The notes under the pieces: generated by a model
What the model was told of the DNA's origin: nothing
Database searches by the model: none
What the model saw: the letters and a program-made list of their open reading frames with translations, nothing else
Part shown: positions 1 to 64,000 of the stretch, piece by piece
Layout: each line of letters opens with the position of its first letter
Numbering within the stretch: position 1 is the first letter of the stretch
Program-made: the position numbers and the translations under genes
NCBI GenBank assembly: GCA_031426335.1
Contig: JANPLC010000111.1
Location: 2,384-66,383, forward strand
DNA: 64,000 bases
Direction of reading: 5' to 3'
Origin: Planctomycetota bacterium
GTDB taxonomy: Bacteria; Planctomycetota; UBA11346

Positions 1-276
1 ACGTTTTACAATCCGCAGGAGCATCTGGAATTCGACTGGCTCCAACAACCGGAGGATTACCGGAAAGGCTTGGTGACGTTGATTGAAGAGGGGTTGCGTC
101 ACGACGATGATTTGATCCAGCAATGGTTTGGCGCTGACGACGTTCTCACATTGTTGCGTGCGGCAAAAACTTGGGACGAAATGTTGATGGCTGTCGAGGC
201 CATCTGTGGTGCCCACGAATCTGAATCCAGCGTTCGGAATTACGTCGAAACGGTTCTGGGAAAATCCGATCCCTGA
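1..276 (+). CDS. 3' end of a gene that starts upstream of the window (partial CDS, hypothetical protein)
   Basis: The frame of ORF 70..276 stays open back to nt 1 (TFYNPQEHLEFDWLQQPEDYRKGL...); stop at 274-276. I recognise no family. Confidence 0.35.
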   Translation, partial: TFYNPQEHLEFDWLQQPEDYRKGLVTLIEEGLRHDDDLIQQWFGADDVLTLLRAAKTWDEMLMAVEAICGAHESESSVRNYVETVLGKSDP

Positions 277-306
277 GACGCGTGAGGTTGTAGGTCAGTT
301 CTCGGG

Positions 307-1320
307 TTACCCAAACGCCGCGCGCAACACGTGATCCCCGCCCGGCCCGCGGCTGTTGATCATGCGCAGCACCGCCGCGTCGAGCGCTTCGTCGCCCAGG
401 TGTAGGCAGTCGCGCAGGTACTCGCCGTCGCCGAGAAACATCGGCCACACCTGCTTCATCGCCTTCGGGTCGAAACTGCCGAGCACGGTTTCCAGTTTCG
501 CTAGGCGCTCGCCGCCTTCGGGCAGATCCGCATCCGCACCGGCATAGAGGAAAAGAATGCGGCTGGCGGCCGGCACCGACAGCGGATGGCGCACGTCCTT
601 GCCGCTGATGCCGCATACCAGGCCGTAGAGGAATGACGGGCGCTGGTAATCGAACAAGGAATGCAGCGTGATCTGCACGTACTCCGCACCGCCGCGATCT
701 TCGGCCAAGCGGATGAAGAGTTTGTCGCCAAGCGCCTCGCATGAGCCGTGGTAGCTGTAGTGCACGCGGCCGGCGTCGCGCACCTGCATGGTCGCCTGCG
801 CGCCCTGGATGCGGATCAGGCTGCGTTGGATGCGACCGTCGTTGAGGAACGAACACGAGTACGTCAGCCACCAGCCGTCGTGGAAACCCTGGTCGGTGCG
901 GTAACGGCCGTACTCCTGCGCCAGTTGTTCGCGATGATCGCGCGCCTGCACGGCTTGCGCTTCGGTCGAGGCTAAGCGCTCGCGGATCTCCGGCGGCGTC
1001 TGCGCCAACAGCGCGAGGTCGATGAACTGTCGGCGCAACTCGGCGTCGAGGCGCAGCGCATCGGCCCAGCGTGCGAGCTGCTTCGCGTTCGGTTGCCGCG
1101 TGCCGGTGCGGATGCGCGACAAGGTCGAGGCGCTGACCTTCACCGTGCGCGCGAAGTCGGCCATGGTCACGCCCTGACGGCGTACCAGGGAAGCCAGCAG
1201 GTCGCCAAAGGTCGCGTCGTCGAGCATCGCTGTGAGGGTACTCCGCTTGCCGCTGTCCGGCAACGGCGGCCGAGGGAAATCCCCGGCACTGTGCGGCGCG
1301 CCGACGTGAACGTACGGCAT
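307..1320 (-). CDS. XRE-family helix-turn-helix transcriptional regulator with a C-terminal domain of unknown function
   Basis: 337-aa ORF. N-terminal HTH signature TMADFARTVKVSASTLSRIRTGTRQPNAKQLARWADAL. Divergent from the membrane-protein gene at 1464. The overlapping ORF 146..871 is judged spurious. Confidence 0.6.
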   Translation of the reverse strand: MPYVHVGAPHSAGDFPRPPLPDSGKRSTLTAMLDDATFGDLLASLVRRQGVTMADFARTVKVSASTLSRIRTGTRQPNAKQLARWADALRLDAELRRQFIDLALLAQTPPEIRERLASTEAQAVQARDHREQLAQEYGRYRTDQGFHDGWWLTYSCSFLNDGRIQRSLIRIQGAQATMQVRDAGRVHYSYHGSCEALGDKLFIRLAEDRGGAEYVQITLHSLFDYQRPSFLYGLVCGISGKDVRHPLSVPAASRILFLYAGADADLPEGGERLAKLETVLGSFDPKAMKQVWPMFLGDGEYLRDCLHLGDEALDAAVLRMINSRGPGGDHVLRAAFG

Positions 1321-1463
1321 TTACCGAGTCTGGTAGCGCTTCCTGGCCCTGCGTGGCAATAAATTGCCAAAAACGCGCACGCCGTACCAGCTACGCCTCA
1401 CATTCGGGCATGGCTGACGAACGACCCTGGGGCTACCTTTCAGCCAAGCAGGCGGAGGTTGCC

Positions 1464-3230
1464 ATGACTGATCACGAACCCACCCCGGTCCACACCACCA
1501 TCGATCCGCAGGCGCTCGATCCGGTGCCACCGCCGCCACTGAAGCCGAGCGACCCGCGACGCAGTACCACGCACGTGATGCGCCACGGCAAGCCGCTGCC
1601 TGGGCAGTCGGCCTTCCTCGCCTGGCCGGCGGCGTCGAGCATGGTGTTCCTGCTCAGCGCCGCGTGCCTGCTGGGCGGCGCGTGGACGGTGTTTTCCGCC
1701 CTGGGCATCGATCCGGACCAGGTGCACGAACGCCTGGGCATGATCGGCACCGTGCACCTCTACGAACTCGCCCTGGTCGGTGTCGCGCTGCTGCTGTGCC
1801 GTTTCCAGCGCGGGAATCCCGATGCCATCGGACCGGTGATCCTCGGTGCGTGTTTCCTGGTCGGTTCGGCGGTCACGCTCGACTTGGTGTCGATCGACCG
1901 TCCCTGGTGGACGCTGGTGGTCGGCGCGATCGGTCTGGCGGCCGCCGTCGGCAAGGCCCGGGTGTTGGCTCGTGTCGGAGGTGGTTCCAGCAACGGCTTG
2001 CTGCTGCTGGTCCTGGCGGCGCTGGTGGCGTGGAACCTGCTGTGGCCGGGGGTGATGGGGTTGTACCTGCACTACAGCAAAAGCGGTCTGGTCGGCGCCG
2101 CGTGGTGGATGCCCGGCTGGATCGTGGTGCTGCTCGCCACCGCGCTGCTAGTGATCGGGATCGTCCGTGATGATGGCGTCGGCATCGAACGCCTGCGGCC
2201 GTTCCTGCGTCGTTCCAGCCTGCGCTGGGTACTGGGGATGGCGATCGCCGGCTGTTCCGCGCTGCACCTGCTGGTGCTCGGTTACGTCCACAGCCTCGAC
2301 GTGACCCTCGGTGAGATCCTGCCGGTGATCGCGTTACTGTGCCTGGGTGCGGTCGACTTGCGGCACCGTGCGGCCGGACGCGCGCCTGCGCTCGATCAGG
2401 CGCTGTTGGTGATCCCGGCCATTCTGGCGCTGATAGCGGTCCTGCGGCAGGAACACGGCGTGTTGTCGAATCCGCATGCCACTGGCGCAATGTTCACTCC
2501 GGCTTTGGTAATGGCCGGTTATGCGGCGGCACTGTCGTGCCTGGGACGTCATCGCGCGCAGGAAGACTGGCGCTGGATCGCCGGCGGATCCGCCGCGGTG
2601 GGCGTGTTGCTGTGGGGCGCAGGCGCCAACCTGGCCAGCTTCAATTGGGCCATGACCACGCTCGCCGTCACCCTTGGGCTGACCGTACGTGCCTGGCAAC
2701 GCAATGATCCGGAGGCCTTCGCCAAATTCCTCACCGCCTCCGCCACCATCCTGCTCATCCATCCGCAAGCGATCTTCTGGCAGGTGGACCACGGTATCTC
2801 GCCCATTGGCAGCCTGCTGACGGTGGCCGGGAGCATCGTGCTGAGTGTGGCGTTGACCTGGTCCGCTCCGCGCCCAGCGGTTCCGCGTCTGGCGCTGTGG
2901 TTGCTGACCGCCGGCATGCTGGCGCTGTGTGGTGGAAAAGGCGCGACGTCAGCGCCGGCCGTCGTCGCAGCGGTGCTGCTGCTGGCAGTGCACGCCGGGA
3001 CCTGGTGGCGACTGCGCGACAACTGGTGCCTGGGATCGCTGGTGCTGCCCATGGCTGCGCTGATGCCGGTGCTGATGCCGGTCAACAAGGGATGGCTCGC
3101 AGTGTGGGCCGCGTTCCTGCTGCTGGCGGCCGGAGTCGCGGTCAGTCGTGCACGGGTGATGACGATGCGGGGACGCCGGAGCGCAGACACTTCCCGACTC
3201 ACCATGGATGATGTGGTCGAGGTGTCGTGA
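1464..3230 (+). CDS. polytopic integral membrane protein (about 14+ predicted TM helices), function unknown
   Basis: Long ORF 1353..3230. In-frame ATG at 1464 is preceded by GGAGG (1455-1459), so it is preferred as the start. The protein is dominated by hydrophobic helices (LLLVLAALVAWNLLWPGVMGLYL etc.). Confidence 0.55.
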   Translation: MTDHEPTPVHTTIDPQALDPVPPPPLKPSDPRRSTTHVMRHGKPLPGQSAFLAWPAASSMVFLLSAACLLGGAWTVFSALGIDPDQVHERLGMIGTVHLYELALVGVALLLCRFQRGNPDAIGPVILGACFLVGSAVTLDLVSIDRPWWTLVVGAIGLAAAVGKARVLARVGGGSSNGLLLLVLAALVAWNLLWPGVMGLYLHYSKSGLVGAAWWMPGWIVVLLATALLVIGIVRDDGVGIERLRPFLRRSSLRWVLGMAIAGCSALHLLVLGYVHSLDVTLGEILPVIALLCLGAVDLRHRAAGRAPALDQALLVIPAILALIAVLRQEHGVLSNPHATGAMFTPALVMAGYAAALSCLGRHRAQEDWRWIAGGSAAVGVLLWGAGANLASFNWAMTTLAVTLGLTVRAWQRNDPEAFAKFLTASATILLIHPQAIFWQVDHGISPIGSLLTVAGSIVLSVALTWSAPRPAVPRLALWLLTAGMLALCGGKGATSAPAVVAAVLLLAVHAGTWWRLRDNWCLGSLVLPMAALMPVLMPVNKGWLAVWAAFLLLAAGVAVSRARVMTMRGRRSADTSRLTMDDVVEVS

Positions 3231-3303
3231 CGAATCCCACCAGCAGAAGAGCTGCACAATTACGTACTCAGGATAGCGCCGGCAACTTCCGGATGAGTCC
3301 TGT

Positions 3304-3660
3304 GTGTATATGCGGATGCAGACAGGAACTGAGTCCGTGAAGTACAAGTTGTATTACTTCGGCGCCGTTCTGTTTGGTGTGATCACCGGCCTTAATTTGC
3401 TCCTAGATCTTGGCGTCATGAATGTGGTTATCTGTGGTCCTGGTCCCAGTTACTACATCATTCGCGACCTGAAGGAGGCCATAATCACCGCGACGCTCGG
3501 CGTCATCCACCTCTGGCTGGTCTATTGCTGGGCTATCCGCAATTACCGCAGTGAGGGGATTTTTGGTTTCATGCCGACGATGGCCATCTTGGCTTTGTCT
3601 TTTATCGCCATGGCCAGCGTGATGAGATATGTCGTCATGATCGTTGTGGCGTGCTCATGA
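3304..3660 (+). CDS. small hydrophobic membrane protein encoded in a local low-GC islet
   Basis: 118-aa ORF with 3-4 predicted TM segments. The surrounding ~420 bp (3240..3660) is clearly more AT-rich than the flanks. Start is uncertain (ATG 3304 or GTG 3337). Confidence 0.4.
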   Translation: MYMRMQTGTESVKYKLYYFGAVLFGVITGLNLLLDLGVMNVVICGPGPSYYIIRDLKEAIITATLGVIHLWLVYCWAIRNYRSEGIFGFMPTMAILALSFIAMASVMRYVVMIVVACS

Positions 3661-3705
3661 ATCAGCTCCTGGCGCACTCCCAATCCGATTTTCTGATGCA
3701 TGACT

Positions 3706-3993
3706 TCAGTGCCGCAGCGCATTCTCGAACGACGACTCCACCATCGCCTTCAGCGAGGCGCTCCACGCTTCGCTCAGCGGGCCGTCGGGACGGACGACGA
3801 TGAAACATTCGGCTTCGTGCAGCAAGCGAGTGAGGGTTTCTTCGTCGCCGACATGACAACGCCGGCTGAGGTAACGCTTGAGCGTCAGCTCGGTGGTGCC
3901 GGCGGCCAGCGCCCACTCGCGCATGGTGAAGCCACGCAGCTCCATCAGCGGAGCGAAGCGGCGGACCTCGTTGAGCAGGTGGGCGCTGAGCAT
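3706..3993 (-). CDS. small HTH-like DNA-binding protein (about 96 aa)
   Basis: C-terminal part of ORF 3706..4407. The internal ATG at 3991-3993 (minus strand) gives MLSAHLLNEVRRFAPLMELRGFTMREWALAAGTTELTLKRYLSRR, which is HTH-like. The Arg-rich N-terminal extension of the long ORF overlaps the neighbouring gene and is rejected. Confidence 0.35.
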   Translation of the reverse strand: MLSAHLLNEVRRFAPLMELRGFTMREWALAAGTTELTLKRYLSRRCHVGDEETLTRLLHEAECFIVVRPDGPLSEAWSASLKAMVESSFENALRH

Positions 3994-4133
3994 GGGATTA
4001 TCCTCGCGTCCTGCCGGGAGGGCAGGGCTGGCGATCCTAGGTCGCCGCGTCGAGGTGGGAACCACGTGTGCAGGGCTGCTGCCACGCGGGCGAGTGGGAC
4101 ACGGTGTCGAAAACCAACGGTAAACGAACGGAT

Positions 4134-5114
4134 TCACTTCGCCGGTTCGGGTTCCGCTGGCGTTTTGGCTGGCTCTGCCGGTTCCGCCGGCTCTTCGATC
4201 ACTTCGATCACCGGCTCCGGTTCGCTGCCTTTGCGCATCGCCGTCCAACTGGTCGGACGATCGACCTTGTCGGTGACGCGGGCGTTGAAGCCGAGGTCGT
4301 TGTCGCCCAGGGTGAAGCTGAAGCCGCCTTGCTGCGTGCCCTGGCCGGTCCATTTGCCGACCACGTGACGGCCTTTGACGTCGCCGGAGAGCGAGCCGTC
4401 CTTCCACGTGCCCTTCACCACCGCGCCGTCCTGGGTCAGCGTCAGTTCACCCCACTCCTGATCACTGCACAGCCAGGTGCCGATCCACGGTTCGTACTTC
4501 GCCGTCATCATCTGCTCGACGGTATCCTTGAAGCGTTTCTCCCACGCCCACTTGGTCGGGCCGATGGTGACCTTCACCTGCGTCAGGATGGCTTTGCGCA
4601 GCACCACCGTCGGCGGGTCGTCAGGGTCGAGCGACAGTTGTTTCGCCAGCTGGAGCTGATCGCGCAGGATGACGAAGCGCTGGCGTTCGAAGGTGGCTGC
4701 CTGGTCCTCGCCTGACGGCGGCATGGCCTTGGCGTCCCCACCGGACTCTGCCGCCAGGCGGGCCTTGTCGCGCGCGGCGACCTGTTCACGCAGAGCCTTG
4801 TCGGCGGCCTGCTCCGCCGGCGTCATCGCGCGTTTGCGCGCGAAGAGGTTCTTGAGCTTCGCTGATTTGGCGTCGATGCGCCGGGCGAAGGCGATGGCCT
4901 GCTCGCGCAGCTCCAGTTCGAGTGAGCCGCCCTTGTTGTCACCACCGGCGCTGGCGAACTCCACCAGTTGGTCGATGTGGGTGGCCTTGAGCTTTTCCCA
5001 GGTGTCCGCCGTCGGCGGTGCGACGTAGGCGGGCGGTGCTGGCGGGGCATCGCCGGCGATCAGCACCACGGCCAGCAGGCCGAGGGCAAGCGGACGAAGA
5101 ATGGGCATCGTCAT
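4134..5114 (-). CDS. secreted hypothetical protein (signal peptide; C-terminal EPAEPAEPAKTPAEPEPAK low-complexity tail)
   Basis: ORF 4134..5228. The internal start MTMPILRPLALGLLAVVLIAG at 5114 gives a classic signal peptide. The rest is hydrophilic with a coiled-coil-like region. Confidence 0.5.
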   Translation of the reverse strand: MTMPILRPLALGLLAVVLIAGDAPPAPPAYVAPPTADTWEKLKATHIDQLVEFASAGGDNKGGSLELELREQAIAFARRIDAKSAKLKNLFARKRAMTPAEQAADKALREQVAARDKARLAAESGGDAKAMPPSGEDQAATFERQRFVILRDQLQLAKQLSLDPDDPPTVVLRKAILTQVKVTIGPTKWAWEKRFKDTVEQMMTAKYEPWIGTWLCSDQEWGELTLTQDGAVVKGTWKDGSLSGDVKGRHVVGKWTGQGTQQGGFSFTLGDNDLGFNARVTDKVDRPTSWTAMRKGSEPEPVIEVIEEPAEPAEPAKTPAEPEPAK

Positions 5115-5276
5115 GGCAGAGCCTCCAGCGGTATCCCGAACGACGCCGTATCTGCCGACTTCCGGACCGCAGACCAGTGGCGGACGGCCTAGGCGTTCTG
5201 GGCCATATGATTGGGTAGCCTTTCCCATTCAGCCCGAGGGCAGGACGAAGGTTGACCCACGTGGGAAAGCACTCAA

Positions 5277-5582
5277 GTGGGCCGAAAGAATCCCATGTAC
5301 GATCTGTTTTCGGTATTCTATGTGTTCCTGGGGATTCCCGTGATCCTGGCGTTTGTTTTCGGTCGCTGGGTACAGCACACGGGATGGATGATCCTGCTGT
5401 GGCTGTCAGTGAGCTGGTGGTGGTTGATCTTTTTGTTTGGCGCGGGGAACGCACCGACCAACGTCAAGGAGCTGGCTATTTGGATAGCGGGCTGCTTAGT
5501 GAGCGCCGTGATCACTGCGGGACCGCTCGCCCTTGGCCGGTGGCGGCGAAACCGTTGGCGCCAGGGCGTGGACAAGATCTGA
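5277..5582 (+). CDS. small membrane protein (Trp-rich TM segments)
   Basis: 101-aa ORF with hydrophobic segments VFYVFLGIPVILAFVF and MILLWLSVSWWWLIFLF. Convergent with the malic enzyme gene. Confidence 0.35.
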   Translation: MGRKNPMYDLFSVFYVFLGIPVILAFVFGRWVQHTGWMILLWLSVSWWWLIFLFGAGNAPTNVKELAIWIAGCLVSAVITAGPLALGRWRRNRWRQGVDKI

Positions 5583-5613
5583 CTTTTGGCGACAGCCCGG
5601 AGAGGGATCAAAA

Positions 5614-6951
5614 CTACTTGGACTTCGCGTCCTCGCGTTTGTAGGCGTCGGTCGCCGCGGCGATCACCGCGGTGTGGACCTCGGGGTGCAATGGGCTGGG
5701 CACCAGTTCGTCCGGACCGGCGAGCGAACTGATCGCGCGCGCCGCGGCGATCTTCATCGCTGGCGTGATGGCCTTGCGCCGGCCATCGAGGGCGGCGCGG
5801 AACAGGCCGGGATACGCCAGGGCATTGTTGACGCTCTTGCCGTCGGCGGCGTAGGCGGCGCCGGCGTCGAGCGCTTCTTCCGGGAAGATCTCCGGGATCG
5901 GATTCGACAGCGACAAGATGATCTGGCCTTTCTGGATCATCTCCGGCTTGATCAGGCCGACCACGCCGGTGGTGGCGATGACGATGTCGGCGCGCTTCAT
6001 CGCGTCTTCGAGCGTCGCGATGTCGCCGCCGACGTTTTCCAGGCGCGCGCAGGCAGAGTCGTTGCGATCGACGCCCAGGACCCGGAAGCCGGCCTGGATC
6101 AGCAGCTTGGCGATGCCGAAGCCCGCCGCGCCGAGACCGATCTGAGCGCAGACCAGATCGCGACGGCCGTCACGGTTGGTGTGGCGCAGCGCGGTCAGCA
6201 CCGCCGCCAACAACACCGTCGCCGTGCCGTGCTGGTCGTCATGCATCACCGGCTTGGGGATGCGCCGGATGAGTTCGTCTTCGATACGAAAACAGTCCGG
6301 CATGCGGATGTCTTCCAGATGGATGCCCGCGAAGGTCGGCGCGACGCGCACGACGGTTTCGATGAACTCCGCGGGATCCTTGGTGTCGACCAGGATCGGC
6401 ACCGCGCTGATGCCGACGAACTGGTCATAGATCACCGCCTTGCCTTCCATCACCGGCATGCCGGCGACCGGCCCGATGTCGCCCAGGCCGAGCACACGCG
6501 TGCCGTTGGTGAAGATGCCGACACTGTTGCCGATGCCGGTCAGTTCGAGCGCCTTGGCCGGATCCCGTTGGATGGCGCGGCAGACGCGCGCCACGCCTGG
6601 CGTGTAGATGTAGCGCAGGTCGGACAGCAGCTTGATGTCCTGTTTGCGCCCACAGTGGATCTTGCCGCCTTGATGACGGGCGAAGACCAGATCACAGGTC
6701 TCGACCACTTCGGCTTCGGTGTTGGCGCGGATGGCAGCCAGCACCTGCGTCAGGTGATCGTCGTCGTACACCGAGATGGTGATCTCGCGGATGCTGTGGT
6801 AGGGCGAGATGCTGCGCGTGGTGAGGTCGCCGACGAGGGCGCCGACTTCGCCAATGGCGGACAGTAGCTTACCCAGCGCACCCGCGCGGTGCGGGTTACG
6901 CACCACCAGCACGATGTCTTGATCTGGGAAACGTGGACGTTTGGGATCCAT
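5614..6951 (-). CDS. NAD(P)-dependent malic enzyme with an N-terminal ACT-like regulatory domain
   Basis: Conserved malic-enzyme motifs are present ([61 protein letters not shown]). Preferred start is MDPKRPRF (ATG at 6949-6951, minus strand); the 87-codon upstream extension in the ORF track is unlikely to be translated. Confidence 0.85.
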
Positions 6952-7109
6952 GGCTGCTCCGGCGTGCTCAGCGAACCCTAGGAGTGCCGCGAGAGTCGCC
7001 AAGCGTGTTGGCCAGCGCAGATGACCGGTAGCGGCACGTCCAGTGCCACATGATGAAGCGGTTGTGAGGATCTGCTCATGCCTGCGATCGGCTTCAACGC
7101 CAGCTGCAC

Positions 7110-7418
7110 CTATTCGGGTTGTCCCGATTCCTGATCGGACTGGCGGTCCTTCGGTCGTGCGTGCGTGGCGATGACGAACCACACGGCACAAGCACTGAGT
7201 CCGCCGAGCCACACCAGCAACGATCCGGTAGTGCCAAGAAACGCGGCGGCACGATCGAGTGAGCGTTCGCGACGACCGGCCGCGTCATGATCCTTTATCT
7301 CTCCGGCTTCGAGCTCACGTGCCTTGCTGAACAACAGCCAGCCGAACACCAACACCAGGAAGGCGACCAGCAACGGGCGACCGACTGACGAGTCGCGCAG
7401 GTACTTCATCCACGACAT
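7110..7418 (-). CDS. small two-TM membrane protein, distal gene of the symporter operon
   Basis: 102-aa ORF 25 nt downstream of the SSS transporter gene on the same strand, with two hydrophobic helices. Confidence 0.4.
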   Translation of the reverse strand: MSWMKYLRDSSVGRPLLVAFLVLVFGWLLFSKARELEAGEIKDHDAAGRRERSLDRAAAFLGTTGSLLVWLGGLSACAVWFVIATHARPKDRQSDQESGQPE

Positions 7419-7442
7419 GGGAACCTCCGTCGGATCGTCGGA

Positions 7443-9359
7443 TCAGGTGGTCGTTGTCGCCGGCTTGCGCGTCATCAACGACACCACGATCAGCACGAGG
7501 AAGCCCAGCGGTACGGTAACAATGGCGGGTTGACTGAACGGCACGATGGCATTGGCCGCGGCGTCGGTGGCAGTGAAGTTGTAGACGTACTGGAGCGCTT
7601 CTTTGCTGCCGAGCACCCAGCCGAGCGACACCACCATGCCAATGAAGATCGCCCAGGTGATGCCCTGTTTGGTGGTGCCCTTCCAGAACAGCAACATTAC
7701 CAACGACGGCAGATTGGCCGACGCCGCGATGTTGAAGGCCCAGCCGACCAGGAAGTTGACGTTCATCTTTTCAAAGACGATGCCGAGCAGAATGGCGATG
7801 ATGCCAACTACCACCGCGGCCAGCTTCGCGACGTGTACTTGGCGTTCGTCACCCAGGTCAATCTTGAAGACGTTGGTCACCAAGTCGTGCGCCACCGCGC
7901 CGCTCGCCGCCATGATCAGCCCGCTGACGGTGCCGAGCACGGTGGTGAAGGCGACGGCGGAAATCACCGCGAACAGCAGCTCATTGAAGCCCTTCGCCAA
8001 CAGCGGCGCCGACATGTTGCTGTTGGTCGGATCAAGCGTGCCGCCGGTCATCGCACCCAGGCCGAGGTACAGCGTCAGTACGTAGAAGAAGCCGATCGCG
8101 GCGATGCCCATGATGGTGCTCTTACGCGCGCTGACTTGATCCTTCACCGTGTAGTAACGAATCAGGATGTGCGGCAGCGACGCGGTGCCCAGGAACAGTG
8201 CCAGCATCAGCGACAGGAAGTCGATCTTCGCCACCGTGCTGTCGCTGCGCAGACCGGCGAAGGTCGGTGATCCGCCGGCGGTCAGGATATCCGCGCCCTT
8301 GGTCGGCGACTGGTAATAAATCGTGGTGCCGTCGATGGTCGCGCTCTTCCACAAGATGATCTCGCTCTCCTGGAACACGCGAAAGAACTCGAACGGGCCG
8401 AGCGGGCCGGTCTCTTCTTTGCCATTCGGGAGTTTGGACACCGTGCCGATGGGATGCAGGTCGTTCGTGGCTGACGACGGCTTGCCGTTTTTCAGCACTA
8501 CGCCGTCAGCGCCCTTGGAAACGGTCTGGGTTTCCGACAGCAGTTCGACTCCTTCGACACCAGCGGGATCCTTGCCGGCCTTACGCCACACCTGCACGGT
8601 GCCATCAGCGGCTTTCACCCGCACGAAGGGTTTGTCTTTCCAGCCGCCGTCCTCCGGCAGCACCGTCACGCCGTCGGCCTTCAGCACCTGCTCGGCGGGT
8701 TTAACCGCGAAACGGTGGGCCTTGGCGTCACCTGGCGTGGTGTCGAAACCACGGAACAGAATCATGATGGTCATCAGCGTGCATAGCCCGACCAGCAGAC
8801 CGCCCTTGATGAACTGCACCCAGGTGGTCGAGACCATGCCGGCAGTGGCGACGATGACGATCACCACGCTGCCAACGGCGGTCACGCCCATCCAGTGGTC
8901 CCAGCCGAGCAGCGGTTTGATCAACGCGCCGGCGCCGACCATCTGCGGGATAAGGTAAAAAATCGACACCACGAGCGTGCTGATCGCCGCCGCTAGTTTG
9001 ATGCCGCGCGAATTGAACTTGTTGTCGAGCGCATCGGCAAAGGTGTAGCGCCCCAGCCGCTTCATCGGTTCGGCGATGACAAACAACGCGACGATCCAAC
9101 CAGCAAGGTAACCGATCGAATAAAGAAATCCGTCGTAGCCATAGAACGCAATCATGCCGCAGATGCCCAGGAACGACGCAGCGGACAGGTAGTCGCCGGC
9201 AAAGGCGATGCCGTTGACCCACCACGGCACGCTGCCGCCGGCCGCGAAGAAGCCTTTCGCTGACTTGGCCTTGGCCCCCATGTAAAAACTGATGCCGACG
9301 ACGATGCCGACGAAGGCCAAAAAAATCGCGAGTGAGAGTGGCGACGAAGTGTAGTTCAT
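7443..9359 (-). CDS. sodium:solute symporter (SSS) family transporter, VC_2705-like subtype, with a ~170-aa extracytoplasmic insertion
   Basis: 638-aa polytopic protein with SSS-family motifs (GGSVPWWVNGIAFAGDYLSAASFLG, SLPHILIRYYT). Its start is 2 nt from the stop of the upstream DUF4212 gene. Confidence 0.85.
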   Translation of the reverse strand: MNYTSSPLSLAIFLAFVGIVVGISFYMGAKAKSAKGFFAAGGSVPWWVNGIAFAGDYLSAASFLGICGMIAFYGYDGFLYSIGYLAGWIVALFVIAEPMKRLGRYTFADALDNKFNSRGIKLAAAISTLVVSIFYLIPQMVGAGALIKPLLGWDHWMGVTAVGSVVIVIVATAGMVSTTWVQFIKGGLLVGLCTLMTIMILFRGFDTTPGDAKAHRFAVKPAEQVLKADGVTVLPEDGGWKDKPFVRVKAADGTVQVWRKAGKDPAGVEGVELLSETQTVSKGADGVVLKNGKPSSATNDLHPIGTVSKLPNGKEETGPLGPFEFFRVFQESEIILWKSATIDGTTIYYQSPTKGADILTAGGSPTFAGLRSDSTVAKIDFLSLMLALFLGTASLPHILIRYYTVKDQVSARKSTIMGIAAIGFFYVLTLYLGLGAMTGGTLDPTNSNMSAPLLAKGFNELLFAVISAVAFTTVLGTVSGLIMAASGAVAHDLVTNVFKIDLGDERQVHVAKLAAVVVGIIAILLGIVFEKMNVNFLVGWAFNIAASANLPSLVMLLFWKGTTKQGITWAIFIGMVVSLGWVLGSKEALQYVYNFTATDAAANAIVPFSQPAIVTVPLGFLVLIVVSLMTRKPATTTT

Positions 9360-9360
9360 C

Positions 9361-9639
9361 TCAAGCCGCCTTCGTCACGTCGGCGCCGGGCTGTTTCGCC
9401 AAGAACAAATAGACGATCGCCAAGATCATCGCCGCCGCGATCAGGCCGAAGCCGTAGAGGATCGCCAAGTTGACGCCGCCAAAAGGCTGCGACTTCATCA
9501 CCGCCGGAGCAAAGGTGCTGAGTCCCATGAAGCCGGCATAGAGCGCGCAGTAGACCACAAACAACATCAGCCCCAGGCGCGTGTTGAACGCGACGAGCTC
9601 GGGATGCTCATCTTCGCGAACGTTTTCGTGGTCATGCAT
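9361..9639 (-). CDS. DUF4212-type small membrane protein (putative solute symporter small subunit)
   Basis: 92 aa with two TM helices. The DUF4212 + SSS transporter pairing is an established conserved gene pair. Confidence 0.7.
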   Translation of the reverse strand: MHDHENVREDEHPELVAFNTRLGLMLFVVYCALYAGFMGLSTFAPAVMKSQPFGGVNLAILYGFGLIAAAMILAIVYLFLAKQPGADVTKAA

Positions 9640-9777
9640 GGGTCGCTCCTCGGCACTGTACCGGGCGGGGTCATAGGCGGACGCCCAACAACGGACAACC
9701 GCCGTCTGCCAGATGCGGTTCCGGCATGTGCGTCATGCGTTCGACTCCCCAGGAATCACGCATACCTGGGGTGGTCT

Positions 9778-11193
9778 TCAGGGTCGGGACAAGGCAGCTG
9801 GAATTTGGATCTCCAGACTTCCACCCCCGTGCGTGAGCGGATCGCTCACCGCCGGCCGGCCGAACGCCACCGACCACGAACGGACCAGGGCCGCGTCGGC
9901 GAAATCTGGCACTGGTGTGCCCGGGTCGATCGACAGGCGGAAACGGTCGTCGGCCAAGCGCTCATAGCGTAGGGCCACCAAGTCGTCGACCGCCGCCAGG
10001 GAGTGCGGGCCAAAGCGCGCCAGCAGCTCGGCCTCGTCCGCTGGCAAGCCGAGACGCGGGGAGTCGGTCACCAGGCGAACCGCCAAGCGCTCGATGCGGT
10101 GGCTGGCAGTGGTTTTCACCGCGGTGCTGGCACACATGAGCAGGTTAGGAAGACTAATGCGGGCGATGACGAACTGCATCCGCTGGTCAAGGGTGGCTGA
10201 GATCGGGTCCAACCGCTCACGCCGCAGCCGAGCCGATGTATGCGCTTGGACCTCGGCGATGGTGGCACAATCCAGCATCCCGGTAGCCCACATCCAAGTT
10301 CCGCCAACGATTTGGAGGGGCGTCCAGGGATCGCCACTGATGCCGGCAGGATCGGACGAGAACGCAGCGGTGCTCCACGACATCGTCAGGCACGTTCGCG
10401 CCCACAGATCGTTGAACACCGCGCGTTCTGTCTCGAAAGCGGCAGCGATCCCGTCGTACGCGGCTGGCACTTCCGCCGCCCAAGCGACTCGCAAGTCATC
10501 CGGAAGACGGCCCTGGAGTGCGATCGTGCGATAAGCCTGATCGCGATGATCTTGGATGCTGATCAGGTTCATGCTGTCGATCAGCGACAGCGGTTGTCGG
10601 AAGCGTCGGACGAGACGATCCAGATCCAGCAATGCCGGGCGTGGGTCTATGGCAATCGCCGCTTCGTGAACCAGCCACTGGGCCAAAGTACGTGAAGCCA
10701 AAAAATCGTAGTTGGCACGTGAAAAGATGGCACTGGACTCCTCCATGGTGCGTTTTTCCGGAGGAGCCAATTCATGGATGAACCCAGCAAATCCGATGCG
10801 AAGCACGTCATTGATAAGTAAATCGCGCGCGGATTGCATGGTGCCGCGCAAATCTTCGATCGGCCGTCGCTGATCCGCTGGCAAGTCCTCATGGCCAGAG
10901 GCGAAACGGTTCCAGCTATTGTATGAGAATTTCGTATCGGGGTAGGTCGGAACGGCGTCGGCCCAGCGGCGCCACTGATCCTGAAGGTCTTTTCCCGGTG
11001 GAGTCAGTGTGGCCAGCAGGTCATCGATAGTGACGGGCTTGCCCGCCGCACGCAGATCCACGGTCATGTCGGCGTACCGTTGTTCACCGCTCAAGCGCAT
11101 GCCCAACGCCACGGCGACGATGATCAACAGCAGGACTACCACCATCAACAGCAGCCAATGCCACCAGCGCATATGAAAGCGTATGACGGACAT
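9778..11193 (-). CDS. membrane-anchored hypothetical protein (N-terminal TM, large soluble domain), partner of the upstream AAA+ ATPase
   Basis: ~471 aa. N-terminal TM WWHWLLLMVVVLLLIIVAVALG. The ATG at 11191-11193 shares one nucleotide with the TGA of the upstream ATPase gene (TGATG), indicating translational coupling. I recognise no family. Confidence 0.55.
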   Translation of the reverse strand: MSVIRFHMRWWHWLLLMVVVLLLIIVAVALGMRLSGEQRYADMTVDLRAAGKPVTIDDLLATLTPPGKDLQDQWRRWADAVPTYPDTKFSYNSWNRFASGHEDLPADQRRPIEDLRGTMQSARDLLINDVLRIGFAGFIHELAPPEKRTMEESSAIFSRANYDFLASRTLAQWLVHEAAIAIDPRPALLDLDRLVRRFRQPLSLIDSMNLISIQDHRDQAYRTIALQGRLPDDLRVAWAAEVPAAYDGIAAAFETERAVFNDLWARTCLTMSWSTAAFSSDPAGISGDPWTPLQIVGGTWMWATGMLDCATIAEVQAHTSARLRRERLDPISATLDQRMQFVIARISLPNLLMCASTAVKTTASHRIERLAVRLVTDSPRLGLPADEAELLARFGPHSLAAVDDLVALRYERLADDRFRLSIDPGTPVPDFADAALVRSWSVAFGRPAVSDPLTHGGGSLEIQIPAALSRP

Positions 11194-12689
11194 CACCCAC
11201 CCTCCGGATTATCGGCAAAGCGGCAGCGCTCACGCGCCCAGGCGCGCAGGGCGTTGATGCGTTCGCGCATCAGCAGGCTGATCGGGGCGCTGTCGTCCAA
11301 GGCTTGCAGGACGTCGTGCGTGGTCATCGGCCGCTTGTTCGCCGCGGCATGCAGGACGCTGGTGACGATGGCGGCCTCGATGTCGGCGCCGGTGCAGCCC
11401 TGCGATGCGCTGGCGAGGGCGTCGAGGTCAAAGCCCGTGATGTCGACCTTGCGCCGGACCAAGTGCAGGCGAGCGATCTCGCGGCGCACCGCCAACGTCG
11501 GCAGATCGACGAAAAATATTTCGTCGAAGCGGCCTTTGCGCAGCAGCTCGGGCGGCAGCGCTTCGATGTTGTTGGCGGTGGCGACCATGAACACTGGCGC
11601 GGCGCGTTCCTGCATCCACGTCAGCAAGCAGCCGAACATGCGCTGCGACAGACCGCCATCAGTCGATTGCGAGGCGGCCGAGGCGAAGGCCTTCTCGATC
11701 TCGTCGACCCACAACACCGCTGGCGCCATGGCCTCGGCTTGTTGCAGCGCCTCACGCAAACGTCGTTCGCTCTCACCGACGTACTGATTGTAAAGACTGC
11801 CGACATCCAGGCGCAACAACGGACGATTCCACGTGTGCGCGATGGTGCGGGCACACAGACTTTTGCCGGAGCCAGGCACGCCGAGCAGCAGGACGCCTCG
11901 CGGTGCATCAAGGCCGGCGCTGGGTGGCGCGTCGAAGGCGGCACGCCGGAGGACCAGCCACTGCTTGAGCTTTTCGGCCCCCGCGATGTCGGCCTGTCCC
12001 AGCGACACGACTTCGAGTAACGAACCACGACCAAGAAACTTGGCGCGCGCGGCACCGAGTCGTTCGACATCGGCCGCGTCAAAACGATCGTCGGCCATCG
12101 CATCGGCAACCAGTCGACGCACTTGGCTACGCGACAGGCCACGCATCGCCCGCACCGCCGCGCGGATGTAGTCTTGCGACAGATCGACGGTGATCGGCTT
12201 GTCCTTCTTCAGCTGTTCGATGGTGGCGCGCAGAATGCCGAAGATCTCTTGATCATCCGGCAGCGCGGGCACGAACGGAACCGCCTCGCGCATGATGATG
12301 TCCGGCAGGTGGAGGTGATGATCGAGCAGCACCACCGTATTGCCGAGCGTGGACGCCCGCGACACCAGTTCGCGCAGGGCGCGCAGCACCAGCTCGTTGC
12401 CCAGGTGCGGGCCAAGATCGAGCAGCAGGAACACCCGATTGGCGCCGGCCTGCCAGCACCAGCGCAGCCCCGCCGCCGGTTGTTCGGTGCCGCTTAGCGC
12501 GCCGTGGTCGGTGTCGAACACGCCTTCATAGATCCCCCGCACATGCGTCCAGGTGGTGACCTGTCGCGCGTTATCGAGCGCCGCACCGACGACCGCCTCG
12601 ACTGAACGATCTTCATCGCTGGTGCTGATGGTAATCAGCGGGTGACGGGCGCGTAAGAGCAGAGCGAAACGTTCGCGATCGGAGGGCAT
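11193..12689 (-). CDS. AAA+ ATPase (classic-clade AAA domain) with a ~250-aa N-terminal domain of unknown function
   Basis: Walker A GVPGSGKS, Walker B VLWVDEIEKA, second region of homology ATANNIEALPPELLRKGRFDEIFF. Preferred start is MPSDRERF (ATG at 12687-12689, minus strand). Confidence 0.8.
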   Translation of the reverse strand: MPSDRERFALLLRARHPLITISTSDEDRSVEAVVGAALDNARQVTTWTHVRGIYEGVFDTDHGALSGTEQPAAGLRWCWQAGANRVFLLLDLGPHLGNELVLRALRELVSRASTLGNTVVLLDHHLHLPDIIMREAVPFVPALPDDQEIFGILRATIEQLKKDKPITVDLSQDYIRAAVRAMRGLSRSQVRRLVADAMADDRFDAADVERLGAARAKFLGRGSLLEVVSLGQADIAGAEKLKQWLVLRRAAFDAPPSAGLDAPRGVLLLGVPGSGKSLCARTIAHTWNRPLLRLDVGSLYNQYVGESERRLREALQQAEAMAPAVLWVDEIEKAFASAASQSTDGGLSQRMFGCLLTWMQERAAPVFMVATANNIEALPPELLRKGRFDEIFFVDLPTLAVRREIARLHLVRRKVDITGFDLDALASASQGCTGADIEAAIVTSVLHAAANKRPMTTHDVLQALDDSAPISLLMRERINALRAWARERCRFADNPEGG

Positions 12690-12774
12690 GACCGACGATC
12701 CCAGATCGCTGGTGATGGGCAAGGTGCGGCCACAGCACTTGTCCGCTCCGCGTCGGTGTCGGCTGGGGTTCTCC

Positions 12775-12836
12775 GTGGCACGGGCGTCCCGCCCGTGGTC
12801 GAGGACGTGCAACCACGGGCGAGACGCCCGTGCCAC
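12775..12836. promoter_or_regulatory. 62-nt near-perfect hairpin / palindromic element in the divergent promoter region
   Basis: GTGGCACGGGCGTC (12775-12788) pairs with GACGCCCGTGCCAC (12823-12836). An inner stem CCCGTGGT (12792-12799) pairs with ACCACGGG (12812-12819). It lies between the ATPase start (12689, minus) and the nucleotidase-like gene start (12929, plus). Confidence 0.4.
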
Positions 12837-12928
12837 GCTGCATGCCAGCATCACCGGGCGATCGAACGTGGTACGCGGAACCACGTTCAGGAGCTTTGCA
12901 CGCCGTGCCGCGGCCAGAGGATGCCCCC

Positions 12929-13891
12929 ATGCCCGCCCCGCACCTGACCATCGCCGTCGCATCTAGCGCGGTCTTCGACCTGGGTGCCGCCGACGCGATC
13001 TTCCGCTCCGAGGGCCGCGAGGCCTACCGCGCCTACCAACGCGAACACGAAGCCGACATCCTCGCCCCAGGCGTGGCCTTCCCTTTCGTCCGTCGACTGC
13101 TGACAGTCAATCGCTCCGACCCGCGCAATCCGCTGGTCGAGGTGGTGCTGATCTCGCGCAACGATCCCGACACCGGCGTGCGCGTGCGCAATTCGCTCGA
13201 CCACCATGGCCTCGGCATCAGCCGCACGGTGTTCACCGGCGGTCGTGCGCCGTGGCCGTACATCGACTCGTTCGAGGCCAGCCTGTTTCTTTCCGGCAAC
13301 CGTGAGGACGTCGCCGAAGCGATCTCCCTCGGACTGCCCGCCGGCATGGTCATGCCCGGCTTGGTCGCCGATGACGGTGATGAGGAACTCCGCCTCGGCT
13401 TCGACTTCGACGGCGTGCTGGCGGACGATGCCGGCGAACGTTTCTACAAGGAACAGGGCCTCGCGCGTTTCCACGCCAACGAACGCGCCAACGCCGGCTC
13501 ACCGCTCTCGCCCGGTCCGCTGCAACGCCTGCTGACGCAAGTCGCCGCGGTGCAGGCCGCCGAACGTGCACGCCAAGCGAAGGACGCCGCCCACAAACCG
13601 CTGATCCGCACCGCCATCATCACTGCCCGCAGCGCCCCGGCTGATCGCCGTGTGATCGCCTCGCTGCGCGAATGGGGCGTCACCGTCGACGAAGCGTTCT
13701 TCATTGGCGACTTGCCGAAAAACAAAGTGCTGAGCGCCTTCCGGCCGCACCTGTTCTTCGATGACAAGCCGGAAAACGCTCGTCTGGCGTCCGAGACCGC
13801 GCCGTCGGTGCATGTGCCGTTTGGGGTGACGAATGATCGGATGGGTCCGGAGGTCCGGAGGTCCGGAAGTCCGGAAGTCGGGCAATCCTGA
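12929..13891 (+). CDS. HAD-superfamily hydrolase, 5'-nucleotidase-like (PF06189-like)
   Basis: DxD motif FDFDGVLADD and C-terminal FFDDKPEN. Preferred start is MPAPHLTIAV at 12929. The 3' end runs into a tandem octamer repeat. Confidence 0.55.
   Translation: MPAPHLTIAVASSAVFDLGAADAIFRSEGREAYRAYQREHEADILAPGVAFPFVRRLLTVNRSDPRNPLVEVVLISRNDPDTGVRVRNSLDHHGLGISRTVFTGGRAPWPYIDSFEASLFLSGNREDVAEAISLGLPAGMVMPGLVADDGDEELRLGFDFDGVLADDAGERFYKEQGLARFHANERANAGSPLSPGPLQRLLTQVAAVQAAERARQAKDAAHKPLIRTAIITARSAPADRRVIASLREWGVTVDEAFFIGDLPKNKVLSAFRPHLFFDDKPENARLASETAPSVHVPFGVTNDRMGPEVRRSGSPEVGQS
13845..13886. repeat. tandem 8-mer repeat (GGTCCGGA/AGTCCGGA x5)
   Basis: ggtccggaggtccggaggtccggaagtccggaagtcgggc. It is followed at 13900-13928 by three copies of cttggacgc-like units. 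A related motif cccggaggtccggagccgga occurs at 18874-18893. Confidence 0.5.
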
Positions 13892-14001
13892 GTCAGCGGT
13901 TGGACGCACTTGGACGCGCTTGGACCGCTGTCAGGGAAAGGCAGGCGTTTGTCAGAAATAGGTGGGGGATCCCGCGTAGATAGGTCACCAGAGAACCACC
14001 T

Positions 14002-16110
14002 ATGCCGGCATTCACTCGTTGGTCTCTTACTCCCTTCGCTTTCTGGCGGCGTCTTCGCGCCTCTGCTTGCCCGTCGGCCCTTTTTCTTCTGGCGCTGGCG
14101 ATCACTCCGGTGGCCGCCCAAACCGCTCAGGATTCGGCGTGGCAACCGGAGGCCGAGGCCCGGCTCAAGGCGATCTACGAACGCGGGGAGTTTCGCTCCC
14201 CGAAATTCCAGGCGCGATGGCTACCCGATAGTTCGGGATACACGGTCGAAGAACGTGAGCCAGGGAAAGACCAACCGATCAGGGTCACGTATCAGGTTCG
14301 CACCGGCGAACGTGTCGCAGGTAAACCTGACGAGCAACAACCAGCTGCTCGTGAGTCGCTGCGTTCGCCGGATGGCTCACGCGTGCTGGAATTTCACGAG
14401 CGCAATCTCTTCGTGCGCGATGCCGCGAGCGGGCAGCGTGTGCAACTGACGACGCGCGCGGCTGAACGAGACATTTCGTATCATGATCCGGTGTGGAGTC
14501 CCGATGGACGGCGCGTCGTCTTCACTGAATCCGATGCCACGAACGTGCGGCAACGGCCGGTGCTTGATGACAGTGATCCGTCGTATCCCAAGGTTCAGCG
14601 TCATCGCTTTGCGCGCGTCGGCGAGGTCATCGATGCCCTACGCGTGGGCGTCGTTGATGCCGATGGCAAGAACCTCACGTGGTTGCCGTTGCCGTCACCG
14701 GAAGAAGGTTTTTATCTCGGTGATGTCGCGTGGGCAGGAAACTCGGAGGAAGTGCTGATCGAACAACTCAGCCGCTTCCGCAACCGTCGCGATTTCTTCC
14801 TGGTCAAGACCGCTGACGAACCGAAACGGATCTTCCACGAAGAGAACGCTGCGTGGACGGATGCGAGCCAAGGGAAGAACGCTGGCCTAGTCTGGATACG
14901 CGGCGGGCAGGCCTTTGTGGTGGTGAACGAAACGGATGGCTGGCGCCATGCGCATGTCTGGTCGCGCGAGGGCAAGCCGATGGCGGTGCTCACCCCAGGC
15001 GCGTACGATCTGATTGATCGGGCAGTGATCGATGAGGCTGGCGGCTGGTACTACTTCTACGCTTCGCCGGAAAACGCCACGCAGAAGAACCTGTACCGGG
15101 TACCCCTCAATGGATCCGGCACGCTAGAACGGATTACGCCTGCTGACCAACCCGGCACGCACCACTACGATTTTTCACCGGATGCCAAGTGGGCCATTCA
15201 TACGTACTCCACGCTGGACTCGCCGCCGCTGGTGGAATTGGTCGAGCTCCCTGGGCATCGAGTTGTTCGCGTGCTGCAGGACAACCGCAAGCTCCGCGAG
15301 AAGATGAAGGGCGTCATTGCGCATCCAGCGGAATTTTTGCAGCTCACTATTGCCGGCGGAATTTCAATGGACGCTTGGATGCTCAAGCCGAAGGACTTCG
15401 ATCCGGCGAAAAAATACCCGGTATTCATTTACGTTTACGGTGAACCCCATTCGCAGACGGTACTGAACGAGTGGGGAGCGGCCCAGGTCGACTTCCATCG
15501 GGTGATTGCCGATCTGGGCTATCTGGTGGTGTCGATCGACAACCGTGGCACGCCCGCGCCGAAAGGTGCCGCGTGGCGCCGAGCGAACTTCGGCAGCCTG
15601 GGACCGCTCTCGACCGAGGAACAAGAAGCGGGCCTCAAGGAATTGGGTCGGATGCGTCCCTACGTGGACCTGTCTCGTGTCGGCATCTGGGGCTGGAGCG
15701 GTGGTGGCTCCAACACGCTCAACGCGCTGTTCCGTAAGCCTGACTCCTATCACGTGGGCATTGCCGTGGTGCCCAAGCCACAGCCGCACTTGTACAACGC
15801 CTGGTTCCAGGAAATTTTCATGCGCACGCGGGAAGTGAATCCCGACGGCTACCAACGCGCCGCCGCGATCAACTACGCCGACGGCCTGAAGGGGAAGCTG
15901 CTGATCATCACGGGATCGGGCGAAACGAATACGCACATCCAGATCATCGAAGGACTGGTCGACCGGCTGGTCGAACTCGGTAAGCCGTTTGATTACATGG
16001 TCTATCCCAACCGCGACCATGGCTTACGCGAAGGCAAGGGCACCGCGGTCCACGTCCGCATGCTGATTGCCCGCTACCTCATGGAACATCTTCCCGCTGG
16101 GGCGCGCTAG
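14002..16110 (+). CDS. S9-family serine peptidase (dipeptidyl-peptidase IV-like N-terminal beta-propeller + prolyl oligopeptidase catalytic domain)
   Basis: Signal peptide. DPP-IV-like propeller motifs (VWSPDGRRVVF). Catalytic nucleophile motif GWSGGG, and C-terminal Asp/His region (MVYPNRDHGL). Confidence 0.85.
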   Translation: MPAFTRWSLTPFAFWRRLRASACPSALFLLALAITPVAAQTAQDSAWQPEAEARLKAIYERGEFRSPKFQARWLPDSSGYTVEEREPGKDQPIRVTYQVRTGERVAGKPDEQQPAARESLRSPDGSRVLEFHERNLFVRDAASGQRVQLTTRAAERDISYHDPVWSPDGRRVVFTESDATNVRQRPVLDDSDPSYPKVQRHRFARVGEVIDALRVGVVDADGKNLTWLPLPSPEEGFYLGDVAWAGNSEEVLIEQLSRFRNRRDFFLVKTADEPKRIFHEENAAWTDASQGKNAGLVWIRGGQAFVVVNETDGWRHAHVWSREGKPMAVLTPGAYDLIDRAVIDEAGGWYYFYASPENATQKNLYRVPLNGSGTLERITPADQPGTHHYDFSPDAKWAIHTYSTLDSPPLVELVELPGHRVVRVLQDNRKLREKMKGVIAHPAEFLQLTIAGGISMDAWMLKPKDFDPAKKYPVFIYVYGEPHSQTVLNEWGAAQVDFHRVIADLGYLVVSIDNRGTPAPKGAAWRRANFGSLGPLSTEEQEAGLKELGRMRPYVDLSRVGIWGWSGGGSNTLNALFRKPDSYHVGIAVVPKPQPHLYNAWFQEIFMRTREVNPDGYQRAAAINYADGLKGKLLIITGSGETNTHIQIIEGLVDRLVELGKPFDYMVYPNRDHGLREGKGTAVHVRMLIARYLMEHLPAGAR

Positions 16111-16228
16111 CTTGCGAGGAGGCCAACGTCGAGGGCTGCTGCCGGTATCTTGAGCACCAGCAACGCAGGCCCCCTAGCCAGGTCGCATTGACGCATACAA
16201 CGCTTTTACTCCAGCAAGGAAAAACATC

Positions 16229-17374
16229 GTGGCGATGAAATCATTATCAGCACTTGGATCGACGGTGCGTTGCCGAGCCAACGTCTTCGCCGTGCTGGCC
16301 TTTTCGGTCAGTGCGTTGGTAAGCACAGTGGCTGCGGAAGAACAAGAAATCACCATTGGTACGTTGCACGGAAAGATGAAATACGACGTCGATTCATTTC
16401 AGGTGAAGCCCGGAGTCACGGTCCGCCTGACGCTGAAAAACGGCGACGAGATGCAGCACAATTTGCTGATCCTCACGCCCGGTGAAGGCAAGCCACTGGA
16501 GATTGCACAGAAAGCCTGGGCGCTGGGAGCGGACGCGGTGAAGAAGGCCTTTGTCCCGGATGGCCCGGACGTGCTCTTCCACACCCGGGTAGTCGATCCG
16601 CAGCAGTCGGACACCATCACCTTCGTCGCGCCTGACAAAGAGGCTGATTATCCGTACGTCTGTACCTTGCCTGGGCACGCCTTCTCCATGAAGGGAGTGA
16701 TGCGTGTCAGTAAGGTTTCCGCGCCGCCCGTGAAGGCGGTCGCAGAGAAAGGCGACGGCAAAGCAAAAATTCATCTGCATGTCATGGATGAGCCGTTGGT
16801 AATCCGCGCTTTTGTCGACGGAGGTCCGGCGCGGTCCATTTCGGTCGGCCTGCCGGTTGGGATCAATTATCTTTTTGATGCCGAGACTTGTTACGTGCGC
16901 TTTGGCTGGACCGGAATGTTTCTCGACGTTGGCCCCAATCTTGGCGTGGGTGCCGGCGACCGTGGCGGTTCGTGGTGCAAGATTCTTGGTGATAAATTTG
17001 AACTGGGAGACTCAGGCTTCCCGCTCAGCCTGGGCGCGCGCGATGTGAAACACGTGGTGAAGTTCGCCGGTTACCGCGTGCGGGGGAAAGACGTGCCGCA
17101 GTTCTTTTTCACCGTCGACGGTCTGGCCGTGACGCAAACCATCCAGGCAGCGACGGATGGCGTGGGCATCCAGTCCGAATTCGAGTTCGAGCGCGACCCA
17201 GGGAAGGTGTTCTTTTACGTTTCGCCGCATGGCTTGGAGCTGTCGTCCTCGGCGGGCACCTGGCACTCAGGACGGCTGGAAGTCCCAGCAGGCGCCGCCA
17301 AAAAGTTTAGTGTTACGATCATCCGGCAACCCAAAGAAGGCCGGAAACCGAAATCCGCGACGGTGACCCCATGA
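16229..17374 (+). CDS. secreted cupredoxin (azurin/plastocyanin-like) domain protein with a C-terminal extension
   Basis: Signal peptide. Type-1 copper-site-like motif YPYVCTLPGHAFSMKGVMRV with an upstream His (EMQHNLLIL). Confidence 0.7.
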   Translation: MAMKSLSALGSTVRCRANVFAVLAFSVSALVSTVAAEEQEITIGTLHGKMKYDVDSFQVKPGVTVRLTLKNGDEMQHNLLILTPGEGKPLEIAQKAWALGADAVKKAFVPDGPDVLFHTRVVDPQQSDTITFVAPDKEADYPYVCTLPGHAFSMKGVMRVSKVSAPPVKAVAEKGDGKAKIHLHVMDEPLVIRAFVDGGPARSISVGLPVGINYLFDAETCYVRFGWTGMFLDVGPNLGVGAGDRGGSWCKILGDKFELGDSGFPLSLGARDVKHVVKFAGYRVRGKDVPQFFFTVDGLAVTQTIQAATDGVGIQSEFEFERDPGKVFFYVSPHGLELSSSAGTWHSGRLEVPAGAAKKFSVTIIRQPKEGRKPKSATVTP

Positions 17375-18858
17375 AACCCTCCCTCTGCTTGCTCGCCATC
17401 TCGCTTGGTCTGACCGCCGTCGCGAACGCCGCACAACCCACCCCGAAGCCCGCTAGTTTGCCCGCCGGCTACGTGCTCGACACCATTGAAATTCCTGCGC
17501 ATATCACCCTCGGCGTGGGCGGACTCGCGTTCACGCCCAAGGGCGACCTGCTGATCTGCACCCGCGAGGGCGACGTGTGGCGGCATCGCGCTGGCGACTG
17601 GTCGCGTTTCGCCCAGGGACTGCACGAGCCACTCGGACTCTCAGTCGATCCGAAGAATGGCGACGTCTGGGTGATGCAGCGACCGGAGTTGACCAAACTC
17701 ATCGACGAAGACAGCGACGGAAAAGTTGATGTCTATCGGACCGTCAACGCGGATTGGGGACTCAGCGACAACTACCACGAATATGCCTTCGGGCCGGTTC
17801 GCGATGCGCAGGGGAACTTTTACGGCACCTTGAACACTTCTTTGAGCTGGCAGGGCTGGGCTCGGAGCGATCGCTGGGACATTGGTCGCGTGCATGACAG
17901 CAAGATGGGCCGCGCGGCACCGTACCGCGGCTGGTGTTTTCAGATAACGCCGGCGGGGAAGTTTGTTCCGTTTGCATCCGGACTGCGTTCACCTGCCGGC
18001 ATCGGGATCAATAAAAGCGGCGAGCTCTTTTACACCGATAATCAAGGCGACTGGAACTGCACGTCCAGTTTGCATCACGTGGTCAAGGGTCGCTTCTACG
18101 GGCATCCGTCCTCACTCATGGATCATCCAGACTTCGCGGGTAAAAACCTCAATCGCATCAGCGAAGCAGAGTTCGACCAACTGCGGCAGCGCCCAGCGCT
18201 CTACCTTCCGCATGGCGAACTCTCGAATTCCCCAGGCGAACCCACCTTCAACGAAACGGGAGGTAAGTTCGGGCCATTCGACAATCACGTATTCATTGGC
18301 GATCAAACCAAATCCAACGTCATGCGCGCCGTGCTGGAACGGGTCGGCGGAGAATACCAGGGCGTGGTCTTTGATTTTGCCGATCCGCTGCAATGCGGCG
18401 TGATTCGCAACTGTTTCGCCAGCGATGGCAGCCTGTGGATCGGTCAAACCGGACGCGGCTGGCGCTCCGTAGGAGAGAAGATCTTCGGCCTGCAGCGCAT
18501 CCGCTGGGACGGCAAGACCATCCCGATGGAGATGCATGCGGTCAGCTTAACCAAGACCGGCTTTCGCATCCAGTTCACCAAGACCGTCAATCGTGAAGCC
18601 GCTGGCAATCCGATGAATTATGCCATCAAGCACTGGGGCTATATTTATCAGGCCGAATACGGTTCGCCCAAAGTGGGATTGACCGACGTCATCCCCACCG
18701 CAGTGAAGCTCTCGGCTGATAATCTGTCCGTCGAGTTGGAGCTGCCATTGGTAAAAGAGCGGGTCTATCAACTGACGCTTCGCACCATCACGGGTGAAGA
18801 CGGCACCCCGATGACGAATGCAACGGGTTACTATACGCTCAATCGGCTGCGTGAATGA
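17371..18858 (+). CDS. secreted PQQ-dependent sugar dehydrogenase-like beta-propeller protein
   Basis: Signal peptide MKPSLCLLAISLGLTAVANA. Its start overlaps the stop of the cupredoxin gene (ATGA at 17371-17374). Propeller-like repeats GDLLICTREGDVWRH, GDVWVMQR, GELFYTDNQGDW; this gene pairing with a cupredoxin is common. Confidence 0.55.
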   Translation: MKPSLCLLAISLGLTAVANAAQPTPKPASLPAGYVLDTIEIPAHITLGVGGLAFTPKGDLLICTREGDVWRHRAGDWSRFAQGLHEPLGLSVDPKNGDVWVMQRPELTKLIDEDSDGKVDVYRTVNADWGLSDNYHEYAFGPVRDAQGNFYGTLNTSLSWQGWARSDRWDIGRVHDSKMGRAAPYRGWCFQITPAGKFVPFASGLRSPAGIGINKSGELFYTDNQGDWNCTSSLHHVVKGRFYGHPSSLMDHPDFAGKNLNRISEAEFDQLRQRPALYLPHGELSNSPGEPTFNETGGKFGPFDNHVFIGDQTKSNVMRAVLERVGGEYQGVVFDFADPLQCGVIRNCFASDGSLWIGQTGRGWRSVGEKIFGLQRIRWDGKTIPMEMHAVSLTKTGFRIQFTKTVNREAAGNPMNYAIKHWGYIYQAEYGSPKVGLTDVIPTAVKLSADNLSVELELPLVKERVYQLTLRTITGEDGTPMTNATGYYTLNRLRE

Positions 18859-18912
18859 CCGGCGTGCGCGTGCGGAAGCCCGGAGGTCCGGAGCCGGAAT
18901 CCAACGTCGCGC

Positions 18913-19932
18913 TCACCCACCAGCTCCCAGGTCGATCACCGCACCGCCACCGATGACGTCTTGGTACTGGTAACCGGGAATGACCTGCCCATTCCCCGCC
19001 GTGCCATCGTAAGGGCCGGTCGCCAGCACGCTGCCCGACACCACACCCTGCACATCGACTCGCAGACGAGCAGGGAACGCACCCGGCACCACACTCCAGG
19101 TGGTGGTGCGCGAAACACCGGCGTTCACCGTGCCCAACGCCACGGTGGAGGCCCCTTCGACGGTCCATCCCGCTGGCACGTTCAACGTCACCTGCGCCTG
19201 CGATGCCGGGAACTGCGTCGCGCTGAACGGCGCCGGGCACGGATAGGTGCTGACGGCACGCACGCTGAGCAACTGCTTGGTGCGCGACGTGCTGAGCGCC
19301 ACGCGCCACGGCACGTAGATTGCGCCCCAGTGTGGCGTGGTGGTGCCGTAGCCGGTGTAGGTCCAGCAGGTCTCGACGTCAGCGTAACTGAACGGCTGGA
19401 AACCGGCCGCATCCTGCTCGCCTTTCAGTTCACGTCCCCAGGGATCAGCGAACCACATGATCCGCGTGGAGTCGTCGTAGCCCATCGCCACGCGGTAGTG
19501 CCCACCGGCCGAGTTGGCGGTGAACTGCATGAGAAACAACACCGGAATATCCTGGCGGATGAGTGCCTTCACCTGCGGCAACCACGAGGTCGCCTGCGCA
19601 TGCGCCAGCACCGCCAGGCCGAGCGCGCGCTGCGGATAACCGCCAAGCGGCGCCACGCTGCCGGTTCGTCCTTGGGCGGAGCTGAGCGCGCTGAAATGCC
19701 CCGCGCGGATCAGGTCGCCGACGGCGGTGCCGTTCGAGGTCAGCCGCACCACCGCCGCGACCTCATCGTACGCGGCCTGCGGCCCGGCGTAATCGAGCAG
19801 CATCTTCGCTGACGCCGGCCCGCAGCTATACGCGTTCGGTTGCGTAAACGGCGTAGCCATGGTGATGCGATAGGAGGACGGTTCGGCCGCAGCGAGACCG
19901 AAGACGACCAGGAAGAGGAGGCAGGTGCGCAT
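18913..19932 (-). CDS. secreted C39-like (papain-fold) cysteine peptidase domain protein
   Basis: Signal peptide. Cys motif YSCGPASAKMLLDY and His motif GGHYRVAMGYDD, typical of the Peptidase_C39-like family. C-terminal beta-rich extension. Confidence 0.6.
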   Translation of the reverse strand: MRTCLLFLVVFGLAAAEPSSYRITMATPFTQPNAYSCGPASAKMLLDYAGPQAAYDEVAAVVRLTSNGTAVGDLIRAGHFSALSSAQGRTGSVAPLGGYPQRALGLAVLAHAQATSWLPQVKALIRQDIPVLFLMQFTANSAGGHYRVAMGYDDSTRIMWFADPWGRELKGEQDAAGFQPFSYADVETCWTYTGYGTTTPHWGAIYVPWRVALSTSRTKQLLSVRAVSTYPCPAPFSATQFPASQAQVTLNVPAGWTVEGASTVALGTVNAGVSRTTTWSVVPGAFPARLRVDVQGVVSGSVLATGPYDGTAGNGQVIPGYQYQDVIGGGAVIDLGAGG

Positions 19933-20013
19933 GGCTGATCCCTAGACGACGGCGGGGTGAAGGCCAGTCGCAGGTTCGCGTGCTGTGCAGCGCGCGAGCG
20001 CGTGTGGCGAAAT

Positions 20014-21435
20014 TCAGCTCGGCTGACTACGATGAATGACTTGCGTGACCGCACCGGACAGCTGATCCACCACCCGGTCGATATCTTCGGTGGTGGTGGT
20101 GAGCGGCGGAAATAGGTAACTGGTATCTCCGAGTGGCCGCAGCAACGCCCCGCGCTCCACCGCCGCGCGGAATACCTGCCACCCGGTGCGCTTGGACGGA
20201 TCAAGCACCGAACCATCCGCCGCGCGCAGGTCCACCGCTGCTATCATACCGACACCGCGGACGTTGGCGAAACAACGATGCTCAACGGCCAGCTGAGCCA
20301 ATCCCTGACGCAGAAGCGGTCCGTTGCGTGCGACCTGGCCGAGCACGTCCTCGCTGGCGTAGACATCGAGCGCCGCGATGGCCACCGCGACGGCGAGCGC
20401 ATTGCCGGCGTAGGTGTTTGAGTGCAGGAACGCGCGGCGATCGCGCCACTCGGCGAGGAAGTTGTCGTACAGCGCGTCGGTGGTCAGCACGGTGGCGAGC
20501 GGCAGGAAGCCACCGGTAAGTCCCTTCGACAGCACCGCCAGATCCGGCAGCACGTCGAGGCCAGCGAGGTGCGACGCGAGCATCGCGCCACAGCGGCCCA
20601 TGCCGGCGGCAATCTCATCGGCGATCAGCAGCACGTCGTGAGCGTCGGCCCAGGCACGCAGACGACGCAGCAGATCCGGAGAATAGAGCAGCATGCCGCC
20701 GGCGCCTTGCAGCACCGGTTCGTAAACGATCGCGGCAAGAGTGTCGGCTTCGGCGTCGAGCTGCTCCTGGATCGCCGGCCATTCTGGCGACGCGTCCATC
20801 CAACGCGCATCTTCCGGGCCACTGCGGTACGGCAGCGGTCCGAGCTGCGTGCAGGCAAACAGCAGCGGCGCGAAGGTGTCCTTGTAAAGGCCACAGTCAC
20901 CGACGCTGAGCGCGCCAATGGTCTCGCCGTGGTAACCGTTCTGAAACGCGGCGAAACGCGTGCGCTTGGCGTGGCCGCGTTGCGTCTGAGCCTGGAGCGC
21001 GAGTTTGAGTGCGACTTCCACCGCAGTCGAACCGTTATCGGCGAAGAACACTTTGCCGAAGTGTCCAGGCTGGCGCCCGCGTGGCGCGTCGTTGCGCCAG
21101 AAGGTTGGCGGCAATCCGTTGGCCGCCGCCAACAGCCGTTCGCAGAAGGTCACCACCTGGTCATTGGTGGTGTTGGCGAGGATGACGTGCTCAAAGCGAG
21201 CGGCCTGCGCCGTCAGCGCCGCGGTCAGGCGCGGATGGCCGTGGCCAAGGCTTTTGCACCACCAGGAACTGATGGCGTCGAAAATGCGCCGACCATCAGC
21301 AAGCGTCAGCCAGCCACCGCTGGCCGAGACGATCTCAAGCGGTGGGAACACGTCATGGTCAGACATCTGGGTACAGGGATGCCACACCACCGCATCGTCA
21401 CGCCGTACCAACTCCGAGCGCAGGTCTGACCGCAT
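20014..21435 (-). CDS. bioA: adenosylmethionine-8-amino-7-oxononanoate aminotransferase
   Basis: Hallmark BioA N-terminus VVWHPCTQM...SSWWCKSLGHGHP. PLP-fold motifs DEIAAGMGRCG and the SKGLTGG lysine region. Confidence 0.85.
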   Translation of the reverse strand: MRSDLRSELVRRDDAVVWHPCTQMSDHDVFPPLEIVSASGGWLTLADGRRIFDAISSWWCKSLGHGHPRLTAALTAQAARFEHVILANTTNDQVVTFCERLLAAANGLPPTFWRNDAPRGRQPGHFGKVFFADNGSTAVEVALKLALQAQTQRGHAKRTRFAAFQNGYHGETIGALSVGDCGLYKDTFAPLLFACTQLGPLPYRSGPEDARWMDASPEWPAIQEQLDAEADTLAAIVYEPVLQGAGGMLLYSPDLLRRLRAWADAHDVLLIADEIAAGMGRCGAMLASHLAGLDVLPDLAVLSKGLTGGFLPLATVLTTDALYDNFLAEWRDRRAFLHSNTYAGNALAVAVAIAALDVYASEDVLGQVARNGPLLRQGLAQLAVEHRCFANVRGVGMIAAVDLRAADGSVLDPSKRTGWQVFRAAVERGALLRPLGDTSYLFPPLTTTTEDIDRVVDQLSGAVTQVIHRSQPS

Positions 21436-21561
21436 AGTCTGCTACGCTCAGTCGATTAGGACGAGGAGCAACCGGGCGGTGGCCCAACTACCGATTCGTG
21501 AGCGCCAACGGCGCGACGTGAAGGGAGCCCAGGGCATCGCCCGGGCATCGCCCTGGGTCAT

Positions 21562-21990
21562 TCAGCAGCGCAGATTCAGGCTATGCCCGCGATTGCCTTC
21601 GGGGATCGAAGTCACATTGGCGTGTTCATCGGGAACCGCCTCCCAGCCTTCGCGCAGAGTGCGCATGATCGGCAACAGGGCCGCGAGTTGGGCCTCGTTC
21701 TTCTTCAGGCTGCCTTCGCTGATCTGATAGATGATGAAGGCGTAGAGGTCGCGCAGCTGGTGCGCCAATTCACCGCCGGCCTCGAAGTTGAGGGTCGCCA
21801 TGAGTTCGATGAAGATGTCGCGCGCTTTGCGGCATTGCACGATCGCTTCTTCGCCCTTGTTGGCCTTGATCGCCTCACGGGCGTTGCCGATGAAGCGTTC
21901 CGCGCCGAGGTACAATCGCACGATCAATTCGCGTTGCGACACCGTCTCGACTTCAGCGGAACGGTAAGCGGCCTGGGCGGTTTGGTTCAT
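21562..21990 (-). CDS. fliS: flagellin-specific export chaperone FliS
   Basis: 142 aa. AAYRSAEVETVSQRELIVRLYLGAERFI matches the FliS N-terminal consensus. Located downstream of fliD as in canonical flaG-fliD-fliS operons. Confidence 0.8.
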   Translation of the reverse strand: MNQTAQAAYRSAEVETVSQRELIVRLYLGAERFIGNAREAIKANKGEEAIVQCRKARDIFIELMATLNFEAGGELAHQLRDLYAFIIYQISEGSLKKNEAQLAALLPIMRTLREGWEAVPDEHANVTSIPEGNRGHSLNLRC

Positions 21991-22078
21991 GGTGTTCTCC
22001 CGACGCTCGCAGTATCGGCCGCGACTGCCGCGGGTTGAGGCCCCGTTATCGCCAAGTGCCGCGGTTCCTTAAGGTGGC

Positions 22079-24070
22079 TCACGACTCTCTCGGCGTCAAC
22101 GACTTCACGAAGTTTGTCATCGCCGTGCCCTGGGAATTGAACTGCGCGATCATGCGTTCCATCGACTGGAACTGGCGTTCGTAGCGTTCGCGGCGTTTGG
22201 TCAGCGTGAGGTCGGCTTTGGTGATCTGACTGGTCGCGTCGATGATGTTCTTGCTCAGGTTCTTGTCGATCGAGCTGATCGTGCCGATCGAGTTGTCGGT
22301 CAGACGGGTGAAACGTTCGCCGATCTGTTGGCCGATGCCCTTGTGGGCGGTGACGCTGGCGCCACTGAGCGCAGCCGTGGCGGTGATATTGAGCGACAAA
22401 CCTTCCGCGTCGCTGCCGACGGCACCACCGAGGAGCCGTCCGTTGCCAGCCCCGGCAACACCGTTGATGGTGCCGGCCACATCGATGCCAGTGACGTTCT
22501 GTGGGGTCAGCCCCAGCGCGGTGAGCGCGGTCGAGTCGCCACGGATCTGGATGTTCTGAGTGCGGCCATAACGCTCGCTGTGGATGTCCAGACGGTTGCT
22601 CGCGAGCGACACCACCAGCTTTTCATTGGTCGGCGACAACACCGCGTTGAACGAACTCTGCAGCTGAGTGGCCAGCTCCGCCCGGGTGTAGGTGCCGTTG
22701 GTCAGTGTCAGCGTCACGGCGCGGCCATTGACCGACATCCCCAGGGTGTTGTTGCTGTTGGTGATCACCGTCGACGCTGCCAGGGCCGTGCTGCTGAGCA
22801 CCGCCTGCACGGCCGGTTGGGTGATGTTGACGGAGAAAGGACCGGCGACCTTGGTCTTGTCGGTGAGGTTGCTGAACTGCACCGACTGCTCGGTCGAGGT
22901 GCCGGTGTTCATGAACAGCTTGCGCACGCCCTCTGAATTGTCGGCCAGTGCCTTGTCCAGCTTGGTCTGATCGACGACCAGCGTACCATCGGTGCGCTTG
23001 AGGGTGATGCCAATGGCAGCCAGACTGTTGAGCGACGACGGCAGACCCGACACGCTGCCGGTCAGCGCGCGGGTGATCTGGCCCATGCCGGCCACCAAGT
23101 TCGCCTGACTGATGAGGACGCCGGCGGTCTTGGTTGCCGGATCGAATCCAGCGTTGGCCTTGAGGTAGGTGGTCGCCGCATTGAAGCTCTCGACGAATTT
23201 CTTGATGCCGTCCTTCGCCGCGGTCGGATCAGCGGTGACGCCGATGGTGATGGCGTTGGCCACGGTGCGCGCTTCCAGCGTCACCCCGGGAACGATCTCG
23301 CTGAAGGTGTTGCTGGCCTGGGTCACGGTGATGGCGCCGCCACCGGAACCGATCCGCACCTCGGCATCACTCGCCGCGGCCAGGGTCGACATACCGGTGA
23401 AGAGCGAGGCCATGCCGCCAGTACCGCTCACCAGAATATCGTTGGCGGCGCCGGTCTTGCCGCCGTTGAGCACCAGACGGAAGGGCGATCCGCTGCCGTC
23501 GTTGATCACCGAAGCGGTGATGCCAGTACCAGCATTGTTGATCGCCGAGGCGACATCGGTGAGGCTGCCACCGGCGCTGAAGGTGAGCTGGGTCGCCGCG
23601 GCATCGCCGACCTGGAGCGACAGCGTGCCGCTAGCAAAGGCGGTTTCGGCCGACGCTTGGCCCACGGTCGCGAGTTGATGGGAACGCGCCACTTTCACCA
23701 CGTCGAGCGTATAGGAACCGGGCACAGCGCTGCTGGCGGTGGTAGTGATCGCCAGGGCGTCGGTGTTGCTACTGGTGGAGGTGCGGCTCTGAAAGGTCGA
23801 CGCGCGTTTGAGCGTGCCCAGGTCGAGCTGGGCCGACAACATCCGCGTATTGAAGGTGCGCACCGCTTCGCGGCGTGCCTCGTACAGCGCCTTGTTGCGT
23901 TCGAGCAGCCGGGTGGTCGCACGATCGGCATTGATGAAGGCGTCGATGATGTCCGACGATTGGATACCAGAAACCAGCCCATTCACCTTGGGACGGGTGC
24001 TGGAGCTGGTCGTGGACGAGTTGTTCGTGGACGAGTTGGTCGTCGAGCCGGTCGCTTCTACCATGGACAA
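22079..24070 (-). CDS. fliD: flagellar filament cap protein FliD (hook-associated protein 2)
   Basis: 663 aa. N-terminal GLVSGIQSSDIIDAFINADR and C-terminal AQFNSQGTAMTNFVKSL correspond to the conserved FliD termini. There is an S/T/N-rich low-complexity N-terminal tract. Confidence 0.85.
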   Translation of the reverse strand: MSMVEATGSTTNSSTNNSSTTSSSTRPKVNGLVSGIQSSDIIDAFINADRATTRLLERNKALYEARREAVRTFNTRMLSAQLDLGTLKRASTFQSRTSTSSNTDALAITTTASSAVPGSYTLDVVKVARSHQLATVGQASAETAFASGTLSLQVGDAAATQLTFSAGGSLTDVASAINNAGTGITASVINDGSGSPFRLVLNGGKTGAANDILVSGTGGMASLFTGMSTLAAASDAEVRIGSGGGAITVTQASNTFSEIVPGVTLEARTVANAITIGVTADPTAAKDGIKKFVESFNAATTYLKANAGFDPATKTAGVLISQANLVAGMGQITRALTGSVSGLPSSLNSLAAIGITLKRTDGTLVVDQTKLDKALADNSEGVRKLFMNTGTSTEQSVQFSNLTDKTKVAGPFSVNITQPAVQAVLSSTALAASTVITNSNNTLGMSVNGRAVTLTLTNGTYTRAELATQLQSSFNAVLSPTNEKLVVSLASNRLDIHSERYGRTQNIQIRGDSTALTALGLTPQNVTGIDVAGTINGVAGAGNGRLLGGAVGSDAEGLSLNITATAALSGASVTAHKGIGQQIGERFTRLTDNSIGTISSIDKNLSKNIIDATSQITKADLTLTKRRERYERQFQSMERMIAQFNSQGTAMTNFVKSLTPRES

Positions 24071-24107
24071 CTCACTGGCAGCGAGTGGGAACGGGACAGT
24101 GAAAGCG

Positions 24108-24473
24108 TTACGCGGTTTTGTCGATGAACATGCCGATGAAGTCCTGCAGGCGTGCGTGCAGTTCCATCACTTCCTTTGAGGGGATCTGTTTGATCACCTC
24201 GCCGGTCTGCTGGTCGGTGACGCGCATGAAGGCCTGGTCGCTGTCGTGGTCGATATCCATCGACAGGCGACGGGAACTGGCGGCCTCGACCACCTGCTTC
24301 AACTGCGCGGCGGCAGCATGCAGGTGGTCGGAACTCACTGGCAGCTGCCCATTGGCGGCGGCCTGGCCCTGTTGCGTCTGGGCGACCTGGACCTGCGCTT
24401 GACGGTCGGCCGTGTTGGCTGGCCGGATGTAGTCGCCCACTTGGGTGGCGATCTGGGCGTCGATGCGGCTCAT
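24108..24473 (-). CDS. flaG: flagellar protein FlaG
   Basis: C-terminal MDIDHDSDQAFMRVTDQQTGEVIKQIPSKEVMELHARLQDFIGMFIDK matches the FlaG family. Preferred start is MSRIDAQIA (ATG 24471-24473, minus strand). Located immediately upstream of fliD. Confidence 0.7.
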   Translation of the reverse strand: MSRIDAQIATQVGDYIRPANTADRQAQVQVAQTQQGQAAANGQLPVSSDHLHAAAAQLKQVVEAASSRRLSMDIDHDSDQAFMRVTDQQTGEVIKQIPSKEVMELHARLQDFIGMFIDKTA

Positions 24474-24863
24474 GGGCGACCTGCCTCCTTGGGGGCGTGG
24501 TACCCCCAACACGCAGCATCGGTGGGCTGGGCCTGGCGCTTGAGGGAAATCTGGCTTGGGCTTGCTGGCCGACTCCGCCACCGCCCAGATGATTAGCCAT
24601 AAAGATTTCTTTGATAGGCGGTTGTGTCATGTCCGTCGGTCCTCCCCCTGGGACTCAGAACGCAAACCTTTGGCCAATGGTTTCCGGCGTCCGCGAAATC
24701 GGGGGTTGCCGCGGTCCGCAGCCGGTTCGTCGCGGTTCGTCACCTAGCGGGATTTCCCTCAAGCGCCCAGAACCCCTGCCGTCACTGACCCCCAGACCGT
24801 CATATGCGGTTCGCGGTACGGATACCGCTCTCGGCTCCCAACCAACACCCCACGGAGGAAATC

Positions 24864-27344
24864 ATGGGCCTGCGCATCAATCACAATATCTCAGCAATCA
24901 ACGGGCATCGCCAGTTGATGAAAAACGAAAGCATGATGGCCAAGTCGCTCGAGCGCTTGTCCAGCGGCCTCAAAATCAACCGCGCTGCCGACGACGCCGC
25001 TGGACTCGTCATCAGCGAACAGATGCGTGCGCAGATCTCAGGTCTGAAGCAAGGTATCGATAACAGCGAGACCGCGATCTCGATGGTGCAGACCACCGAA
25101 GGTGCGCTCGACGAAGTGAACACGCTGCTGACCAAGGCACGTGAACTCGTCCTGCATGCCGCCAACGAAGGCGCCAACGACGTCAATCAGCTCACCGCTG
25201 ACCAGACTGAGCTCGACAACGTCATCCAGTCGATCACCCGCATCAGCGATGTGACCCAGTTCGGTACCAAGAAGCTGCTCGATGGTAACCTGAACGGTGC
25301 CACGAGTCTCGCCTCCTCCATCTCGCACGTCAAAGTTGGCAACCTGGCCAACAACCCCGCAATTAATGCTGGCCTGATGTCACTCAATGTGACGGCCGCG
25401 ACTAAGGAAGCGATTACCCTCAAGGGTGGTTCTTCGACCGACACCTACATCTTCAACGCGGCGGTCACCGGTGTGAACCTCGGTAGCGCCTCGGTGAACT
25501 CGGGCGTGTCGGTGTCGCTCACCCTTGGCAGCGATACGGTTGCGCTCGTCACCACCGGTACGATGACCGCATCAACCCTGGCTAGCGCGCTCGATACCCT
25601 GGCTAACCAGTACGGTTTCGATGTCGCCTCGGTCAGCGGTGAAATCAAGGTCACCCGCCAGAACTTCGGCTCCACGGACTTCGTGTCGAATATCAGCTTC
25701 TCACGTGCGGGAAGCGCGGCTGTCGCGGGTAGCGCTGAGAACGTCACGGCAACCCTCGAGGTCACCAGCCCGTCGACCAGCTCCGGCGCTGCCGCCGTAC
25801 TGTTCAACGAGTCCATCGGTGGCGTCTCCGGCATCCAGGAGACCAACACCCTGGCCAAGAGTGGCACCCGCTTCACCTACAACATCAGCACGGCCACCGG
25901 CGGGGCTTACTCCGCGACCGTGACCGGTGCGGCCAACGCCACCGTTGCCAGCATCTTGTCGGGCCTGCAGACCTCGATCCAGGGTCAGGCTGGTTTCTCT
26001 GGCGCTTCGTTGACCCTCGCGGGCAGCACCGGTGCCGGTGAGATCAAGTTCAATCTCGCCCGTGGCGACGACACGATCGCCACTGACTTCAACTTCTCGC
26101 TGGCGATCGACTTCGACAACTCTGCCGCCATCCAATCAGAAGTCGAAGTGCTGTCGCTGACGGGTGCGACCTTCAACGTCGGTACCGGCCCAACCTTCAA
26201 CGATGGCACCGGTGCTGTGGCTGGTTCAGCCATCGCCACGGGCACGGTCATGTCGTCCGGCAATGCCATCAACCTGACGGTCAACGGCCAAACGGTGACC
26301 TTTACCGCCGGTGCCGGCGGCCAGAGCATGACTGGTATCGCTGATGGCCTGGAAACTGCCGTGCAGGCTCTGGGAGGCGGCCTCTCAGGCGTCCAGGTCG
26401 AATACCTAGCGGCTGGTGTGAGCCTCACGGGACTCACCAACTACCAGGGTGCAACCGGCGCGGTCACACCCAGTGCGGGCTTCGTACTGTGGAATTCGGA
26501 CGGCACGAGCTTCTCAGTGTCGCTGACGGTCGACCAGACGCAGGGCACTGACGTGGCCATCTCGTCGGTCCAGACCCAGACTGGTGCGGAAGCGGGCGCC
26601 ACGCTCGACCTCACGACCACAGCTCAGGTAAGCAGCGGCAACACCGCCACCAGCGGTGCCGTATCGGGCACTGCGGTGGCCAGCACGACCAGCGGTTCGG
26701 TGGTCAGCAGTGGCCTCGATGCCACCGCGACCATGACCTCGTCCAACGGGGTGGTCCTGAACCTGAAGCAGTCGGCGATCAATGCCGACGGCACCGTCAG
26801 CATGACGCTGACCACGGGCATGAACGACATCGGTTACAAGGATTTCAAGGCCGAGCTCTCCTCGACCTTGCTGTCCGCCGGTGGTGCGACCAACTTCACC
26901 CTGACCCAGGGTGCGGTGTTCCAGGTCGGTGCGAACGCCCTGCAGCAAGTGGCCTTCACGGTCGACGACATCTCGTCCGATGAACTCGGTCGTGGTGCCA
27001 GCTCGTCCTTGGCGAGCCTGGAAGATATGCTCAGCACCAAGGAAGGTGCTCTGCTCAATGGTCTCAGCACGGAAGCTCTGGCGGTCATCGACTCGGCCAT
27101 CGATCAGGTCACCAACCTGCGCGGGCGCCTTGGCGCCTTCCAGGCCAATGCCCTGGAAAGTGGTCTGAACAGCCTGCGGGTGTCCTATGAGAACCTGACG
27201 GCTGCCGAGTCGACCATCCGCGACGTCGACTTCGCCGAGGAATCGGCGAACTTCACCCGGAATCAGATCCTGGTGCAGGCGTCGACCTCGATGCTGGCGC
27301 AAGCCAATCAGATGCCTCAGAACGTGCTGAAGCTTCTCGGCTGA
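24864..27344 (+). CDS. fliC: flagellin, giant variant (~826 aa) with a very large Thr/Ser/Gly/Ala-rich central hypervariable domain
   Basis: Conserved D0/D1 N-terminus MGLRINHNISAINGHRQL...RAADDAAGLVISEQMRAQISGL and C-terminus LRGRLGAFQANALESGLNSLRVSYENLTAAESTIRDVDFAEESANFTRNQILVQASTSMLAQANQMPQNVLKLL. GGAGGA RBS at 24855-24860. Followed by a rho-independent terminator. Confidence 0.9.
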   Translation: MGLRINHNISAINGHRQLMKNESMMAKSLERLSSGLKINRAADDAAGLVISEQMRAQISGLKQGIDNSETAISMVQTTEGALDEVNTLLTKARELVLHAANEGANDVNQLTADQTELDNVIQSITRISDVTQFGTKKLLDGNLNGATSLASSISHVKVGNLANNPAINAGLMSLNVTAATKEAITLKGGSSTDTYIFNAAVTGVNLGSASVNSGVSVSLTLGSDTVALVTTGTMTASTLASALDTLANQYGFDVASVSGEIKVTRQNFGSTDFVSNISFSRAGSAAVAGSAENVTATLEVTSPSTSSGAAAVLFNESIGGVSGIQETNTLAKSGTRFTYNISTATGGAYSATVTGAANATVASILSGLQTSIQGQAGFSGASLTLAGSTGAGEIKFNLARGDDTIATDFNFSLAIDFDNSAAIQSEVEVLSLTGATFNVGTGPTFNDGTGAVAGSAIATGTVMSSGNAINLTVNGQTVTFTAGAGGQSMTGIADGLETAVQALGGGLSGVQVEYLAAGVSLTGLTNYQGATGAVTPSAGFVLWNSDGTSFSVSLTVDQTQGTDVAISSVQTQTGAEAGATLDLTTTAQVSSGNTATSGAVSGTAVASTTSGSVVSSGLDATATMTSSNGVVLNLKQSAINADGTVSMTLTTGMNDIGYKDFKAELSSTLLSAGGATNFTLTQGAVFQVGANALQQVAFTVDDISSDELGRGASSSLASLEDMLSTKEGALLNGLSTEALAVIDSAIDQVTNLRGRLGAFQANALESGLNSLRVSYENLTAAESTIRDVDFAEESANFTRNQILVQASTSMLAQANQMPQNVLKLLG

Positions 27345-27375
27345 TCACGGACGACAATCAGGTCACGAATGACCA

Positions 27376-27409
27376 CCCCCGGTGCTTTTGGCACCGGGGG
27401 TTTTGTCGT
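27376..27409 (+). terminator. rho-independent terminator downstream of the first flagellin gene
   Basis: CCCCCGGTGC-TTTT-GCACCGGGGG perfect 10-bp GC stem followed by TTTTGTCGTTTAT, 32 nt after the stop. Confidence 0.65.
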
Positions 27410-27754
27410 TTATGGGCCGCGAGCCGTGCGGCGTGCGGCGTGCGGCGTTTTGCGAGATCGTCGCGTGCGGTGTTTTCCCATGCGGATGACGGGGCCGAAC
27501 AGCGGTTCGCGGCGTGAGCCGCGAGAACCGGGTGGTCATCCGGCGTTTGCTCGAGTGCTCTGCGGACCTCGCCACCATCGCCGCAAAGCCTTGTGAAAAT
27601 TGCAGCTGGATGAACCGAGTGGCGTGCGGTCGGTCGTCAACGCCGCACGTCGCACCCCGCACTCCGCACCGTGGCAAGCCCTTTTGGCACGCCGCGAGCG
27701 TTGGTGCTCCCAAGGCTCTTCACCGAGCTGGAGTTCCCAACACGCGAGGTTCCC

Positions 27755-30238
27755 ATGTCCCTGCGCATCAATCACAACATCTCGGCCATCAATGGCCATA
27801 ATATGATGTTACGTAATGACGCCGCGCTGTCGAAGTCGCTTGAGCGACTGTCCAGCGGCATGCGCATCAACCGTGCGGCGGATGACGCCGCCGGCCTGGT
27901 GATCAGCGAGCAAATGCGCGCGCAGATCGCCGGCCTGGGACAAGCGATCGACAACAGCGAAACCGCGGTGTCCTTCGTGCAGACCACGGAAGGTGCACTC
28001 GACGAAATCAACTCACTGCTGATCAAGGCGCGCGAACTCGCCCTGCACGCGGGCAACACCGGCGTCAACGACGAGAGCCAGCTCTACGCCGACCAAACCG
28101 AACTCGACAACCTCATCGAGTCGATCACGCGCATCAGCACCAACACCCAGTTCGGCACCAAACGCATCCTCGATGGTGGCCTGAGTGGCGCGAGCAACTT
28201 CGGCACCGGTCTGGATCGCGTGCGCGTGGGCAACCTCGCCAACAATCCTGCGATCGACATCGGTCCGGTCACGCTCCAGATCAATCCCGGCGCCAGCGAG
28301 GCGATGACCCTGATCGGCTCCAACGCCACCGACAACTACGTCTTCAGCGGCGCCGTCACTGGCGTCACGCTGGGCACCAGCCGCGTGAACGCGGGCGTGT
28401 CGGTGACGCTGTCGATCGACGATCAAGTGGTCGCCTACGTGACGACTGGCTTGCAGGACGCCACCACCGTGGCGGCACGCCTCGATGCCTTGGCTCAGCC
28501 ACTGGGTTTCAGCGTCGCGGCCAATGCCAACGGTGAAATGGACGTGACGCGCCTCGCCGTCGGTTCGCAAGACTTCACGGCACGAGTGGCCTTTACCCGC
28601 GGGGCGATCCAGCAGGTGGCTGGCCAGAACGAAACCGTCACCGCCACGATCGAAGTGACGACGCCATCCACGGCGGCAGACGCTGCGGGCGCGATGTTCA
28701 GCGGTATTACCAGTCTTTCCGAGGTGCAGACCTCCACCACGGTCAGCAGTGGCACGACCTTCAGCTACGTGCTTCAGAGCGCTACTGGTGGGTCGTTCAG
28801 CGGTGCGGTGGTGGTGGCTTCGGGAACCGCCTTATCGTCGGTGCTCACCAGTCTTGAGGCCGCCATTCAAGCGCACACGACGTTCAGCGGTGCGGCGCTG
28901 ACCTACGACGGCAGCACCAGCAGCGACGGCCTGCGCTTCAGCCTGGCTCGTGGCTTCGACGACATCGCCACCGATTTCAACTTCTCGCTTACTGTCGACT
29001 ACCAGAACAACGCCGTCACCAATTCGCAGGTCAACGTCGTCGACATCGCGGCAGCAACCTTCGCCACCGGTAGCGACGCGACGTTCCTGACCGGTGCCGG
29101 CGGTACGGAAGTCCAAGGTGCGGCCATGGTCGGCACCACCTACCTGCAGAGCGGCAACGCGATCAACCTGACCATCGGCGGCAACACCCTGGTCTTCACC
29201 GGTGCTCGCGACCTCGACACCATCGCCAGTGCGATGCAGACGCAGTTCAACGCCCTGGGCGGAGACTTCGCCAACGTACGCGTGGCCTTCGCTACCGGTG
29301 CCGTGGACCTGAGCGGCTTTGCCGGCATGGCCAACCAGACTGGCGCCACCGCCGGTGGGTTCCGCGGTTTTGTGGTCTTCACCACTGACGGTTCGGACCT
29401 GGCGGTTTCGCTCGCGGTCGACCAGTCGCAGGGCACGGACGTCCTGCTGGGTGATGCCGAGCTGGCAGCTGGTGCGAATGCCGGCTCGACACTCGACTTG
29501 ACCACCACCGCGCAGGTGCGCGATGACAATCAGGTGGCCCAGGCAGCGCATGTGGCCTCGACCGTCGCGAGTGTCAGCGGCAACGTGGTGGTCACCAGCG
29601 GTGTTGATGTCACCGCGACGATGACCTCCAGCAATGGCGTGATCTTGGACCTGGTCAGCACCAGCAACCTGGTCAGCAGCGGCTCTACCCTGGTGCTCAC
29701 TCCGGCAATGGAGGCACTCGGCTACAACGGCTTCAGCGCTGACATCGACCAAACCCTCACCACGGCCGGTGGCGTGACGACCTTTGACCTCGACGAGGGC
29801 GCGGTGTTCCAGGTCGGCCCGAACGCCGGTCAACGCGTCGGGGTGGTGATCGACAGCGTCGCGGCCACCGAACTCGGTCGTAATGTGGAGGACGGCGGGC
29901 CGTTGCGCAGCCTCAACGATCTCCACACCGATCAGCAGGGTGCGTTGTTCAACGGCCTGACGGTCGAAGCGCTGGCGGTGATTGACTCGACCATCAACGA
30001 GGTCACCACCTTACGCGGCCTGCTCGGTGCGCTCCAATCCAACACGCTGGAAAGCGGCTTGAACAGCTTGCGTACCTCGTTCGAGAATCTGACCTCTGCC
30101 GAATCGACCATCCGCGATGTCGACTTCGCTGAGGAGTCCTCGAACTTCACGCGCAACCAGATCCTGGTGCAATCCGCCACCGCGATGTTGGCCCAGGCCA
30201 ACCAGTTGCCGCAGAACGTGCTCAAGCTCCTGCAGTAA
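27755..30238 (+). CDS. fliC: flagellin, second giant paralogue (~827 aa) with a divergent central domain
   Basis: N-terminus MSLRINHNISAINGHNMMLRND...RAADDAAGLVISEQMRAQIAGL. C-terminus LRGLLGALQSNTLESGLNSLRTSFENLTSAESTIRDVDFAEESSNFTRNQILVQSATAMLAQANQLPQNVLKLLQ. The central ~550 aa differs from the first copy but shares short motifs (NLANNPAI, GAVFQVG). Confidence 0.9.
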   Translation: MSLRINHNISAINGHNMMLRNDAALSKSLERLSSGMRINRAADDAAGLVISEQMRAQIAGLGQAIDNSETAVSFVQTTEGALDEINSLLIKARELALHAGNTGVNDESQLYADQTELDNLIESITRISTNTQFGTKRILDGGLSGASNFGTGLDRVRVGNLANNPAIDIGPVTLQINPGASEAMTLIGSNATDNYVFSGAVTGVTLGTSRVNAGVSVTLSIDDQVVAYVTTGLQDATTVAARLDALAQPLGFSVAANANGEMDVTRLAVGSQDFTARVAFTRGAIQQVAGQNETVTATIEVTTPSTAADAAGAMFSGITSLSEVQTSTTVSSGTTFSYVLQSATGGSFSGAVVVASGTALSSVLTSLEAAIQAHTTFSGAALTYDGSTSSDGLRFSLARGFDDIATDFNFSLTVDYQNNAVTNSQVNVVDIAAATFATGSDATFLTGAGGTEVQGAAMVGTTYLQSGNAINLTIGGNTLVFTGARDLDTIASAMQTQFNALGGDFANVRVAFATGAVDLSGFAGMANQTGATAGGFRGFVVFTTDGSDLAVSLAVDQSQGTDVLLGDAELAAGANAGSTLDLTTTAQVRDDNQVAQAAHVASTVASVSGNVVVTSGVDVTATMTSSNGVILDLVSTSNLVSSGSTLVLTPAMEALGYNGFSADIDQTLTTAGGVTTFDLDEGAVFQVGPNAGQRVGVVIDSVAATELGRNVEDGGPLRSLNDLHTDQQGALFNGLTVEALAVIDSTINEVTTLRGLLGALQSNTLESGLNSLRTSFENLTSAESTIRDVDFAEESSNFTRNQILVQSATAMLAQANQLPQNVLKLLQ

Positions 30239-30312
30239 TGCCTGGGTGACTCGTCCTGGGATGCGCCGGGAATCCGGGGTATCCTCCAGTCCTCGTCCTC
30301 GGAGCCATCCTC

Positions 30313-32187
30313 ATGACATCTGTGCAGACCCCGCTTGCGGGCGGAGTACCCGCCCTGTCCAGTAACGGCAGAACTGCGAATCAAGGGTCGCGCGCCATGA
30401 ACGACATGCCGTCCGCACAACGGTATCAGCAAGCCCGGGTCATGTTGCAGCAACAGGCCCCGGTGATCGCCCAGGCACTACCGGAACAGTGGCCAGCGAG
30501 CGTCCCCACGTTGCCTCAGCGACCCACACTCGACGCGGCCCGGTTGGCCACCAGTACGCTCAACGAAGGCCTGTTGCTCATCGGTCTTGGCGACGGCTCA
30601 ATCCTGCAATTCCTGCGCGGCGATGCGAACGGCCGCTCCAAGCTGGTGCATGTCCTGGTGCTCATGCCGGAGATCCCGCATTTCGCCCACCTGCTCGGGA
30701 TCGTCGATCTGCCGCTGCTGTTCAAGGAATTGCACCTGAGCCTGCACCTGGTGTTGAACGCCAACGAACTGGGCTCGGTCATCAGCCGGGCCTTCACCAA
30801 CCACGGCCAGATCGCCCGTCTGGCGGGGACCCGCACGGTCGACACCCATGCGTTGGCGCCCAACGCCGAGCGCATGCGCGACGAGATTCACCCAGCGATC
30901 GGCAAGTTGCTGCTGGAGCGGTACGACTGCCTGGGCAACGACGTCTACGACACTTTTCTGGGGGCCAAACACGCGCTGATGCATGGTCGCAAGATCATCA
31001 CCCAGCCGCGTTCGAGCGACTACGCCTACCGCTATGCCGGCAAGTCCGCCCTGTGTATCGCCAGTGGTCCGAGCGTCAGCGCGCACTACGAGCGCATCCG
31101 TGAGATCCAACACGAACACGTGATCATCTGTGCCGACTCCATCCTTGGCGGTCTGTTGAAAAACGGCATTGAGCCGGACTTCGTCTGCATGGTCGAACGT
31201 CCAGATGTCATGCACGCTTTGATCGACGGACACGCCGAACAATGCCGCACGGTGATTTTCGCTTTGCCAGTGGTGCATCCCACCAGCGTCATTCCGTTCG
31301 GCGAACGGGTGGCCTGGTTCTGGAACGCCGACGATCTCTATCCCTGGCTCGACGCGAACGAGCCACGTTTGTCGAGCGGACGTTCGGCCGGCACCATCAC
31401 CGCGTCGGTCGCGGGCCTGCTGGGGATCAAGGAGGCTTGGCTGCTCGGCCATGATCTGGCCTACCGCAACGACGGACAGAGCCATGGCGTGGGCACCGCA
31501 CCGTTGGCAGTGGAATCGCAAGCCGAATGGGCGAAGGACCTCTCGCGCACCTCTGCTAATTACCACAAACGTCTGATCGACACGCCGAAGAACGGCGGAG
31601 GCTACCTCCAGACCACCGGCGTGTGGGAAATCTTCCGCTCGGACATCGAAGGCATCATCCAGTCGTATCAGGGCCGCACGACCTTCATCAACGTCAATGC
31701 TGCGGATGAGGTCGGCGCGGTCATCAAGGGCACCACGGCCGGCGGCTTGCCGTTGGCGACGGGCGTAGCGCTGGAGAAATCCCATCCCCAACGTGCCTGG
31801 AATGAAACGCAGTGGGAAACCTACCGCTCGCGTGGCCGGCAACTGCTCGCCGACTTCGCTACCGTCCAGGAGCGGTTCAAGGAATACGATCTGGAGTTAG
31901 CGACCTGGCGGCCGTTGTCACATGATCGCGAAGCGGTCGAGTCGATGGGCAAGAAGATCGACCTTGGCACCATCGTCAGCCCGGAAAATGCCGCGTGGTT
32001 CACCTACGTCTTCCGCGCAGCGTTGCGCAACCTGATGGTCAAACTGCACCACAACACCTTCGTGCGCACCATGGCGGAACGGAACTGGAACCAGGTGCAG
32101 ATCATGCGTCTCTACCTGCACTCCGTGCCCAGCCTTATCGAGCGCCTGCGTCCCGAATTGGAACTGGCGCTCAAGGAGTTCACATGA
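30313..32187 (+). CDS. motility-associated factor (Maf, DUF115/MptE-like) family protein, putative flagellin nonulosonic-acid glycosyltransferase
   Basis: 624 aa. Central region YRYAGKSALCIASGPSVSAHYERIREIQHEHVIICADSILGGLLKNGIEPDFVCMVER resembles the DUF115 core of Maf proteins. Position immediately downstream of the flagellin genes. Start is uncertain (30313 or 30397). Confidence 0.6.
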   Translation: MTSVQTPLAGGVPALSSNGRTANQGSRAMNDMPSAQRYQQARVMLQQQAPVIAQALPEQWPASVPTLPQRPTLDAARLATSTLNEGLLLIGLGDGSILQFLRGDANGRSKLVHVLVLMPEIPHFAHLLGIVDLPLLFKELHLSLHLVLNANELGSVISRAFTNHGQIARLAGTRTVDTHALAPNAERMRDEIHPAIGKLLLERYDCLGNDVYDTFLGAKHALMHGRKIITQPRSSDYAYRYAGKSALCIASGPSVSAHYERIREIQHEHVIICADSILGGLLKNGIEPDFVCMVERPDVMHALIDGHAEQCRTVIFALPVVHPTSVIPFGERVAWFWNADDLYPWLDANEPRLSSGRSAGTITASVAGLLGIKEAWLLGHDLAYRNDGQSHGVGTAPLAVESQAEWAKDLSRTSANYHKRLIDTPKNGGGYLQTTGVWEIFRSDIEGIIQSYQGRTTFINVNAADEVGAVIKGTTAGGLPLATGVALEKSHPQRAWNETQWETYRSRGRQLLADFATVQERFKEYDLELATWRPLSHDREAVESMGKKIDLGTIVSPENAAWFTYVFRAALRNLMVKLHHNTFVRTMAERNWNQVQIMRLYLHSVPSLIERLRPELELALKEFT

Positions 32188-33314
32188 GCGACGAAGCCCT
32201 GGATCGCTTCCGCGCCTTCCTTGCCACGCGAAGCACGACGGGCGCCACCGAGCGCGACCTGCTGCTCCATGAGATGGGCGCGACCATCAATCGTCATCGA
32301 CTGACCGGACGCGAAGAAGGCATGCATGCCTTCAACACCACGCAACTGTGCGAGTTGGTGCTCGGTCAACGAGCGTGGTCGAGAGATCAACCGTTCGTCA
32401 CTGGCTTGATGCTCAGCGCCCTGGTTGATGGCGAATTCGAGATCTACGACAAAGCCAAGAGCGAAGGACTATTGCCGACGACCTGGACTTGGAGCGCTTG
32501 GGCGGAGGGCTTCGCTGGCGAGGAGGGTGATCTGCGGCGTCTTATGGGTTCCATCCCGGCGGTACGGGAACGTTGTGGTGCCGCGTGCTTGGCAGTACGC
32601 GGGAATCCAGCGGTGGTGGGCAGCGCGCTGCTGGGCGACTTCTGCAACGTTCACATGGCCAAGGTCTACCATCGACTGCTGCGCGTCGGCCTCGCCGGGC
32701 CCAGGGGTTCGGAGATTGCTGATCATGAACTCAGCCGTCTGGCAGGCTGCCTGGAAGTATTGTTCGCCGAGGACACTGACGCGACACTCGCTGCGTTGGT
32801 GCAGTCCAGCAGCATCGATCATCCGGAGATCCTCGTCGCGGCCTTCAAAGATGCCGCCGGCGACCTGACCCGTACCGCCATTGCCCAGCGTCACCTGGAG
32901 CGGAACCGTCCGCTCGAAGCGCTTTCCCTGGTGCAAGACCTGCGCTTCCTCTCTCCAGCTTACGACCAAGCGATCCTCATCGCCGCACTCGCGGCACTTG
33001 AATGCGGCAAGTTTGAAAAGGCCGAGTTCTATAGCCGCAGCATCGCGAACGAGGATACCCGCCTCAAGATCGTCACGCGCATTGCCCAGGGCAATGGCGA
33101 TACCGGGGTCGAACTGGATGCGCTGACCCGTCTCTATGAGCGCAGTCCGCAGGATGCCCAGATCTTCGTGATGCTGATCAACGTGCTGCGACGCATCGGA
33201 CAGACCGCGTTGGCGTTCGCACTATGTGCCGAGGCGCAGGAACGTTTTCACAACGACCCCATGATTGCCCGCATCATTCGTCCGATCCTGGCGCAGGGCC
33301 CCGGGGGCACCTGA
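32184..33314 (+). CDS. hypothetical protein with TPR-like C-terminal helices, translationally coupled to maf
   Basis: ATGA overlap at 32184-32187 with the maf stop. 377 aa. I recognise no family. Confidence 0.5.
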   Translation: MSDEALDRFRAFLATRSTTGATERDLLLHEMGATINRHRLTGREEGMHAFNTTQLCELVLGQRAWSRDQPFVTGLMLSALVDGEFEIYDKAKSEGLLPTTWTWSAWAEGFAGEEGDLRRLMGSIPAVRERCGAACLAVRGNPAVVGSALLGDFCNVHMAKVYHRLLRVGLAGPRGSEIADHELSRLAGCLEVLFAEDTDATLAALVQSSSIDHPEILVAAFKDAAGDLTRTAIAQRHLERNRPLEALSLVQDLRFLSPAYDQAILIAALAALECGKFEKAEFYSRSIANEDTRLKIVTRIAQGNGDTGVELDALTRLYERSPQDAQIFVMLINVLRRIGQTALAFALCAEAQERFHNDPMIARIIRPILAQGPGGT

Positions 33315-33326
33315 GCCAACGCGGAT

Positions 33327-34373
33327 TCAGTGCGCTGATTGGTGCGCGCTGGCGTATTCTTCGGGCAGTCCGATGTCGCTCCAGGGTTCCTGCATGTGGT
33401 AGGCGCCGACGCGCTTGCCACTCTGCAAGCAGCCGTTGAGCAGCTCAGTGATGGGATACATACGCCCCTTGGGGATGAGCGGGATCAACTCGGGATTCAG
33501 CACGTAGATGCCGGCGTTGATGCGGTAATTGAGCTTTGGTTTCTCGACCAACTTGACGATGCGCGACTCTTTCACCTCGGCCACGCCGAAGGGGACCTGC
33601 ACCGCGTGTTCACGCAGGCCCATGGTCGCGGCGTACTCCCCACTGCGATGGAAGGCCAACAGCCGCCCGACATGGATGCGGGTCAATAGGTCGCCGTTCA
33701 TCACCAGCAGCGGATGAGTTGGGACCTCCGGCACCAAGGAGATCGGACCTCCCGTGCCGAGCGGAGTATCTTCGCGCTCATGCAGGTAATCGATGCGGCA
33801 CTGGAAGTCCGAGCCATCGCCGAAATGGTCCTGGATCATGCGTGCGAGGTAGTTCACCGAGATGAAGATGCGGCGCACGCCGTGGCCCACCAGCAGTCGT
33901 ACGATATGTTCAAGGATCGGCCGATCGCCGATCGGCAGCATGGGTTTGGGAATGCCCTTGGTCAGTTCGCCCAGGCGTTCGCCTTTGCCGCCGGCCATGA
34001 CCACTGCCCACGAATCGCAGCGCGAGCCCATCAGCGCCATTTTCAGCGTGTGCAGATCGCGCAGGACCCCTTTGTCATCGACCACCGGCAAACAGGCGAA
34101 ACCGTTGGCGACCATGAACTGCAACGCATCGGTGCGCGACAGGTCCGGACTGACGGTGGTGAATTTCGGGTTGGCAATGGCGCTGATGCGTTCAGACAGT
34201 GGAACACCGCGCAGGATTGCCCGGCGGATGTCGCCATCGGTGGCCATCGCGATCAGCTTCTGCCCAGGACCGCAGACCATCGCCACTGACAGACCGGAAG
34301 AATCGATCACCCGCATGGCGTCCAGGATAGAGGCCTCTGGCGCGACGATGAGGTCATGGAGATCAGTGGCCAT
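33327..34373 (-). CDS. tandem-CBS-domain sugar-phosphate nucleotidyltransferase (PtmE-like)
   Basis: Two N-terminal CBS domains, then the nucleotidyltransferase signature VVMAGGKGERLGELTKGIPKPMLPIG. This architecture is known from nonulosonate (legionaminic acid) precursor pathways. Confidence 0.75.
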   Translation of the reverse strand: MATDLHDLIVAPEASILDAMRVIDSSGLSVAMVCGPGQKLIAMATDGDIRRAILRGVPLSERISAIANPKFTTVSPDLSRTDALQFMVANGFACLPVVDDKGVLRDLHTLKMALMGSRCDSWAVVMAGGKGERLGELTKGIPKPMLPIGDRPILEHIVRLLVGHGVRRIFISVNYLARMIQDHFGDGSDFQCRIDYLHEREDTPLGTGGPISLVPEVPTHPLLVMNGDLLTRIHVGRLLAFHRSGEYAATMGLREHAVQVPFGVAEVKESRIVKLVEKPKLNYRINAGIYVLNPELIPLIPKGRMYPITELLNGCLQSGKRVGAYHMQEPWSDIGLPEEYASAHQSAH

Positions 34374-34376
34374 GGC

Positions 34377-35072
34377 TCAGGCTCCCGGCTTGCGACAGAC
34401 CACTACCCACAACTCGATCAGGTGCAGTTGATTGCCCATGGTGTAGGAATTACGCTCGATGGAGTGGTCGGTGAAACCGGCGTAGACGCGGTCCACATCA
34501 GCGTGGCTGAGAAAGTGGATGTAGCCCACGTTGCCCAGCGGCCCTTCAGAAATGTTGCGCATCGAGCCCGGATCCTCGCCCGGCTGCCCCAGACCGTACC
34601 CCCAGGTACGCTCGGTGAAGTTCAGCGAGATGAACATCCCACCGGGCTTCAGCACTCGTTTCACTTCGGCCGCACAGGAGAGCATCGAACGCATGGGATT
34701 CGCGCAGAGCGAAGCGTTGTCGAGCACCGCGTCAAAGCTCGCATCGTCCCACGGTAAGCGCTGGGTGAAGTCGCCGACCTGGAGATCGGCGGTGAGGTTC
34801 TCGCTGGTCAGACGCGCGCGGTTCTGCGCGATACCACTCGGCGAGCCGTCGATGGCCGCGACGCTGAAACCTTCGCGGGCGAGGAACCAGGTGTTGGCGC
34901 CAGGTCCACTGCCAAGATCGAGCACGCGCACCGCTTTGCGGTCGGGCACGCGGCTGAACTTGCGCATGATCTCACGAATCACCGGCTCGGGCGGATACTT
35001 GCCCCAGGCGCGGGAGGCGAAGATCGCCTCCCAGGTGGGATCCCAACTGGCGCTCGCGTTCGTGGTGTTCAT
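34377..35072 (-). CDS. class I SAM-dependent methyltransferase
   Basis: Motif I VLDLGSGPGANTWFLAREG and motif II/post-I region. Embedded in the sugar operon. Confidence 0.7.
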   Translation of the reverse strand: MNTTNASASWDPTWEAIFASRAWGKYPPEPVIREIMRKFSRVPDRKAVRVLDLGSGPGANTWFLAREGFSVAAIDGSPSGIAQNRARLTSENLTADLQVGDFTQRLPWDDASFDAVLDNASLCANPMRSMLSCAAEVKRVLKPGGMFISLNFTERTWGYGLGQPGEDPGSMRNISEGPLGNVGYIHFLSHADVDRVYAGFTDHSIERNSYTMGNQLHLIELWVVVCRKPGA

Positions 35073-36127
35073 GTGCGGTTCTCCATGGCGATGGGTTGGC
35101 GGTAGGCCTGGAACCAGGCTGGCGTGCGGCCACTGCGGCTGCGCCAGTCGTTGATCAGGCGTTCATGTCGTGCGGCATCACATATCAGACCCGCAACGCG
35201 AAAATGTGAGCGGCCGCGACCGATGCGGCGTTTGAACTGCAGCAGGCTGTCATCGTCTGCGACGCTCATGCCGCCACCGAGGTGGATGCCGGCCAGGCCT
35301 CGCGTGGCGGCATGATCGGCCATCGCCTCGAACAGCAGATTGCCGGCAGCATTGTGCACGTCGCCCTGACGAGCGCTAAGGTGGTAATGGCCATACCGCG
35401 GCCCACACATCAGCAGTGCCTGTGCCACCGCCACGCCGCCAGCATCGATCACCGACACCAGCGCGAGGTCGTCGCCCAATCCGGCCGCGAGTCTGGTGTA
35501 GTAAGTGTCGTTGAAGCGGTACGCCGATCCGGCGGACAAGCGCTCCATGGTCTGATCGTAGAGCGCGCGGAAGGACCGCAGCACTTCGCTGGTTGGTGCG
35601 ATGCTGATCGTCGAGTTGAAACCCAAGCGGCGGGCGCGGTTCACCTGCGAGCGATGATTAGCGCAGTCGCCACCAGCAAACGCCTGCGTTCGTCCATCGG
35701 TGAGCGGGATCCAGGCGGTAGGATGGGGTGCGCCGATCAGGAGATGAGCTAAGGCCGCATAGTCGGCGAACGGATTCAACCGCAGGAAGAGGTTGACGAT
35801 GCCGCGCGCTGCGAGCGTGTCGGCAAGGAGCGGCCAGCATGTGGCGACTTCACCACGCGTCAGCAGGCCGGGATAACCATAGGGGCTCTCAGCATCGTAA
35901 CCCTCGCCCTCGGGCAGTCGCCGTGGCAGCAAGGGGACCGCCATTTCTCCGGCGGGGGTGCGCACGTGCACCAACAGGGCGTCATCACCTGCCGCCGCGT
36001 GAACGTAGCCATGCTGCGCGTACACATCCACGCCGTCGAAGCTGCTGAGGACGCCATTCCAGCGTTCGCTGCCCGCCGAGATCGTGGTGATCTCCACCTG
36101 GCTCACGTCTTCACCAAGAGGTTCCAC
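35069..36127 (-). CDS. FemAB-like / GNAT-fold acyltransferase domain protein
   Basis: 352 aa. Its stop overlaps the methyltransferase start (35069-35072). Weak resemblance to Acetyltransf_6/FemAB-type N-acyltransferases. It may substitute for the N-acetyltransferase step of the pathway. The 5' end overlaps neuC by 25 nt, so the true start may be internal. Confidence 0.45.
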   Translation of the reverse strand: MEPLGEDVSQVEITTISAGSERWNGVLSSFDGVDVYAQHGYVHAAAGDDALLVHVRTPAGEMAVPLLPRRLPEGEGYDAESPYGYPGLLTRGEVATCWPLLADTLAARGIVNLFLRLNPFADYAALAHLLIGAPHPTAWIPLTDGRTQAFAGGDCANHRSQVNRARRLGFNSTISIAPTSEVLRSFRALYDQTMERLSAGSAYRFNDTYYTRLAAGLGDDLALVSVIDAGGVAVAQALLMCGPRYGHYHLSARQGDVHNAAGNLLFEAMADHAATRGLAGIHLGGGMSVADDDSLLQFKRRIGRGRSHFRVAGLICDAARHERLINDWRSRSGRTPAWFQAYRQPIAMENRT

Positions 36128-37227
36128 GCGGGATCGCGCGAGCGCAGGTTGGCCGCCAGATGGTCGAGGATGCGCGGGATCGCATGGCCGTCGCCATACG
36201 GATTATCGAATTGTCGCCCCGCATGCCGAAGAGCGTGTGCCTGCGTGATGGCGTTGCGCAACGAGTCGACCGTCGGCGTACGGCAATCGATCACGCTCGT
36301 GCCCATCTTCCGGCCAAGTTGACGGGTCCCGAGGTTCACGGTGGGTGTGCCGAGGCTCGGTGCCTCGATCAATCCGGCGCTCGAATTGCCGATCATCACG
36401 CCACAGAATGCAATCAGGCTGCGGAAGGCGCGACTGCCCAGCGACGCGAGCAGATGGCAGCGCGGCAGGCGACGGGCGAGCTCCGACCAGCAAGCGTGAA
36501 TGCGCTCGCTGCCCGGATCGCCGTTGGGACTGGAGAAAAAGAGGTGACCTGGCCACTGCGCAGCAACGGCGGCGATGGCCCCGAGGATGGTTTCCAGCTC
36601 GGCCGGATCGCGCGTGATCGGATGCACGGCGACACACAGATCGCCAACTCCTGGCTTCGCACCGGTCAGTTGTTCCAACTCGCCAGCAGACAACCGTGGT
36701 TCGGTCAGGAGCGTGTCGATGCCGGGATCGCCGGTGGCCAGCACGCGCCGGGGTTCTTCCTTCAGGTCGTCGACCAGTCGGTTGCCGGCACCTTCATGCG
36801 TCGGGTAGTGGAGATGAGCGAGGCGCGTCACCGCGTCACGGACTACATCATCAATCGCACCCTGGGTTTTTTCACCACCCGAGCAGTGCGCCAACGCCAA
36901 GTTCGCTACGGTGGCCACGTGAGCGACCTCCAGCAGTTCGTGGCGATCACCGATCACCAGCACGGCCTCGATGGCATGCTCTTCCAGCAGCGCGAGCAAA
37001 GCTCGCTGATGCACGTGTCCGACCGAGCTGTCGGAGGCCGGCAGTCGTCGACTGTCGAGTCCGAGGAGTTCGTCAGCGTTCGGTGTTCCGGCAGGAAGGT
37101 GCTGGCCGGTGATGACCGTGACGCAGGCGAAGCGAGCATCCGCCTGGGCCGCACGCGCGAGTGGCGCGACGAAGCCAAAATCGCTGCGCGAGGTGCTGAC
37201 CATGACGATGCGGATGGGCTCGCTCAT
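36103..37227 (-). CDS. neuC: UDP-N-acetylglucosamine 2-epimerase (hydrolysing), NeuC/LegG-like
   Basis: 374 aa. N-terminus IRIVMVSTSRSDFG and the GT-B epimerase fold motifs. The 4-nt overlap with the upstream neuA-neuB fusion gene suggests translational coupling. Confidence 0.75.
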   Translation of the reverse strand: MSEPIRIVMVSTSRSDFGFVAPLARAAQADARFACVTVITGQHLPAGTPNADELLGLDSRRLPASDSSVGHVHQRALLALLEEHAIEAVLVIGDRHELLEVAHVATVANLALAHCSGGEKTQGAIDDVVRDAVTRLAHLHYPTHEGAGNRLVDDLKEEPRRVLATGDPGIDTLLTEPRLSAGELEQLTGAKPGVGDLCVAVHPITRDPAELETILGAIAAVAAQWPGHLFFSSPNGDPGSERIHACWSELARRLPRCHLLASLGSRAFRSLIAFCGVMIGNSSAGLIEAPSLGTPTVNLGTRQLGRKMGTSVIDCRTPTVDSLRNAITQAHALRHAGRQFDNPYGDGHAIPRILDHLAANLRSRDPAWNLLVKT

Positions 37228-38966
37228 ACGAGATCCGCTTCGTCGATCGCTTCGCCGGCGGCGCGGGCGCGTTTCAGGCGTCGTCCGACCACGTCGTAGA
37301 AATTCGACACCGCAAGTCCGCGTTCAGCGCGCAGCGCGTCGAGTGCGGAAACATCGAGCGTACTGCCCGCCGCAAGATCACGTGCCGCATGCAGACGTTT
37401 GCGTACCACGGCACGCGTCGCGAGTTCGTGGGTGCGCGGTTCCTTGCGGCCGTCGCCGAGGGCGCGTTGCGCACCGCGCACCAACGCGATCTGACGCGCG
37501 AACTCGTCCGGATCCAAGCTCGCTGCATGATCAGGGCCCGGACGACTACGATCACGTGTCAGATGTTTTTCCCACAACGGCAGCCCGACGCCAACGGCAG
37601 CGAGGGCCGCTTCGGGACCCGGACAATGATCCGACAATCCGACCGGCACACCGAACGCCGCGCGCAGCGTGGCGATGGCGCGCACGTTCATGTCGTCGAG
37701 TTTGGCCGGGTACGCGCTGACCGCGTGGAACAGGGCGACGGGGCAGTTTCCTTGCGAATGCAACGCAGCGAGCGCAGCGGAGACCTCAGGCAGGGTGCCC
37801 ATGCCGGTCGACAACAATACCGGTAGACCGAGGGCACCGATCTGCGCTAGGTACGGCAGGTTGTCGAGTTCGGCGGAGCCGATCTTGATTGCTGGAATGC
37901 CGAGTTTTACCAGCAAGCGTGCGCTGACGATCTCGTCCGGCGTGCTGAGGAAGAGGATGCCGCGTTCGCGCGCATGGGCCGCGAGTTCCGCCCACGCAGA
38001 GTCCGGCAGTTCCAGGCGCTTGAGCATGGTGAACTGGTCGTCGTGCGTGCCGTCCTGCTCGCGCTGGTACTCGGCCTTGGGTGCGCCCGGGCGACAGATC
38101 AATTCCGTGCGCCAGGTTTGAAACTTCACCGCATCCGCGCCGATCTCCGCAGCCGCATCCACCATCCGATGCGCTTCAGTAACGTCGCCGTCGTGATTGA
38201 CGCCAGCCTCGGCGATGATGAAGCAACGCTCGCCATCGGCGATGCGTCGATCACCGATGTGGACTGCCGGTGCGGTGGTGGACAGCAGCGCATCGGCTAC
38301 CGCCAGTTCGTGTTCGTGGTCGATGTCCACCGCCAAGCGCGGATCGAGTGGCACCCCACGCGTGCGTCCGGGTTGCACTAGCGGACGGCTGGCGAGCACA
38401 TCACCCGCCGACACCACGTAGACCGCGCCGGCCTCACGCACGACGGGTGGCAGATCCTGGCGTCTGGTGGTGGCATGTTCCGGCAGCAATGGCACCAGTC
38501 GACCGTCCGCGTCGAGGCGATGACACCATGCTGGATGATGGTCGGGCGCGCAGACGCTCTCCACCGGATCGCCATGGCGCAGGAACAGTCGCACCGCATC
38601 AACCACATGCTCCGTCGGCGTCAGCGGCGAGGTCGCCTGCATCAGCACCACCGGACGTGGATCGCTGGCAGCAATTCCCAACGTCCGCAGCGCATGGCGC
38701 ATGACATCGTCGCTGCTGCTGGCGTCACCTGCGAGTGTTGCCGGTCGGACGAAGGGCGTTTCCCCACCCCAGCGCCGCCCTTCGGCGAGGATCTCCTCGT
38801 CGTCGGAGTCCACGATCACCCGACCGCCGCCGAGCTGGGCACACGCTGCGCGCGCGGTGCGCACCGCGCGTCCGATCAGGCTGATGCCGCCGACGGTGCG
38901 CAGATTCTTGCGCGGGATACCCTTCGAACCGCCTCGTGCGGGAATGATGATGAGTGGCTCGCTCAC
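37224..38966 (-). CDS. bifunctional fusion: N-terminal CMP-nonulosonate cytidylyltransferase (NeuA-like) + C-terminal nonulosonate/sialic acid synthase (NeuB-like, with SAF domain)
   Basis: N-terminus LIIIPARGGSKGIPRKNL (NeuA/KdsB-type cytidylyltransferase). Middle CFIIAEAGVNHDGDV...DAVKFQT (NeuB TIM-barrel). C-terminal SAF-like GSTLDVSALDALR. A single 580-aa ORF. Confidence 0.8.
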   Translation of the reverse strand: MSEPLIIIPARGGSKGIPRKNLRTVGGISLIGRAVRTARAACAQLGGGRVIVDSDDEEILAEGRRWGGETPFVRPATLAGDASSSDDVMRHALRTLGIAASDPRPVVLMQATSPLTPTEHVVDAVRLFLRHGDPVESVCAPDHHPAWCHRLDADGRLVPLLPEHATTRRQDLPPVVREAGAVYVVSAGDVLASRPLVQPGRTRGVPLDPRLAVDIDHEHELAVADALLSTTAPAVHIGDRRIADGERCFIIAEAGVNHDGDVTEAHRMVDAAAEIGADAVKFQTWRTELICRPGAPKAEYQREQDGTHDDQFTMLKRLELPDSAWAELAAHARERGILFLSTPDEIVSARLLVKLGIPAIKIGSAELDNLPYLAQIGALGLPVLLSTGMGTLPEVSAALAALHSQGNCPVALFHAVSAYPAKLDDMNVRAIATLRAAFGVPVGLSDHCPGPEAALAAVGVGLPLWEKHLTRDRSRPGPDHAASLDPDEFARQIALVRGAQRALGDGRKEPRTHELATRAVVRKRLHAARDLAAGSTLDVSALDALRAERGLAVSNFYDVVGRRLKRARAAGEAIDEADLV

Positions 38967-40261
38967 ATCTTCCCGTCAAGGCTCTTGCCGGTTTCGCGGT
39001 GGATGAAGCCGGGGACGACGGCAGCGAGGGCCAGCGCCAACTCGGCCTTGCTCGGGATGTCGTTGGCGGAGCGGCAGCGCACGGCGCGATAAATGGTCTG
39101 GAGCAGGTGGCGGAGCGGCGCGAGGTCCACGGCGTGCGGCGCGGGGATGGTCGCGAGGTGGGTAAAGCCGTTCGCATGCGCGCTTTCCTGCTCACCGCGT
39201 GCGACAAATTCTTCGATCTCTTTCTCGCCACTGGTGTCAGAGGTGGTGACCAGCACGGGATAGCGTTTCTGCGCCAGCTCGCCGGCGACGCTGGCCAAGG
39301 CCTTGGCGGGATCGCGGTAATGTGACGGTGTCAGTCCCAGGTCGCGCAGGGTCGCATCGGCGATGTCGATGAACGAGGCCATGTCCTTGGCCGGATCCAA
39401 ACGTGGGATCACCACGTGGCTGTGTGGCGTGGCAGCGCCGGCGAGCAGACAGAGCTGACCGGCTTCACGTGGCGTGACGAGGTAGCGGCGGATGTCCCCA
39501 GGAGCAGCCAGCGGCTGTTGTTTCTCGATGCGCTGCAAGAAGGCCCACGGCAGGCTGCCATCGCTGAAGGCGACGTTGGCGAAACGCGCGGTGGTGACGT
39601 GAGTCAGGCGTGGCAAAACTTGCGCCGGTTCCTGCGGCCACGCGATCGCTTCATCGTTCTGCGTGTGCGCCCACAACAGGATCTCCATCGCGCGCTTGGA
39701 CGCGCCCATGATCCCGACCGGGTTGGCGGCCTTGTCGGTGGAGACGAAGAAAACCCGCGCGTGCGCGTTGCGCTGACGCCGCCGCAAGCAGCACAGGAAA
39801 AAATGCGCCTTGAGCAGATTCACTTCCAACAGGCGCACGGTCGAGAAATGATCGCGCTCCGAGCGCACGTGCTTCAGCGCAGCGAACGAGAACACCACGT
39901 CGAACGGCGCCTGTTCATCGAGAAAGATTCCGGTGAGCGGCGTGCCGTAGTCGAGTGGCTGAACGATCAACTCACCGGTGAAGGGCGTGGGCAGATTGCG
40001 GATCGAGCGCACCAACTCGGCCAGGTTGTTCTCATTCGGATCGAGCACCGCCACCGCCGCGGGCTTGGTGACCTTCAGCATCTCGATCAACGTCGCTGAG
40101 CCGATCGACCCGGCAGCGCCGACCAGCAGCACACGTTTGCCGTCGAGCAGGGATTTCAGCTCGCCGGTGGCCTTGGCCACATCGCTGGCGAACAGGCTGT
40201 CATGCCGGCCAGTGACCGCCTGGGCGATGCGTTCGATGCGGGGCGTCAGGCAGAGGGGCAC
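38963..40261 (-). CDS. NAD-dependent nucleotide-sugar 4,6-dehydratase/epimerase (CapD/PglF/PseB/LegB-like), first gene of the nonulosonate operon
   Basis: Rossmann motif VLLVGAAGSIGSA and the short-chain dehydratase fold. Its stop overlaps the neuA-neuB start (38963-38966). Confidence 0.7.
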   Translation of the reverse strand: MPLCLTPRIERIAQAVTGRHDSLFASDVAKATGELKSLLDGKRVLLVGAAGSIGSATLIEMLKVTKPAAVAVLDPNENNLAELVRSIRNLPTPFTGELIVQPLDYGTPLTGIFLDEQAPFDVVFSFAALKHVRSERDHFSTVRLLEVNLLKAHFFLCCLRRRQRNAHARVFFVSTDKAANPVGIMGASKRAMEILLWAHTQNDEAIAWPQEPAQVLPRLTHVTTARFANVAFSDGSLPWAFLQRIEKQQPLAAPGDIRRYLVTPREAGQLCLLAGAATPHSHVVIPRLDPAKDMASFIDIADATLRDLGLTPSHYRDPAKALASVAGELAQKRYPVLVTTSDTSGEKEIEEFVARGEQESAHANGFTHLATIPAPHAVDLAPLRHLLQTIYRAVRCRSANDIPSKAELALALAAVVPGFIHRETGKSLDGKM

Positions 40262-40542
40262 AGGTCCATCCTTGGGTCAGTGCGGGGAAACCGAGGGAAG
40301 GTACCCCACAGTGGTGAGGTTTGCCACGCACGGAGCCTTTGGACAGGCGTCGGTGTGGCAAAGTCCCCCATCGGGTGAGGCAGTCCTGACCGTGGTGTCA
40401 TATACGCAACAGTTGTGCCGAGAGGGTGTTGGGCGGTTTCGGGTGTCCGAGCAGCCGGCCCTCGGACCGTGGCCTCCGGGCCGCCCGGGTCGGTTCTCCC
40501 GTCACCTCCGTCCATGCGAAGAGGCCAATGATCGCCCCAGCG

Positions 40543-40646
40543 ACGTTTCCTGGGATCGCCGAGTTGAACTCGGCCGGGGCAATCGGTGTTCCAAGGTTTA
40601 ATCACGACCCACCTGCCGAGTGCAACTCGGCGATCCCAGGAAACGT
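40543..40646. promoter_or_regulatory. pair of 31-nt inverted arms, each containing a CCGAGT-N3-ACTCGG palindrome, in an ~850-bp non-coding leader
   Basis: ACGTTTCCTGGGATCGCCGAGTTGAACTCGG (40543-40573) and CCGAGTGCAACTCGGCGATCCCAGGAAACGT (40616-40646) are reverse complements (30/31). They lie between the divergent sugar operon (start 40261, minus) and moxR (start 41111, plus). Confidence 0.4.
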
Positions 40647-41110
40647 GGCGAGTGATCAGTGGTGGAATGAGGGAAGCGAAAGTCCCAGGAACCACGGCGA
40701 AAGACCGGCCCGGAGGGCCGCGGTCCGTGTGTGTGGAGCAACCGGCGGCTGCTCTGACAACACCTGAGGTGTTACCTCATCGATCCGCTCGCATACCGGG
40801 ATGGTGACGCAGCGCCGCTCCAACGCGCGCGGCGATCACCGGTATCACCACCCGCACGAACACCATTCCTGGTGTTGCGGTGTCGCAGTCCGGCGGAACT
40901 ATCCGCCGCCATGCTCGGTCATTTTTACGGCCAAATTTCTATACCCGTTAACGCTGCGCATCTACTTATCATCACCGCAGCTTGCGTGTCCTAAGACTGA
41001 GCAACGAACTTGTCACAGCCCCACCAACCAACCGTTTCGCCGTGCGTGCCTGATGGCCGAGGTCACCTCGTCACCATCGGATGCACCTGAAGATCACCCG
41101 GGAGTTCACC

Positions 41111-42166
41111 ATGTCAGGCAATGCCGCACAACCCGCCGCCGCTACCAACGACAAGGAACTTGTCGCCCAAGCGCAGCAGGCTTTCGAGAACATCCGCGGC
41201 GAATTGGCCAAGGTCATCGTCGGTCAGGACCAAGCGATCGAAGAGCTAATCATCGCGATCTTCGCGCGTGGTCACTGCATGCTCGAAGGTGTGCCTGGTC
41301 TGGCCAAGACCTTGCTCATCTCGACGCTCGCCAAAGCGCTGCACCTGACGTTCAAACGTGTGCAGTTCACGCCTGACTTGATGCCCTCTGACATCGTCGG
41401 CACCGAAGTGCTGCAAGAAGATCCCGTCACCAAGGCGCGCATCTTCAAGTTCCTCAAAGGCCCGATCTTCGCCAACATCGTGCTGGCCGACGAAATCAAC
41501 CGTACGCCGCCAAAAACCCAGGCCGCGCTGCTTGAAGCGATGCAGGAGAAGAAGGTCTCCATCGGCAACGAGGAATACAAACTCGACCAGCCGTTCTTCG
41601 TCCTCGCGACCCAGAACCCCATCGACCAGGAAGGCACCTACCCGCTTCCTGAAGCCCAGCTCGACCGCTTCTTGTTCAAGATCTTCGTCGGTTACCCGAC
41701 GGATGAGGAAGAACTGGAAGTCATGCGCCGCGTTGCCAGCCCGGCGATGGCCAGCGCCGAGAAGAGCGTGAAGCAGGTTTTGAACGGCGAGCAGATCCAG
41801 GCCTTCCAACAGCTCGTGCTGCGCATCCCGGTCGCTGACCACGTGCTGCACTACGCCAAGGCGCTGGTGCGCTCGACCCGTCCGAAAGAAGAGGGCGCGC
41901 CGGATTTCATCAAGGAATGGATCTCGTGGGGCGCCGGCCCGCGCGCGTCGATCAACCTGATCCTCGCCGCCAAGGCGCGCGCCGTCTTGTACGGCCAGTT
42001 CCACGTCACCTGCGAAGACATCGATGCGGTCGCCAAGCCGGTGCTGCGCCATCGTATCGCCTGCAGCTACACCGCGACGGCGGAAGACATCACCACCGAA
42101 CACGTGGTGGAGAAACTCATCGAGTCGATTCCCAAGGACGAGAAGAAGCCGGTCGCGCGGAAGTAA
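41111..42166 (+). CDS. moxR: MoxR-family AAA+ ATPase
   Basis: Walker A LEGVPGLAKT, Walker B IVLADEINRTPPKTQAALLEAMQE, and the MoxR-typical length (~350 aa). Preferred start is MSGNAAQP at 41111. Confidence 0.9.
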   Translation: MSGNAAQPAAATNDKELVAQAQQAFENIRGELAKVIVGQDQAIEELIIAIFARGHCMLEGVPGLAKTLLISTLAKALHLTFKRVQFTPDLMPSDIVGTEVLQEDPVTKARIFKFLKGPIFANIVLADEINRTPPKTQAALLEAMQEKKVSIGNEEYKLDQPFFVLATQNPIDQEGTYPLPEAQLDRFLFKIFVGYPTDEEELEVMRRVASPAMASAEKSVKQVLNGEQIQAFQQLVLRIPVADHVLHYAKALVRSTRPKEEGAPDFIKEWISWGAGPRASINLILAAKARAVLYGQFHVTCEDIDAVAKPVLRHRIACSYTATAEDITTEHVVEKLIESIPKDEKKPVARK

Positions 42167-42233
42167 GGTTCTGATGAGCAAATCGCGGTAAACGCCGCGG
42201 TTTCCTGTCCGCCCTCACCAGCCCGGTCTGCCC

Positions 42234-43163
42234 ATGCCCTCCACTTACCTCGATCCCCAGGTCCTCGCCAAGGTCGGCAAACTCGACCTTAAGGCGAAGT
42301 ACGTCGTCGAGGGCTTCATCTCTGGCATGCACAAGAGCCCGTTCAAAGGCTTCAGTGTCGAGTTCGCGCAGCACCGCGGCTATGTTCCTGGGGATGACCT
42401 CAAGCACCTCGACTGGAAGGTCTACGCCAAGAGCGAGCGCTTGAACATCAAGCAGTACGAGGCCGAGACCAACCTCGTCACCACGCTGCTGCTGGATGCC
42501 AGCGAATCGATGGCCTATACGTCGCCCAATCGCAAGGGCGAGGCGAGTGCCAAGCTCGAATACGCCAAACTCATCGTCGCCGCGCTGAGCTACATCGTGC
42601 TCGGCCAGAGCGACGCGGTCGCGCTCGGCATCTTCGACGAAGAACTGCGCGAGTTCATTCCGCGTTCGACGCGCAAGGTGCATCTCAATCGTATCTGCGC
42701 CGCGTTGGAAAACATCGAGCCGCAGAACAAGACTGGCGTCGGCGACGTGCTGCACACCGTCGCCCAGCGCGTCGGTCGCCGTGGCATCACGGTCATCATC
42801 AGTGACCTGTTCGATAAGATCGAAGACATCCTCTCCGGCATCCAGCACCTGCGCCACGACGGCCACGAGGTCATCGTGCTGCATCTGCTCGACAAAGATG
42901 AGCTGACCTTTCCTTTCGAAGGCCTCGTGCAGTTCAAAGGCCTGGAATACGCCAATCAGGTGTTGTGCCAGCCACGCATGGTGAAGAAGGCCTACCTGGA
43001 AGAACTTCACAAGTTCCTCACCAAGATGAAGGCGATGTGCACCCGCAACGGCGTCGACTACGTGCAGGTCTCGACCGACACGCCGGTCGACATCGTGTTG
43101 TCGGCCTACCTCATCGGTCGTGAACGTGCGCTGATGTCCGGCGGACGTGGAGCGGGTCGCTGA
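42234..43163 (+). CDS. DUF58 domain protein (VWA-like, MoxR partner)
   Basis: 309 aa with DUF58 hallmarks (HRGYVPGDDLKHLDWKVYAKSERLNIKQYE). The canonical gene following moxR. Confidence 0.8.
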   Translation: MPSTYLDPQVLAKVGKLDLKAKYVVEGFISGMHKSPFKGFSVEFAQHRGYVPGDDLKHLDWKVYAKSERLNIKQYEAETNLVTTLLLDASESMAYTSPNRKGEASAKLEYAKLIVAALSYIVLGQSDAVALGIFDEELREFIPRSTRKVHLNRICAALENIEPQNKTGVGDVLHTVAQRVGRRGITVIISDLFDKIEDILSGIQHLRHDGHEVIVLHLLDKDELTFPFEGLVQFKGLEYANQVLCQPRMVKKAYLEELHKFLTKMKAMCTRNGVDYVQVSTDTPVDIVLSAYLIGRERALMSGGRGAGR

Positions 43164-45457
43164 TGGGCTTCCTCAATCTCCTGCTCGCCGGCTTCGCCGG
43201 TGCGGCCGCCATTCCGATCATCATCCACCTGCTCAACCAGCGCCGCTTCAAGGTGGTGGTGTGGGCGGCGATGGACTTCCTGCTCGCGACCATCGAGAAA
43301 AACTCGCGCCGGCTGCAGCTCCAGGATTTGATCCTAATGTTGCTGCGCGCTTTCGCGCTGGTGTTCCTCGCGCTCGCCCTCGCCCGTCCGACGCTGACCC
43401 CGGGTGGTCTGGACATGCTTGGTCGTCAGGGCGAAACCGCTGCGGTGATCGTGCTCGACAACTCGCTGTCGATGGGCCACCGCACCGGCAACGAATCACG
43501 CTTCGACGCGGCCAAACGCGCGGCGCTCGCCATCGTCGACCACTTGCCCAAGGGCGCTGGCGCCGCGCTGGTGCTGATGAGCGATGTGGCGGTGGATGAA
43601 ATTCCCGAACCGAGCCACGACGCGGCCTTTGTTCGCGCTGCTATTCAAGACGCGGTGTTGTCCGACGGCGGCACCGATGTCGCGGGCGGCATCAACAAGG
43701 CCTGGAGCATCCTCAAGGATACGAAAGCCCTGGCGAAAGAGGTCTACGTCGTCAGCGACATGCAGGGCAATGCCTGGCCCGCTTCCGGCGACGCCGGCTG
43801 GACCACCTTGTCGAACGAATTGACTGCGGCTAAGCCGGCGGTGCGCCTTTACTTGGCCAACGTCAGCGATGGCGCTGACAGCAACCTCAGCATCGCTGCG
43901 CTCATGCCGGTCGATGAACAAGTATCGACCGAAAGCGACGCGGCTTTTGTCGCCACGCTGCAGAACCACGGCGGCGGCGCAGCCACCAACGTCACCGTCG
44001 AACTGCTGGTCGGCGCGCCCGATGCGCCGCTCAACGAACCCCTGCGCGTCGCTGCCAGTGTGGTGGTCGACAAAGTCGACGGCACCGCACAAGTGCGCTT
44101 GGAAACCCGTTTCGCTGGCGGCGGTGATTACCGTATCGCCGTACGCGCTGCGCCCGACCGCCTGCCCGCTGACGACACGCGCTCGCTCGCGCTGCCGGTG
44201 GTCGAACGCATCAAGGTGCTGGTGATCGACGGCCAGCCGGGTGATGGCGGGACGTTCAATGGTGCTGGCGACTTCCTCAAAGCCGCGCTCAGCCCACGTG
44301 ATCCCAACGATGAAGCCAACAAAGCCCTGATCGACACCGAGGTCATCACCGTTGCTCAGCTCGGCGAACGCAGCCTACGCGATTACCAAGCGGTGATCCT
44401 TGCCAACGTCGCGGATCTGCCGACCGGACTGGTCGAAGGGCTCAAAACCTACGTCAAAGCGGAAGGCCGCGGCCTGATCATCTTCGGCGGCGACAACGTC
44501 TCGTCGGTGCGTTACAACCAACTGCTCGGCGGCAAAGAGGGCCTGCTCCCAGGTCTGCTCGCCGCGCGTCAGGTCGAACCTGATGTCGCGCCGAGCGGTG
44601 AGGAACCCGGCTTCGGCTTCGCCACCACCGACCTCGGCCATCCGGTGGTGAGTTTCTTCTCCGACAAGGATTCCCAACCGTTCCTCGCCGCGCCGCGTTT
44701 CACCCGCGCGCTCGGAATCGACATCGACACCAAAGACCTCGCGACGCTTGATCCCAAAGCCAAGACCAAACCCGACGACGTCCTCGGTGACAACAAAGTG
44801 AACATCGTCGCCAAGTTCACCGGCGGTCAGCCAGCGATCGCTGAACGTCTTGCCGGTCGCGGCCGCGTGCTGCTGTTCGCCTGCACGGCTGATCGCGACT
44901 GGGGCGACCTGCCACTGCGTCCGGCATTCTTGATGCTCGCGCGCCGCGCGGTGCAGCACGTCGCCGAAGGCCATCGCCAGCCGCGCACGCTGCAAGTAAA
45001 CGACCCGCTGGTTGAACTGGTCGGCATCAAAGCCGCTGGTGCGCAGGTCACCGTGCGCGATCCGCGTGGTGGTGCGCGTACCGTCGCCGCGGTGCCGACG
45101 CCCGCTGGCGATCTGGCGCGCATCGACTTCGCTGACACGCGTTTCTCTGGCTTTTACCACCTGAGCCGCGCGGCTGGCACGGGTGTCGGAAACAACGGCG
45201 ATGCCACCATCAGCAGCATCTACGCGGCCAATCCACCGCGTGGTGAAAGCAATCTCGACGCGCTCGACGAAGCCGGCGTGCGCGCGCTCTATCCCACCCT
45301 CGACTTCACCTGGCTCGATGGCCGTGGCGAGGTGGCTGCGGCCATCGACGGCAAACGGGTCGGGCGGGAGATCTGGCCCTTGTTGTTCATCCTCGCCTGC
45401 GCCTGCCTCATCGCTGAATCCGTCCTGGCCTTGCGCTGGGCCCCGAAGGGAGGCTGA
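43163..45457 (+). CDS. BatA-like protein: N-terminal aerotolerance-regulator BatA_N membrane domain + VWA domain + large C-terminal extension
   Basis: N-terminus MGFLNLLLAGFAGAAAIPIIIHLLNQRRFKVVVW matches the BatA_N consensus. MIDAS DNSLSMG. The 1-nt overlap (TGATG) with the DUF58 stop. Confidence 0.7.
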   Translation: MGFLNLLLAGFAGAAAIPIIIHLLNQRRFKVVVWAAMDFLLATIEKNSRRLQLQDLILMLLRAFALVFLALALARPTLTPGGLDMLGRQGETAAVIVLDNSLSMGHRTGNESRFDAAKRAALAIVDHLPKGAGAALVLMSDVAVDEIPEPSHDAAFVRAAIQDAVLSDGGTDVAGGINKAWSILKDTKALAKEVYVVSDMQGNAWPASGDAGWTTLSNELTAAKPAVRLYLANVSDGADSNLSIAALMPVDEQVSTESDAAFVATLQNHGGGAATNVTVELLVGAPDAPLNEPLRVAASVVVDKVDGTAQVRLETRFAGGGDYRIAVRAAPDRLPADDTRSLALPVVERIKVLVIDGQPGDGGTFNGAGDFLKAALSPRDPNDEANKALIDTEVITVAQLGERSLRDYQAVILANVADLPTGLVEGLKTYVKAEGRGLIIFGGDNVSSVRYNQLLGGKEGLLPGLLAARQVEPDVAPSGEEPGFGFATTDLGHPVVSFFSDKDSQPFLAAPRFTRALGIDIDTKDLATLDPKAKTKPDDVLGDNKVNIVAKFTGGQPAIAERLAGRGRVLLFACTADRDWGDLPLRPAFLMLARRAVQHVAEGHRQPRTLQVNDPLVELVGIKAAGAQVTVRDPRGGARTVAAVPTPAGDLARIDFADTRFSGFYHLSRAAGTGVGNNGDATISSIYAANPPRGESNLDALDEAGVRALYPTLDFTWLDGRGEVAAAIDGKRVGREIWPLLFILACACLIAESVLALRWAPKGG

Positions 45458-45459
45458 TC

Positions 45460-47841
45460 ATGGACCTCCTCCTGTGGTTGTTCACCTTCCAATCCGCCGG
45501 TGGTGGCGACACCACGATCGTCTGGCCGCCAACGCTGCCGAACGTCGCGACCCCGCTGATGAAGTTATTGTTCATCGGCTTGGCGATCGCGATTGCCGTG
45601 GTGGTATTCCAACTCTACCGCCGTGAGCCGGACTACGTCGCGCAGAAGCGCAAACGCATCCTTGCGACGCTGCGCATGCTCGCGGGCTTTGTCCTGCTCT
45701 TCATCTGCACTGGCGCTTTCCTGGAAGTGCAGCACCGCGAAGAAACCAAAGGCACGCTCGTGCTGCTGGTCGACCAGTCGCAATCGATGGGCATCATCGA
45801 TCGCAAGGGCGATGCCGGCGCCGACGCCGCGCTGGAAAAGGTCATCGGCATTGCGCCCGAGAAGGTCACCCGCAGCGAACAAGTGCAACGCGCTCTCGCC
45901 AACGAACAGGTGGCCTTCCTCAAGGAACTCTCCGAATCGTTTACCGTCGAAGCCTACACCTTCGGCCAGGCTGCCCAGATCAGCGCGCTTGAGCTAGCGA
46001 CTGACGATCCCGCCGGCCCGTTGGCCAAACTCGCCAAGCCCACCGATCCCGCGACGCAGCTCGGCGGCGCTTTGCGCGATACCGCGCGCCGGCTCAAGGG
46101 CCGCAAGATCGATGGTGTTGTGGTGTTCAGCGACGGTGGTTGGAACCGCGGTGAAGAACCGCTGCCCGCCGCCGAAGACCTCAACGCTCCGGTGTTCACC
46201 GTCGGCGTCGGTCAGCCGCGCACGCGTGACATCGCCGTGACGTTTGTCTCGTGCGAGGACGTGGTCTTCAAGGGTGATGCGTTCGCCTTGACCGTACGCG
46301 TGCGTTCGAGCGGCTTCTCTGGCACCACCGCCCGCTTAGTCATACGCCAAGGCGATGACGTGGTGCGCGAGATGGCGCTTGAACTCGACGACAGCAGCGA
46401 GCGTACCCACACCGTGGCAGTGACGCCGCGTGACGCTGGCACCTATACTTTCAGTGCTGAAGTGGAGCCGCTCGCCGACGAACTCTCGGCCGACAACAAC
46501 AAACGCGACCGCCCAGGCGTCACCGTGGTCGACAAGAAAATCCGCGTGCTGCTGGTGGAAGATTCGCCACGTTGGGAGACCCGCTTCCTCACGTCGATCC
46601 TCGAAGCCGACAAGACCCGTATCGAAGCGAGCTTCCTCTTGCGCCAAGCTGACGAACGCCTCGCGACGATCGATCGTCGCCACCTCCGCGCCTTCCCGGC
46701 GCTGCCGGCGGATCTGCGCAGTTACGACGTGGTGGTGTTCGGCAACATCGGCGTGGAGTTCTTCACTCAGGAAGAGCTGAAGAACCTCGCCAACTTCGTG
46801 CAGATGGAGGGCGGTGGCGTGTTGTTCATCGCTGGCCGCAATCGCCTGCCGGATGCGTATGAAGGTTCACCGCTCGCTGACTTGCTGCCGGTGGAGATTG
46901 AAAACCAGCCGAGCTACAGCGTCGACGATGAACTCGCGCGCACGCTGAAAACCGGCTTCCGCATGCAGTTGACCGCCGAAGGTAAACGCTCGTCGCTCAC
47001 CCGTCTTGCTCCGGAAGCGCGCGAGAACGACCTGATGTGGGAGAAATCCGACCTGATGTTCTGGCGCTATCCCGCCACGCGCCTGAAGTCGGGCGCCACC
47101 GCGCTCGCCACCATCGGCGCCACCGGCACTGGCCGTGGCCAGGAAGGCGAACCCGTCATCGCCATGCAGCGCTATGGCAAAGGCCAAGTGATCTGGATGG
47201 GCACCGATGAAACGTGGCGCTGGCGCTCCAAGCCAGGCCCGGAAGCGCACCGCCGTTTCTGGGGCCAGCTGATCGGCTCGCTGTCGCAGGCGCACCTGCT
47301 GGGCAAGACCAACCGCGTGCAGCTCGAAACCGACAAGTCGGAATACGTCATCGGCGATCGCGCGGCGATCACCGCACGCCTGCTCGACCAGGACTTCAAC
47401 CGCCGAGTCGACGATCAGGTCACCGCCATCGTCGAACGTGGTGCGCTGGGCAAAGAAGAGGTCGTGCTCGCCGCGGTGAAGGATCAGCCGGGTACCTTCC
47501 AGGGCGAGTTCGTCCCAGGCACCGCCGGCGAATACCGCCTAGTCATCAAGGACGAGGAAGACGAAGCCGAGCGCCTGTTCACCGCCGTTGCTCCACGCAT
47601 TGAGTTCGATGATCCGGGCATGCGCGCCGAACTGCTGACGCAGATCGCCAACGCCACCAAGGGCCGTTACGCCACCCTCGCGGATCTCGCCGACCTCAAG
47701 AAGGATCTCGCTGCGCAGGAACACGTCGCTGAACCACGACGTGAGGAACGTGCGTTGTGGAACGCGCCTGGCGTCATGATCTTGATCACTCTGCTGCTCG
47801 GACTTGAGTGGTTCTTCCGCAAGCGCTGGGACCTCCTATGA
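45460..47841 (+). CDS. membrane protein with VWA (MIDAS DQSQSMG) and a GATase1-like/ThuA-like domain (BatB-like analogue), C-terminal TM anchor
   Basis: 793 aa. N-terminal TMs and a C-terminal TM GVMILITLLLGLEWFF. Starts 3 nt after the previous stop. Confidence 0.55.
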   Translation: MDLLLWLFTFQSAGGGDTTIVWPPTLPNVATPLMKLLFIGLAIAIAVVVFQLYRREPDYVAQKRKRILATLRMLAGFVLLFICTGAFLEVQHREETKGTLVLLVDQSQSMGIIDRKGDAGADAALEKVIGIAPEKVTRSEQVQRALANEQVAFLKELSESFTVEAYTFGQAAQISALELATDDPAGPLAKLAKPTDPATQLGGALRDTARRLKGRKIDGVVVFSDGGWNRGEEPLPAAEDLNAPVFTVGVGQPRTRDIAVTFVSCEDVVFKGDAFALTVRVRSSGFSGTTARLVIRQGDDVVREMALELDDSSERTHTVAVTPRDAGTYTFSAEVEPLADELSADNNKRDRPGVTVVDKKIRVLLVEDSPRWETRFLTSILEADKTRIEASFLLRQADERLATIDRRHLRAFPALPADLRSYDVVVFGNIGVEFFTQEELKNLANFVQMEGGGVLFIAGRNRLPDAYEGSPLADLLPVEIENQPSYSVDDELARTLKTGFRMQLTAEGKRSSLTRLAPEARENDLMWEKSDLMFWRYPATRLKSGATALATIGATGTGRGQEGEPVIAMQRYGKGQVIWMGTDETWRWRSKPGPEAHRRFWGQLIGSLSQAHLLGKTNRVQLETDKSEYVIGDRAAITARLLDQDFNRRVDDQVTAIVERGALGKEEVVLAAVKDQPGTFQGEFVPGTAGEYRLVIKDEEDEAERLFTAVAPRIEFDDPGMRAELLTQIANATKGRYATLADLADLKKDLAAQEHVAEPRREERALWNAPGVMILITLLLGLEWFFRKRWDLL

Positions 47842-49586
47842 GCCGCGACATCCTCCTCCAGAAAATCGACGAAGTCCGCAGCCGGCAGCGCTCAGTCGCC
47901 ATCGGCCAGGGCGTCGCGCGCATTGTGCTCGCAGTCATCGGCCTGGTGCTGGCGTTCTTCTTGGTCGACTGGCTGATCCTGGCCAAGTCGACTCCCGGTT
48001 CCGGCGACCGTCTCGCGCGCGGCATCCTGGTGGCGGCGATGCTCGCCACGCTCGGCTGGGTGGTGTGGCGTTCGCTCATCCGCGTGCTGTTGCATGCCCC
48101 CGACGACGACGAGGTCGCACTCAAGGTCGAACGTGGCCATCCGGAATTGCGTGGCCGACTGATTTCGACCATCCAATTGCGCCGCAGCAGCACCGCCGGT
48201 GGTTCCAAGGAGCTGATCGCGGCGCTCGAACAGGACACTGTCTCTTTCGTCGGCGCCAAACATTTCACTGACATCATCGACTTGGCCCTGCTGAAGAAGG
48301 TCGCCCTGTGGGCGAGCGGCGTGATTTTGCTGTCCGTCGCGCTCGGCGCGTGGCGCAGTGACTTCACTGCCGCCATCTTTGCGCGTCTGGCCCTGACCGA
48401 GGCCGCCTATCCGACTGCGGCGAAAATCGTTGAGGTCTCCCCAGGCATCACCACCGCGCGCGGCGAACCGTTCACCATCCGCATCAAGTTGGATCCCACC
48501 GGCACGCTGCCGGAGAAAGCCAGCGCCACCATCCGCGACCTCTCGCCCGATGGTGCAGGCCGTAGCACCGAACTGACGCTGACCCGCGAAAGCCCCACGT
48601 CAGTCGAATACGTCGGCACCATCGATCAGGTGCTGAGCGATCTGGAGTTTCGTCCCGCAGCACACGACGCCTTGTGGCCAGTTTACGAGAAGATCATCGC
48701 GGTCGATCGTCCGGCAATCAAAGCGCTCGCGCTCGCCTACCGCTTCCCCGAGTACCTGAACAAGAAACCTGAAAACTCTGCCGTCGGCGACATCCGCGCA
48801 CCTGAGGGCAGCCACGTCACCATCACCGCGCGCTTCAACCGCCCGGTGATCTCGGCGAAACTCATCACGCGCAATGATCAGAAAGAAGAAAAGCCGCTCG
48901 ACCTGATGCTGCAAGAAGGCGGCGCGAGTGCCTCCATTGATCTGCCGATTCTGACTGACGGGTCGTGGAAGCTGCTCCTGCGCACCGCCGACCTCTTCGA
49001 CAACAAGAACCCCATCGACTATGTCATCGACGCGGTCGCCGACCGCGCGCCGACCGCGAAAATCTCCTTTCCCGCGCAGGATAAAACCGTCACGCGGTTC
49101 GCTCGCTGGCCGATCCGCTTCGCTGCGCGGGACGACCACGGTGTCGCCAAGGGTCGCTTGAAGTACGTCATCAGTACCGCTGACGAAGCCCTCGCCGGCA
49201 CTGGTGCCTTCACCGTCGACACCCAACCGACCAACGCAAAGAGCCTCGACCTCGCTGGTCTGGTCCAGGGCCAACCGCGTCCGGAAGCCGGCGGCGAAGT
49301 GGTCTTCGACCTGCGCACGCTCGGCCTGACTGGCGACTGCCGCATCACCTACTGGATCGAGGTGGAAGACGGCAAGACTCCGTCGCCGAACAAGGGCATC
49401 AGCCCGACGTACGTCTTCACCGTGGTCGAAGCCGCCGTGTTGGAGGAGATGCTCGAACGCGACCGCAACTCGCTGATCGACAGCCTCAAGACCATCCGCA
49501 CCAAGCAGAAGGACGGCCGCGACGGCGTCGACACTCTGCGCCGCGAACTCCAGGACGCTCCGGCTCCAGCGCCGGCCCCGAAGTAG
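47838..49586 (+). CDS. membrane protein with N-terminal TM hairpin and large extracytoplasmic domain (hypothetical)
   Basis: ATGA overlap with the upstream gene at 47838-47841. TMs IVLAVIGLVLAFFLVDWLIL and GILVAAMLATLGWVVW. Confidence 0.5.
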   Translation: MSRDILLQKIDEVRSRQRSVAIGQGVARIVLAVIGLVLAFFLVDWLILAKSTPGSGDRLARGILVAAMLATLGWVVWRSLIRVLLHAPDDDEVALKVERGHPELRGRLISTIQLRRSSTAGGSKELIAALEQDTVSFVGAKHFTDIIDLALLKKVALWASGVILLSVALGAWRSDFTAAIFARLALTEAAYPTAAKIVEVSPGITTARGEPFTIRIKLDPTGTLPEKASATIRDLSPDGAGRSTELTLTRESPTSVEYVGTIDQVLSDLEFRPAAHDALWPVYEKIIAVDRPAIKALALAYRFPEYLNKKPENSAVGDIRAPEGSHVTITARFNRPVISAKLITRNDQKEEKPLDLMLQEGGASASIDLPILTDGSWKLLLRTADLFDNKNPIDYVIDAVADRAPTAKISFPAQDKTVTRFARWPIRFAARDDHGVAKGRLKYVISTADEALAGTGAFTVDTQPTNAKSLDLAGLVQGQPRPEAGGEVVFDLRTLGLTGDCRITYWIEVEDGKTPSPNKGISPTYVFTVVEAAVLEEMLERDRNSLIDSLKTIRTKQKDGRDGVDTLRRELQDAPAPAPAPK

Positions 49587-49813
49587 AACCGCCGATCGAA
49601 CCACACGGACTCAAAGGGCGACGACATGACAGCAGAACAACACCCGCCATCGTCTATTTGAACCCATGTGTGCTGCCTCAGGTCTAGTCCTGGGCCTTTT
49701 CCTCTGCACCCTGTGCGTCTTTTTCGGTTAACTCTCCGCCTTCTGCTCCGCCTCGCCGATCGTCAGTAACAACCGCCGCTCCCGGCCGTTACCCATTTCC
49801 CGAGGGTCCACCT

Positions 49814-51619
49814 ATGCGCCGCATCTCCAGCCCATTGCTCGTCCTCATCGCCTGTTCGATGGCCGTTCAGGCTGCCGATCAGACGACCAACCGCGCCGTG
49901 CGCCAAGAGGAGGGCCGCCAGAAGGGCCTGACCACGCAGACTTCGGCGACCGGCCGTGAGGTCTCCGGCCTGATCGACGAGTACCGTTTCAACGGACTCG
50001 GCGACGAGAACAAACTCAAGGTCCTCGACAAACTCCAGAAGGACTTGGTGCGCCTGACCGACGCCAACGTCGCTGGCGTGCAGGCGGGGGAAGACTCAAC
50101 CACCATGCCGTGGGTCACTACGCGTCTGAACGCGGCACGTCAGCTGCAGAACCTCGTCGAACTGCGCAAAGAACTGATGGCCGCCAGCACCGGGCAGGAC
50201 CACGTCATCGTCCAGATCGACAAGCTGCTCAAGCAGATGCAGGAACAATTCGGCAAGCAGCTCAAGACAGACCTCGGCGAAGTCATCCAGGAGCAACAGC
50301 GCCTGAAGGACGCCACCGAGAAGCTCGCCGAGAAGACCCTCGGTGAGAAGACCGAAAAACTCTCGGCGGAACAGAAGCAGGACCTGGAGAAAACCAGCGA
50401 CCAGCAAGAAGCGTTGGAAGAACAGGTCAAGGAAGCGATCGAGGAACTGAAGGAGCAGGCCAAGGACCAGAGCCAGCCCGAGCAGGCCAAGAGCGCCAAA
50501 GAAGCACTGGAGAAACTCCAGGATCCCAAAGTCCAAGAAGCGATCGAAGAAGCAGCGAAGGACATCAAAGACAATCAATTAGCGCAGGCGCAGGAAGCGC
50601 AGCAGCAAGTGCTCGATGCGCTGAAGGAAGCGCAGCAGGAACTCGCGCAGAGCGACGCTGCCGACAGCCAGCCACAGGATCCTTCCGCCGCCGAACTCGA
50701 ACAGCAGCTCGCGCAGCTGGAGAACATCGCCGAACAGCAGCAGCAACTCCTCGACAAGACCAACGCGCTCGACGCCCAGAGCACCCCGCAAGAATTCAAT
50801 CAGCTCCAGGCCCAGCAGGCTGAACTCCAAAGCCAGACAGCTGAATTGGCGAAGGACATGCAGTCGGCCGCTCAGCAGGCCCAGCAGCAGGCCCTGGAAA
50901 AGCAGCAGGCCGCCCAGCAGGCGCAGCAGCAGGCCCAGCAGAATCCCACCGCCGCCAATAAAGAGGCTGCTCAGCAGGCCCAGCAAGAGGCCAGCCAAGC
51001 GCAGGATGCCGCTGCCGAACAAGCGCAAGGCGCATCACCTGAGGTCCAGGAGGCGCAAGCCGCTGCTGACCAAGCGCAGGCCGCCGCCGAACAGGCCCAG
51101 CAGCAGGGCCAGGGTGAGCAGGCGCAGCAAGCACAGGCCGCCGCCGAACAGGCCCAGCAGCAGGCGCTCGCGGCGATGGCCAACAGCGCTTCCCAACAAG
51201 CCCAGCAAGCGATGCAGGCGGCTCAGCAGGACCTCGGCCAAATGGCCGAATCGCCCGCGGCGCAGGACATGCAGGCCGCGCTCGCCGCACTCGCCCAGAT
51301 GCAGGCCAGCATGCAGGAAGCCCTGAGCCAAAAGACCGGCAAACCAAAGCCCGGTAAGGGCAAGTCGGAGTCGGAAGAGCCGCCGCAACTGGTCGTGCAG
51401 AGCGAGTCGCAGACCGACAAGCCGAAGGAAGCGAAGGAACTGGGAGCCGATCTGCAGAACGGCGAAAAACGCGAACCCGCTGGCCCCGCAGCGTGGCAGG
51501 TCGGTCTGCCGCCAAAGGAACGTGAAGCGCTCAGCGCCGCGCAGAAGGACAAGTTCCCGACGCGTTACGAACGTCAGCTCGCGCTGTATTACCAGAACCT
51601 CGCCTCTGGCAGCAAGTGA
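49814..51619 (+). CDS. secreted Gln/Ala/Glu-rich coiled-coil protein (low complexity)
   Basis: Signal peptide MRRISSPLLVLIACSMAVQA. About 400 aa of heptad-like QQAQQ/EQAQ repeats. Followed directly by the next operon gene, with stop/start overlap at 51616-51619. Confidence 0.6.
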   Translation: MRRISSPLLVLIACSMAVQAADQTTNRAVRQEEGRQKGLTTQTSATGREVSGLIDEYRFNGLGDENKLKVLDKLQKDLVRLTDANVAGVQAGEDSTTMPWVTTRLNAARQLQNLVELRKELMAASTGQDHVIVQIDKLLKQMQEQFGKQLKTDLGEVIQEQQRLKDATEKLAEKTLGEKTEKLSAEQKQDLEKTSDQQEALEEQVKEAIEELKEQAKDQSQPEQAKSAKEALEKLQDPKVQEAIEEAAKDIKDNQLAQAQEAQQQVLDALKEAQQELAQSDAADSQPQDPSAAELEQQLAQLENIAEQQQQLLDKTNALDAQSTPQEFNQLQAQQAELQSQTAELAKDMQSAAQQAQQQALEKQQAAQQAQQQAQQNPTAANKEAAQQAQQEASQAQDAAAEQAQGASPEVQEAQAAADQAQAAAEQAQQQGQGEQAQQAQAAAEQAQQQALAAMANSASQQAQQAMQAAQQDLGQMAESPAAQDMQAALAALAQMQASMQEALSQKTGKPKPGKGKSESEEPPQLVVQSESQTDKPKEAKELGADLQNGEKREPAGPAAWQVGLPPKEREALSAAQKDKFPTRYERQLALYYQNLASGSK

Positions 51620-52689
51620 ACGACATGCGCGCAACCGCTGGTGTCCGGACGTGGTTTAGCCGTGCCTTGTTTGCTGTAGTACTTTCGACGTTCGTCAGCA
51701 CGGGCATGGCGGCTGATACGAGCGTCGACCAAATCGAAATCAGCCCCGCTGCCGCTAACGCCAGCAAGAAGGGCCTCGCGTGGTTGGCCAACACCCAGCG
51801 CGAAGACGGTTCGTGGGGCAGCAGCTACGGCTCGACCACTGGCATCGTCGGCGCATGCGCACTGGCGTTCATGAGCGCTGGCCATGTGCCTGGCTCGGGT
51901 GAACACGGCGTCAACACCGCGCGGGCGCTGAACTTCCTGATCAGTTGCGCCCAACCGAGTGGCCTGCTCTACAAGAACGGCATGCAGGGCGCGCCAATGT
52001 ACCACCACGCACTCGCGACGCTCGCGCTCGCCGAAGGCTGGGGCATGACGCAGGATCCCAAGATCCGCGACACGGTGAAACGTGCGATCGAACTGATCAT
52101 TGCGACGCAGAATCAAAAAGGCGGTTGGCGTTATCAGCCGCGCGTGGCCGACGATGACCTCTCGGTCACGGTGATGATGTTGATGGCGCTGCGGGCGGCG
52201 AAGGACGCCGGCATCGTGGTGCCAAAGGAAACCATCGACCTCGGCATCGAATACGTGAAGAACTGCCACAACGGCAAAGACAGCGGCAAAGACGGCGGCT
52301 TCGGTTACACCCCAGGTGGTCCGTCCGGCTTTGGCCGTACCGGTGCCGGCGTGTTGTCACTCCAGGTCGCGGGAAATTACCGCGCCAAGGAAGTGAAAGA
52401 AGGTGTCGAGTACATGATGTCGCACCAACCGGTCGGCACGTTGCCGGCGGAGAAGGAACACTATTTCTACGGCCAGTACTACGCCGCCATGGGCATCTAT
52501 CAGGCGCAGAGCGCCGGCGAATGGGGCCGTGCGGCGTGGAACAAATGGTATCCCGCCATCACCAAAGAACTGATCACCACCCAGCAACCGGACGGTCGTT
52601 GGAGCGGTGGTTTCGATCAGTACCCGACCGCGATGGCGATCCTGGTGCTCGACATCCCGTACCGTTACCTGCCGATCTATCAGCGATGA
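51616..52689 (+). CDS. secreted prenyltransferase/squalene-oxidase-repeat (alpha-alpha toroid, terpene-cyclase-like) domain protein
   Basis: Signal peptide. Repeated GxWG motifs (DGSWGSS, QKGGWRYQ, GGFGYTP, DGRWSGG) typical of the SQHop_cyclase/prenyltransferase repeat. Start is GTG 51616 or ATG 51625. Confidence 0.6.
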   Translation: MNDMRATAGVRTWFSRALFAVVLSTFVSTGMAADTSVDQIEISPAAANASKKGLAWLANTQREDGSWGSSYGSTTGIVGACALAFMSAGHVPGSGEHGVNTARALNFLISCAQPSGLLYKNGMQGAPMYHHALATLALAEGWGMTQDPKIRDTVKRAIELIIATQNQKGGWRYQPRVADDDLSVTVMMLMALRAAKDAGIVVPKETIDLGIEYVKNCHNGKDSGKDGGFGYTPGGPSGFGRTGAGVLSLQVAGNYRAKEVKEGVEYMMSHQPVGTLPAEKEHYFYGQYYAAMGIYQAQSAGEWGRAAWNKWYPAITKELITTQQPDGRWSGGFDQYPTAMAILVLDIPYRYLPIYQR

Positions 52690-53831
52690 ATTCCTGGCGG
52701 GTGTCGCTCCTCTTGAGCGCCTGCCTGACGGCGCCGCTCATCGCTGCGGATGCCAACGTCCTCGCTGGCGACGGCACACAGCAGAAAGGCGCCATCACCA
52801 GCGATGGCCGCACGCTGACCGTCGCTGGTGCCAGCGTTGCACTTGAACGTTTGGTTGCTGCGCGTTTCGCCAGCACCGTCGCCAATGAAGTCGATCAAGG
52901 CGTCGTGCTCGCCGATGGCGACGTAGTTGCCGGCGTGGTGTTGTCGGTGCAGAACAACCAGCTGGAACTGGCGAGCGATCGTTTCGGCACGCGTTCGCTG
53001 CCGCTGACCGCCGTCGCCGGCATGATCCTGGCGCCGCAATCGCTCACCACCCTCGCGCGGCTTGGCGATGAGCCCGCCGGTGGGCGCTTCCTCAACGGTG
53101 ATCGTCTGGCCGGCAGCGTAGCCTTCCTCAATCCTGCCGCCGCCGGCATCAACACTGGCAAACGCATCGTCGAGCTGCCGCGCGAGCGCTTGGCGCTGGT
53201 GCGCACTGGCACCGCCATCACCGCCGTCAGCACCACGGTGCAGCGTGTGCGTCTGATCACCGGCGAACGTCTGAGCGGCGCGCTGACGAAACTCGATGGC
53301 ACGACGCTAACGCTGAAACACGCCGCGCTCGGCGACCTCACCATTCCGCTCGCGTTGGTCGCATCGTTGTGGAGCGACGGCGGCGCGTTGACCTCGTTGA
53401 CCACCCTGCCGGCCACCGTCACGCAGGCCGGGTTCCTTGGCCCCGCAGCCCTGCCGCGTGCGAATGGTGCCGGCAATGATGGCCCGTTGCCCGTGCTCGG
53501 CAGCACCGCGGAGCAGGTTTTGCGCGTGCAGGCGCGCTGCTCGCTGACCTACACGCTCGACGGCACCAGCGACGTGTTGGTGGCTGAGATCGCGCTCGAT
53601 CCACGCGCCATCGGCCACGGCGATGCGACGGTGCGTGTTCTTGGTGACGGAAAGATGCTGGCCGAGGTCGCGCTCGCCGACGGCAAAGCTCACCTGCTCA
53701 ACGTCGTGCTCACCGGCGTACGCACCCTGGTGCTGCAGACCGAGACCGGTCCCGATGGCGTCACCACCGGCGACTTGGTCACCTGGTCGTGGCCGATGCT
53801 GGTGCGCGGCGCGCCGACGGCCGCACGCTGA
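52686..53831 (+). CDS. secreted hypothetical protein (beta-rich)
   Basis: ATGA overlap with the upstream stop (52686-52689). Signal peptide MNSWRVSLLLSACLTAPLIAADA. I recognise no family. Confidence 0.5.
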   Translation: MNSWRVSLLLSACLTAPLIAADANVLAGDGTQQKGAITSDGRTLTVAGASVALERLVAARFASTVANEVDQGVVLADGDVVAGVVLSVQNNQLELASDRFGTRSLPLTAVAGMILAPQSLTTLARLGDEPAGGRFLNGDRLAGSVAFLNPAAAGINTGKRIVELPRERLALVRTGTAITAVSTTVQRVRLITGERLSGALTKLDGTTLTLKHAALGDLTIPLALVASLWSDGGALTSLTTLPATVTQAGFLGPAALPRANGAGNDGPLPVLGSTAEQVLRVQARCSLTYTLDGTSDVLVAEIALDPRAIGHGDATVRVLGDGKMLAEVALADGKAHLLNVVLTGVRTLVLQTETGPDGVTTGDLVTWSWPMLVRGAPTAAR

Positions 53832-53907
53832 CTGACCCGGGCCTTGCGTCGCTGCGGGGCTGGGTGCGGATGGGTTCACATCTTTTTTCTCTCTGCGGGA
53901 TGCTTCC

Positions 53908-56900
53908 ATGAAACCGTTCGCACTGCTGCTCGTCCTGTTGTGCTCGTTGCCGCTGACCGCGGCCGATCTGGTGTGGCCGGCCACGCACACTGGTGATCAG
54001 CCGCCCGCGGGCTGGGAGATCCAGACGGGTGAAGGTGCGAGCCTCCGTTTTGCCGCTGGTGATCTGGTGATCCAGGCGCTGCCGCACCGTCATGCGTTGG
54101 TGTCGCGCGAGCTGGGCATCGACGGCAGCGATGCCAAACCGTTGGTGATCACGGCTTTGGTTGCGGCGGACAACGCCCGTGCCCTCGGCGGCCTGCCAAC
54201 CGCCATCGCCTTGTGGTGGGATGCGGAAAACGCGGTGCAAATCGGGCTTTCGGGTGGACAGATCGAAGCCGTCGAACATTGGGATGCGAGCCGGCGACGC
54301 GGCTGGGCGCAGTGGATTGCCGGCGGGACCGTCGGTCGCGCCAGCACCGAACAGCCTCTCTATGTCAACGAAGCTCCGGCGCACGTGCGCTTGGTGGTCA
54401 GCAGCAATGATGTCGCGGCAGCGATCAGCGCCGACGGAGTGAACTGGCGCGTGTTGGCCACGCTGCCCCGCGTCGGCACGCCGCTGGCCAAAACGCCGGT
54501 ACGGTTGGTGGTCGGCCGTGGACACGTCGGCGACGACAAGGAAAAACGCCGTCCGGCACTGGCGAACGACCTGCGCGATATCGGCGTCAAGGAAGCGCTC
54601 ACGACGCGCGTAGCCGATCTCACGATCACCAACGGTGCGGCGGCTCTGCCACGTGCGCGCTTGGTGGCCAAAGCCACTGGCTTCGAGGATCTGCGCGAAG
54701 CCGACCTCGACGCGACCACCGTCGCGCAGTGGCACCTGCTCGGACCGCTACCGCCGTCGGACAAAGCCTACGGCATCGAAGAGGCGCGTGATCTCAGCGG
54801 CGGTTTGCCGTTAATCGCCGGTCAGGACGTGCGCTGGAAACCGTACGTCGGAGAAAGTCCGGCAGATCGCCGGACGTTCAGCCTCAAACGCGCGGTGAAA
54901 TCCGAACGCGAACACCAAGTGCTCTACGCTGCCACCATCATCACTTGCGAGGCTCCGCGTTACGAACGCGTGTGGTTCGATGGCGCGCGCGCCGCGACAC
55001 TGTTCGTCAATGGTCGTCAGATCGCCGAGAAACGCATGAGCTGGGAATCCGACATCGTCGCCGACCGCTACGTCGCCACGGTGCGTTTGGCGGCGGGTCA
55101 GAACCTGCTGCTGATTCGTTTGAAGGCGGCACACGACGGACAGTGCCGTTTGGCGCTGCGCCACGAAGCCGCCACGCCGCTGCAACGCATCGCTGACCTG
55201 ACGCAGGCGATCGCTGCGTATGGTATGGATGGTGACGCCTGCGTCGCCGCGTGGTTGGAGATCAGCCAGTGGTGGGAAGTGCTCGGCCAACGTCGTCTGG
55301 CGACAGAAGCGCTGGGCCGTGGTCTGGAGCGCGAAGGCCTTACCGGCACGCAGTTGGATGCGCTGTCGTTCGCCCGCGCGCGCCTGCACGGTGAACTACG
55401 CGATGAAAAAGCGGTGCTCGCCGATATCGAGGAACTCGCCAAGCGCCGCCTGCTGGGCGAGGACGGCGATCGTCCGACCACGCGCCTCAATCTGGTGCGC
55501 CTGTGGGAACGCATGGGCTTTCCGGATCGTGCGCTTGGCGCTGCTGAAGAGTTGATCAAGGACACCACCATCGATGCGAGCACGTTGTCCGAGGCCGGTC
55601 TGGAACGCGCGCGCCTGCGCGTGCTGCTCAAACAAGAAGCTCCCATCCCAGGCGAACTGCGCGCCATCGCCGCGCGGCTGCCGGCGTCCGATCCGCTCGC
55701 CTTCGAACTGCACCTGGCGGCGCTGCGCCGTGATCGCGACGCCGCTGCGGCGCTTGCCGTCGCCGTCAACGATCGTGCGCGTCAGGCGCGGGTGTTCGCG
55801 GTGCAAGCCGCGCTCGCCGAAGAAAAAAATGACGCCGCCGGCCGCGTCGCTGCGCTGCGCAAGTTGATCACCGTCAGCGACGGCGAGTCGACCTGGGAAA
55901 GTTTACAGAGTGAACTCGCCGAGGCCCTCGCGCCCAGCGACCGCGCCGGCGCCATCAGTGCGTACAAAGCCGCGCTCGACCGTGCGCCCGCCGCTGCCCA
56001 TCCCCTGGTGGTCGCTGCGCGCAAAATTGCGGAAGCCGCCACCGGCGATGCGGCACTCGGGAAGTGGCGCGCAGCTGCAGCCCAGGCCGCACTCGCCGAT
56101 AGCGAGGCTGGCGCCCGTCTGCTGACGGACGCGCTTAAAACGCCCGCCAACTTGCCGACCGGCGATGGCGAGGCGCTGACCGCACCAGTGATCACCGACT
56201 TCCACGTCATCGGTCCGTTCGCCAATCCGGATTTCATCGCCTACAGCAAACCGCCGGTGAATCCTGAAAAGATCGATTTGAACAATCAGGTGCAGGGCAA
56301 ACGTTGGACTCGTCCCGGCAAGGAAGCCTACCGCGACGGCATTTTGAATCTGAGTGCGCTCTACAACGCGAACGACAGCGTCGCCTTTGCTTACCGTGCC
56401 ATCGCCGTTGCAGTGGCGGGTGACGGCGAACTGCTGCTCGGCTCCGACGACGGCCTGACGGTGTGGTTCAACGGGCAGAAGGTGCACGAAGACCGCGACA
56501 ACCGCGGAGTACAGCCAGGTCAGATCCGCATTCCGGTGAAATTCACCGCCGGCACCAATCGCATCCTGTGCATGGTCCAGAACGGCAACGGCGACTGGGG
56601 TCTGCACCTGCGCATCGGCGGCGCCGCCACCGGCAGCCGTGGACTGGCCGAGATCCTGGCGATGCTCGAACAAGATGCGCGTCGTCCGCGTGCGGCCGAG
56701 GCGCTGTTGGAAATGGTAGGCGGCGAGGTCGGCTCCGACCGCGGCGAAGATGCCACCGCGCTGTCGCGCCTTGGTCTACGTGCACTCAGCGATGCGCCGG
56801 TAGCGCAGGCCGCGATGGTCCGCCGACTGATCGATGAACGCCGCGACCGTCCGCGTCTGCTCAAAGACGCGAGCGGTCCGGTGCGGTGGTTGTTGTCGGC

Positions 56901-59900
56901 CAGCGAACGTCGCAGCTTTGTCGGCCGTGACGATTTGGTGCGCACGTTGCCACCGCTGGCTGCGCGCCAATTGCTCGATGCCGGTGATACCGCCGGCGCT
57001 GCCACCGTGCTGACGCGCCAGATCGGCACCAGCCTGGACGCCGACGTGCGCCGCACCGCCAACCTGGCGTTGGCGGATCTCTACCGTCTGGCGGGTTACC
57101 CGCAGGAAGCCGGCGAACGGTACAAGCGTCTGGAGCAACGCCCGGACCTCAGCGATGATCAACGTCAGGCGCTGCGCGATGGCCTGCAACGCGTGCGTGG
57201 TGCGCGCGCCGACGGCGCGGCCTTTCCGGTGTCGCTCGATGCCAACACCTTGATCGCCACCGGCGATCGTGCGCTGAGCGGCGGTGACGCCGCGCGGGCG
57301 CTGCGTTCCTACCAGCGCGCCATTGATCAGTACGGTGACGCGTTGCTCAAGCGCGATGAACGCACGTTGGTCGGCGTCGCCGCGCTGGTCGGCGAAAAGC
57401 TGCGTGGCCTTGATGCCGCTGGTCAAGAAGCCTACCGCAAACTCGCTGACCGTCGTGCTGACGAAGCACTCGCGCGTGCCGGTGGCGATCCCACCGCGCT
57501 CGGCGAAGTCGCCGTCGCGTATCCAGCAACTGGCGCTGCGGCGTCGGCGTTGCTGCGTATCGCCGACCTCGCACTCGAAGCTGGCCACGGCAACCGGGCA
57601 ACCGCCGCGCTCGCCGCGTTGTCCGCGGGCAGCGACCGCAAGCTGGGCGTGCAACTGGCCGCGCGACGCGCGTTCGCGCTGGAACTGACCGGTGAACGTG
57701 CTGGCGCCGAGGCCGCCTATGACGCGCTGGCCAAAGACTATGCCGACGTGCCGCTGATGATCGGCGGCGTCGAACGGCCGACGAAGCAATTTGTCGCTGA
57801 GCGCAAAGCGGCACTTGCCGCACGCACCGGACGCCAGGACTGGCCGACCGCCGGTGGTTCTTCCGCCCGCACTGGTCTGGGCCTGGGCACACCCGTCCCT
57901 GCCGCGCTGGTGAGCGAGACCATGCTGCCAGTGGCGTTGGCGCAGCAGGTCGCAGCGCATCGTTTCGCGCCGTCATCCTACCATCACTTGGCGCTGCAAC
58001 CGGCGGTGGTCGACGGCGTGGCTTACCTCGCCAGCGATGCCGGCCTGTACGCGGTGAACTTGAGTGACGGCACGCTGCGCTGGCGCGCCGATGTGGCACC
58101 GAGCGACGCGCCGGCGTTTGCCGGCAACTACGACGGCACGGTCAGCGTCGCCGACAGCTTGGTCGCTGCGCGCGTACGTCGAGGCGGTGCACGCGTGATC
58201 GAAGTGCGTGAAGCCAGCACCGGCGCACTGCGCTGGGCAAGCGCCACGCTGCTGGGTGCGAGCGACGCCATCAGTCCGCCGGCAGTGACCGACGGATTGG
58301 TCTACGTGGTGTTCAATGAACGCGACAACCGGTCGCGCAATACCCTCGCGGCCTTCGATCTGCGCGACGGTACGCTGCGTTGGCGGACGCCGTTGGCGGA
58401 CGGCGTCGCCAGCTTGGTGACCGCAGCGCAGCAGGAAATCGGCCTCGGCGAACACCTCGCCGCGCCGACCATTGCTGGCGGTGTGGTGTACGTCGCCACC
58501 GACATGGGTGGCGTGGTGGCGGCGGATGCGCTCACCGGCCGCGTCCACTGGGCCGCGACGTACCCGCGTTCCCGTCTTGATGCGGTGGCCAGTGCGCCGC
58601 TCATTCGGCGCCTGGCCAACCGCGCCCCGCGGGTAGTGGTGGCCGGTGAGACGCTCTACGTTGCACCGCGCGATACGCTCGCGCTGCTCGCCATCCGCCG
58701 CCTCGATGGCGCGGTGTGCTGGAGCCAAGCATTCAGCGATACACACGCGCTCATCGGTGTGGCTAGCGGCGCGCTCTACACTCAGGGTGATGGCATCACC
58801 TGCCTTGATGCGGCCACCGGTTCCGTGCGTTGGCGTTGGCGCAGCGGCACGCTGCACGGCGTGGCCGGACTTGGGATCGGACGGCTGTATGGCGCGACCA
58901 ACGAGGCTCTGGTCGAACTGGATGCGGCCGATGGTCGGATGGTTGGTCGACGGGCATGGAGCGAGTTCGCTCAGAGCGTACCGCTGGGCAACTTCATCGC
59001 GTTGAGTGACCGTCTGATAGCGGTGGGCGAAGACCGCGTCGTGGTGCTTGGCGCTGGTGACACCAAGACCGCCAAGCGGCAACAAATAGCACCACCCCCA
59101 ACCGCGACGCTCGGCACCACCGGTCTGCCGGCGGCACCGTTGACGCCGCCGTTGGCGCTGCGCTGGAACCTCAGCGCTGCGGGCGCGACGGCGCTGCACC
59201 GCGTCGGCAGTTCATTGTATGCGGACCTGGGTGATCGCCTGGTGCGCCTGGGTGACGACGGCGAACGTTTGGTGTGGTCGGGCGACAGCGCCGATGAGAT
59301 CGACGCGCTGGATACCGCTGGCGGCCTGCTGTTGTCGTTGCACGAACGCGCGCTGATCGCGCGTCGCGCGGATGACGGCCGTCTGGCCTGGACGCAGGCG
59401 CTGCCCATCGAAGACAGCGGCTTCACCCTTGATCGTGACGAAGAGCGCAAACCCAAGCGCCGTGGAGCGGTGCTACTGAGCGGCGACCAGTCGCTCGTCG
59501 CGCTCCGTCTCCTGGGCACCAACTCCGTGACGCTCTTCGATGCCGCCACCGGTAACCCGCGTGGACGTCTGAGCTATTCGGGAACGTTGGTCGCTTGCGA
59601 AGTGGCCGGTGGCCGCATCGTCGGCGTACGCCACACGGGCGAAAAACTCACCGTCGATGTGCGCACCATGCAGGGCGATGTGGTGTGGAGCGAGGAACTG
59701 AAAGCCCAAGTCCGCGAAGCGCGCCACGTGATCGCCGCTCTCGATGAAACGCGCACCACGTTGATCCTGGCGGGAGAACGCCTGACGGCGGCCATCGACG
59801 TGGGCGTCAAACCGGCAGTGCGTTGGGTGGAGACTCCGGAGATCGGCGAAGGGCCGAGCATCAGCTTCCTCAAGGACCGCATCGCGGTGTTCGCCCGCCG

Positions 59901-62900
59901 TCAGGGCCAGCAGTGGATGCTCCATCTTCTGGAAGCGACCACTGGCCGCCTGATCGCTTCCGTCGAGACGCAACGTCGCGATCGCCTAGAAGACGGTGAA
60001 AAGCCGATCTTCATCGGTGATCGTTGGATCTCGTTCGGCGAACAGAACGACCGCTTGTTGGTGATCTGCCGCGAACTCGCCACACCGGACAAAAAGCTGT
60101 GGAGCACCGACGTCGGCCACCGACATCAGAAGGGCTTGGTTGGAAGCGCAGTAGTCGGACAGACCTTGGTGCTGGTCAGCATCGATGAGGGACGGCGCTG
60201 CTCGTGGACTACCATCGAACTCAGCAATGGGCGCGTCAGCGGCACCGGTCGCGTCGATGGCATCGAACCCGCGGGACGCGAGGAACGCGTGGACGTAGCC
60301 GCGATCGGCAACCTGGTGGTGTGCGCGTCGAACCGCGGCGTGGTTGCGCTTGGCGGCCTGCCGCCGGCTGCCGATCCACTGAAAGCCGCGTTGGCAAAAC
60401 TGCGCCAGGGTGATGGCACGCCGACTGGTGATCTGCTACTGACGGTGCAGTCGCCGCCGGAAGCGCCGGCACTGGCGAGCGAAAAGCCGGTGCGTGTCGA
60501 TGGTCAGCTGAACGAGTGGAGCGGCGATGCCGCCATCGTGCTCGACCAGCGCCGTCAGGTGCGCGATTCAAACACGTGGAATGGTGCTGCGGATCTTTCG
60601 GCGCGCGCACGTGTGCAGTGGGATCCCGCGTACGTCTATGTCGCGCTGGAGGTCACCGACGATCGCTGGCAGCCCGCGGTCCCAGGCGCCAACCTCGACG
60701 ACGGCGACAGCGTGGTGCTTGGCATCGATCCCGATCCGACGCGCGACGGTGGCGAAGTGCAGCCCTTGGTGGTGTCGGTGGCGTTGGTGGATGGACGCAC
60801 GCGCATCGTGCAACGTTCCGGAACGGCCATCGGCCAGCTGAACGAAGACGATCAACCGGAAAACCGTGACGGCGAACAGCTGCATGCGCGCGTGATTCGC
60901 ACGGCGAACGGCTGGAGTGGCGAGATCGCGGTGCCATGGGCGATGCTGCGCGTCAATCCGAGCGAACGTCCAGGTTGGCGTACCGACCTGGGGCTCGGCC
61001 TGCTGGTCGTCGACCGCGACGGTGAGCGCAAACAAGCGATCGAATGGGGCGCCGGCTTGTCCGACCGCCTCAGCGATCGGCGCTTTGGCCGCGCCAAGTG
61101 CATCGACCTGACCGGCGAACGAATTGCTGGTTACCGCAAGTTCATCGACCTGCTTGGCGATCATCCCTATGCGTGGCGCTTCGCTCGCCGCATCGCCGCG
61201 ACGCACTTGGGTGTCGCTGGTCTACCTGGGCGCATCAGCGAGATCGAACGCTACGTCACCGCGCAGCCGCAGGCCGCGTCCACTGGGACGGCGCTCGCTG
61301 AGTTGGTGCGTCTGCGTCGCGCACTTGGTGATGAAGGTCCCGTCGCTGCGGTCGCGGCCTTTGCCGCCAAAGCCAAGGTCCCGCCGCGCCTCATCGGTGA
61401 TGGCGTTGGTCCGTCTGACAAAACCGGCAAACAAGGTCGGGCGCTGCGCCAGTGGGTGCGCATCGACGCGGAACGTCCGCCGCTCGAAGTGCTGATCCAG
61501 GTCCGCACCAAAGACAGCGACTGGAATCAACGCGCGTACTGGGGCCAGGATCTGATCCAATGGGGCGAGCCGCTGACGACACAACGCTGGCCGATGGGCC
61601 CGCTGCCCAAGCCTGGCACGTGGACCGCGTTGGTTATTCCGCTGGCAGCAATCGGGCTCGACGGCCGCGAGATCGACAATGTCAGTTTCAGCGTACACGG
61701 CGGTGACGTGAAATGGGGCGCGACCGAGTGGCTCGACGGCGAGAAGGTCACCACCTTGATCGATCCGGCGAAACCACCGCGCTTCGATCGCGGCGTGCAA
61801 GGCAGCGACACTGATGGCCGCAAGGCGCATGGTCTTGGCCCGCAAGGTGGCGAAGCGACGTTCCGTGTGGCCGACAACGGCGCGATCGCCGTCGATCTGC
61901 GTGGGCCGGCCGCGACGCAACCCGACCAGGCGCGCCTCCAGCGTTTCGCAGAAGCCGCGCGGTTGATCTCGCGCACCGATGAAGCGGTGGAAATGATGCA
62001 GTGGTCGGAGGCCATGCTCACCGGCGAAGGTGCCGCACGTGAACAGGCGCTGATCGCCCACTACCAAGCGTTCCTCGCCGCTGATCCGCAAACCCCGCAA
62101 GCCGCGCGTATGCTGACGCACCTGCGCCAGATGTTGGAGCAATGGACTGAGGGCAAGGACCCAGCGAAACGTGCCGCCGCGGTGACGCGCATCGGCACGC
62201 TGATGGACGACGTCAAGCTCTCGCGCGAACAACGGCGCGCGTTCCATGCTGGCTACGCCCCGGTGCTGATCGAATGGCGCGCCATCGGTTGGTTCGATCC
62301 GGGCAAGGGCGCTGCCAACCTGGGCGAAGCTCTGCCAGTCGAACGCGGGGCGCTCGATTTCTCGCAGTCTATCGCTCTCGGTGATGGACGCACGATCGGC
62401 TGGAAGGCCATCACCGGCGACTGGAACCGCGTGACCGCGGAAAAAATAAGCTCCAAGGAACGTGGTCGTTGGCCGGTGGTGTGTTTCGCCACCCGCATCG
62501 AAGTGCCGGCCGCCACCGAGGCCGTGCTCTACCTCGCTATCAATGGTCGCGCAGTCGCGCTGGTGAATGGCAAACGCCTCGGCGGCGTGGTCAGCGGCGA
62601 TGGTCACATGACACGCGACGCCATCGCGCTGCCGGTGAAGTTGGAGAAGGGGCTCAATGAGGTGCTGCTGAAACTGAGTGATCGCGAGGGCAACTCGCAG
62701 TTCATCTGCCGCTTCGCTGATCGTTCGGGAAAACCCATCGACGGCTTGGTGCCGCGTCTGCCACCGGATGTGGTGCGCGCGCACGTCGATGATGCGACCA
62801 CCGTGAAGCTGACGTTTTCCACCGCGGTGGATCCCGTCACTGCCGGCAACGTGGCCGCGTACGCACTCGACCGCGACGCCAAGGTCACCGCAGTCAAGGT

Positions 62901-63486
62901 CAGCAAAGAGAAAGACAAGGAGCCGCGTTCGGTGATTTTGACGGTGAGCCCGCTCAGCGGCTCGGCCGACTACACGCTGCGCATCACCGGCGTCACGGCG
63001 ACCAACGGCACGCCGACGGCCCCAGGAACGCGCGTGACGCTACGCCCCCCGAGCGCCGGCGATCGTGGTCTGCGCGCGGAGTTCTTCAGCGGTCGCGAGT
63101 TCACCGAACGCCTGACCGGACGCATCGATCCGATCGTCGACTTCGCCTGGGAGGACGGCGAACAACCCGATCCCGCCGTGCCGAGCGAGAGCTTCTGTGT
63201 GCGTTGGACTGGCTCGGTACAGATCTCCAAGGGTGGGCGCTGGAACTTCTTCGTCACCAGCGACGACGGCTGCCGCCTCTTCATCGACGGCAAGCAGATC
63301 ATCGATGCGTGGCGCGATCGCGCGCCTGAGGAATCTACCGGCACCACCGAACTGAAACACGGCAAACACGAGATCCGCCTGGAATATTTCCAAGGCGGCT
63401 CAGGGAAGGCGGCACACCTGGCATGGGAAGGCCCCGGCCAAGAGAAGGCGATCATCGCGGCGGAGTTCCTGACGCCGCCGAAGTGA
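53908..63486 (+). CDS. giant secreted multidomain protein (3192 aa): beta-sandwich repeats, TPR-like helical regions, PQQ-like beta-propeller, CBM9/DOMON-like module, Ig-like domain, C-terminal PA14 domain
   Basis: Single uninterrupted ORF with signal peptide MKPFALLLVLLCSLPLTAA.
- PQQ/BamB-like repeats (GLVYVVFNERDN...GTLRWRTPL; GGVVYVATDMGGVVAADALTGRVHWA).
- CBM9-like module (VDGQLNEWSGDAAIV...WDPAYVYVALEVTDD).
- PA14-like C-terminus (GLRAEFFSGREF...FCVRWTGSVQISKGGRWNFFVTSDDGCRLFIDGKQIIDAW).
- Three copies of a ~80-aa beta-sandwich unit. Confidence 0.8.
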   Translation: MKPFALLLVLLCSLPLTAADLVWPATHTGDQPPAGWEIQTGEGASLRFAAGDLVIQALPHRHALVSRELGIDGSDAKPLVITALVAADNARALGGLPTAIALWWDAENAVQIGLSGGQIEAVEHWDASRRRGWAQWIAGGTVGRASTEQPLYVNEAPAHVRLVVSSNDVAAAISADGVNWRVLATLPRVGTPLAKTPVRLVVGRGHVGDDKEKRRPALANDLRDIGVKEALTTRVADLTITNGAAALPRARLVAKATGFEDLREADLDATTVAQWHLLGPLPPSDKAYGIEEARDLSGGLPLIAGQDVRWKPYVGESPADRRTFSLKRAVKSEREHQVLYAATIITCEAPRYERVWFDGARAATLFVNGRQIAEKRMSWESDIVADRYVATVRLAAGQNLLLIRLKAAHDGQCRLALRHEAATPLQRIADLTQAIAAYGMDGDACVAAWLEISQWWEVLGQRRLATEALGRGLEREGLTGTQLDALSFARARLHGELRDEKAVLADIEELAKRRLLGEDGDRPTTRLNLVRLWERMGFPDRALGAAEELIKDTTIDASTLSEAGLERARLRVLLKQEAPIPGELRAIAARLPASDPLAFELHLAALRRDRDAAAALAVAVNDRARQARVFAVQAALAEEKNDAAGRVAALRKLITVSDGESTWESLQSELAEALAPSDRAGAISAYKAALDRAPAAAHPLVVAARKIAEAATGDAALGKWRAAAAQAALADSEAGARLLTDALKTPANLPTGDGEALTAPVITDFHVIGPFANPDFIAYSKPPVNPEKIDLNNQVQGKRWTRPGKEAYRDGILNLSALYNANDSVAFAYRAIAVAVAGDGELLLGSDDGLTVWFNGQKVHEDRDNRGVQPGQIRIPVKFTAGTNRILCMVQNGNGDWGLHLRIGGAATGSRGLAEILAMLEQDARRPRAAEALLEMVGGEVGSDRGEDATALSRLGLRALSDAPVAQAAMVRRLIDERRDRPRLLKDASGPVRWLLSASERRSFVGRDDLVRTLPPLAARQLLDAGDTAGAATVLTRQIGTSLDADVRRTANLALADLYRLAGYPQEAGERYKRLEQRPDLSDDQRQALRDGLQRVRGARADGAAFPVSLDANTLIATGDRALSGGDAARALRSYQRAIDQYGDALLKRDERTLVGVAALVGEKLRGLDAAGQEAYRKLADRRADEALARAGGDPTALGEVAVAYPATGAAASALLRIADLALEAGHGNRATAALAALSAGSDRKLGVQLAARRAFALELTGERAGAEAAYDALAKDYADVPLMIGGVERPTKQFVAERKAALAARTGRQDWPTAGGSSARTGLGLGTPVPAALVSETMLPVALAQQVAAHRFAPSSYHHLALQPAVVDGVAYLASDAGLYAVNLSDGTLRWRADVAPSDAPAFAGNYDGTVSVADSLVAARVRRGGARVIEVREASTGALRWASATLLGASDAISPPAVTDGLVYVVFNERDNRSRNTLAAFDLRDGTLRWRTPLADGVASLVTAAQQEIGLGEHLAAPTIAGGVVYVATDMGGVVAADALTGRVHWAATYPRSRLDAVASAPLIRRLANRAPRVVVAGETLYVAPRDTLALLAIRRLDGAVCWSQAFSDTHALIGVASGALYTQGDGITCLDAATGSVRWRWRSGTLHGVAGLGIGRLYGATNEALVELDAADGRMVGRRAWSEFAQSVPLGNFIALSDRLIAVGEDRVVVLGAGDTKTAKRQQIAPPPTATLGTTGLPAAPLTPPLALRWNLSAAGATALHRVGSSLYADLGDRLVRLGDDGERLVWSGDSADEIDALDTAGGLLLSLHERALIARRADDGRLAWTQALPIEDSGFTLDRDEERKPKRRGAVLLSGDQSLVALRLLGTNSVTLFDAATGNPRGRLSYSGTLVACEVAGGRIVGVRHTGEKLTVDVRTMQGDVVWSEELKAQVREARHVIAALDETRTTLILAGERLTAAIDVGVKPAVRWVETPEIGEGPSISFLKDRIAVFARRQGQQWMLHLLEATTGRLIASVETQRRDRLEDGEKPIFIGDRWISFGEQNDRLLVICRELATPDKKLWSTDVGHRHQKGLVGSAVVGQTLVLVSIDEGRRCSWTTIELSNGRVSGTGRVDGIEPAGREERVDVAAIGNLVVCASNRGVVALGGLPPAADPLKAALAKLRQGDGTPTGDLLLTVQSPPEAPALASEKPVRVDGQLNEWSGDAAIVLDQRRQVRDSNTWNGAADLSARARVQWDPAYVYVALEVTDDRWQPAVPGANLDDGDSVVLGIDPDPTRDGGEVQPLVVSVALVDGRTRIVQRSGTAIGQLNEDDQPENRDGEQLHARVIRTANGWSGEIAVPWAMLRVNPSERPGWRTDLGLGLLVVDRDGERKQAIEWGAGLSDRLSDRRFGRAKCIDLTGERIAGYRKFIDLLGDHPYAWRFARRIAATHLGVAGLPGRISEIERYVTAQPQAASTGTALAELVRLRRALGDEGPVAAVAAFAAKAKVPPRLIGDGVGPSDKTGKQGRALRQWVRIDAERPPLEVLIQVRTKDSDWNQRAYWGQDLIQWGEPLTTQRWPMGPLPKPGTWTALVIPLAAIGLDGREIDNVSFSVHGGDVKWGATEWLDGEKVTTLIDPAKPPRFDRGVQGSDTDGRKAHGLGPQGGEATFRVADNGAIAVDLRGPAATQPDQARLQRFAEAARLISRTDEAVEMMQWSEAMLTGEGAAREQALIAHYQAFLAADPQTPQAARMLTHLRQMLEQWTEGKDPAKRAAAVTRIGTLMDDVKLSREQRRAFHAGYAPVLIEWRAIGWFDPGKGAANLGEALPVERGALDFSQSIALGDGRTIGWKAITGDWNRVTAEKISSKERGRWPVVCFATRIEVPAATEAVLYLAINGRAVALVNGKRLGGVVSGDGHMTRDAIALPVKLEKGLNEVLLKLSDREGNSQFICRFADRSGKPIDGLVPRLPPDVVRAHVDDATTVKLTFSTAVDPVTAGNVAAYALDRDAKVTAVKVSKEKDKEPRSVILTVSPLSGSADYTLRITGVTATNGTPTAPGTRVTLRPPSAGDRGLRAEFFSGREFTERLTGRIDPIVDFAWEDGEQPDPAVPSESFCVRWTGSVQISKGGRWNFFVTSDDGCRLFIDGKQIIDAWRDRAPEESTGTTELKHGKHEIRLEYFQGGSGKAAHLAWEGPGQEKAIIAAEFLTPPK

Positions 63487-63502
63487 TTGCGGATCACCGT
63501 GG

Positions 63503-63637
63503 GGCGACTCGGTAACCGCAGAGACGCAGAGCACCGCAGAGGGCCGCAGAGCGCAGAAAACGGGTGGATAAAGCCGTCGAGTTTCGTCTCTGCGGCCCTC
63601 CTCTCACCTCTGCGTCTCTGCGGTTAACGAGTCGCTC
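63503..63637 (+). terminator. very long (~50-bp stem) imperfect hairpin immediately after the giant gene, probable operon terminator/structured element
   Basis: GGGCGACTCGGTAACCGCAGAGACGCAGAG...GGGCCGCAGAG (63503-63550) pairs with CTCTGCGGCCC...CTCTGCGTCTCTGCGGTTAACGAGTCGCTCC (63587-63637), with a 36-nt loop. It is followed by GATTTTGG. Confidence 0.45.
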
Positions 63638-63750
63638 CACGGCGATTTTGGTCAGGGGGTTCACTCTCCCCCGGCGTCTCGCCTGACCTCCCAGTAGCCC
63701 GCCGGGAACTCCGCCACACCATCCGCGCTTCACCCGTTGGGAAGTGCGCC

Positions 63751-64000
63751 ATGCCGATCATCAAAGCCGAAGAAGCCACCAAGGACTACGACGTCATCAT
63801 CGTCGGTTCCGGAGCCGGCGGCGGGCAGATGGCGTTCACGCTGACGCTCGCAGGCATCAAGTGCCTGATGCTGGAATCCGGCCGTGCATACGATCCCGTC
63901 GCGGAAACACCGATGTTTCAGCGTAACGATCAGGCGCCGCTGCTGGGCTCTGCGACGCCGGACAAACAATTTTTTGGTTTTCATGACGCCACCATCGATG
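63751..64000 (+). CDS. GMC-family FAD-dependent oxidoreductase, 5' part (continues beyond the window)
   Basis: Translation [44 protein letters not shown] has the GMC N-terminal FAD-binding GxGxxG motif. No stop within the window. Confidence 0.55.

Follow-up and report, generated by a model that had tools for sequence, protein, structure and literature searches.

A predicted Ycf46-type AAA+ ATPase and a lineage-restricted, replaceable membrane-protein gene in a Planctomycetota genome

We analysed a gene pair that lies within a 64,000-nucleotide stretch of Planctomycetota DNA (the window) and encodes an AAA+ ATPase and a membrane-anchored partner. With modest confidence, we favour the reading that the locus combines a widespread Ycf46-type ATPase with a lineage-restricted, replaceable accessory membrane gene, and that it is not a dedicated two-component system. 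The ATPase would be broadly conserved and normally encoded by a stand-alone gene. The partner would be an accessory gene in the slot between the ATPase gene and the DUF485-SSF genes, a position that it would hold in one lineage only.

The whole pair is on the minus strand, and the partner gene is downstream of the ATPase gene (Table 1). At the junction, GGGTGATGTCC, the TGA stop (11195-11193) and the ATG start (11193-11191) have one base in common. An earlier sequence-only reading had described this 1-nt TGATG overlap as translational coupling, and we accept that description. If the partner instead began at the GTG at 11196, the overlap would be 4 nt. The same reading had noted an adjoining transporter operon, which we found to comprise DUF485 and SSF symporter genes on the same strand, 3' of the partner. 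In each of the related loci, either the partner or the AAA gene lies right before the DUF485 gene. The 5'-nucleotidase on the other side is 90 to 94% identical in the related loci L004, L087, and L088. The neighbourhood is metabolic (5'-nucleotidase, symporter, malic enzyme), and phage genes are absent from it. The GC content is 58 to 66% over the partner versus 59 to 68% in the surroundings; this is not distinctive, and a compositional anomaly that would point to recent foreign origin was rejected.

Table 1. Features of the locus, with positions counted in the window
Feature	Residues	Position	Strand	Evidence or remark
Sodium:solute symporter (SSF, ActP-like) gene		7443..9359	-	Pfam SSF, 4e-71
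DUF485 (YjcH-like) gene		9361..9639	-	Pfam DUF485, 1e-13; 138 nt 3' of partner
Partner gene	471 aa	9778..11193	-	Undescribed single-pass membrane protein family (putative)
Partner soluble domain, all-alpha with small C-terminal beta sheet	33-471	9781..11097	-	AF2 model
Partner N-terminal TM anchor	about 10-32	11098..11166	-	Hydropathy; AF2 helix at 10-49
TGATG stop/start overlap, ATPase/partner		11191..11195	-	Direct sequence reading
AAA+ ATPase gene	498 aa	11193..12689	-	Pfam AAA 5e-31 and AAA_lid_3
Classical AAA module, predicted active		11505..11924	-	Motif scan
Walker B VLWVDE	325-330	11700-11717	-	Motif scan
Walker A GVPGSGKS	270-277	11859-11882	-	Motif scan
Pore loop YVG	303-305		-	Motif scan
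Arg fingers	R384 and R387		-	Motif scan
ATPase N-terminal domain, degenerate D1-like AAA (predicted)	1-225	12015..12689	-	AF2 model, Foldseek
CTTGCCC heptamer, 28-34 nt before AAA ATG		12717..12723	-	Alignments of four related loci
Large hairpin, two copies of palindromic unit CACGGGCG-N3-CGCCCGTG		12762..12849	.	REP-like dispersed element
5'-Nucleotidase gene, divergent		12926..13891	+	Pfam PF06189, 1e-112; synteny anchor

The ATPase reading frame stood up to analysis, but its length is 498 residues, since the 499 reported earlier included the stop codon. The longest ATPase ORF extends to 12962. We prefer the ATG at 12689 because close homologues are 498 aa long and because upstream conservation begins just before that ATG. 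The classic AAA domain that had been recognised from the sequence is borne out by a Pfam AAA match at residues 266 to 395 (5e-31). Residues of the Walker A and B motifs, the pore loop, and the Arg fingers are invariant in 55 homologues, and matches among PDB sequences are to D1 or D2 of Cdc48/p97 (2e-55). By inference, the ATPase would resemble Cdc48 in working as a hexamer that threads its substrates and so unfolds or remodels them.

Full-length homologues of the ATPase number at least 8000 and are about 495 aa long. Alignments across residues ~3 to 493 have 36 to 50% identity in Planctomycetota, Xanthomonadales, Cyanobacteria, and Acidobacteria, and the cyanobacterial homologues are 37 to 40% identical over the full length. 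Some homologues carry the name "SpoVK/Ycf46/Vps4 family," which JGI applies to close homologues of the window ATPase. Named homologues also point to Planctomycetota as the probable lineage. Corndog-like mycobacteriophages also encode full-length relatives, and the phrog_8638 profile covers the protein from residue 6 to residue 495 (E = 2.7e-113). The gene is conserved and core-like, with a dN/dS of 0.10, and stands alone in hundreds of genomes. With its 498 aa, single C-terminal classical AAA module, and N-terminal half that can be aligned across the family, it has the features of a Ycf46-type protein. The ATPase is thus assigned by homology to the Ycf46-type AAA+ proteins, a group spread over many phyla and some phages, with the link to the experimentally studied Ycf46 of Synechocystis and S. 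elongatus made through source annotations and cyanobacterial MAG matches only.

The N-terminal ~250 aa had been left unassigned by the sequence-only reading, but this region is not novel. In the AF2 model of the ATPase (pLDDT 88), the N-domain has a beta-alpha-beta core and a helical lid. The whole model aligned with the D1-D2 tandems of p97, Cdc48, NVL, and Rix7 over 540 to 580 columns (TMq up to 0.65), and Foldseek E values against type II AAA+ tandems were 1e-18 to 1e-20. A motif scan found no GxxxxGK[ST] motif in residues 1 to 250. The model thus identifies the N-domain as a degenerate D1-like AAA domain that lacks Walker A and is predicted to be inactive. A word-based search for N-domain homologues gave four matches and missed known orthologues, and we base no conclusion on it.

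We compared the ATPase with known systems. The Ycf46-type proteins (COG0464, "SpoVK/Ycf46/Vps4 family"; Synpcc7942_0417) are similar in length (~495 aa), in their non-catalytic N-half, and in their classical AAA C-half. However, cyanobacterial Ycf46 has been described as KaiC-interacting, stress-induced, and encoded in a three-gene operon, and we see nothing that ties the window gene to those roles. The D1-D2 tandem of p97/VCP, Cdc48, NVL/Rix7, and AFG2 superposes on the window ATPase and has the Walker motifs, pore loop, and second region of homology in common with it. However, those type II proteins are ~800 aa long as opposed to 498 aa, and the window ATPase lacks their N-terminal substrate/adaptor domain and has lost the D1-like P-loop. 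A type II protein has two nucleotide-binding AAA modules and an adaptor domain; the window ATPase has the tandem fold, but its D1 is without Walker A. The "AAA-ATPase" of PHROG 8638, Corndog gp96, is homologous over the full length (31% identity over 99% of the protein), but it is a phage gene with no known function, whereas the window gene is chromosomal and has metabolic neighbours. The likeness to IetA of the IetAS system is confined to the AAA core (PADLOC IetA, 3e-22, residues 256 to 466); the N-domain is outside the match, and an IetS protease partner is lacking beside the window ATPase. IetAS was rejected, with an NCBIfam IteA score of 79.9 bits against a cut-off of 510 and a partner that is all-alpha, TM-anchored, and without a PADLOC or Pfam match. 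An FtsH-type membrane AAA protease was also rejected, because the similarity is limited to the AAA core (TIGR01241 scores 103, with the cut-off at 600) and Peptidase_M41 gave no match. For a CBASS-type TRIP13/HORMA system, we found a weak TRIP13 match to the AAA core (5e-12) and no HORMA or CD-NTase among the neighbours, and this candidate was dropped too.

The partner was correctly described before as a 471-aa protein with one N-terminal TM helix and a large soluble domain, as the ORF, hydropathy, and the AF2 model (pLDDT 78, pTM 0.78) all agree. It is a real gene, because it is under purifying constraint (dN/dS of 0.19 against the L003 orthologue). The earlier failure to recognise a family for it also held. 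Searches with the single sequence, with 9-member and 80-member profiles, and with a per-member Pfam scan gave no match in Pfam, NCBIfam, PADLOC, PHROGs, or PDB sequences, and the fold had no match in the PDB or BFVD. Homologues in phages or plasmids were not found. However distant from known families, the protein has relatives of its own. A profile search returned 274 cluster representatives at E ≤ 1e-3 (clusters at 50% identity), mostly of 440 to 490 aa, and 125 of 134 family members have a TM helix inside the first 80 residues. Conservation analysis gave R217, D218, W238, R257, R366, R369, P384, Y410, and R419 as signature residues. The window partner carries every one of them and matches the 134-member family profile at 1e-137. 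These comparisons place the partner in what appears to be an undescribed family of single-pass membrane proteins.

Ahead of the TM helix is a basic tail of ~9 to 10 aa with an RWWHW motif. R9, W10, W11, H12, and W13 do not vary within the close set, and ~55% of the wider family has R and WW. In the partner, a basic tail of ~10 residues would lie in the cytoplasm, followed by a single TM helix and an all-alpha domain of ~430 aa. That domain most likely faces the periplasm, because relatives fused to sigma factors have one predicted TM helix. The mild net-charge bias around the TM helix (+2.2 on the N side versus +1.05 on the C side) agrees with this topology; plain K+R counts are ambiguous.

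Four relatives of the partner are fusions. P0198, P0250, and P0256 are ECF sigma factors in which sigma2-sigma4 is followed by one TM helix and the partner domain, the layout of membrane-tethered sigma regulation, as in ECF sigma factors with membrane-spanning C-terminal extensions. P0272 is a fusion of a Ser/Thr kinase (Pkinase), RDD, and the partner domain. ECF sigma factors are regulated mainly through transmembrane anti-sigma factors, and C-terminal extensions with a regulatory function have been described as well (PMC7826278). Single-pass anti-sigma factors have a cytoplasmic anti-sigma domain of ~80 aa before the TM helix, whereas the partner has ~9 residues there. Therefore, the partner does not have an anti-sigma domain. 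Identity as a class I anti-sigma factor was rejected on this short tail and the absence of a zf-HC2 or RskA match. Because relatives carry the domain in membrane-tethered ECF sigma factors and a Ser/Thr kinase, a role in periplasmic sensing or protein binding would be the most likely one. The fusions, as the sole basis, suggest that the partner domain is an extracytoplasmic sensor-like module, one that characterised sensor domains do not match by fold or sequence.

The sequence-only reading had presented the pair as an instance of a recurring module, an AAA ATPase plus a membrane-tethered partner, with stress-response or anti-phage roles. We found that the pair is not kept as neighbours in other genomes. 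Two HMM searches over six-frame ORFs in at least 80 loci found no partner-family gene within 6 kb on either side of the ATPase gene in any of 80 other genomes with this ATPase. Conversely, six partner-family contexts outside the clade were inspected, and five distinct contexts lack an AAA gene; elsewhere, partner-family genes stand alone in settings of three kinds: between ThiG and rpsO-pnp, beside a DndB-like gene, and behind a UPF0114 gene. The pairing is restricted to one narrow clade. Non-conservation as neighbours had been named in advance as the result that would refute the functional framing; therefore, this framing is unsupported.

Within the clade, because of the partner's position, the partner would be co-transcribed and translationally coupled with the ATPase. 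A stop/start overlap also persists in L003, where it is 1 nt, and in L004, where it is 4 nt; their partners are 82% and 45% identical to that of the window. L006 retains the AAA-then-partner order. The survival of the overlap with two such deeply diverged alleles of the partner, and of the adjacency in L006, may mean that co-expression is selected for. This observation bears on a fairly unlikely alternative, a clade-specific module in which a cytoplasmic AAA+ hexamer grips the partner tail and extracts, unfolds, or turns over the membrane protein. Such a module would resemble the AAA-driven regulated turnover of membrane-tethered signalling proteins. The intact threading pore loop of the ATPase and the invariance of R-W-W-H-W in the close set are consistent with it, and this strikingly conserved cytoplasmic tail could be a recognition element. 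However, the tail is only ~9 residues long, and the RWWHW motif is kept equally well in family members that stand alone, with no ATPase gene next to them. The gene 3' of the ATPase varies among loci, and the sole recurring one encodes a PEGA lipoprotein (7 of 73 loci, all seven in Planctomycetota); this is a different envelope protein behind the same ATPase, as the module would allow. On the other hand, L087 and L088, which are syntenic and have ATPases 89% and 87% identical to that of the window, have lost the partner, and no compensating change is visible. L094 keeps the partner, but no AAA coding sequence occupies the 200 nt 5' of it. In size, the ATPase family exceeds the partner family at least 30-fold. 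We regard as quite unlikely the extended version, in which the slot holds a recombining gene of variable presence for a membrane-anchored protein with a new extracytoplasmic sensor-type domain, and the ATPase extracts this protein or turns it over through RWWHW, as a so far unrecognised AAA+-controlled envelope signalling module. If it were true, the PEGA-lipoprotein neighbour in other Planctomycetota would be a parallel, non-homologous case.

The favoured reading, a replaceable accessory gene, draws on how the slot varies among close relatives. The partner is 82%, 60%, or 45% identical, or missing, while the flanks are 76 to 97% identical. The AAA gene has a dS of ~0.67 against every relative, whereas the partner has 0.54 (L003), 1.33 (L094), or 1.67 (L004), and partner synonymous divergence reaches 2.5-fold above that of the flanks. 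In L087 and L088, the AAA gene is followed directly by DUF485. Neither tblastn nor blastn found partner remnants in these two loci, and the gaps hold unrelated palindromic repeats. The partner slot behaves like a cassette, a replaceable and dispensable gene within conserved synteny. The partner would have been lost, or swapped for a deeply divergent allele, with the flanking genes left unchanged.

The slot also borders the transporter genes, and the partner might instead be an accessory of the DUF485-SSF (YjcH/ActP-like) transporter, for example a periplasmic solute modulator or sensor, and not of the ATPase. DUF485-SSF directly follows the partner in all partner-bearing members of the clade (the window, L003, L004, L005, and L094), even in L094, whose partner has no ATPase gene immediately 5' of it. 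However, DUF485-SSF is intact at 76 to 92% identity in L087 and L088, which have no partner, and distant partner-family members are not beside SSF genes. Most of the 138- to 180-nt spacer between the partner and DUF485 recurs in four relatives, whether or not they have the partner, and the window and L003 have only part of it in common; this suggests a separate transcription unit. We consider this alternative distinctly improbable.

Defence genes are often polymorphic for presence and have deeply diverged alleles within a slot that is itself conserved. The partner shows this pattern, full-length homologues of the ATPase are encoded by phages, and PADLOC gives weak matches to IetA and TRIP13, all of which would fit a two-gene anti-phage system of an AAA+ motor and a membrane effector. 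However, the PADLOC and NCBIfam matches extend no further than the generic AAA core, and their scores fall far short of the family cut-offs (IteA, 79.9 versus 510). The DefenseFinder/PADLOC-style scan that the sequence-only reading had proposed gave, with PADLOC, nothing for the partner and no defence signature, and the locus lacks an IetS-like protease and a HORMA partner. The ATPase is core-like by its dN/dS and solitary occurrence, the neighbours are metabolic, the partner has no phage or plasmid homologue, and partner-family members elsewhere sit among housekeeping genes. We consider a defence system very improbable.

The palindrome ahead of the pair had been called a promoter hairpin. A large palindrome is indeed present upstream, but a promoter or regulatory role is not supported. 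Its arms (12762-12799 and 12812-12849) have a near-perfect 23-nt core per side and a 12-nt spacer, and it folds at -78 kcal/mol (z = -9.6). It is 73 to 160 nt 5' of the AAA ATG, within the intergenic region from which the AAA and 5'-nucleotidase genes diverge, and it has no Rfam match (best E, 0.91). The hairpin is present in the window and L087 and absent in L004 and L088, and its palindromic unit recurs in L088 at another site. It is a dispersed REP-like palindromic element unrelated to the pair, and a conserved regulatory element was ruled out on this distribution. In the upstream region, sigma-70 promoter and terminator signals were not above those of shuffles. The CTTGCCC heptamer is the only upstream block kept in all four related loci.

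These results strike a candidate defence or stress module off the list and do not overturn current understanding. The D1-like N-domain would make the Ycf46 family, which is poorly understood, a group of pseudo-type-II AAA+ proteins. The partner defines an unannotated family of 274 clusters that has neither a Pfam model nor a fold match in the PDB or BFVD, and its fusions to sigma factors and a Ser/Thr kinase are a testable hint of an extracytoplasmic signal-input domain. The locus itself illustrates cleanly how a gene cassette can be replaceable while the synteny around it is otherwise conserved.

The sequence-only reading had described a AAA+ ATPase gene that overlaps the gene of a membrane-anchored partner behind a hairpin, and this arrangement is correct. 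Both ORFs are present, they meet at GGG-TGA-TG, where the sequence reads with one base common to stop and start, the partner has a single hydrophobic segment at about residues 10 to 32, and the hairpin folds. The longest possible ORF in the ATPase frame begins at 12962 (-). We place the start at the ATG at 12689, because close homologues are 498 aa long and, in a comparison of four related loci, conservation upstream begins only about 35 nt before this ATG. The AF2 model of the partner has a long N-terminal helix. Its dN/dS of 0.19 against the orthologue in the related locus L003 reveals purifying selection. Therefore, the partner is a real gene rather than an artefact of high GC.

Coordinates of the features discussed (window positions unless stated)
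Feature	Position	Strand	Detail
ATPase ORF	12689..11193	-	498 aa
Walker A, GVPGSGKS	ATPase residues 270-277		motif scan
YVG pore loop	ATPase residues 303-305		motif scan
Walker B, VLWVDE	ATPase residues 325-330		motif scan
R384/R387	ATPase second module		motif scan
Partner ORF	11193..9778	-	471 aa
Hairpin arms	12762-12799 and 12812-12849
Spacer upstream of DUF485	9640-9777
ORF directly after SSF	7110-7418	-	102 aa
Second large imperfect palindrome	63493-63646		59-nt arms, 85% complementary
PEGA lipoprotein in L008, L014, L016, L021, L024, L028, L042	~7500-8000 in 13-kb loci

Pfam assigned a classical AAA domain to ATPase residues 266 to 395, plus the lid. NCBIfam and PDB searches recovered nothing beyond the usual relatives of the AAA core (PAN, Cdc48, FtsH), all far under family cut-offs. 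The PHROG family phrog_8638 matches the entire protein, N-terminal half included (2.7e-113). Full-length homologues, each about 495 aa long, number at least 8000, several with the JGI name "SpoVK/Ycf46/Vps4 family AAA+-type ATPase." A scan of species-representative genomes gave 581 relatives; the best 80 of these align over the full length at 36 to 50% identity and come from Planctomycetota, Xanthomonadales, Cyanobacteria, Acidobacteriota, Omnitrophota, and others. Full-length homologues with 31% identity occur in Corndog-like mycobacteriophages. The D1-D2 tandems of p97, Cdc48, NVL, Rix7, and AFG2 superpose on the AF2 model (pLDDT 88) over 540 to 580 columns, and the N-domain shares with AAA modules a beta-alpha-beta core and a helical lid but lacks the P-loop. 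Accordingly, the N-terminal region of about 250 aa, left unassigned by the sequence-only reading, is a degenerate D1-like AAA domain. The Walker motifs, pore loop, and both arginines of the second module are invariant in 55 homologues, and we infer that the protein is a threading ATPase that works as a hexamer. Little has been published on Ycf46; a preprint from 2025 describes Ycf46 of S. elongatus as a AAA ATPase that interacts with KaiC and is encoded in a stress-induced operon of three genes.

In the clade, the gene order is a divergent 5'-nucleotidase (nt5), the AAA gene, the partner where present, DUF485, and the symporter SSF, with malic enzyme further on. Overlap or adjacency of ATPase and partner is kept in L003, L004, and L006, the loci with both genes on a contig spanning both.

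Synteny in related loci (% identity to the window; "not covered," contig ends short of the gene)
Locus	nt5	AAA	Partner	DUF485	SSF	Malic enzyme
L003	not covered	87	82	70	76	97
L004	94	90	45	76	92 (first 76 aa)	not covered
L005	not covered	not covered	45	78	86	97
L006	not covered	90 (C-terminal 166 aa)	49 (N-terminal 57 aa)	not covered	not covered	not covered
L094	not covered	none in 200 nt upstream	60	78	91 (first 57 aa)	not covered
L087	90	89	absent	79	86	96
L088	94	87	absent	79	88	97

The partner position is a gap of 418 nt in L087 and 287 nt in L088. We found no partner remnant in either gap, and unrelated palindromic repeats fill both. ATPase synonymous divergence from the window is about 0.67 (0.66 to 0.68) for each of L003, L004, L087, and L088, whereas that of the partner is 0.54 (L003), 1.33 (L094), and 1.67 (L004). 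It follows that the divergent partner alleles are older than the flanking genes, which indicates cassette-like replacement by recombination and not mere fast protein evolution. An anti-phage defence role, for which the polymorphism pattern is the sole point in favour, is highly improbable. The partner might instead serve the DUF485-SSF transporter, since it always directly precedes these genes in the clade, L094 included, but they persist unchanged where it is absent, and we consider this role improbable.

The near-equal ATPase values form a star-like pattern, which suggests that the sampled lineages may have split at about one time. In L094 (L094:1-210), the 200 nt preceding the partner and DUF485-SSF are not ATPase coding. 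This stretch has a 29-nt inverted repeat, and the heptamer CTTGCCC lies about 40 nt before the partner start codon; in other loci, CTTGCCC precedes the ATPase ATG. Either a deletion of the ATPase in L094 or an insertion that displaced it may explain this arrangement. The 102-aa ORF, 89% identical in L087, gave no hit in Pfam; it probably encodes a small conserved membrane protein that belongs to the transporter cluster.

The hairpin folds at -78 kcal/mol (z = -9.6), and its core had no match in 100 shuffles. Each arm is itself palindromic, CACGGGCG-N3-CGCCCGTG. The element is near-identical in L087, which lacks the partner, and absent from L004, which has it, and from L088. Therefore, its presence is independent of the partner. 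In L088 this unit recurs elsewhere with an identical flank, and other large palindromes lie in intergenic regions of related loci. Searches for an Rfam family, a sigma-70 promoter, and a terminator signal were negative. A dedicated promoter structure, as first proposed, was rejected given this patchy presence and dispersed unit; the hairpin is best read as a dispersed REP-like element. The sole universally conserved upstream block is CTTGCCC, 28 to 34 nt before the ATPase ATG.

The second window palindrome consists of CCGCAGAG-like repeats, and one of CCACAGAGG type that resembles it occupies the L088 AAA-DUF485 gap. The DUF485 upstream spacer is largely one sequence in L004, L005, L087, and L088, with or without the partner; those of the window and L003 have only a part in common with the others (GGCAGAC..GGCGGTTGTCC). 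It has no Rfam match and could supply DUF485-SSF with a promoter or leader of their own.

Outside the clade, the pair is not conserved. An ATPase 76% identical to that of the window sits in another gene context without the partner. Profiles built from 9 and 134 members found no partner-family gene within 6 kb on either side of the ATPase, on both strands, in any of 80 genome loci, and the gene downstream of the ATPase is variable. Partner-family genes stand alone in the contexts inspected: between ThiG and rpsO-pnp, where a Fic gene is sometimes also present; adjoining a DndB-like gene; preceded by a UPF0114 gene and followed by a 2016-aa protein; and, in the case of a sigma fusion, next to sugar-nucleotide genes. 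Together with the partner-less L087 and L088, these results do not support the conserved two-gene system that had been proposed. A pair not kept as neighbours in other genomes is the outcome that the sequence-only reading had itself named as refuting it. The surviving support is weaker: the overlap or adjacency that clade members show on contigs spanning the two genes.

Of 73 loci in which an ORF could be called downstream of an ATPase homologue, 7 have a PEGA lipoprotein directly after the AAA gene, and all 7 are from Planctomycetota (Pirellulales, Sedimentisphaerales, or Phycisphaerales/Phycisphaerae). The lipoprotein is conserved, with 133 to 165 aa, a ..SGCVER.. lipobox, and a Pfam PEGA match (3e-11 to 7e-13). 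This gives the ATPase family a second envelope neighbour, one non-homologous to the partner.

A word-indexed search turned up just 9 partner homologues; a profile search run exhaustively yielded 274 cluster representatives at E<=1e-3, of which 97 reach E<=1e-30, and almost all have 440 to 490 aa. Among typical-length members, 125 of 134 have a TM segment inside the first 80 residues, preceded by a tail of 12 residues on average. The family-wide signature is R217, D218, W238, R257, R366, R369, P384, Y410, and R419. Searches with the single sequence, with profiles, and with 80 members one by one gave no match in Pfam, NCBIfam, PADLOC, PHROG, or PDB sequences. A module particular to this clade, with the ATPase acting on the RWWHW tail of the partner, would fit the retained coupling and intact pore loop, but the closest relatives have lost the partner and lone family members have this tail equally, so we regard it as unlikely.

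Domain fusion is the most informative lead on the partner. Three relatives of about 720 aa (P0198, P0250, and P0256) are ECF sigma fusions, in which Sigma70_r2 and r4 (TIGR02937) are followed by one predicted TM helix and a C-terminal partner domain. A sigma factor is necessarily cytoplasmic. With one intervening helix, the predicted topology therefore puts the partner domain outside the cytoplasm. Net charge flanking the TM segment is +2.2 on the N side versus +1.05 on the C side, and higher on the N side in 82 members and lower in 28, which is mildly consistent with this placement. P0272 (1375 aa) joins a Ser/Thr kinase and an RDD membrane domain to the partner domain.

On balance, we lean toward the ATPase being a stand-alone Ycf46-type unfoldase, with the partner as an accessory, exchangeable membrane protein that has a periplasmic domain and would be co-expressed with it only through position. 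The ATPase adds a member to a family that is known yet poorly understood, and its N-domain is now explained. The partner family is undescribed and has an informative fusion pattern. Its domain may be a periplasmic sensing or interaction module, and the fusion relatives appear to be one-component-like signalling proteins that are tethered to the membrane and carry an undescribed sensor-type domain.

Follow-up and report, generated by a model that had tools for sequence, protein, structure and literature searches.

The DNA analysed here (the window) comprises 64,000 nucleotides of contig JANPLC010000111.1 from a Planctomycetota bacterium (assembly GCA_031426335.1) and carries two adjacent flagellin genes, fla1 and fla2, with flaG, fliD and fliS upstream on the opposite strand and maf, a partner gene and a nonulosonate pathway downstream (Table 1). 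Translation of fla1 starts at MGLRINHN (24864, inside ORF 24804-27344; 826 aa) and that of fla2 at MSLRINHN (27755, inside ORF 27671-30238; 827 aa); the fla2 product has four lysines in total and none in its centre. The two intact reading frames reported by the first-pass annotation are real and not an assembly artefact: a Logan assembly made independently (L081) codes for the same two proteins, with 4 differing positions in 16,727 nt, and other metagenomes yielded over 25 homologues, 824-861 aa long. The label "giant" must be given up, as this name applies above 1000 aa and proteins above 800 aa are called "large" (Thomson et al. 2018, PMC6248924).

Table 1. Features of the flagellin locus and its neighbourhood (positions in the window).
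Feature	Coordinates	Strand	Remarks
fliS (flagellin chaperone), 142 aa	21562..21990	-	Pfam FliS E 1e-29; likewise placed in related loci
fliD (filament cap), ~661 aa	22079..24064	-	Pfam FliD_N + FliD_C; L081 gene call mapped on
flaG, 121 aa	24108..24473	-	start MSRIDAQ; Pfam FlaG E 6e-17
Sigma-28-like promoter of the flaG-fliD-fliS operon	24517..24543	-	TCAAG-N15-ACCGATG; motif and conservation
Sigma-54-like -24/-12 element	24660..24677	-	TTGGCC-N6-TTGCGT; conserved in window, L082, L083, L087, L089
fla1 sigma-28-like promoter	24759..24784	+	TCAAG-N14-GCCGTCA; motif and conservation
fla1 leader hairpin GCGGUACGGAUACCGC	24813..24828	+	loop shows (A)CGGA(U); candidate CsrA site 1
fla1 Shine-Dalgarno ACGGAGGA	24852..24859	+	candidate CsrA site 2
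fla1, 826-aa flagellin	24864..27344	+	83.1 kDa, pI 4.4
Tandem array of three homologous outer domains in fla1	25476..26558	+	residues ~205-305, 325-435, 455-565
Intrinsic terminator after fla1	27375..27411	+	stem 27375-27401 + TTTGTCGTTT
Heptad repeats CGTGCGG x3.4	27425-27448	.	inverted partner 27639-27670; both upstream of fla2 promoter
fla2 sigma-54-like promoter	27685..27701	+	TGGCAC-N5-GAGCGT; GG-N10-GC; at -70
fla2, 827-aa flagellin	27755..30238	+	84.4 kDa, pI 4.2
maf, 624 aa, putative flagellin nonulosonate transferase	30313..32187	+	Pfam MptE-like (DUF115; PF01973) E 7e-26
Weakly TPR-like protein, 376 aa	32184..33314	+	TPR_19 + TPR_16 below cut-off
Nonulosonate (Neu/Leg-type) pathway	33327..40261	-	Pfam, NCBIfam

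The canonical D0/D1 termini described earlier are confirmed by above-cut-off Pfam matches to Flagellin_N (PF00669; E 8.8e-36 and 1e-35; score 123 bits, cut-off 26.6 bits) and Flagellin_C (PF00700; E 1.7e-26 and 6.4e-25), both domains being full-length in each copy and retaining the family's invariant residues. In phmmer searches the ends match B. subtilis Hag at residues 3-146 and 682-825, and solved flagellins were matched at E 1e-62. The proteins are flagellins rather than FlgL because the NCBIfam flagellin models score best (249 bits, against at most 84 bits for FlgL models) and the gene adjoins fliD, fliS and flaG. The peptidase or other enzyme domain that marks an enzymatic flagellin (flagellinolysin) was not found in the outer region with Pfam (E up to 10) or PDB sequences. 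That both are flagellins of the structural type, whose D0/D1 ends are conserved and whose outer region is large, is thus supported.

The fla1 and fla2 proteins align collinearly from end to end (BLASTP, 54% identity overall). Their centres, which had been thought to share short motifs only, are in fact collinear homologues, 44.8% identical over residues 146-735 and at least 33% identical in any 50-aa window; the two genes are full-length, old paralogues of structural flagellins. The earlier figure of ~550 aa for the central region agrees with a non-D0/D1 part of ~535-590 aa (residues ~146-735), in which the true outer region occupies residues ~160-680 (~520 aa). An extreme richness in Ser/Thr had also been claimed. 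This is overstated: set against 57 other flagellins, sampled ad hoc and each 400 aa or longer (median 19.8%, maximum 26%), the fla1 centre (26.9% S+T) ranks at the top and that of fla2 (21.5%) is unremarkable. Ser/Thr reach at least 80% in 47 alignment columns of the outer region.

In AF2 models each ~120-aa outer domain of fla1 is built as strand-strand-helix-strand-strand, with helices at 236-250, 361-373 and 489-502, and the homology of the three domains is detected by hhalign (R1~R3 E 1.9e-7; R2~R3 E 8.8e-7; R1~R2 E 8e-4), while no DNA tandem repeats were found within fla1 or fla2. The outer region is predicted to be folded because pLDDT reaches 80-92 across these domains; how the domains are arranged relative to one another cannot be trusted in the model (pTM 0.36-0.39). 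Pfam returned noise only for both centres (E up to 10), and the outer region matched no PDB sequence at E up to 10. With the full-length fla1 model, Foldseek retrieved flagellar filaments throughout its best matches, headed by the Geovibrio thiophilus flagellin (9au6, E 1.5e-19); with the centre-only model nothing in the PDB fell below E 1e-3, and 9au6 was absent among the best 50. A FliD-like origin of the repeat domain is suggested by a marginal hhalign match of R3 to residues ~439-476 of the cognate FliD (49% probability, E 1.8e-4) and by a weak Foldseek match to FliD D2-D3 (5h5w, E 5e-3). The outer region was found only in a small clade of ~830-aa metagenomic flagellins, and its domain family makes up ~20 clusters in a set of 1.84 billion representative proteins. 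A scan of genome contigs with single-protein patterns returned no relative; with the family alignment D0/D1 matches dominated, and the sole match covering the outer region was a Planctomycetota MAG (L001), at 42% over residues 360-825. As modelled, the outer region would be beta-rich, folded and clade-specific, with three repeated domains forming a sequence-orphan family newly defined here.

Upstream of fla1, comparison of 6-8 related loci points to a sigma-28-like promoter and a CsrA-type leader. At about -105, 5/6 first-gene leaders share invariant CTCAAG and GCCGTCA boxes with diverging flanks, the exception (L085) carrying GTCCGACA. As a motif only, the fla1 element reads TCAA-N15-GCCGTCAC at -105 against the sigma-28 consensus TAAA-N15-GCCGATAA, and the loose pattern is not rare by chance (6 found in the window against 3.3 expected). 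The putative flaG promoter, which combines the -35 box of fla1 with a canonical GCCGATAC -10 box, is closer to the consensus; five related loci have CTCAAG-N15-GCCGATAC or a near variant at about -70 before flaG, whose start was set to agree with the 121-122 aa called for its homologues. The leader hairpin (GCGGUA-CGGA-UACCGC, at -45 to -53) is the same in 6/6 first-gene leaders bar one loop-closing A/T, appears in both the MFE and centroid folds, and occurs once in the window against 0.1 expected (up to 2 mismatches); its stem being invariant, there is no covariation evidence. Rfam gave no match on 24000-30500, and no family fits the hairpin. A scan of metagenome contigs returned at least 120 matches, and among the matches listed none precedes a flagellin gene, but this is uninformative because a 16-mer is expected there by chance hundreds of times. 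The GGAGGA ribosome-binding site noted before lies at 24854-24859, 4 nt 5' of the ATG, within a CCA[A/C]GGA[G/A]GA kept in 6/6 leaders. All six leaders therefore show the double GGA pattern of CsrA-FliW-controlled leaders, in which the first site sits in a hairpin loop and the second coincides with the Shine-Dalgarno. The strong terminator that had been placed at 27376-27409 was recovered with a 12-bp stem (9 GC pairs); a GC hairpin and T-run with a different stem sequence follow the first gene in L082, L083, L085 and L089, and first-gene terminators are present in all two-gene loci.

A 410-nt intergenic region precedes fla2 and, together with the fla1 terminator, supports the separate transcription units that the first-pass annotation had proposed. 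The fla2 promoter appears to be of the sigma-54 type: TTGGCA[C/T]-N5-nnGCGT lies at -70 to -125 before six non-first or single flagellin genes (in the window, L082, L083, L091 and, twice, L088). Both L088 copies are canonical (TGGCAT-N5-TTGC), whereas the -12 element of fla2 is GAGC against the consensus TTGC; as a motif only, the pattern was found twice in the window against 0.8 expected. Both promoter motifs are loose and can arise by chance in 64 kb, so that what supports them is their conserved position only. The heptad repeats, also present in L082 with a different copy number, might form an activator-binding site, to name one idea.

Eight related loci share the fliS-fliD-flaG / fla / maf layout, with one to three flagellin genes and with either promoter type before single genes. 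In an NJ tree a fla2 clade (window, L082b, L083b, L089b) stands apart from the fla1 clade; the promoter class follows the tree imperfectly, since the L088 genes are nested in the fla1 clade yet have sigma-54-like motifs, the single gene of L091 carries one as well and L089b lacks both motif types. In tblastn searches the CsrA proteins of B. subtilis and E. coli revealed no csrA in the window or in any family locus, though they did reveal it adjoining flagellin genes in ~25 unrelated loci; no sigma-factor domain occurs in the window ORFs profiled. As none of them was seen in the window or the related loci, rpoN, fliA, csrA and fliW are assumed in the regulatory model developed below. Planctomycetes are reported to encode both CsrA and FliW (PMC4682653).

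The Maf homologue and nonulosonate pathway announced by the first-pass annotation indeed adjoin the flagellins. The maf gene, which has a partial, below-cut-off NCBIfam match to a PseD domain, begins 74 nt after fla2, no terminator was detected between the two, and a maf adjoins flagellin in all family loci. Its stop is overlapped by 4 nt by the start of the TPR-like gene, and a gene of 370-376 aa follows maf in every family locus. The nonulosonate cluster comprises a CBS-nucleotidyltransferase, a methyltransferase, a GNAT and a NeuC-type hydrolysing 2-epimerase (NeuC_NnaA, 249.6 bits, above the 235.9 NCBIfam cut-off) and also holds a 4,6-dehydratase-like gene and a cytidylyltransferase-NeuB fusion (NeuB domain E 3.5e-74, joined to CTP_transf_3). 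The latter scores better as Neu/Leg type (NeuB_NnaB 352.9 bits, below the 399.65 cut-off) than as PseI (218 bits). The genes expected of a Maf-dependent nonulosonate island are present: an adjacent Maf, a synthase, a hydrolysing 2-epimerase and a CMP-activating enzyme. A class-III aminotransferase adjoining fliS was considered as a further sugar-pathway gene and is instead BioA, above the TIGR00508 cut-off. Because Maf and a nonulosonate set adjoin the flagellins, it is reasonable to predict filaments that are O-glycosylated and thicker than usual; as precedents, filaments of flagellins above 1000 aa are 30 nm wide (PMC6248924), and the 793-aa flagellin of Geovibrio forms one of 24 nm (PMC11532411).

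Compared with the locus of a close relative, L082, fla2 is 98.7% identical in amino acids (dN/dS 0.03) and fla1 84% overall (dN/dS 0.25), with a centre at 52-80%. In residues 300-600 of fla1 dN is 0.29 and dS 0.99, the fla1 termini having a dS of 0.06-0.19. Recombination into fla1, our first reading of these values, was not retained: dS is also high (0.5-0.9) in the non-flagellar neighbour genes, and the low-dS flagellar block could therefore equally be the odd part. Only the contrast in dN is robust: of the neighbourhood genes measured, the fla1 centre has the highest value and fla2 has the lowest. Among the flagellins, variation between strains appears to be confined to the fla1 centre.

Starting from the gene integrity, family, paralogy, domain repeats, context, motif conservation and divergence contrast computed here, we propose, with a probability of roughly 0.6, that fla1 and fla2 form a FlaA/FlaB-like pair of major and minor flagellins co-assembled, with no switching, in one glycosylated thick filament; sigma-factor usage, CsrA control, filament placement, glycosylation and thickness are the inferred elements of this proposal. 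The D0/D1 parts would form the polymerisation core and the ~520-aa outer region would decorate the filament surface, giving a filament thicker than the 24 nm of the Salmonella type. The two genes would be expression units of different flagellar classes. A sigma-54-type promoter would drive fla2, probably with maf and the TPR-like gene on one transcript; its product would be made early and, by analogy with Campylobacter and Helicobacter FlaB, be a hook-proximal or minor component. The late, major flagellin would be fla1, read from a sigma-28-type promoter to its own terminator. CsrA bound at the two GGA sites of its leader and relieved by FliW would couple its translation to export, a mechanism known from the leaders of hag in B. 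subtilis and flaA in C. jejuni. Before export, Maf would probably O-glycosylate Ser/Thr in the outer domains of both proteins, the sugar donor being a CMP-activated Neu/Leg-type nonulosonate from the adjoining pathway.

Alternation between the two copies for antigenic or structural variation, as in the phase variation of Salmonella fliC/fljB, had been raised by the first-pass annotation, and separate transcription units with different upstream regions, outer regions differing at 55% of positions and a 24-nt inverted repeat pair in the intergenic region could all serve it. We consider it very unlikely. No invertible segment and no G/C homopolymer tract of at least 7 was found in 21-41 kb, nor any recombinase domain among the ORFs profiled in the flagellar neighbourhood, and the inverted repeats, instead of bracketing the fla2 promoter motif, are both found on its upstream side. 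The promoter motifs are moreover those of successive flagellar classes, which in known cases leads to sequential co-assembly, and near invariance between strains is unexpected for an antigenic-variation partner such as fla2. That one copy is no filament subunit but a flagellin-like protein with a secreted or regulatory role, or else a duplicate in decay, seems hardly credible: both copies keep full-length terminal domains with their invariant residues, both are intact, evolve at dN/dS 0.03 and 0.25 and share the same domain plan. The precedents for such a role are C. jejuni FlaC, a non-structural paralogue (PMC5466977), and a regulatory flagellin paralogue of Caulobacter (PMC7591256).

An unordered co-polymer, both flagellins being mixed along the filament and the promoters merely tuning amounts, is possible if somewhat improbable. 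Such an arrangement has been proposed for several multi-flagellin bacteria, and it would suit a copy number that varies from 1 to 3; because single-gene loci carry either promoter type, either flagellin type may be able to build a filament alone. The very unequal divergence of the two genes and their old, retained two-clade split rather argue for distinct roles. A bolder version of divided labour, tentative and in our view unlikely, would make fla2 an invariant sigma-54 "scaffold" and the outermost repeat domains of a sigma-28 fla1 (residues ~300-600) part of a strain-swapped cassette recombined with maf, the TPR-like partner and glycan-tailoring genes, the unclassified outer fold having arisen by triplication of a FliD-like module. 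If true, free-living bacteria would possess a strain-variable flagellar "glyco-serotype" cassette, perhaps driven by phages or grazers.

Our preferred reading, the co-assembled major/minor pair, has its closest parallel in Campylobacter and Helicobacter. The C. jejuni flaA and flaB genes lie in tandem, as fla1 and fla2 are adjacent here, and are far less diverged than the latter (54% identical). In C. jejuni flaA is a sigma-28 gene with two ANGGA sites and flaB a sigma-54 gene, and in C. jejuni and H. pylori FlaA and FlaB both enter the same filament, with Maf-dependent Pse/Leg glycosylation and CsrA-FliW control of flaA (PMC4894983). Likewise, our paralogues have one sigma-28-like and one sigma-54-like promoter motif, the fla1 leader shows two ANGGA sites (hairpin loop and Shine-Dalgarno), maf and nonulosonate genes lie near and flaG appears to be of the sigma-28 type. 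The locus differs in belonging to another phylum, in an outer region about twice as long and with no detectable sequence similarity, in a Neu/Leg-type pathway with a NeuC-type epimerase rather than the Pse type, and in that the regulators are not seen here. While the overall layout is thus already known, the three-domain orphan outer region, the contrast in leaders and promoters and that in divergence between fla1 and fla2 are new. Since large outer domains, multiple flagellins and glycosylation islands are well documented, the locus adds a member and no principle. It does provide a clean, conserved example from outside Proteobacteria and Firmicutes of two flagellin genes in which one combines a sigma-28-like promoter with a CsrA-type leader and the other has a sigma-54-like promoter, which supports this dual-class regulatory logic being old and widespread, and the invariant fla2 beside the variable fla1 centre is a testable case of specialisation between co-assembling flagellins.

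The 793-aa flagellin of Geovibrio thiophilus (9au6) is similar in size, with a multi-domain beta-rich outer region and an acidic surface; that region arose partly by domain duplication and is related to hook-associated and FliD folds, and several similar-sized flagellin genes lie close by there too (PMC11532411). Its outer region has no sequence match to ours, and a glycosylation island adjoins fla1/fla2, unlike in Geovibrio. In Oceanospirillales the large and giant flagellins, with their tandem "DE" regions, also have outer regions of tandem lineage-specific domains and a predicted thick filament, and Planctomycetes are among the phyla with giant flagellins (PMC6248924). The proteins described here differ from those of Oceanospirillales in being merely "large", in belonging to another repeat-domain family and in forming a pair, whereas those species have a single flagellin (PMC6248924). 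As in the Maf-1 and Maf-2-GlfM sialylation systems (bioRxiv 10.1101/2023.12.03.569772), a Maf-type transferase gene adjoins its putative flagellin substrates and a cis partner follows maf; the partner is here a 376-aa weakly TPR-like protein, whereas GlfM is described as a four-helix bundle, and in Maf-1 the TPR domain is described as lying within Maf itself.

The two tandem genes fla1 and fla2, which lie in a window of about 63% GC, encode genuine flagellins: Pfam Flagellin_N and Flagellin_C match both far over threshold, as the first-pass annotation had said of the termini, NCBIfam flagellin models (not FlgL models) are matched, and B. subtilis Hag aligns with each at residues 3-146 and 682-825. 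Frameshift artefacts can be set aside since a near-identical independent assembly from a public run (L081; 4 differences in 16,727 nt) encodes identical proteins and all full-length relatives (25/25) measure 824-861 aa. The proteins had been called giant; Thomson et al. (PMC6248924) keep that term for flagellins above 1000 aa, so that 826 and 827 aa fall among the large ones (>800 aa).

Features of the flagellin locus and its surroundings (window coordinates unless L082, a close relative, is named)
Feature	Position	Strand	Remark
fla1	24864-27344	+	826 aa; ORF trimmed to conserved M(G/S)LRINHN start
fla2	27755-30238	+	827 aa; trimmed to the same conserved start
fla1, L082	10001-12484
fla1 terminator	27375-27401		strong; followed by T-run
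Heptad repeats	27425-27448		CGTGCGG x3.4
Inverted heptad partner	27639-27670		92% complementary; 189 nt downstream; ends ~15 nt before fla2 sigma-54-like promoter
Sigma-54-like element	24660-24677	-	conserved TTGGCC-N6-TTGCGT; ~190 nt upstream of flaG, upstream of its sigma-28-like promoter
GGAGGA-N8-ATG	24628-24645	-	after the preceding element; opens ORF out of flaG frame
376-aa gene	32184-33314	+	sub-threshold TPR matches; overlaps maf stop codon
580-aa ORF	37224-38966	-	CTP_transf_3 cytidylyltransferase + NeuB-type synthase with SAF domain
Bat-like aerotolerance operon	41081-49586	+	MoxR AAA+, DUF58, BatA-VWA, VWA, DUF4175; just past sugar pathway
3192-aa ORF	53908-63486	+	PQQ-type beta-propeller, CBM9, C-terminal PA14 domains
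DPP-IV peptidase/cupredoxin/DUF7133 region	14002-18858		peptidase gene before cupredoxin/DUF7133 pair
DPP-IV peptidase/cupredoxin/DUF7133 region, L082	1-3777		peptidase gene after cupredoxin/DUF7133 pair

The centres were described as related only in short motifs and extremely rich in Ser/Thr, and neither statement holds as worded. In a BLASTP alignment the two proteins run collinearly over their full length, with 54% identity (N-terminal core 75%, C-terminal core 80%, residues 146-735 45%), the lowest value in any 50-aa window being at least 33%. Serine plus threonine make up 27% (fla1) and 21.5% (fla2) of the centre, against a median of 19.8% and a maximum of 26% in 57 other flagellins, an ad hoc sample that the fetched loci happened to contain. 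The fla2 protein has 4 lysines, none in its ~590-aa centre, and the outer region of its L082 orthologue likewise has none; fla1 has 18, of which 8 in the outer region, and other family members up to 30 there.

The outer region appears restricted to this flagellin class. When the centre was used as query in a word-indexed search of 5.8 billion proteins, the 26 matches were without exception flagellins of this length class; among 1.84 billion cluster representatives, searched exhaustively with an HMM (profile of 11 members, residues 160-678), there were 20, solely flagellins of the same architecture or fragments. Pfam holds no family for it, and a PDB sequence search at E up to 10 found no match. 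AlphaFold2 predicts a folded, beta-rich region (pLDDT mostly 80-92) in which a strand-strand-helix-strand-strand unit occurs three times, and profile-profile comparison confirms the homology of the three domains (residues ~205-305, 325-435 and 455-565; pairwise E 2e-7, 9e-7 and 8e-4). The triplication is old, since the DNA of neither gene contains tandem repeats. Matched against the PDB, the full-length model comes closest to the Geovibrio thiophilus flagellin of 793 aa (E 1.5e-19), FliD D2-D3 being matched weakly; the centre-only model matches nothing under E 1e-3. A hook-associated-protein origin, proposed for the Geovibrio outer region (PMC11532411), is hinted at here by a marginal hhalign match of the outer domains to the cognate FliD.

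Eight related loci were fetched. The cluster is conserved, with 1-3 flagellin genes per locus (one in L087 and L091, three in L088), and the last is always followed by maf and a ~372-aa gene. The first-gene leaders of six loci have diverged except in three shared blocks: CTCAAG-N14-GCCGTCA at about -105 (boxes invariant in 5/6), whose TCAA-N15-GCCG spacing is that of sigma-28; an invariant 16-nt hairpin, GCGGTACGGA(A/T)ACCGC, at about -50, predicted to expose (A)CGGA(U) in its loop, without covariation among these leaders; and CCA(A/C)GGAGGA at the ribosome-binding site, the GGAGGA reported earlier for fla1 indeed lying 4 nt 5' of the ATG. The divergent flaG promoter motif combines the same CTCAAG box with the canonical GCCGATAC. 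In B. subtilis hag, the CsrA-binding layout consists of two GGA motifs, in a hairpin loop and on the Shine-Dalgarno sequence. The fla1 leader likewise resembles the CsrA-binding leader of C. jejuni flaA, with GGA in a hairpin loop and on the SD (PMC4894983). Neither csrA nor fliW was found in the window and related loci; the phylum is reported to have both (PMC4682653).

Second, third and single flagellin genes carry, in place of the sigma-28-like motif, TTGGCA(C/T)-N5-nnGCGT at -70 to -125, a sigma-54-like -24/-12 element; in L088 its -12 part reads TTGC, the canonical form, and in the window GAGC. Loose patterns of both types occur by chance in 64 kb, and no sigma-factor domain was seen among the profiled window ORFs. 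Motif type and protein tree agree imperfectly: both complete L088 copies have canonical sigma-54 motifs, yet fall in the fla1 clade. Every two-gene locus has a terminator behind its first gene, as noted before for fla1, with differing stem sequences. The heptad repeats and their inverted partner, both found in L082 in different copy number, might be activator (bEBP) binding sites. The minus-strand sigma-54-like element may reflect either tandem flaG operon promoters or an unannotated short ORF.

Upstream of fla1, flaG, fliD and fliS are divergent. Downstream, 74 nt past the fla2 end and with no terminator detected between them, starts a homologue of maf that has an MptE-like domain (a putative flagellin nonulosonate transferase); in every related locus maf is followed by a 370-376-aa gene without recorded Pfam family. 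On the opposite strand lie genes for a CBS-nucleotidyltransferase, a methyltransferase, a GNAT protein, a NeuC-type hydrolysing epimerase (over its equivalog cut-off), a cytidylyltransferase-NeuB fusion whose NeuB model score is well above its PseI score, and a dehydratase-like enzyme. These genes point to a Neu/Leg-type rather than a Pse-type set, and the nonulosonate pathway plus Maf first proposed was thus correctly recognized. The fusion, also found in L083, would perform the final two CMP-nonulosonate synthesis steps in one protein. The aminotransferase gene next to fliS codes for BioA, which is unrelated to the pathway.

The most economical reading is that fla1 and fla2 form a FlaA/FlaB-like pair: fla1 would be the late, CsrA-gated, sigma-28 major flagellin and fla2 an earlier sigma-54 flagellin transcribed together with its glycosylation factors, both bearing a Neu/Leg-type sugar and joining in a single filament. 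Its diameter should exceed that of the Salmonella type, the Geovibrio filament measuring 24 nm (PMC11532411) and those of >1000-aa flagellins at least 30 nm (PMC6248924). Alternation between the copies, suggested at first, is unsupported because the locus has no invertible element or homopolymer tract within 21-41 kb and the ORFs profiled around it no recombinase domain. The locus is a clade-restricted new example of large multi-domain flagellins, multi-flagellin filaments and Maf glycosylation islands, with no departure from known principles. A planctomycete is the probable source: a Planctomycetota MAG gave the only genome match spanning the outer region, one related locus has PSCyt/PSD-domain genes, and the window holds a BatA/MoxR/VWA operon as well as a DUF7133 gene. 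The 3192-aa product is a giant protein, probably exposed at the surface or secreted and carbohydrate-binding.

In a neighbour-joining tree, the second gene of each of L082, L083 and L089 groups with fla2, and the first genes with fla1, so the duplication predates these lineages. Between the window and L082 the divergence of the two genes contrasts robustly: fla2 is 98.7% identical (dN 0.008, dN/dS 0.03) and fla1 84%, falling to 52-80% at residues ~300-600 (dN 0.29, dS 0.99) between termini with dS 0.06-0.19. The maf, TPR-like, methyltransferase and GNAT genes have diverged too (dS 1.1-1.7). Since background dS spans 0.25 to 0.9, we claim no particular recombination history. Among the protein segments measured nearby, fla1 residues ~300-600 evolve fastest and fla2, which sits between fla1 and the likewise diverged maf genes, slowest.

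Follow-up and report, generated by a model that had tools for sequence, protein, structure and literature searches.

We conclude that the most likely product of an operon in a 64,000-nucleotide stretch of DNA from an uncultured Planctomycetota bacterium (hereafter the window) is a nine-carbon sugar of the legionaminic-acid type that decorates the flagellar filament. The system is of a known kind with two unusual traits, namely that no aminotransferase gene lies nearby and that the operon encodes a FemX-like enzyme.

Gene content and flagellar setting

The operon comprises six minus-strand ORFs (40261-33327), all found where the original prediction had placed them, and converges on two flagellin genes (~826 aa), a Maf gene and a TPR gene. 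The genes and their predicted products are as follows.

21562-24581, minus strand: flaG-fliD-fliS filament genes (FlaG, FliD_N/FliD_C and FliS matches), divergent from the flagellin genes
24864-27344, plus strand: flagellin 1, 826 aa (Flagellin_N, Flagellin_C)
27755-30238, plus strand: flagellin 2, 827 aa, whose central domain is very large (Flagellin_N, Flagellin_C)
30313-32187, plus strand: Maf (motility-associated factor), putative flagellin nonulosonate transferase (PF01973 MptE-like, E 7e-26)
32184-33314, plus strand: conserved protein of ~375 aa with weak TPR_19 and TPR_16 matches (TPR protein)
33327-34373, minus strand: CBS-domain sugar-1-phosphate nucleotidyltransferase (PtmE/LegX/LgaF-like), 348 aa, last operon gene (CBS + NTP_transferase)
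34377-35072, minus strand: class I SAM-dependent methyltransferase, 231 aa (Methyltransf_25, _31 and _11)
35069-36106, minus strand: Fem-family tandem-GNAT transferase, 345 aa (Acetyltransf_6, PF13480)
36103-37227, minus strand: hydrolysing NDP-sugar 2-epimerase (NeuC/LegG/LgaD-like), 374 aa (TIGR03568 NeuC_NnaA)
37224-38966, minus strand: NeuA-NeuB fusion, 580 aa (CTP_transf_3 + NeuB + SAF)
38963-40261, minus strand: NDP-GlcNAc 4,6-dehydratase of the LgaA/3pvz (PglF-like) type, 432 aa, first operon gene (PF02719, 3pvz)

The six original gene assignments are upheld. All six ORFs are full length; at four of the junctions the genes overlap by 4 nt (ATGA or GTGA) and the last is a 3-nt gap, an arrangement that marks the genes as translationally coupled. 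Their GC3 (0.72-0.82) is like that of the other genes in the window, and the same operon was assembled independently in the Logan assembly of run SRR20217183 (locus L033). The start of flagellin 2 was set by the L033 gene call together with the sequence, and the Fem-like protein, which the ORF list gives as 352 aa starting at 36127, is used here in the 345-aa form on record (P0121).

The Maf protein scores 93 bits against the NCBIfam PseD domain model, which is far under the full-length cut-off, and the central domain of flagellin 1 contains 23-29 Ser+Thr per 100 residues and zero Cys. The TPR gene always lies between Maf and the sugar operon, with orthologues (43-55% identity) at the same position in L002-L005, L009 and L042 and genes of its size there in L033, L034 and L039. 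In all of these loci (L002-L005, L009/L042, L033, L034 and L039), the order from the dehydratase to the CBS-nucleotidyltransferase, the TPR gene and Maf recurs, and a flagellin gene follows Maf wherever the contig extends far enough. The proposed link between the operon and the flagellin and Maf genes is thus borne out. Further, we view the locus as a glycosylation island in which cassettes are swapped: the flanks are conserved (the dehydratase on one side; the nucleotidyltransferase, TPR, Maf and flagellin genes on the other), and the middle genes vary among close relatives.

Type of nonulosonate pathway

The first operon gene was originally described as a CapD/PseB/LegB-like dehydratase. The dehydratase part of this description stands (Polysacc_synt_2, PF02719, E 3e-29 in the Pfam scan), but the PseB type does not: the closest solved structure is the Vibrio fischeri "UDP-GlcNAc 4,6-dehydratase" 3pvz (E 8e-69, full length), and the protein aligns with PglF (5bju) through STDKA...IMGxxK, with the Thr-Asp-Lys triad retained and Met at Lys+8. 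By these relatives, we class it as LgaA/3pvz (PglF-like), the kind that heads lga/Leg clusters. It shares 97% identity with its L034 counterpart (dN/dS 0.05); GTDB includes no representative of the species itself, and the highest dehydratase identity among its representatives is 75%.

The fusion protein consists of a CMP-nonulosonate synthetase-like part (NeuA/LegF-like, residues ~1-230) and a nonulosonate synthase-like part (NeuB/LegI-like, ~240-580), with PDB matches to NeuB/SiaC, SpsE and CMP-Neu5Ac synthetase. It scores 353 bits against NeuB_NnaB compared with 218 against PseI, and its N-terminal part scores 112 against PseF. The epimerase scores 249.6 bits against TIGR03568 NeuC_NnaA, above the curated cut-off of 235.9, and matches the GDP/UDP-diNAcBac hydrolysing 2-epimerases 5zlr/5xvs (E 4e-33) as well as the GNE epimerase domain. 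The nucleotidyltransferase, which is kept at the same position in related loci, has the two-part CBS and NTP_transferase architecture of PtmE/LegX, described in the literature as the marker separating Leg from Pse pathways. Because NeuC exceeds its cut-off, NeuB_NnaB outscores PseI, a PtmE/LegX-type gene is present and the dehydratase aligns with PglF through STDKA with Met at Lys+8, the predicted pathway is of the Leg rather than the Pse type, which narrows the "legionaminic/pseudaminic-like" label first given to the operon to its legionaminic half.

Among the closest known systems are the lga clusters of Acinetobacter baumannii (lgaABCDEF(G)) and, for the 3pvz-type enzyme, V. fischeri, which have in common with the operon the dehydratase family (E 8e-69), a NeuC-type epimerase (the 5zlr match is to the A. 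baumannii-type diNAcBac enzyme) and the NeuB, NeuA and CBS-nucleotidyltransferase genes. The lgaABCDEF genes are cited as a CMP-Leg5Ac7Ac module (PMC5595891), and we found the lga-type gene set, whole or partial depending on contig extent and with DegT directly after the dehydratase, in 19 non-planctomycete loci. Unlike lga, the planctomycete operon has neither an LgaB-type DegT aminotransferase nor an LgaC-type hexapeptide acetyltransferase, its NeuA and NeuB are fused, it contains the additional Fem-like transferase and methyltransferase genes, and its context is flagellar rather than capsular. The Campylobacter jejuni Leg/ptm locus also contains a PtmE-type CBS-nucleotidyltransferase, a nonulosonate synthase and a cytidylyltransferase, and there, too, Maf adjoins the flagellin genes. 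However, LegB of C. jejuni belongs to the RmlB-like dehydratases and not to Polysacc_synt_2, the C. jejuni locus carries LegC and LegH, which the planctomycete operon does not, and we know of no Fem-like enzyme in it.

The missing aminotransferase and the Fem-like transferase

We found no DegT-type aminotransferase in the window, either by Pfam scans of 41 non-overlapping ORFs (at least 90 aa, picked greedily longest-first) or with a DegT profile derived from 14 related loci and applied by hmmsearch --max to all six-frame stop-to-stop ORFs down to 60 aa (best E-value 6.5); the absence of a DegT/PseC/LegC-type gene noted in the original prediction thus holds. The sole aminotransferase in the 64 kb is BioA, a biotin enzyme, and none for the sugar pathway was found within this visible part of the genome. 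By comparison, a DegT gene lies directly 3' of the dehydratase in 23 of the 27 loci from the genome scan that have downstream sequence. The DegT-less layout is nevertheless real and maintained, and not an artefact, because it recurs in the independent assembly (L033) and in two relatives (L034 and L039), whose Fem proteins are 82% and 74% identical to that of the window, and because dN/dS is 0.05-0.17 across all six operon genes.

The amine nonetheless appears to be made. This is suggested by three observations. The window NeuB domain nests in a clade of synthases from clusters with both DegT and Fem genes (62-78% identity), the Fem-like family is itself genomically tied to DegT genes and, in Brevundimonas subvibrioides, where the Leg genes occupy several separate loci, the LegC aminotransferase (Bresu_0765) is encoded apart from LegB/LegX/LegG/LegF (Bresu_3264-3267), and the dispersed enzymes together gave a working reconstitution. 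By analogy with this bacterium, the simplest explanation for the missing aminotransferase is an unlinked gene. B. subvibrioides LegX is a CBS-nucleotidyltransferase like the product of the last operon gene; in contrast to the planctomycete locus, its flagellin transferase is FlmG, not Maf, and it carries a LegH acetyltransferase but lacks both a Fem-like enzyme and the methyltransferase. As for the tie between Fem and DegT, DegT is located within 3 kb of the Fem-like gene in 12/19 informative loci (metagenomic, with at least 2.5 kb on both sides of the Fem-like gene) and is directly adjacent in 6 of those 12, often in the order dehydratase, DegT, Fem; this module also recurs outside nonulosonate clusters, there without PtmE.

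The protein originally called a FemAB/GNAT-like acyltransferase can be described more precisely. A profile of its own family matches FemX (E 8e-12), Sbb17 (4e-9) and the lipid II glycyltransferase (3.5e-8), and, in a Foldseek search with its AlphaFold2 model (pLDDT 94), the best ten hits comprised FemX, the aminoacyl-tRNA-dependent peptide synthases Sba18/Sbb17 and a putative lysyl-PG synthetase domain (top E 3e-14), followed by FemA, MprF and aminoacyl-PG synthases. A Phe-Lys pair that is invariant in the family aligns to FemX F304-K305, and dN/dS of the gene is 0.13-0.16. Together, the profiles, the model and this pair identify the protein as a true Fem-fold enzyme that probably depends on aminoacyl-tRNA and, by homology, probably adds an amino acid to the sugar. 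It has the tandem-GNAT fold in common with Weissella viridescens FemX and with Sba18/Sbb17, the structures of which are complexes with streptothrisamine (Foldseek TM about 0.65), but is only 15-18% identical to them, and its acceptor would differ in being a nucleotide-linked amino sugar of a nonulosonate pathway. The methyltransferase matches Methyltransf_25, _31 and _11 (Pfam), and its PDB and NCBIfam matches are all generic; the Fem-methyltransferase gene pair is common to the window, L033, L034, L035 and L039. The presence of both enzymes in the operon supports the earlier idea of a methylated and/or aminoacylated nonulosonate. The Clostridium difficile type B flagellin glycan locus, which directs synthesis of a peptidylamido sugar, likewise contains a Fem-like gene of putative role (the FemAB-superfamily CDR20291_0244, with FdtB-like CDR20291_0247; PMC5207246), but its pathway is not a nonulosonate one and its glycosyltransferases are different.

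Proposed pathway and alternatives

On balance, we lean towards a CMP-legionaminic-acid-type sugar whose amine comes from an unlinked aminotransferase, receives an amino acid from aminoacyl-tRNA and is then methylated, each step being assigned by homology; one N-acyl group would thus probably be a methylated amino acid rather than acetyl. The CBS-nucleotidyltransferase would form the NDP-GlcN(Ac) precursor, which the LgaA/PglF-type dehydratase would convert to the NDP-4-keto-6-deoxy sugar, and an aminotransferase encoded outside the operon and the window would turn the keto group into a 4-amine. The Fem-like enzyme would place an amino acid from aminoacyl-tRNA onto this amine, and the methyltransferase would methylate the product, most plausibly at the new alpha-amine. 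The NeuC-type enzyme would then remove the nucleotide and epimerise C2, the NeuB domain would join the hexose to PEP, and the fused NeuA domain would activate the product with CTP. Finally, Maf, probably with the adjacent TPR protein, would move the sugar onto Ser/Thr of both giant flagellins.

Amination might instead be bypassed, with an unlinked ketoreductase reducing the 4-keto-6-deoxy intermediate, or a hydroxyl left otherwise, to yield a 5-acylamino-3,5,9-trideoxy nonulosonate (a 9-deoxy-sialic-acid-like sugar with a 7-OH); in that case, the Fem-like enzyme would transfer an amino acid to a hydroxyl or acylate the C2 amine of NDP-GlcN. Aminoacyl-PG synthases, which are among the Foldseek matches, acylate a hydroxyl group, and an amine acceptor is therefore not mandatory. 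The literature mentions fusaminic acid, a trideoxy counterpart of a diamino nonulosonate, and such routes probably exist, since the non-planctomycete loci L013 and L014 combine an LgaA-type dehydratase with a 274-279-aa RmlD/Epimerase-type SDR in place of DegT, which was not found in their available sequence. Against our preferred reading, related planctomycete loci contain three further types of cassette, including L001/L003/L004 (with WbuX/Y/Z) and L005 (with a GT2-like gene only), that have neither DegT nor any acyltransferase; supply in trans would there require both an aminotransferase and an acyltransferase, and a single reductase would be simpler. However, the Pfam scans found no RmlD-like reductase in the window either, its NeuB domain shares only about 30% identity with the one from the reductase-type locus L013, far below its identity to DegT-plus-Fem synthases, and the association of Fem-like with DegT genes is strong, so that we regard this route as credible but unlikely.

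We hold it improbable that the Fem-like enzyme and methyltransferase instead modify the C2 amine of NDP-GlcN, giving an N5-modified legionaminic acid, with an unlinked PglE/PglD-like pair supplying both C4 amination and acetylation. The product would resemble Leg5GluNMe7Ac, reportedly present on Clostridium botulinum flagellin. The literature describes PtmE as a guanylyltransferase acting on GlcN-1-P, which leaves a free amine on its product, and L037 encodes a formyltransferase-NeuC fusion in addition to a Fem-like protein, two acyl-transfer functions that imply two free amines in that pathway. Yet L009/L042 (dehydratase, DegT, NeuAB, NeuC, Fem, CBS-nucleotidyltransferase) and L036 (the same with a 160-aa ORF after DegT) have no further acyltransferase, consistent with Fem acting on the amine that DegT makes, and the PtmE-less dehydratase-DegT-Fem module likewise favours the C4 amine. 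These nearest architectures carry DegT right after the dehydratase, as would be expected if the operon were a decaying remnant that lost its aminotransferase and makes no finished sugar, but the full-length, translationally coupled ORFs, the low dN/dS and the persistence of the layout in relatives down to 74-82% Fem identity make this very improbable. We give equally little credence to a pathway for sialic acid (Neu5Ac) or a Kdo-type sugar of capsule or LPS that has no connection with the flagellum and lies beside the flagellin genes by chance. NeuC, NeuB and NeuA suffice by themselves for CMP-Neu5Ac, and the same kind of cassette occurs in Wzy or polysaccharide-export loci of other organisms (L036 and L037). 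The original prediction had named a Kdo or Neu5Ac classification, or a DegT homologue close by, as evidence against itself; inside the window, no DegT homologue was found, Kdo cytidylyltransferase models reach only 25-38 bits, and the dehydratase and PtmE-like genes have no role in Neu5Ac synthesis. Further, the TPR, Maf and flagellin synteny is kept in more than 8 related loci while the cassettes vary.

The sugar operon and its flagellar neighborhood

The original prediction placed a six-gene nonulosonic acid operon on the minus strand; the ORF list reproduces all six ORFs at the same coordinates, and the domain content agrees with the one proposed.

Genes of the operon and the gene facing it (Pfam assignments; for the epimerase, Pfam and an NCBI curated model)
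40261-38963, minus strand, dehydratase, Polysacc_synt_2 (PF02719)
38966-37224, minus strand, 580-aa fusion of CTP_transf_3, NeuB, and SAF domains (NeuAB)
37227-36103, minus strand, NeuC-type epimerase, Epimerase_2
36106-35069, minus strand, Fem-like transferase, Acetyltransf_6
35072-34377, minus strand, class I SAM methyltransferase
34373-33327, minus strand, CBS plus NTP_transferase protein
32184-33314, plus strand, ~375-aa protein with weak TPR matches

Four of the five gene junctions in the operon are 4-nt start/stop overlaps and the remaining one is a 3-nt gap, and the six genes form a translationally coupled unit. Converging on them from the opposite strand are two flagellin genes (~826 aa), a Maf gene (MptE-like), and the ~375-aa weak-TPR gene. 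As in a Maf-dependent flagellin glycosylation island, the Maf gene (PF01973, E = 7e-26) adjoins both the flagellin genes and the nonulosonate synthesis genes, and this synteny is kept in related loci; the proposed link between the operon and flagellin is supported. The putative sites of nonulosonate attachment would be Ser and Thr residues of flagellin, seen here only as a Ser/Thr-rich central domain (23-29 Ser plus Thr per 100 residues in flagellin 1). The flaG, fliD, and fliS genes lie upstream of the flagellin genes in divergent orientation. L033, assembled independently from public reads (SRR20217183), carries the operon and its neighbors in identical form. No convincing sigma-28 or sigma-54 consensus was seen when the regions upstream of the flagellin genes and of the operon were read.

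Flagellins that carry nonulosonic acids are well known from Campylobacter, Helicobacter, Aeromonas, Clostridium, and Caulobacter-type bacteria. Our literature search found no description of flagellin glycosylation in Planctomycota; Planctomycetes receive a brief mention in one large-scale phylogeny of the synthases.

Several features of the surroundings deserve mention. In related loci, the weak-TPR protein encoded at 32184-33314 always lies between maf and the sugar operon; it might bind flagellin as a partner of Maf, in a role comparable to that of the TPR domain of FlmG. The ~540-bp gap between the first gene of the operon and the ORF at 40801-41376 holds a 38-nt inverted repeat (40540-40649; 92% complementary, 34-nt spacer), bracketed by a second, 14-nt pair at 40444-40457 and 40746-40759. 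A MoxR/DUF58/BatA-VWA/DUF4175 (Bat-like) operon at 41081-51619 is a conserved neighbor of the sugar operon, also present in the related loci L001 and L034. Its last gene (49814-51619) encodes a 601-aa secreted protein rich in Gln, Ala, and Glu, carries CAG-rich tandem repeats, and is the source of a strong AT-skew peak (0.42). Further along, a 3192-aa ORF (53908-63486) matches PQQ beta-propeller, PA14, CBM9, CBM35, and Big_5 domains and is predicted to be a giant surface or carbohydrate-binding protein of a kind typical of Planctomycota.

A probable legionaminic acid-type pathway with no aminotransferase gene in the operon

The closest solved relative of the dehydratase is 3pvz, a Vibrio fischeri structure described as a UDP-GlcNAc 4,6-dehydratase (E = 8e-69, full length). 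The protein aligns with PglF across the sequence STDKA and has Met eight residues past the Lys, which, according to work on PglF, is the signature of retaining 4,6-dehydratases without the usual Tyr. Homology thus predicts an NDP-GlcNAc 4,6-dehydratase of the retaining type, as expected of a legionaminic acid (Leg) cluster. Of the CapD/PseB/LegB-like identity initially proposed, the dehydratase part stands and the PseB part does not, as the PseB and FnlA models score only 25-36 bits (PseB, 25 bits; cut-off, 408). Among the 27 genome-scan loci with sequence downstream of an LgaA-type dehydratase gene, a gene of the sugar aminotransferase family DegT follows it directly in 23 (19 non-planctomycete and 4 planctomycete). 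In many of these 23 loci, genes for a hexapeptide acetyltransferase, NeuB, NeuC, a CBS-nucleotidyltransferase, and NeuA make up the gene complement of lga/Leg clusters. In a passage of PMC5595891, lgaABCDEF is cited as a CMP-Leg5Ac7Ac module.

The remaining synthesis genes bear out the functions assigned to them in the original prediction. The hydrolyzing 2-epimerase (LegG/NeuC/LgaD) scores 249.6 bits with TIGR03568 (NeuC_NnaA), above the NCBI curated cut-off of 235.9, and matches 5zlr (E = 4e-33). NeuC matches do not tell Neu from Leg enzymes, as the scores are the same for human GNE and for the diNAcBac epimerase. Synthase and CMP-nonulosonate synthetase are both present in the NeuAB fusion (NeuB domain, E = 3.5e-74); the NeuB_NnaB model gives 353 bits, under its equivalog cut-off of 399.65, and the PseI model 218. 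The last gene has the two-part CBS plus NTP_transferase architecture of PtmE/LegX. In a Brevundimonas study, LegX was needed for Leg-dependent flagellin glycosylation and was proposed as a marker that tells Leg from pseudaminic acid (Pse) pathways.

The dehydratase, the CBS-nucleotidyltransferase, the NeuC-type epimerase, and a NeuB score higher than that of PseI together point to a pathway of the legionaminic acid type. The operon had been called legionaminic/pseudaminic-like, and only the first half of that description survives: Pfam and NCBIfam gave no equivalent of PseC, PseG, or PseH of the PseBCHGIF pathway, and a NeuC-type epimerase is found instead. Nor does the operon fit the CMP-Neu5Ac pathway, for which NeuC, NeuB, and NeuA suffice without a 4,6-dehydratase or PtmE; the window operon has both, coupled in the same operon and under purifying selection. 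Nonulosonate operons that adjoin maf and flagellin genes are already familiar, and this one is a Leg-type member of that group.

As predicted, the C4 aminotransferase (LegC/LgaB, DegT family) is missing from the operon and from the whole 64-kb window. Pfam found no DegT_DnrJ_EryC1 domain in 41 window ORFs (non-overlapping, ≥90 aa, picked greedily with the longest first), and a profile of the DegT proteins from 14 related loci matched none of the stop-to-stop ORFs of ≥60 aa in all six frames. The sole aminotransferase, a class III enzyme encoded downstream of fliD-fliS (20014-21435), is BioA of biotin synthesis (TIGR00508, 439 bits; cut-off, 405). A hidden or degraded DegT gene in the window was rejected on the six-frame search of ORFs of ≥60 aa and on the 4-nt overlap of the dehydratase and NeuAB genes, which leaves no room for a remnant there. 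Further, Pfam found no Hexapep protein in the window that could correspond to a LegH/LgaC/PglD-like acetyltransferase, and the acyltransferase role in the operon appears to be occupied by the Fem-like transferase. Thus, whereas a leg/lga cluster is self-contained, with its own aminotransferase and hexapeptide acetyltransferase, the window operon has neither, and its extra genes encode a Fem-fold transferase and a methyltransferase.

Conserved flanks and exchanged middle genes in related loci

The lineage belongs to Planctomycota. In a scan of genome collections, the nearest named genomes were planctomycete metagenome-assembled genomes (MAGs); the best dehydratase match among GTDB representatives is 75% identical, and the species itself is not represented there. 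Related flagellar loci all have the dehydratase gene on one side. On the other side they share the genes for the CBS-nucleotidyltransferase, the TPR protein, Maf, and, if the contig is long enough, flagellin, and they differ in between.

Middle genes of the related flagellar loci
L002: DegT, hexapeptide acetyltransferase, GT2-like protein, separate NeuB and NeuA
L005: as L002, minus DegT and the acetyltransferase
L001, L003, L004: WbuX/WbuY/WbuZ acetamidino cassette, without DegT
L009/L042: DegT, NeuAB fusion, NeuC, Fem-like transferase
Window, L033, L039: NeuAB, NeuC, Fem-like transferase, methyltransferase
L034: as the window, plus X350

The window dehydratase is 93% identical to that of L001 and 97% identical to that of L034, whose Fem-like protein is 74% identical; compared with L039, the CBS-nucleotidyltransferase is 91% and NeuC 75% identical. 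The three middle genes, for NeuC, the Fem-like transferase, and the methyltransferase, have only 74-82% identity to their L034 and L039 counterparts, and the locus is thus a mosaic of stable flanks and a fast-changing middle. Such divergence fits recombination or diversifying pressure on glycan-determining genes. The loci form a natural series of cassette swaps (DegT, Hexapep, and GT2-like; WbuX/Y/Z; GT2-like only; Fem-like and methyltransferase, either alone or joined by a cryptic DegT-fold gene), which resembles antigenic diversification of the flagellar glycan, here in environmental bacteria.

In L002 and L005, the place of NeuC is taken by a protein of ~285 aa that weakly matches GT2 (L002:4382-5251, L005:4802-5656), and the NeuB proteins are only ~30% identical to that of the window; L005 has only the dehydratase, GT2-like, NeuB, NeuA, and CBS-nucleotidyltransferase genes. 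Nonulosonate synthesis in these two loci may follow another route, in which a GT2-fold protein hydrolyzes the nucleotide sugar. The contig of L038, fragmented or chimeric by appearance, was set aside.

X350, the extra gene of L034, encodes ~350 aa and belongs to a family of only seven sequences. It is located between the NeuC and Fem-like genes in L034 (8952-10004) and between a formyltransferase-NeuC fusion and NeuB in L037 (10001-11065). Its sequence matches nothing in Pfam, NCBIfam, or the PDB, and sequence profiles give almost nothing; its invariant motifs, which include EDRCLWA and GSxRKW, looked DegT-like. The best Foldseek matches of its AlphaFold2 model (pLDDT 74) are the sugar aminotransferases DesV, ArnB, AtS13, and CalS13 (E about 1e-9, TM about 0.55), and the model suggests a cryptic PLP-fold protein of nonulosonate clusters. 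As a replacement aminotransferase for the window, X350 was rejected, because it is absent from the window, as it is from L033 and L039, and stands beside a normal DegT gene in L037.

The Fem-like transferase and the probable sugar amine

The FemAB/GNAT-like acyltransferase of the original prediction is confirmed as a member of the Fem family. A profile of 43 family members matches FemX of Weissella viridescens (E = 8e-12), an aminoacyl-tRNA-dependent peptide synthase (4e-9), and a lipid II glycyltransferase (3.5e-8). The ten best Foldseek matches of the AlphaFold2 model (pLDDT 94) are to FemX (E = 3e-14), to Sba18/Sbb17, and to a domain of a putative lysyl-phosphatidylglycerol synthetase, followed by FemA, MprF, and more aminoacyl-phosphatidylglycerol synthases; all are tRNA-dependent or related aminoacyl transferases. 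A Phe-Lys pair, invariant in the family, aligns with the catalytic motif of FemX (Phe-304-Lys-305), and the model has the tandem-GNAT Fem fold. The acyl donor is probably an aminoacyl-tRNA. The predicted SAM methyltransferase proved to be class I (Pfam); its PDB and NCBIfam matches are generic and fit N- or O-methylation alike.

All six operon genes have dN/dS values of 0.05-0.17 (compared with L039, L034, or L001), and the DegT-less layout persists across relatives whose Fem-like protein is 74-82% identical; the operon is thus not in the early stages of decay. Three observations speak for continued formation of a sugar amine. Of 19 metagenomic loci in which the Fem-like gene is flanked by ≥2.5 kb in each direction, 12 have DegT within 3 kb of it and 6 have DegT directly next to it; a dehydratase, DegT, and Fem module is often formed outside any nonulosonate context. 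Further, L009/L042 and L036 have DegT and a Fem-like gene with no other acyltransferase, and the Fem-like enzyme is therefore the only candidate there to cap the DegT-made amine. Finally, in a neighbor-joining tree of NeuB domains, the window, L039, and L034 are nested in a clade whose other members, the set-aside contig L038 excepted, all come from DegT-containing clusters; NeuB identity to the window is 78% for L035, 69% for L009/L042, 65% for L008, 62% for L036, and 48% for L037, and all of these except L008 have a Fem-like gene. That the aminotransferase gene can be unlinked is seen in B. subvibrioides, where LegC (Bresu_0765) is encoded apart from LegB/LegX/LegG/LegF (Bresu_3264-3267); the Leg genes predicted from all loci, with LegX, were successfully reconstituted in a heterologous host. 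The missing aminotransferase thus probably has a mundane explanation, and we lean slightly toward an amine supplied by a trans-acting aminotransferase and an N-aminoacyl-Leg product.

A route that dispenses with amination altogether seems unlikely, although several observations leave room for it. Neither the missing aminotransferase nor a reductase to replace it is seen in the 64-kb window, and Fem-fold enzymes, such as aminoacyl-phosphatidylglycerol synthases, can also acylate hydroxyls. The DegT-less loci L005 and L001/L003/L004 lack any acyltransferase as well, and supply in trans would need two enzymes there. Two non-planctomycete loci with no DegT in the available sequence pair an LgaA-type dehydratase with a small RmlD/Epimerase-type SDR (L013:11180-12004, Paraglaciecola MAG; L014:3757-4596, Campylobacterota MAG), and their pathway suggests amine-free 9-deoxy, 7-hydroxy nonulosonates. 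However, the NeuB of L013, which has the reductase in place of DegT, is only 30% identical to that of the window, which sits among DegT clusters. An N5-aminoacyl variant is less probable still. We also consider improbable a scheme in which there is no transamination, the 4-keto-6-deoxy intermediate is handled by a route that the cluster does not show, and the Fem-like enzyme places an N-methyl amino acid from aminoacyl-tRNA on a hydroxyl or on the C2 amine as the only extra nitrogen; if true, the product would be a 9-deoxy nonulosonic acid of a new class, aminoacylated at 7-O or 5-N, and one step of its synthesis would depend on tRNA.

We consider the probable tRNA-dependent aminoacylation of amino sugars a more valuable lead than the missing aminotransferase. 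N-Aminoacyl amino sugars and N-aminoacyl legionaminic and pseudaminic acids are known from glycan chemistry; to our knowledge, the enzymes that acylate them are mostly unassigned, and the Fem-fold enzyme, probably aminoacyl-tRNA-dependent, is a candidate for this role, being encoded inside nonulosonate clusters and, on a wider scale, in modules with a dehydratase and DegT at hundreds of metagenomic loci. A full-text literature search for Fem or aminoacyl-tRNA together with nonulosonic acid gave nothing relevant. The nearest precedent for a Fem-like gene in a flagellin glycan locus is the Clostridium difficile type B locus, which makes a peptidylamido sugar and has a FemAB-like gene whose role there is putative (PMC5207246). 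Moreover, because the aminotransferase is repeatedly missing from otherwise intact clusters under purifying selection, cluster-based prediction of nonulosonate structures can mislead.

In metagenomes, at least 533 relatives make up the wider Fem-like family. Modules of an SDR dehydratase, DegT, and a Fem-like protein occur outside nonulosonate clusters in the comparison loci L040-L119 (e.g. L049, L051, L054, L056, L066, L061, L081, and L083), where the Fem-like proteins may make N-aminoacyl 4-amino-4,6-dideoxy sugars in polysaccharides. In the distant homologue P0164 (573 aa, JGI), a Fem-like domain is fused to a PglD_N/hexapeptide (NeuD-like) acetyltransferase, an arrangement that suggests a further link between the family and sugar-amine acylation.
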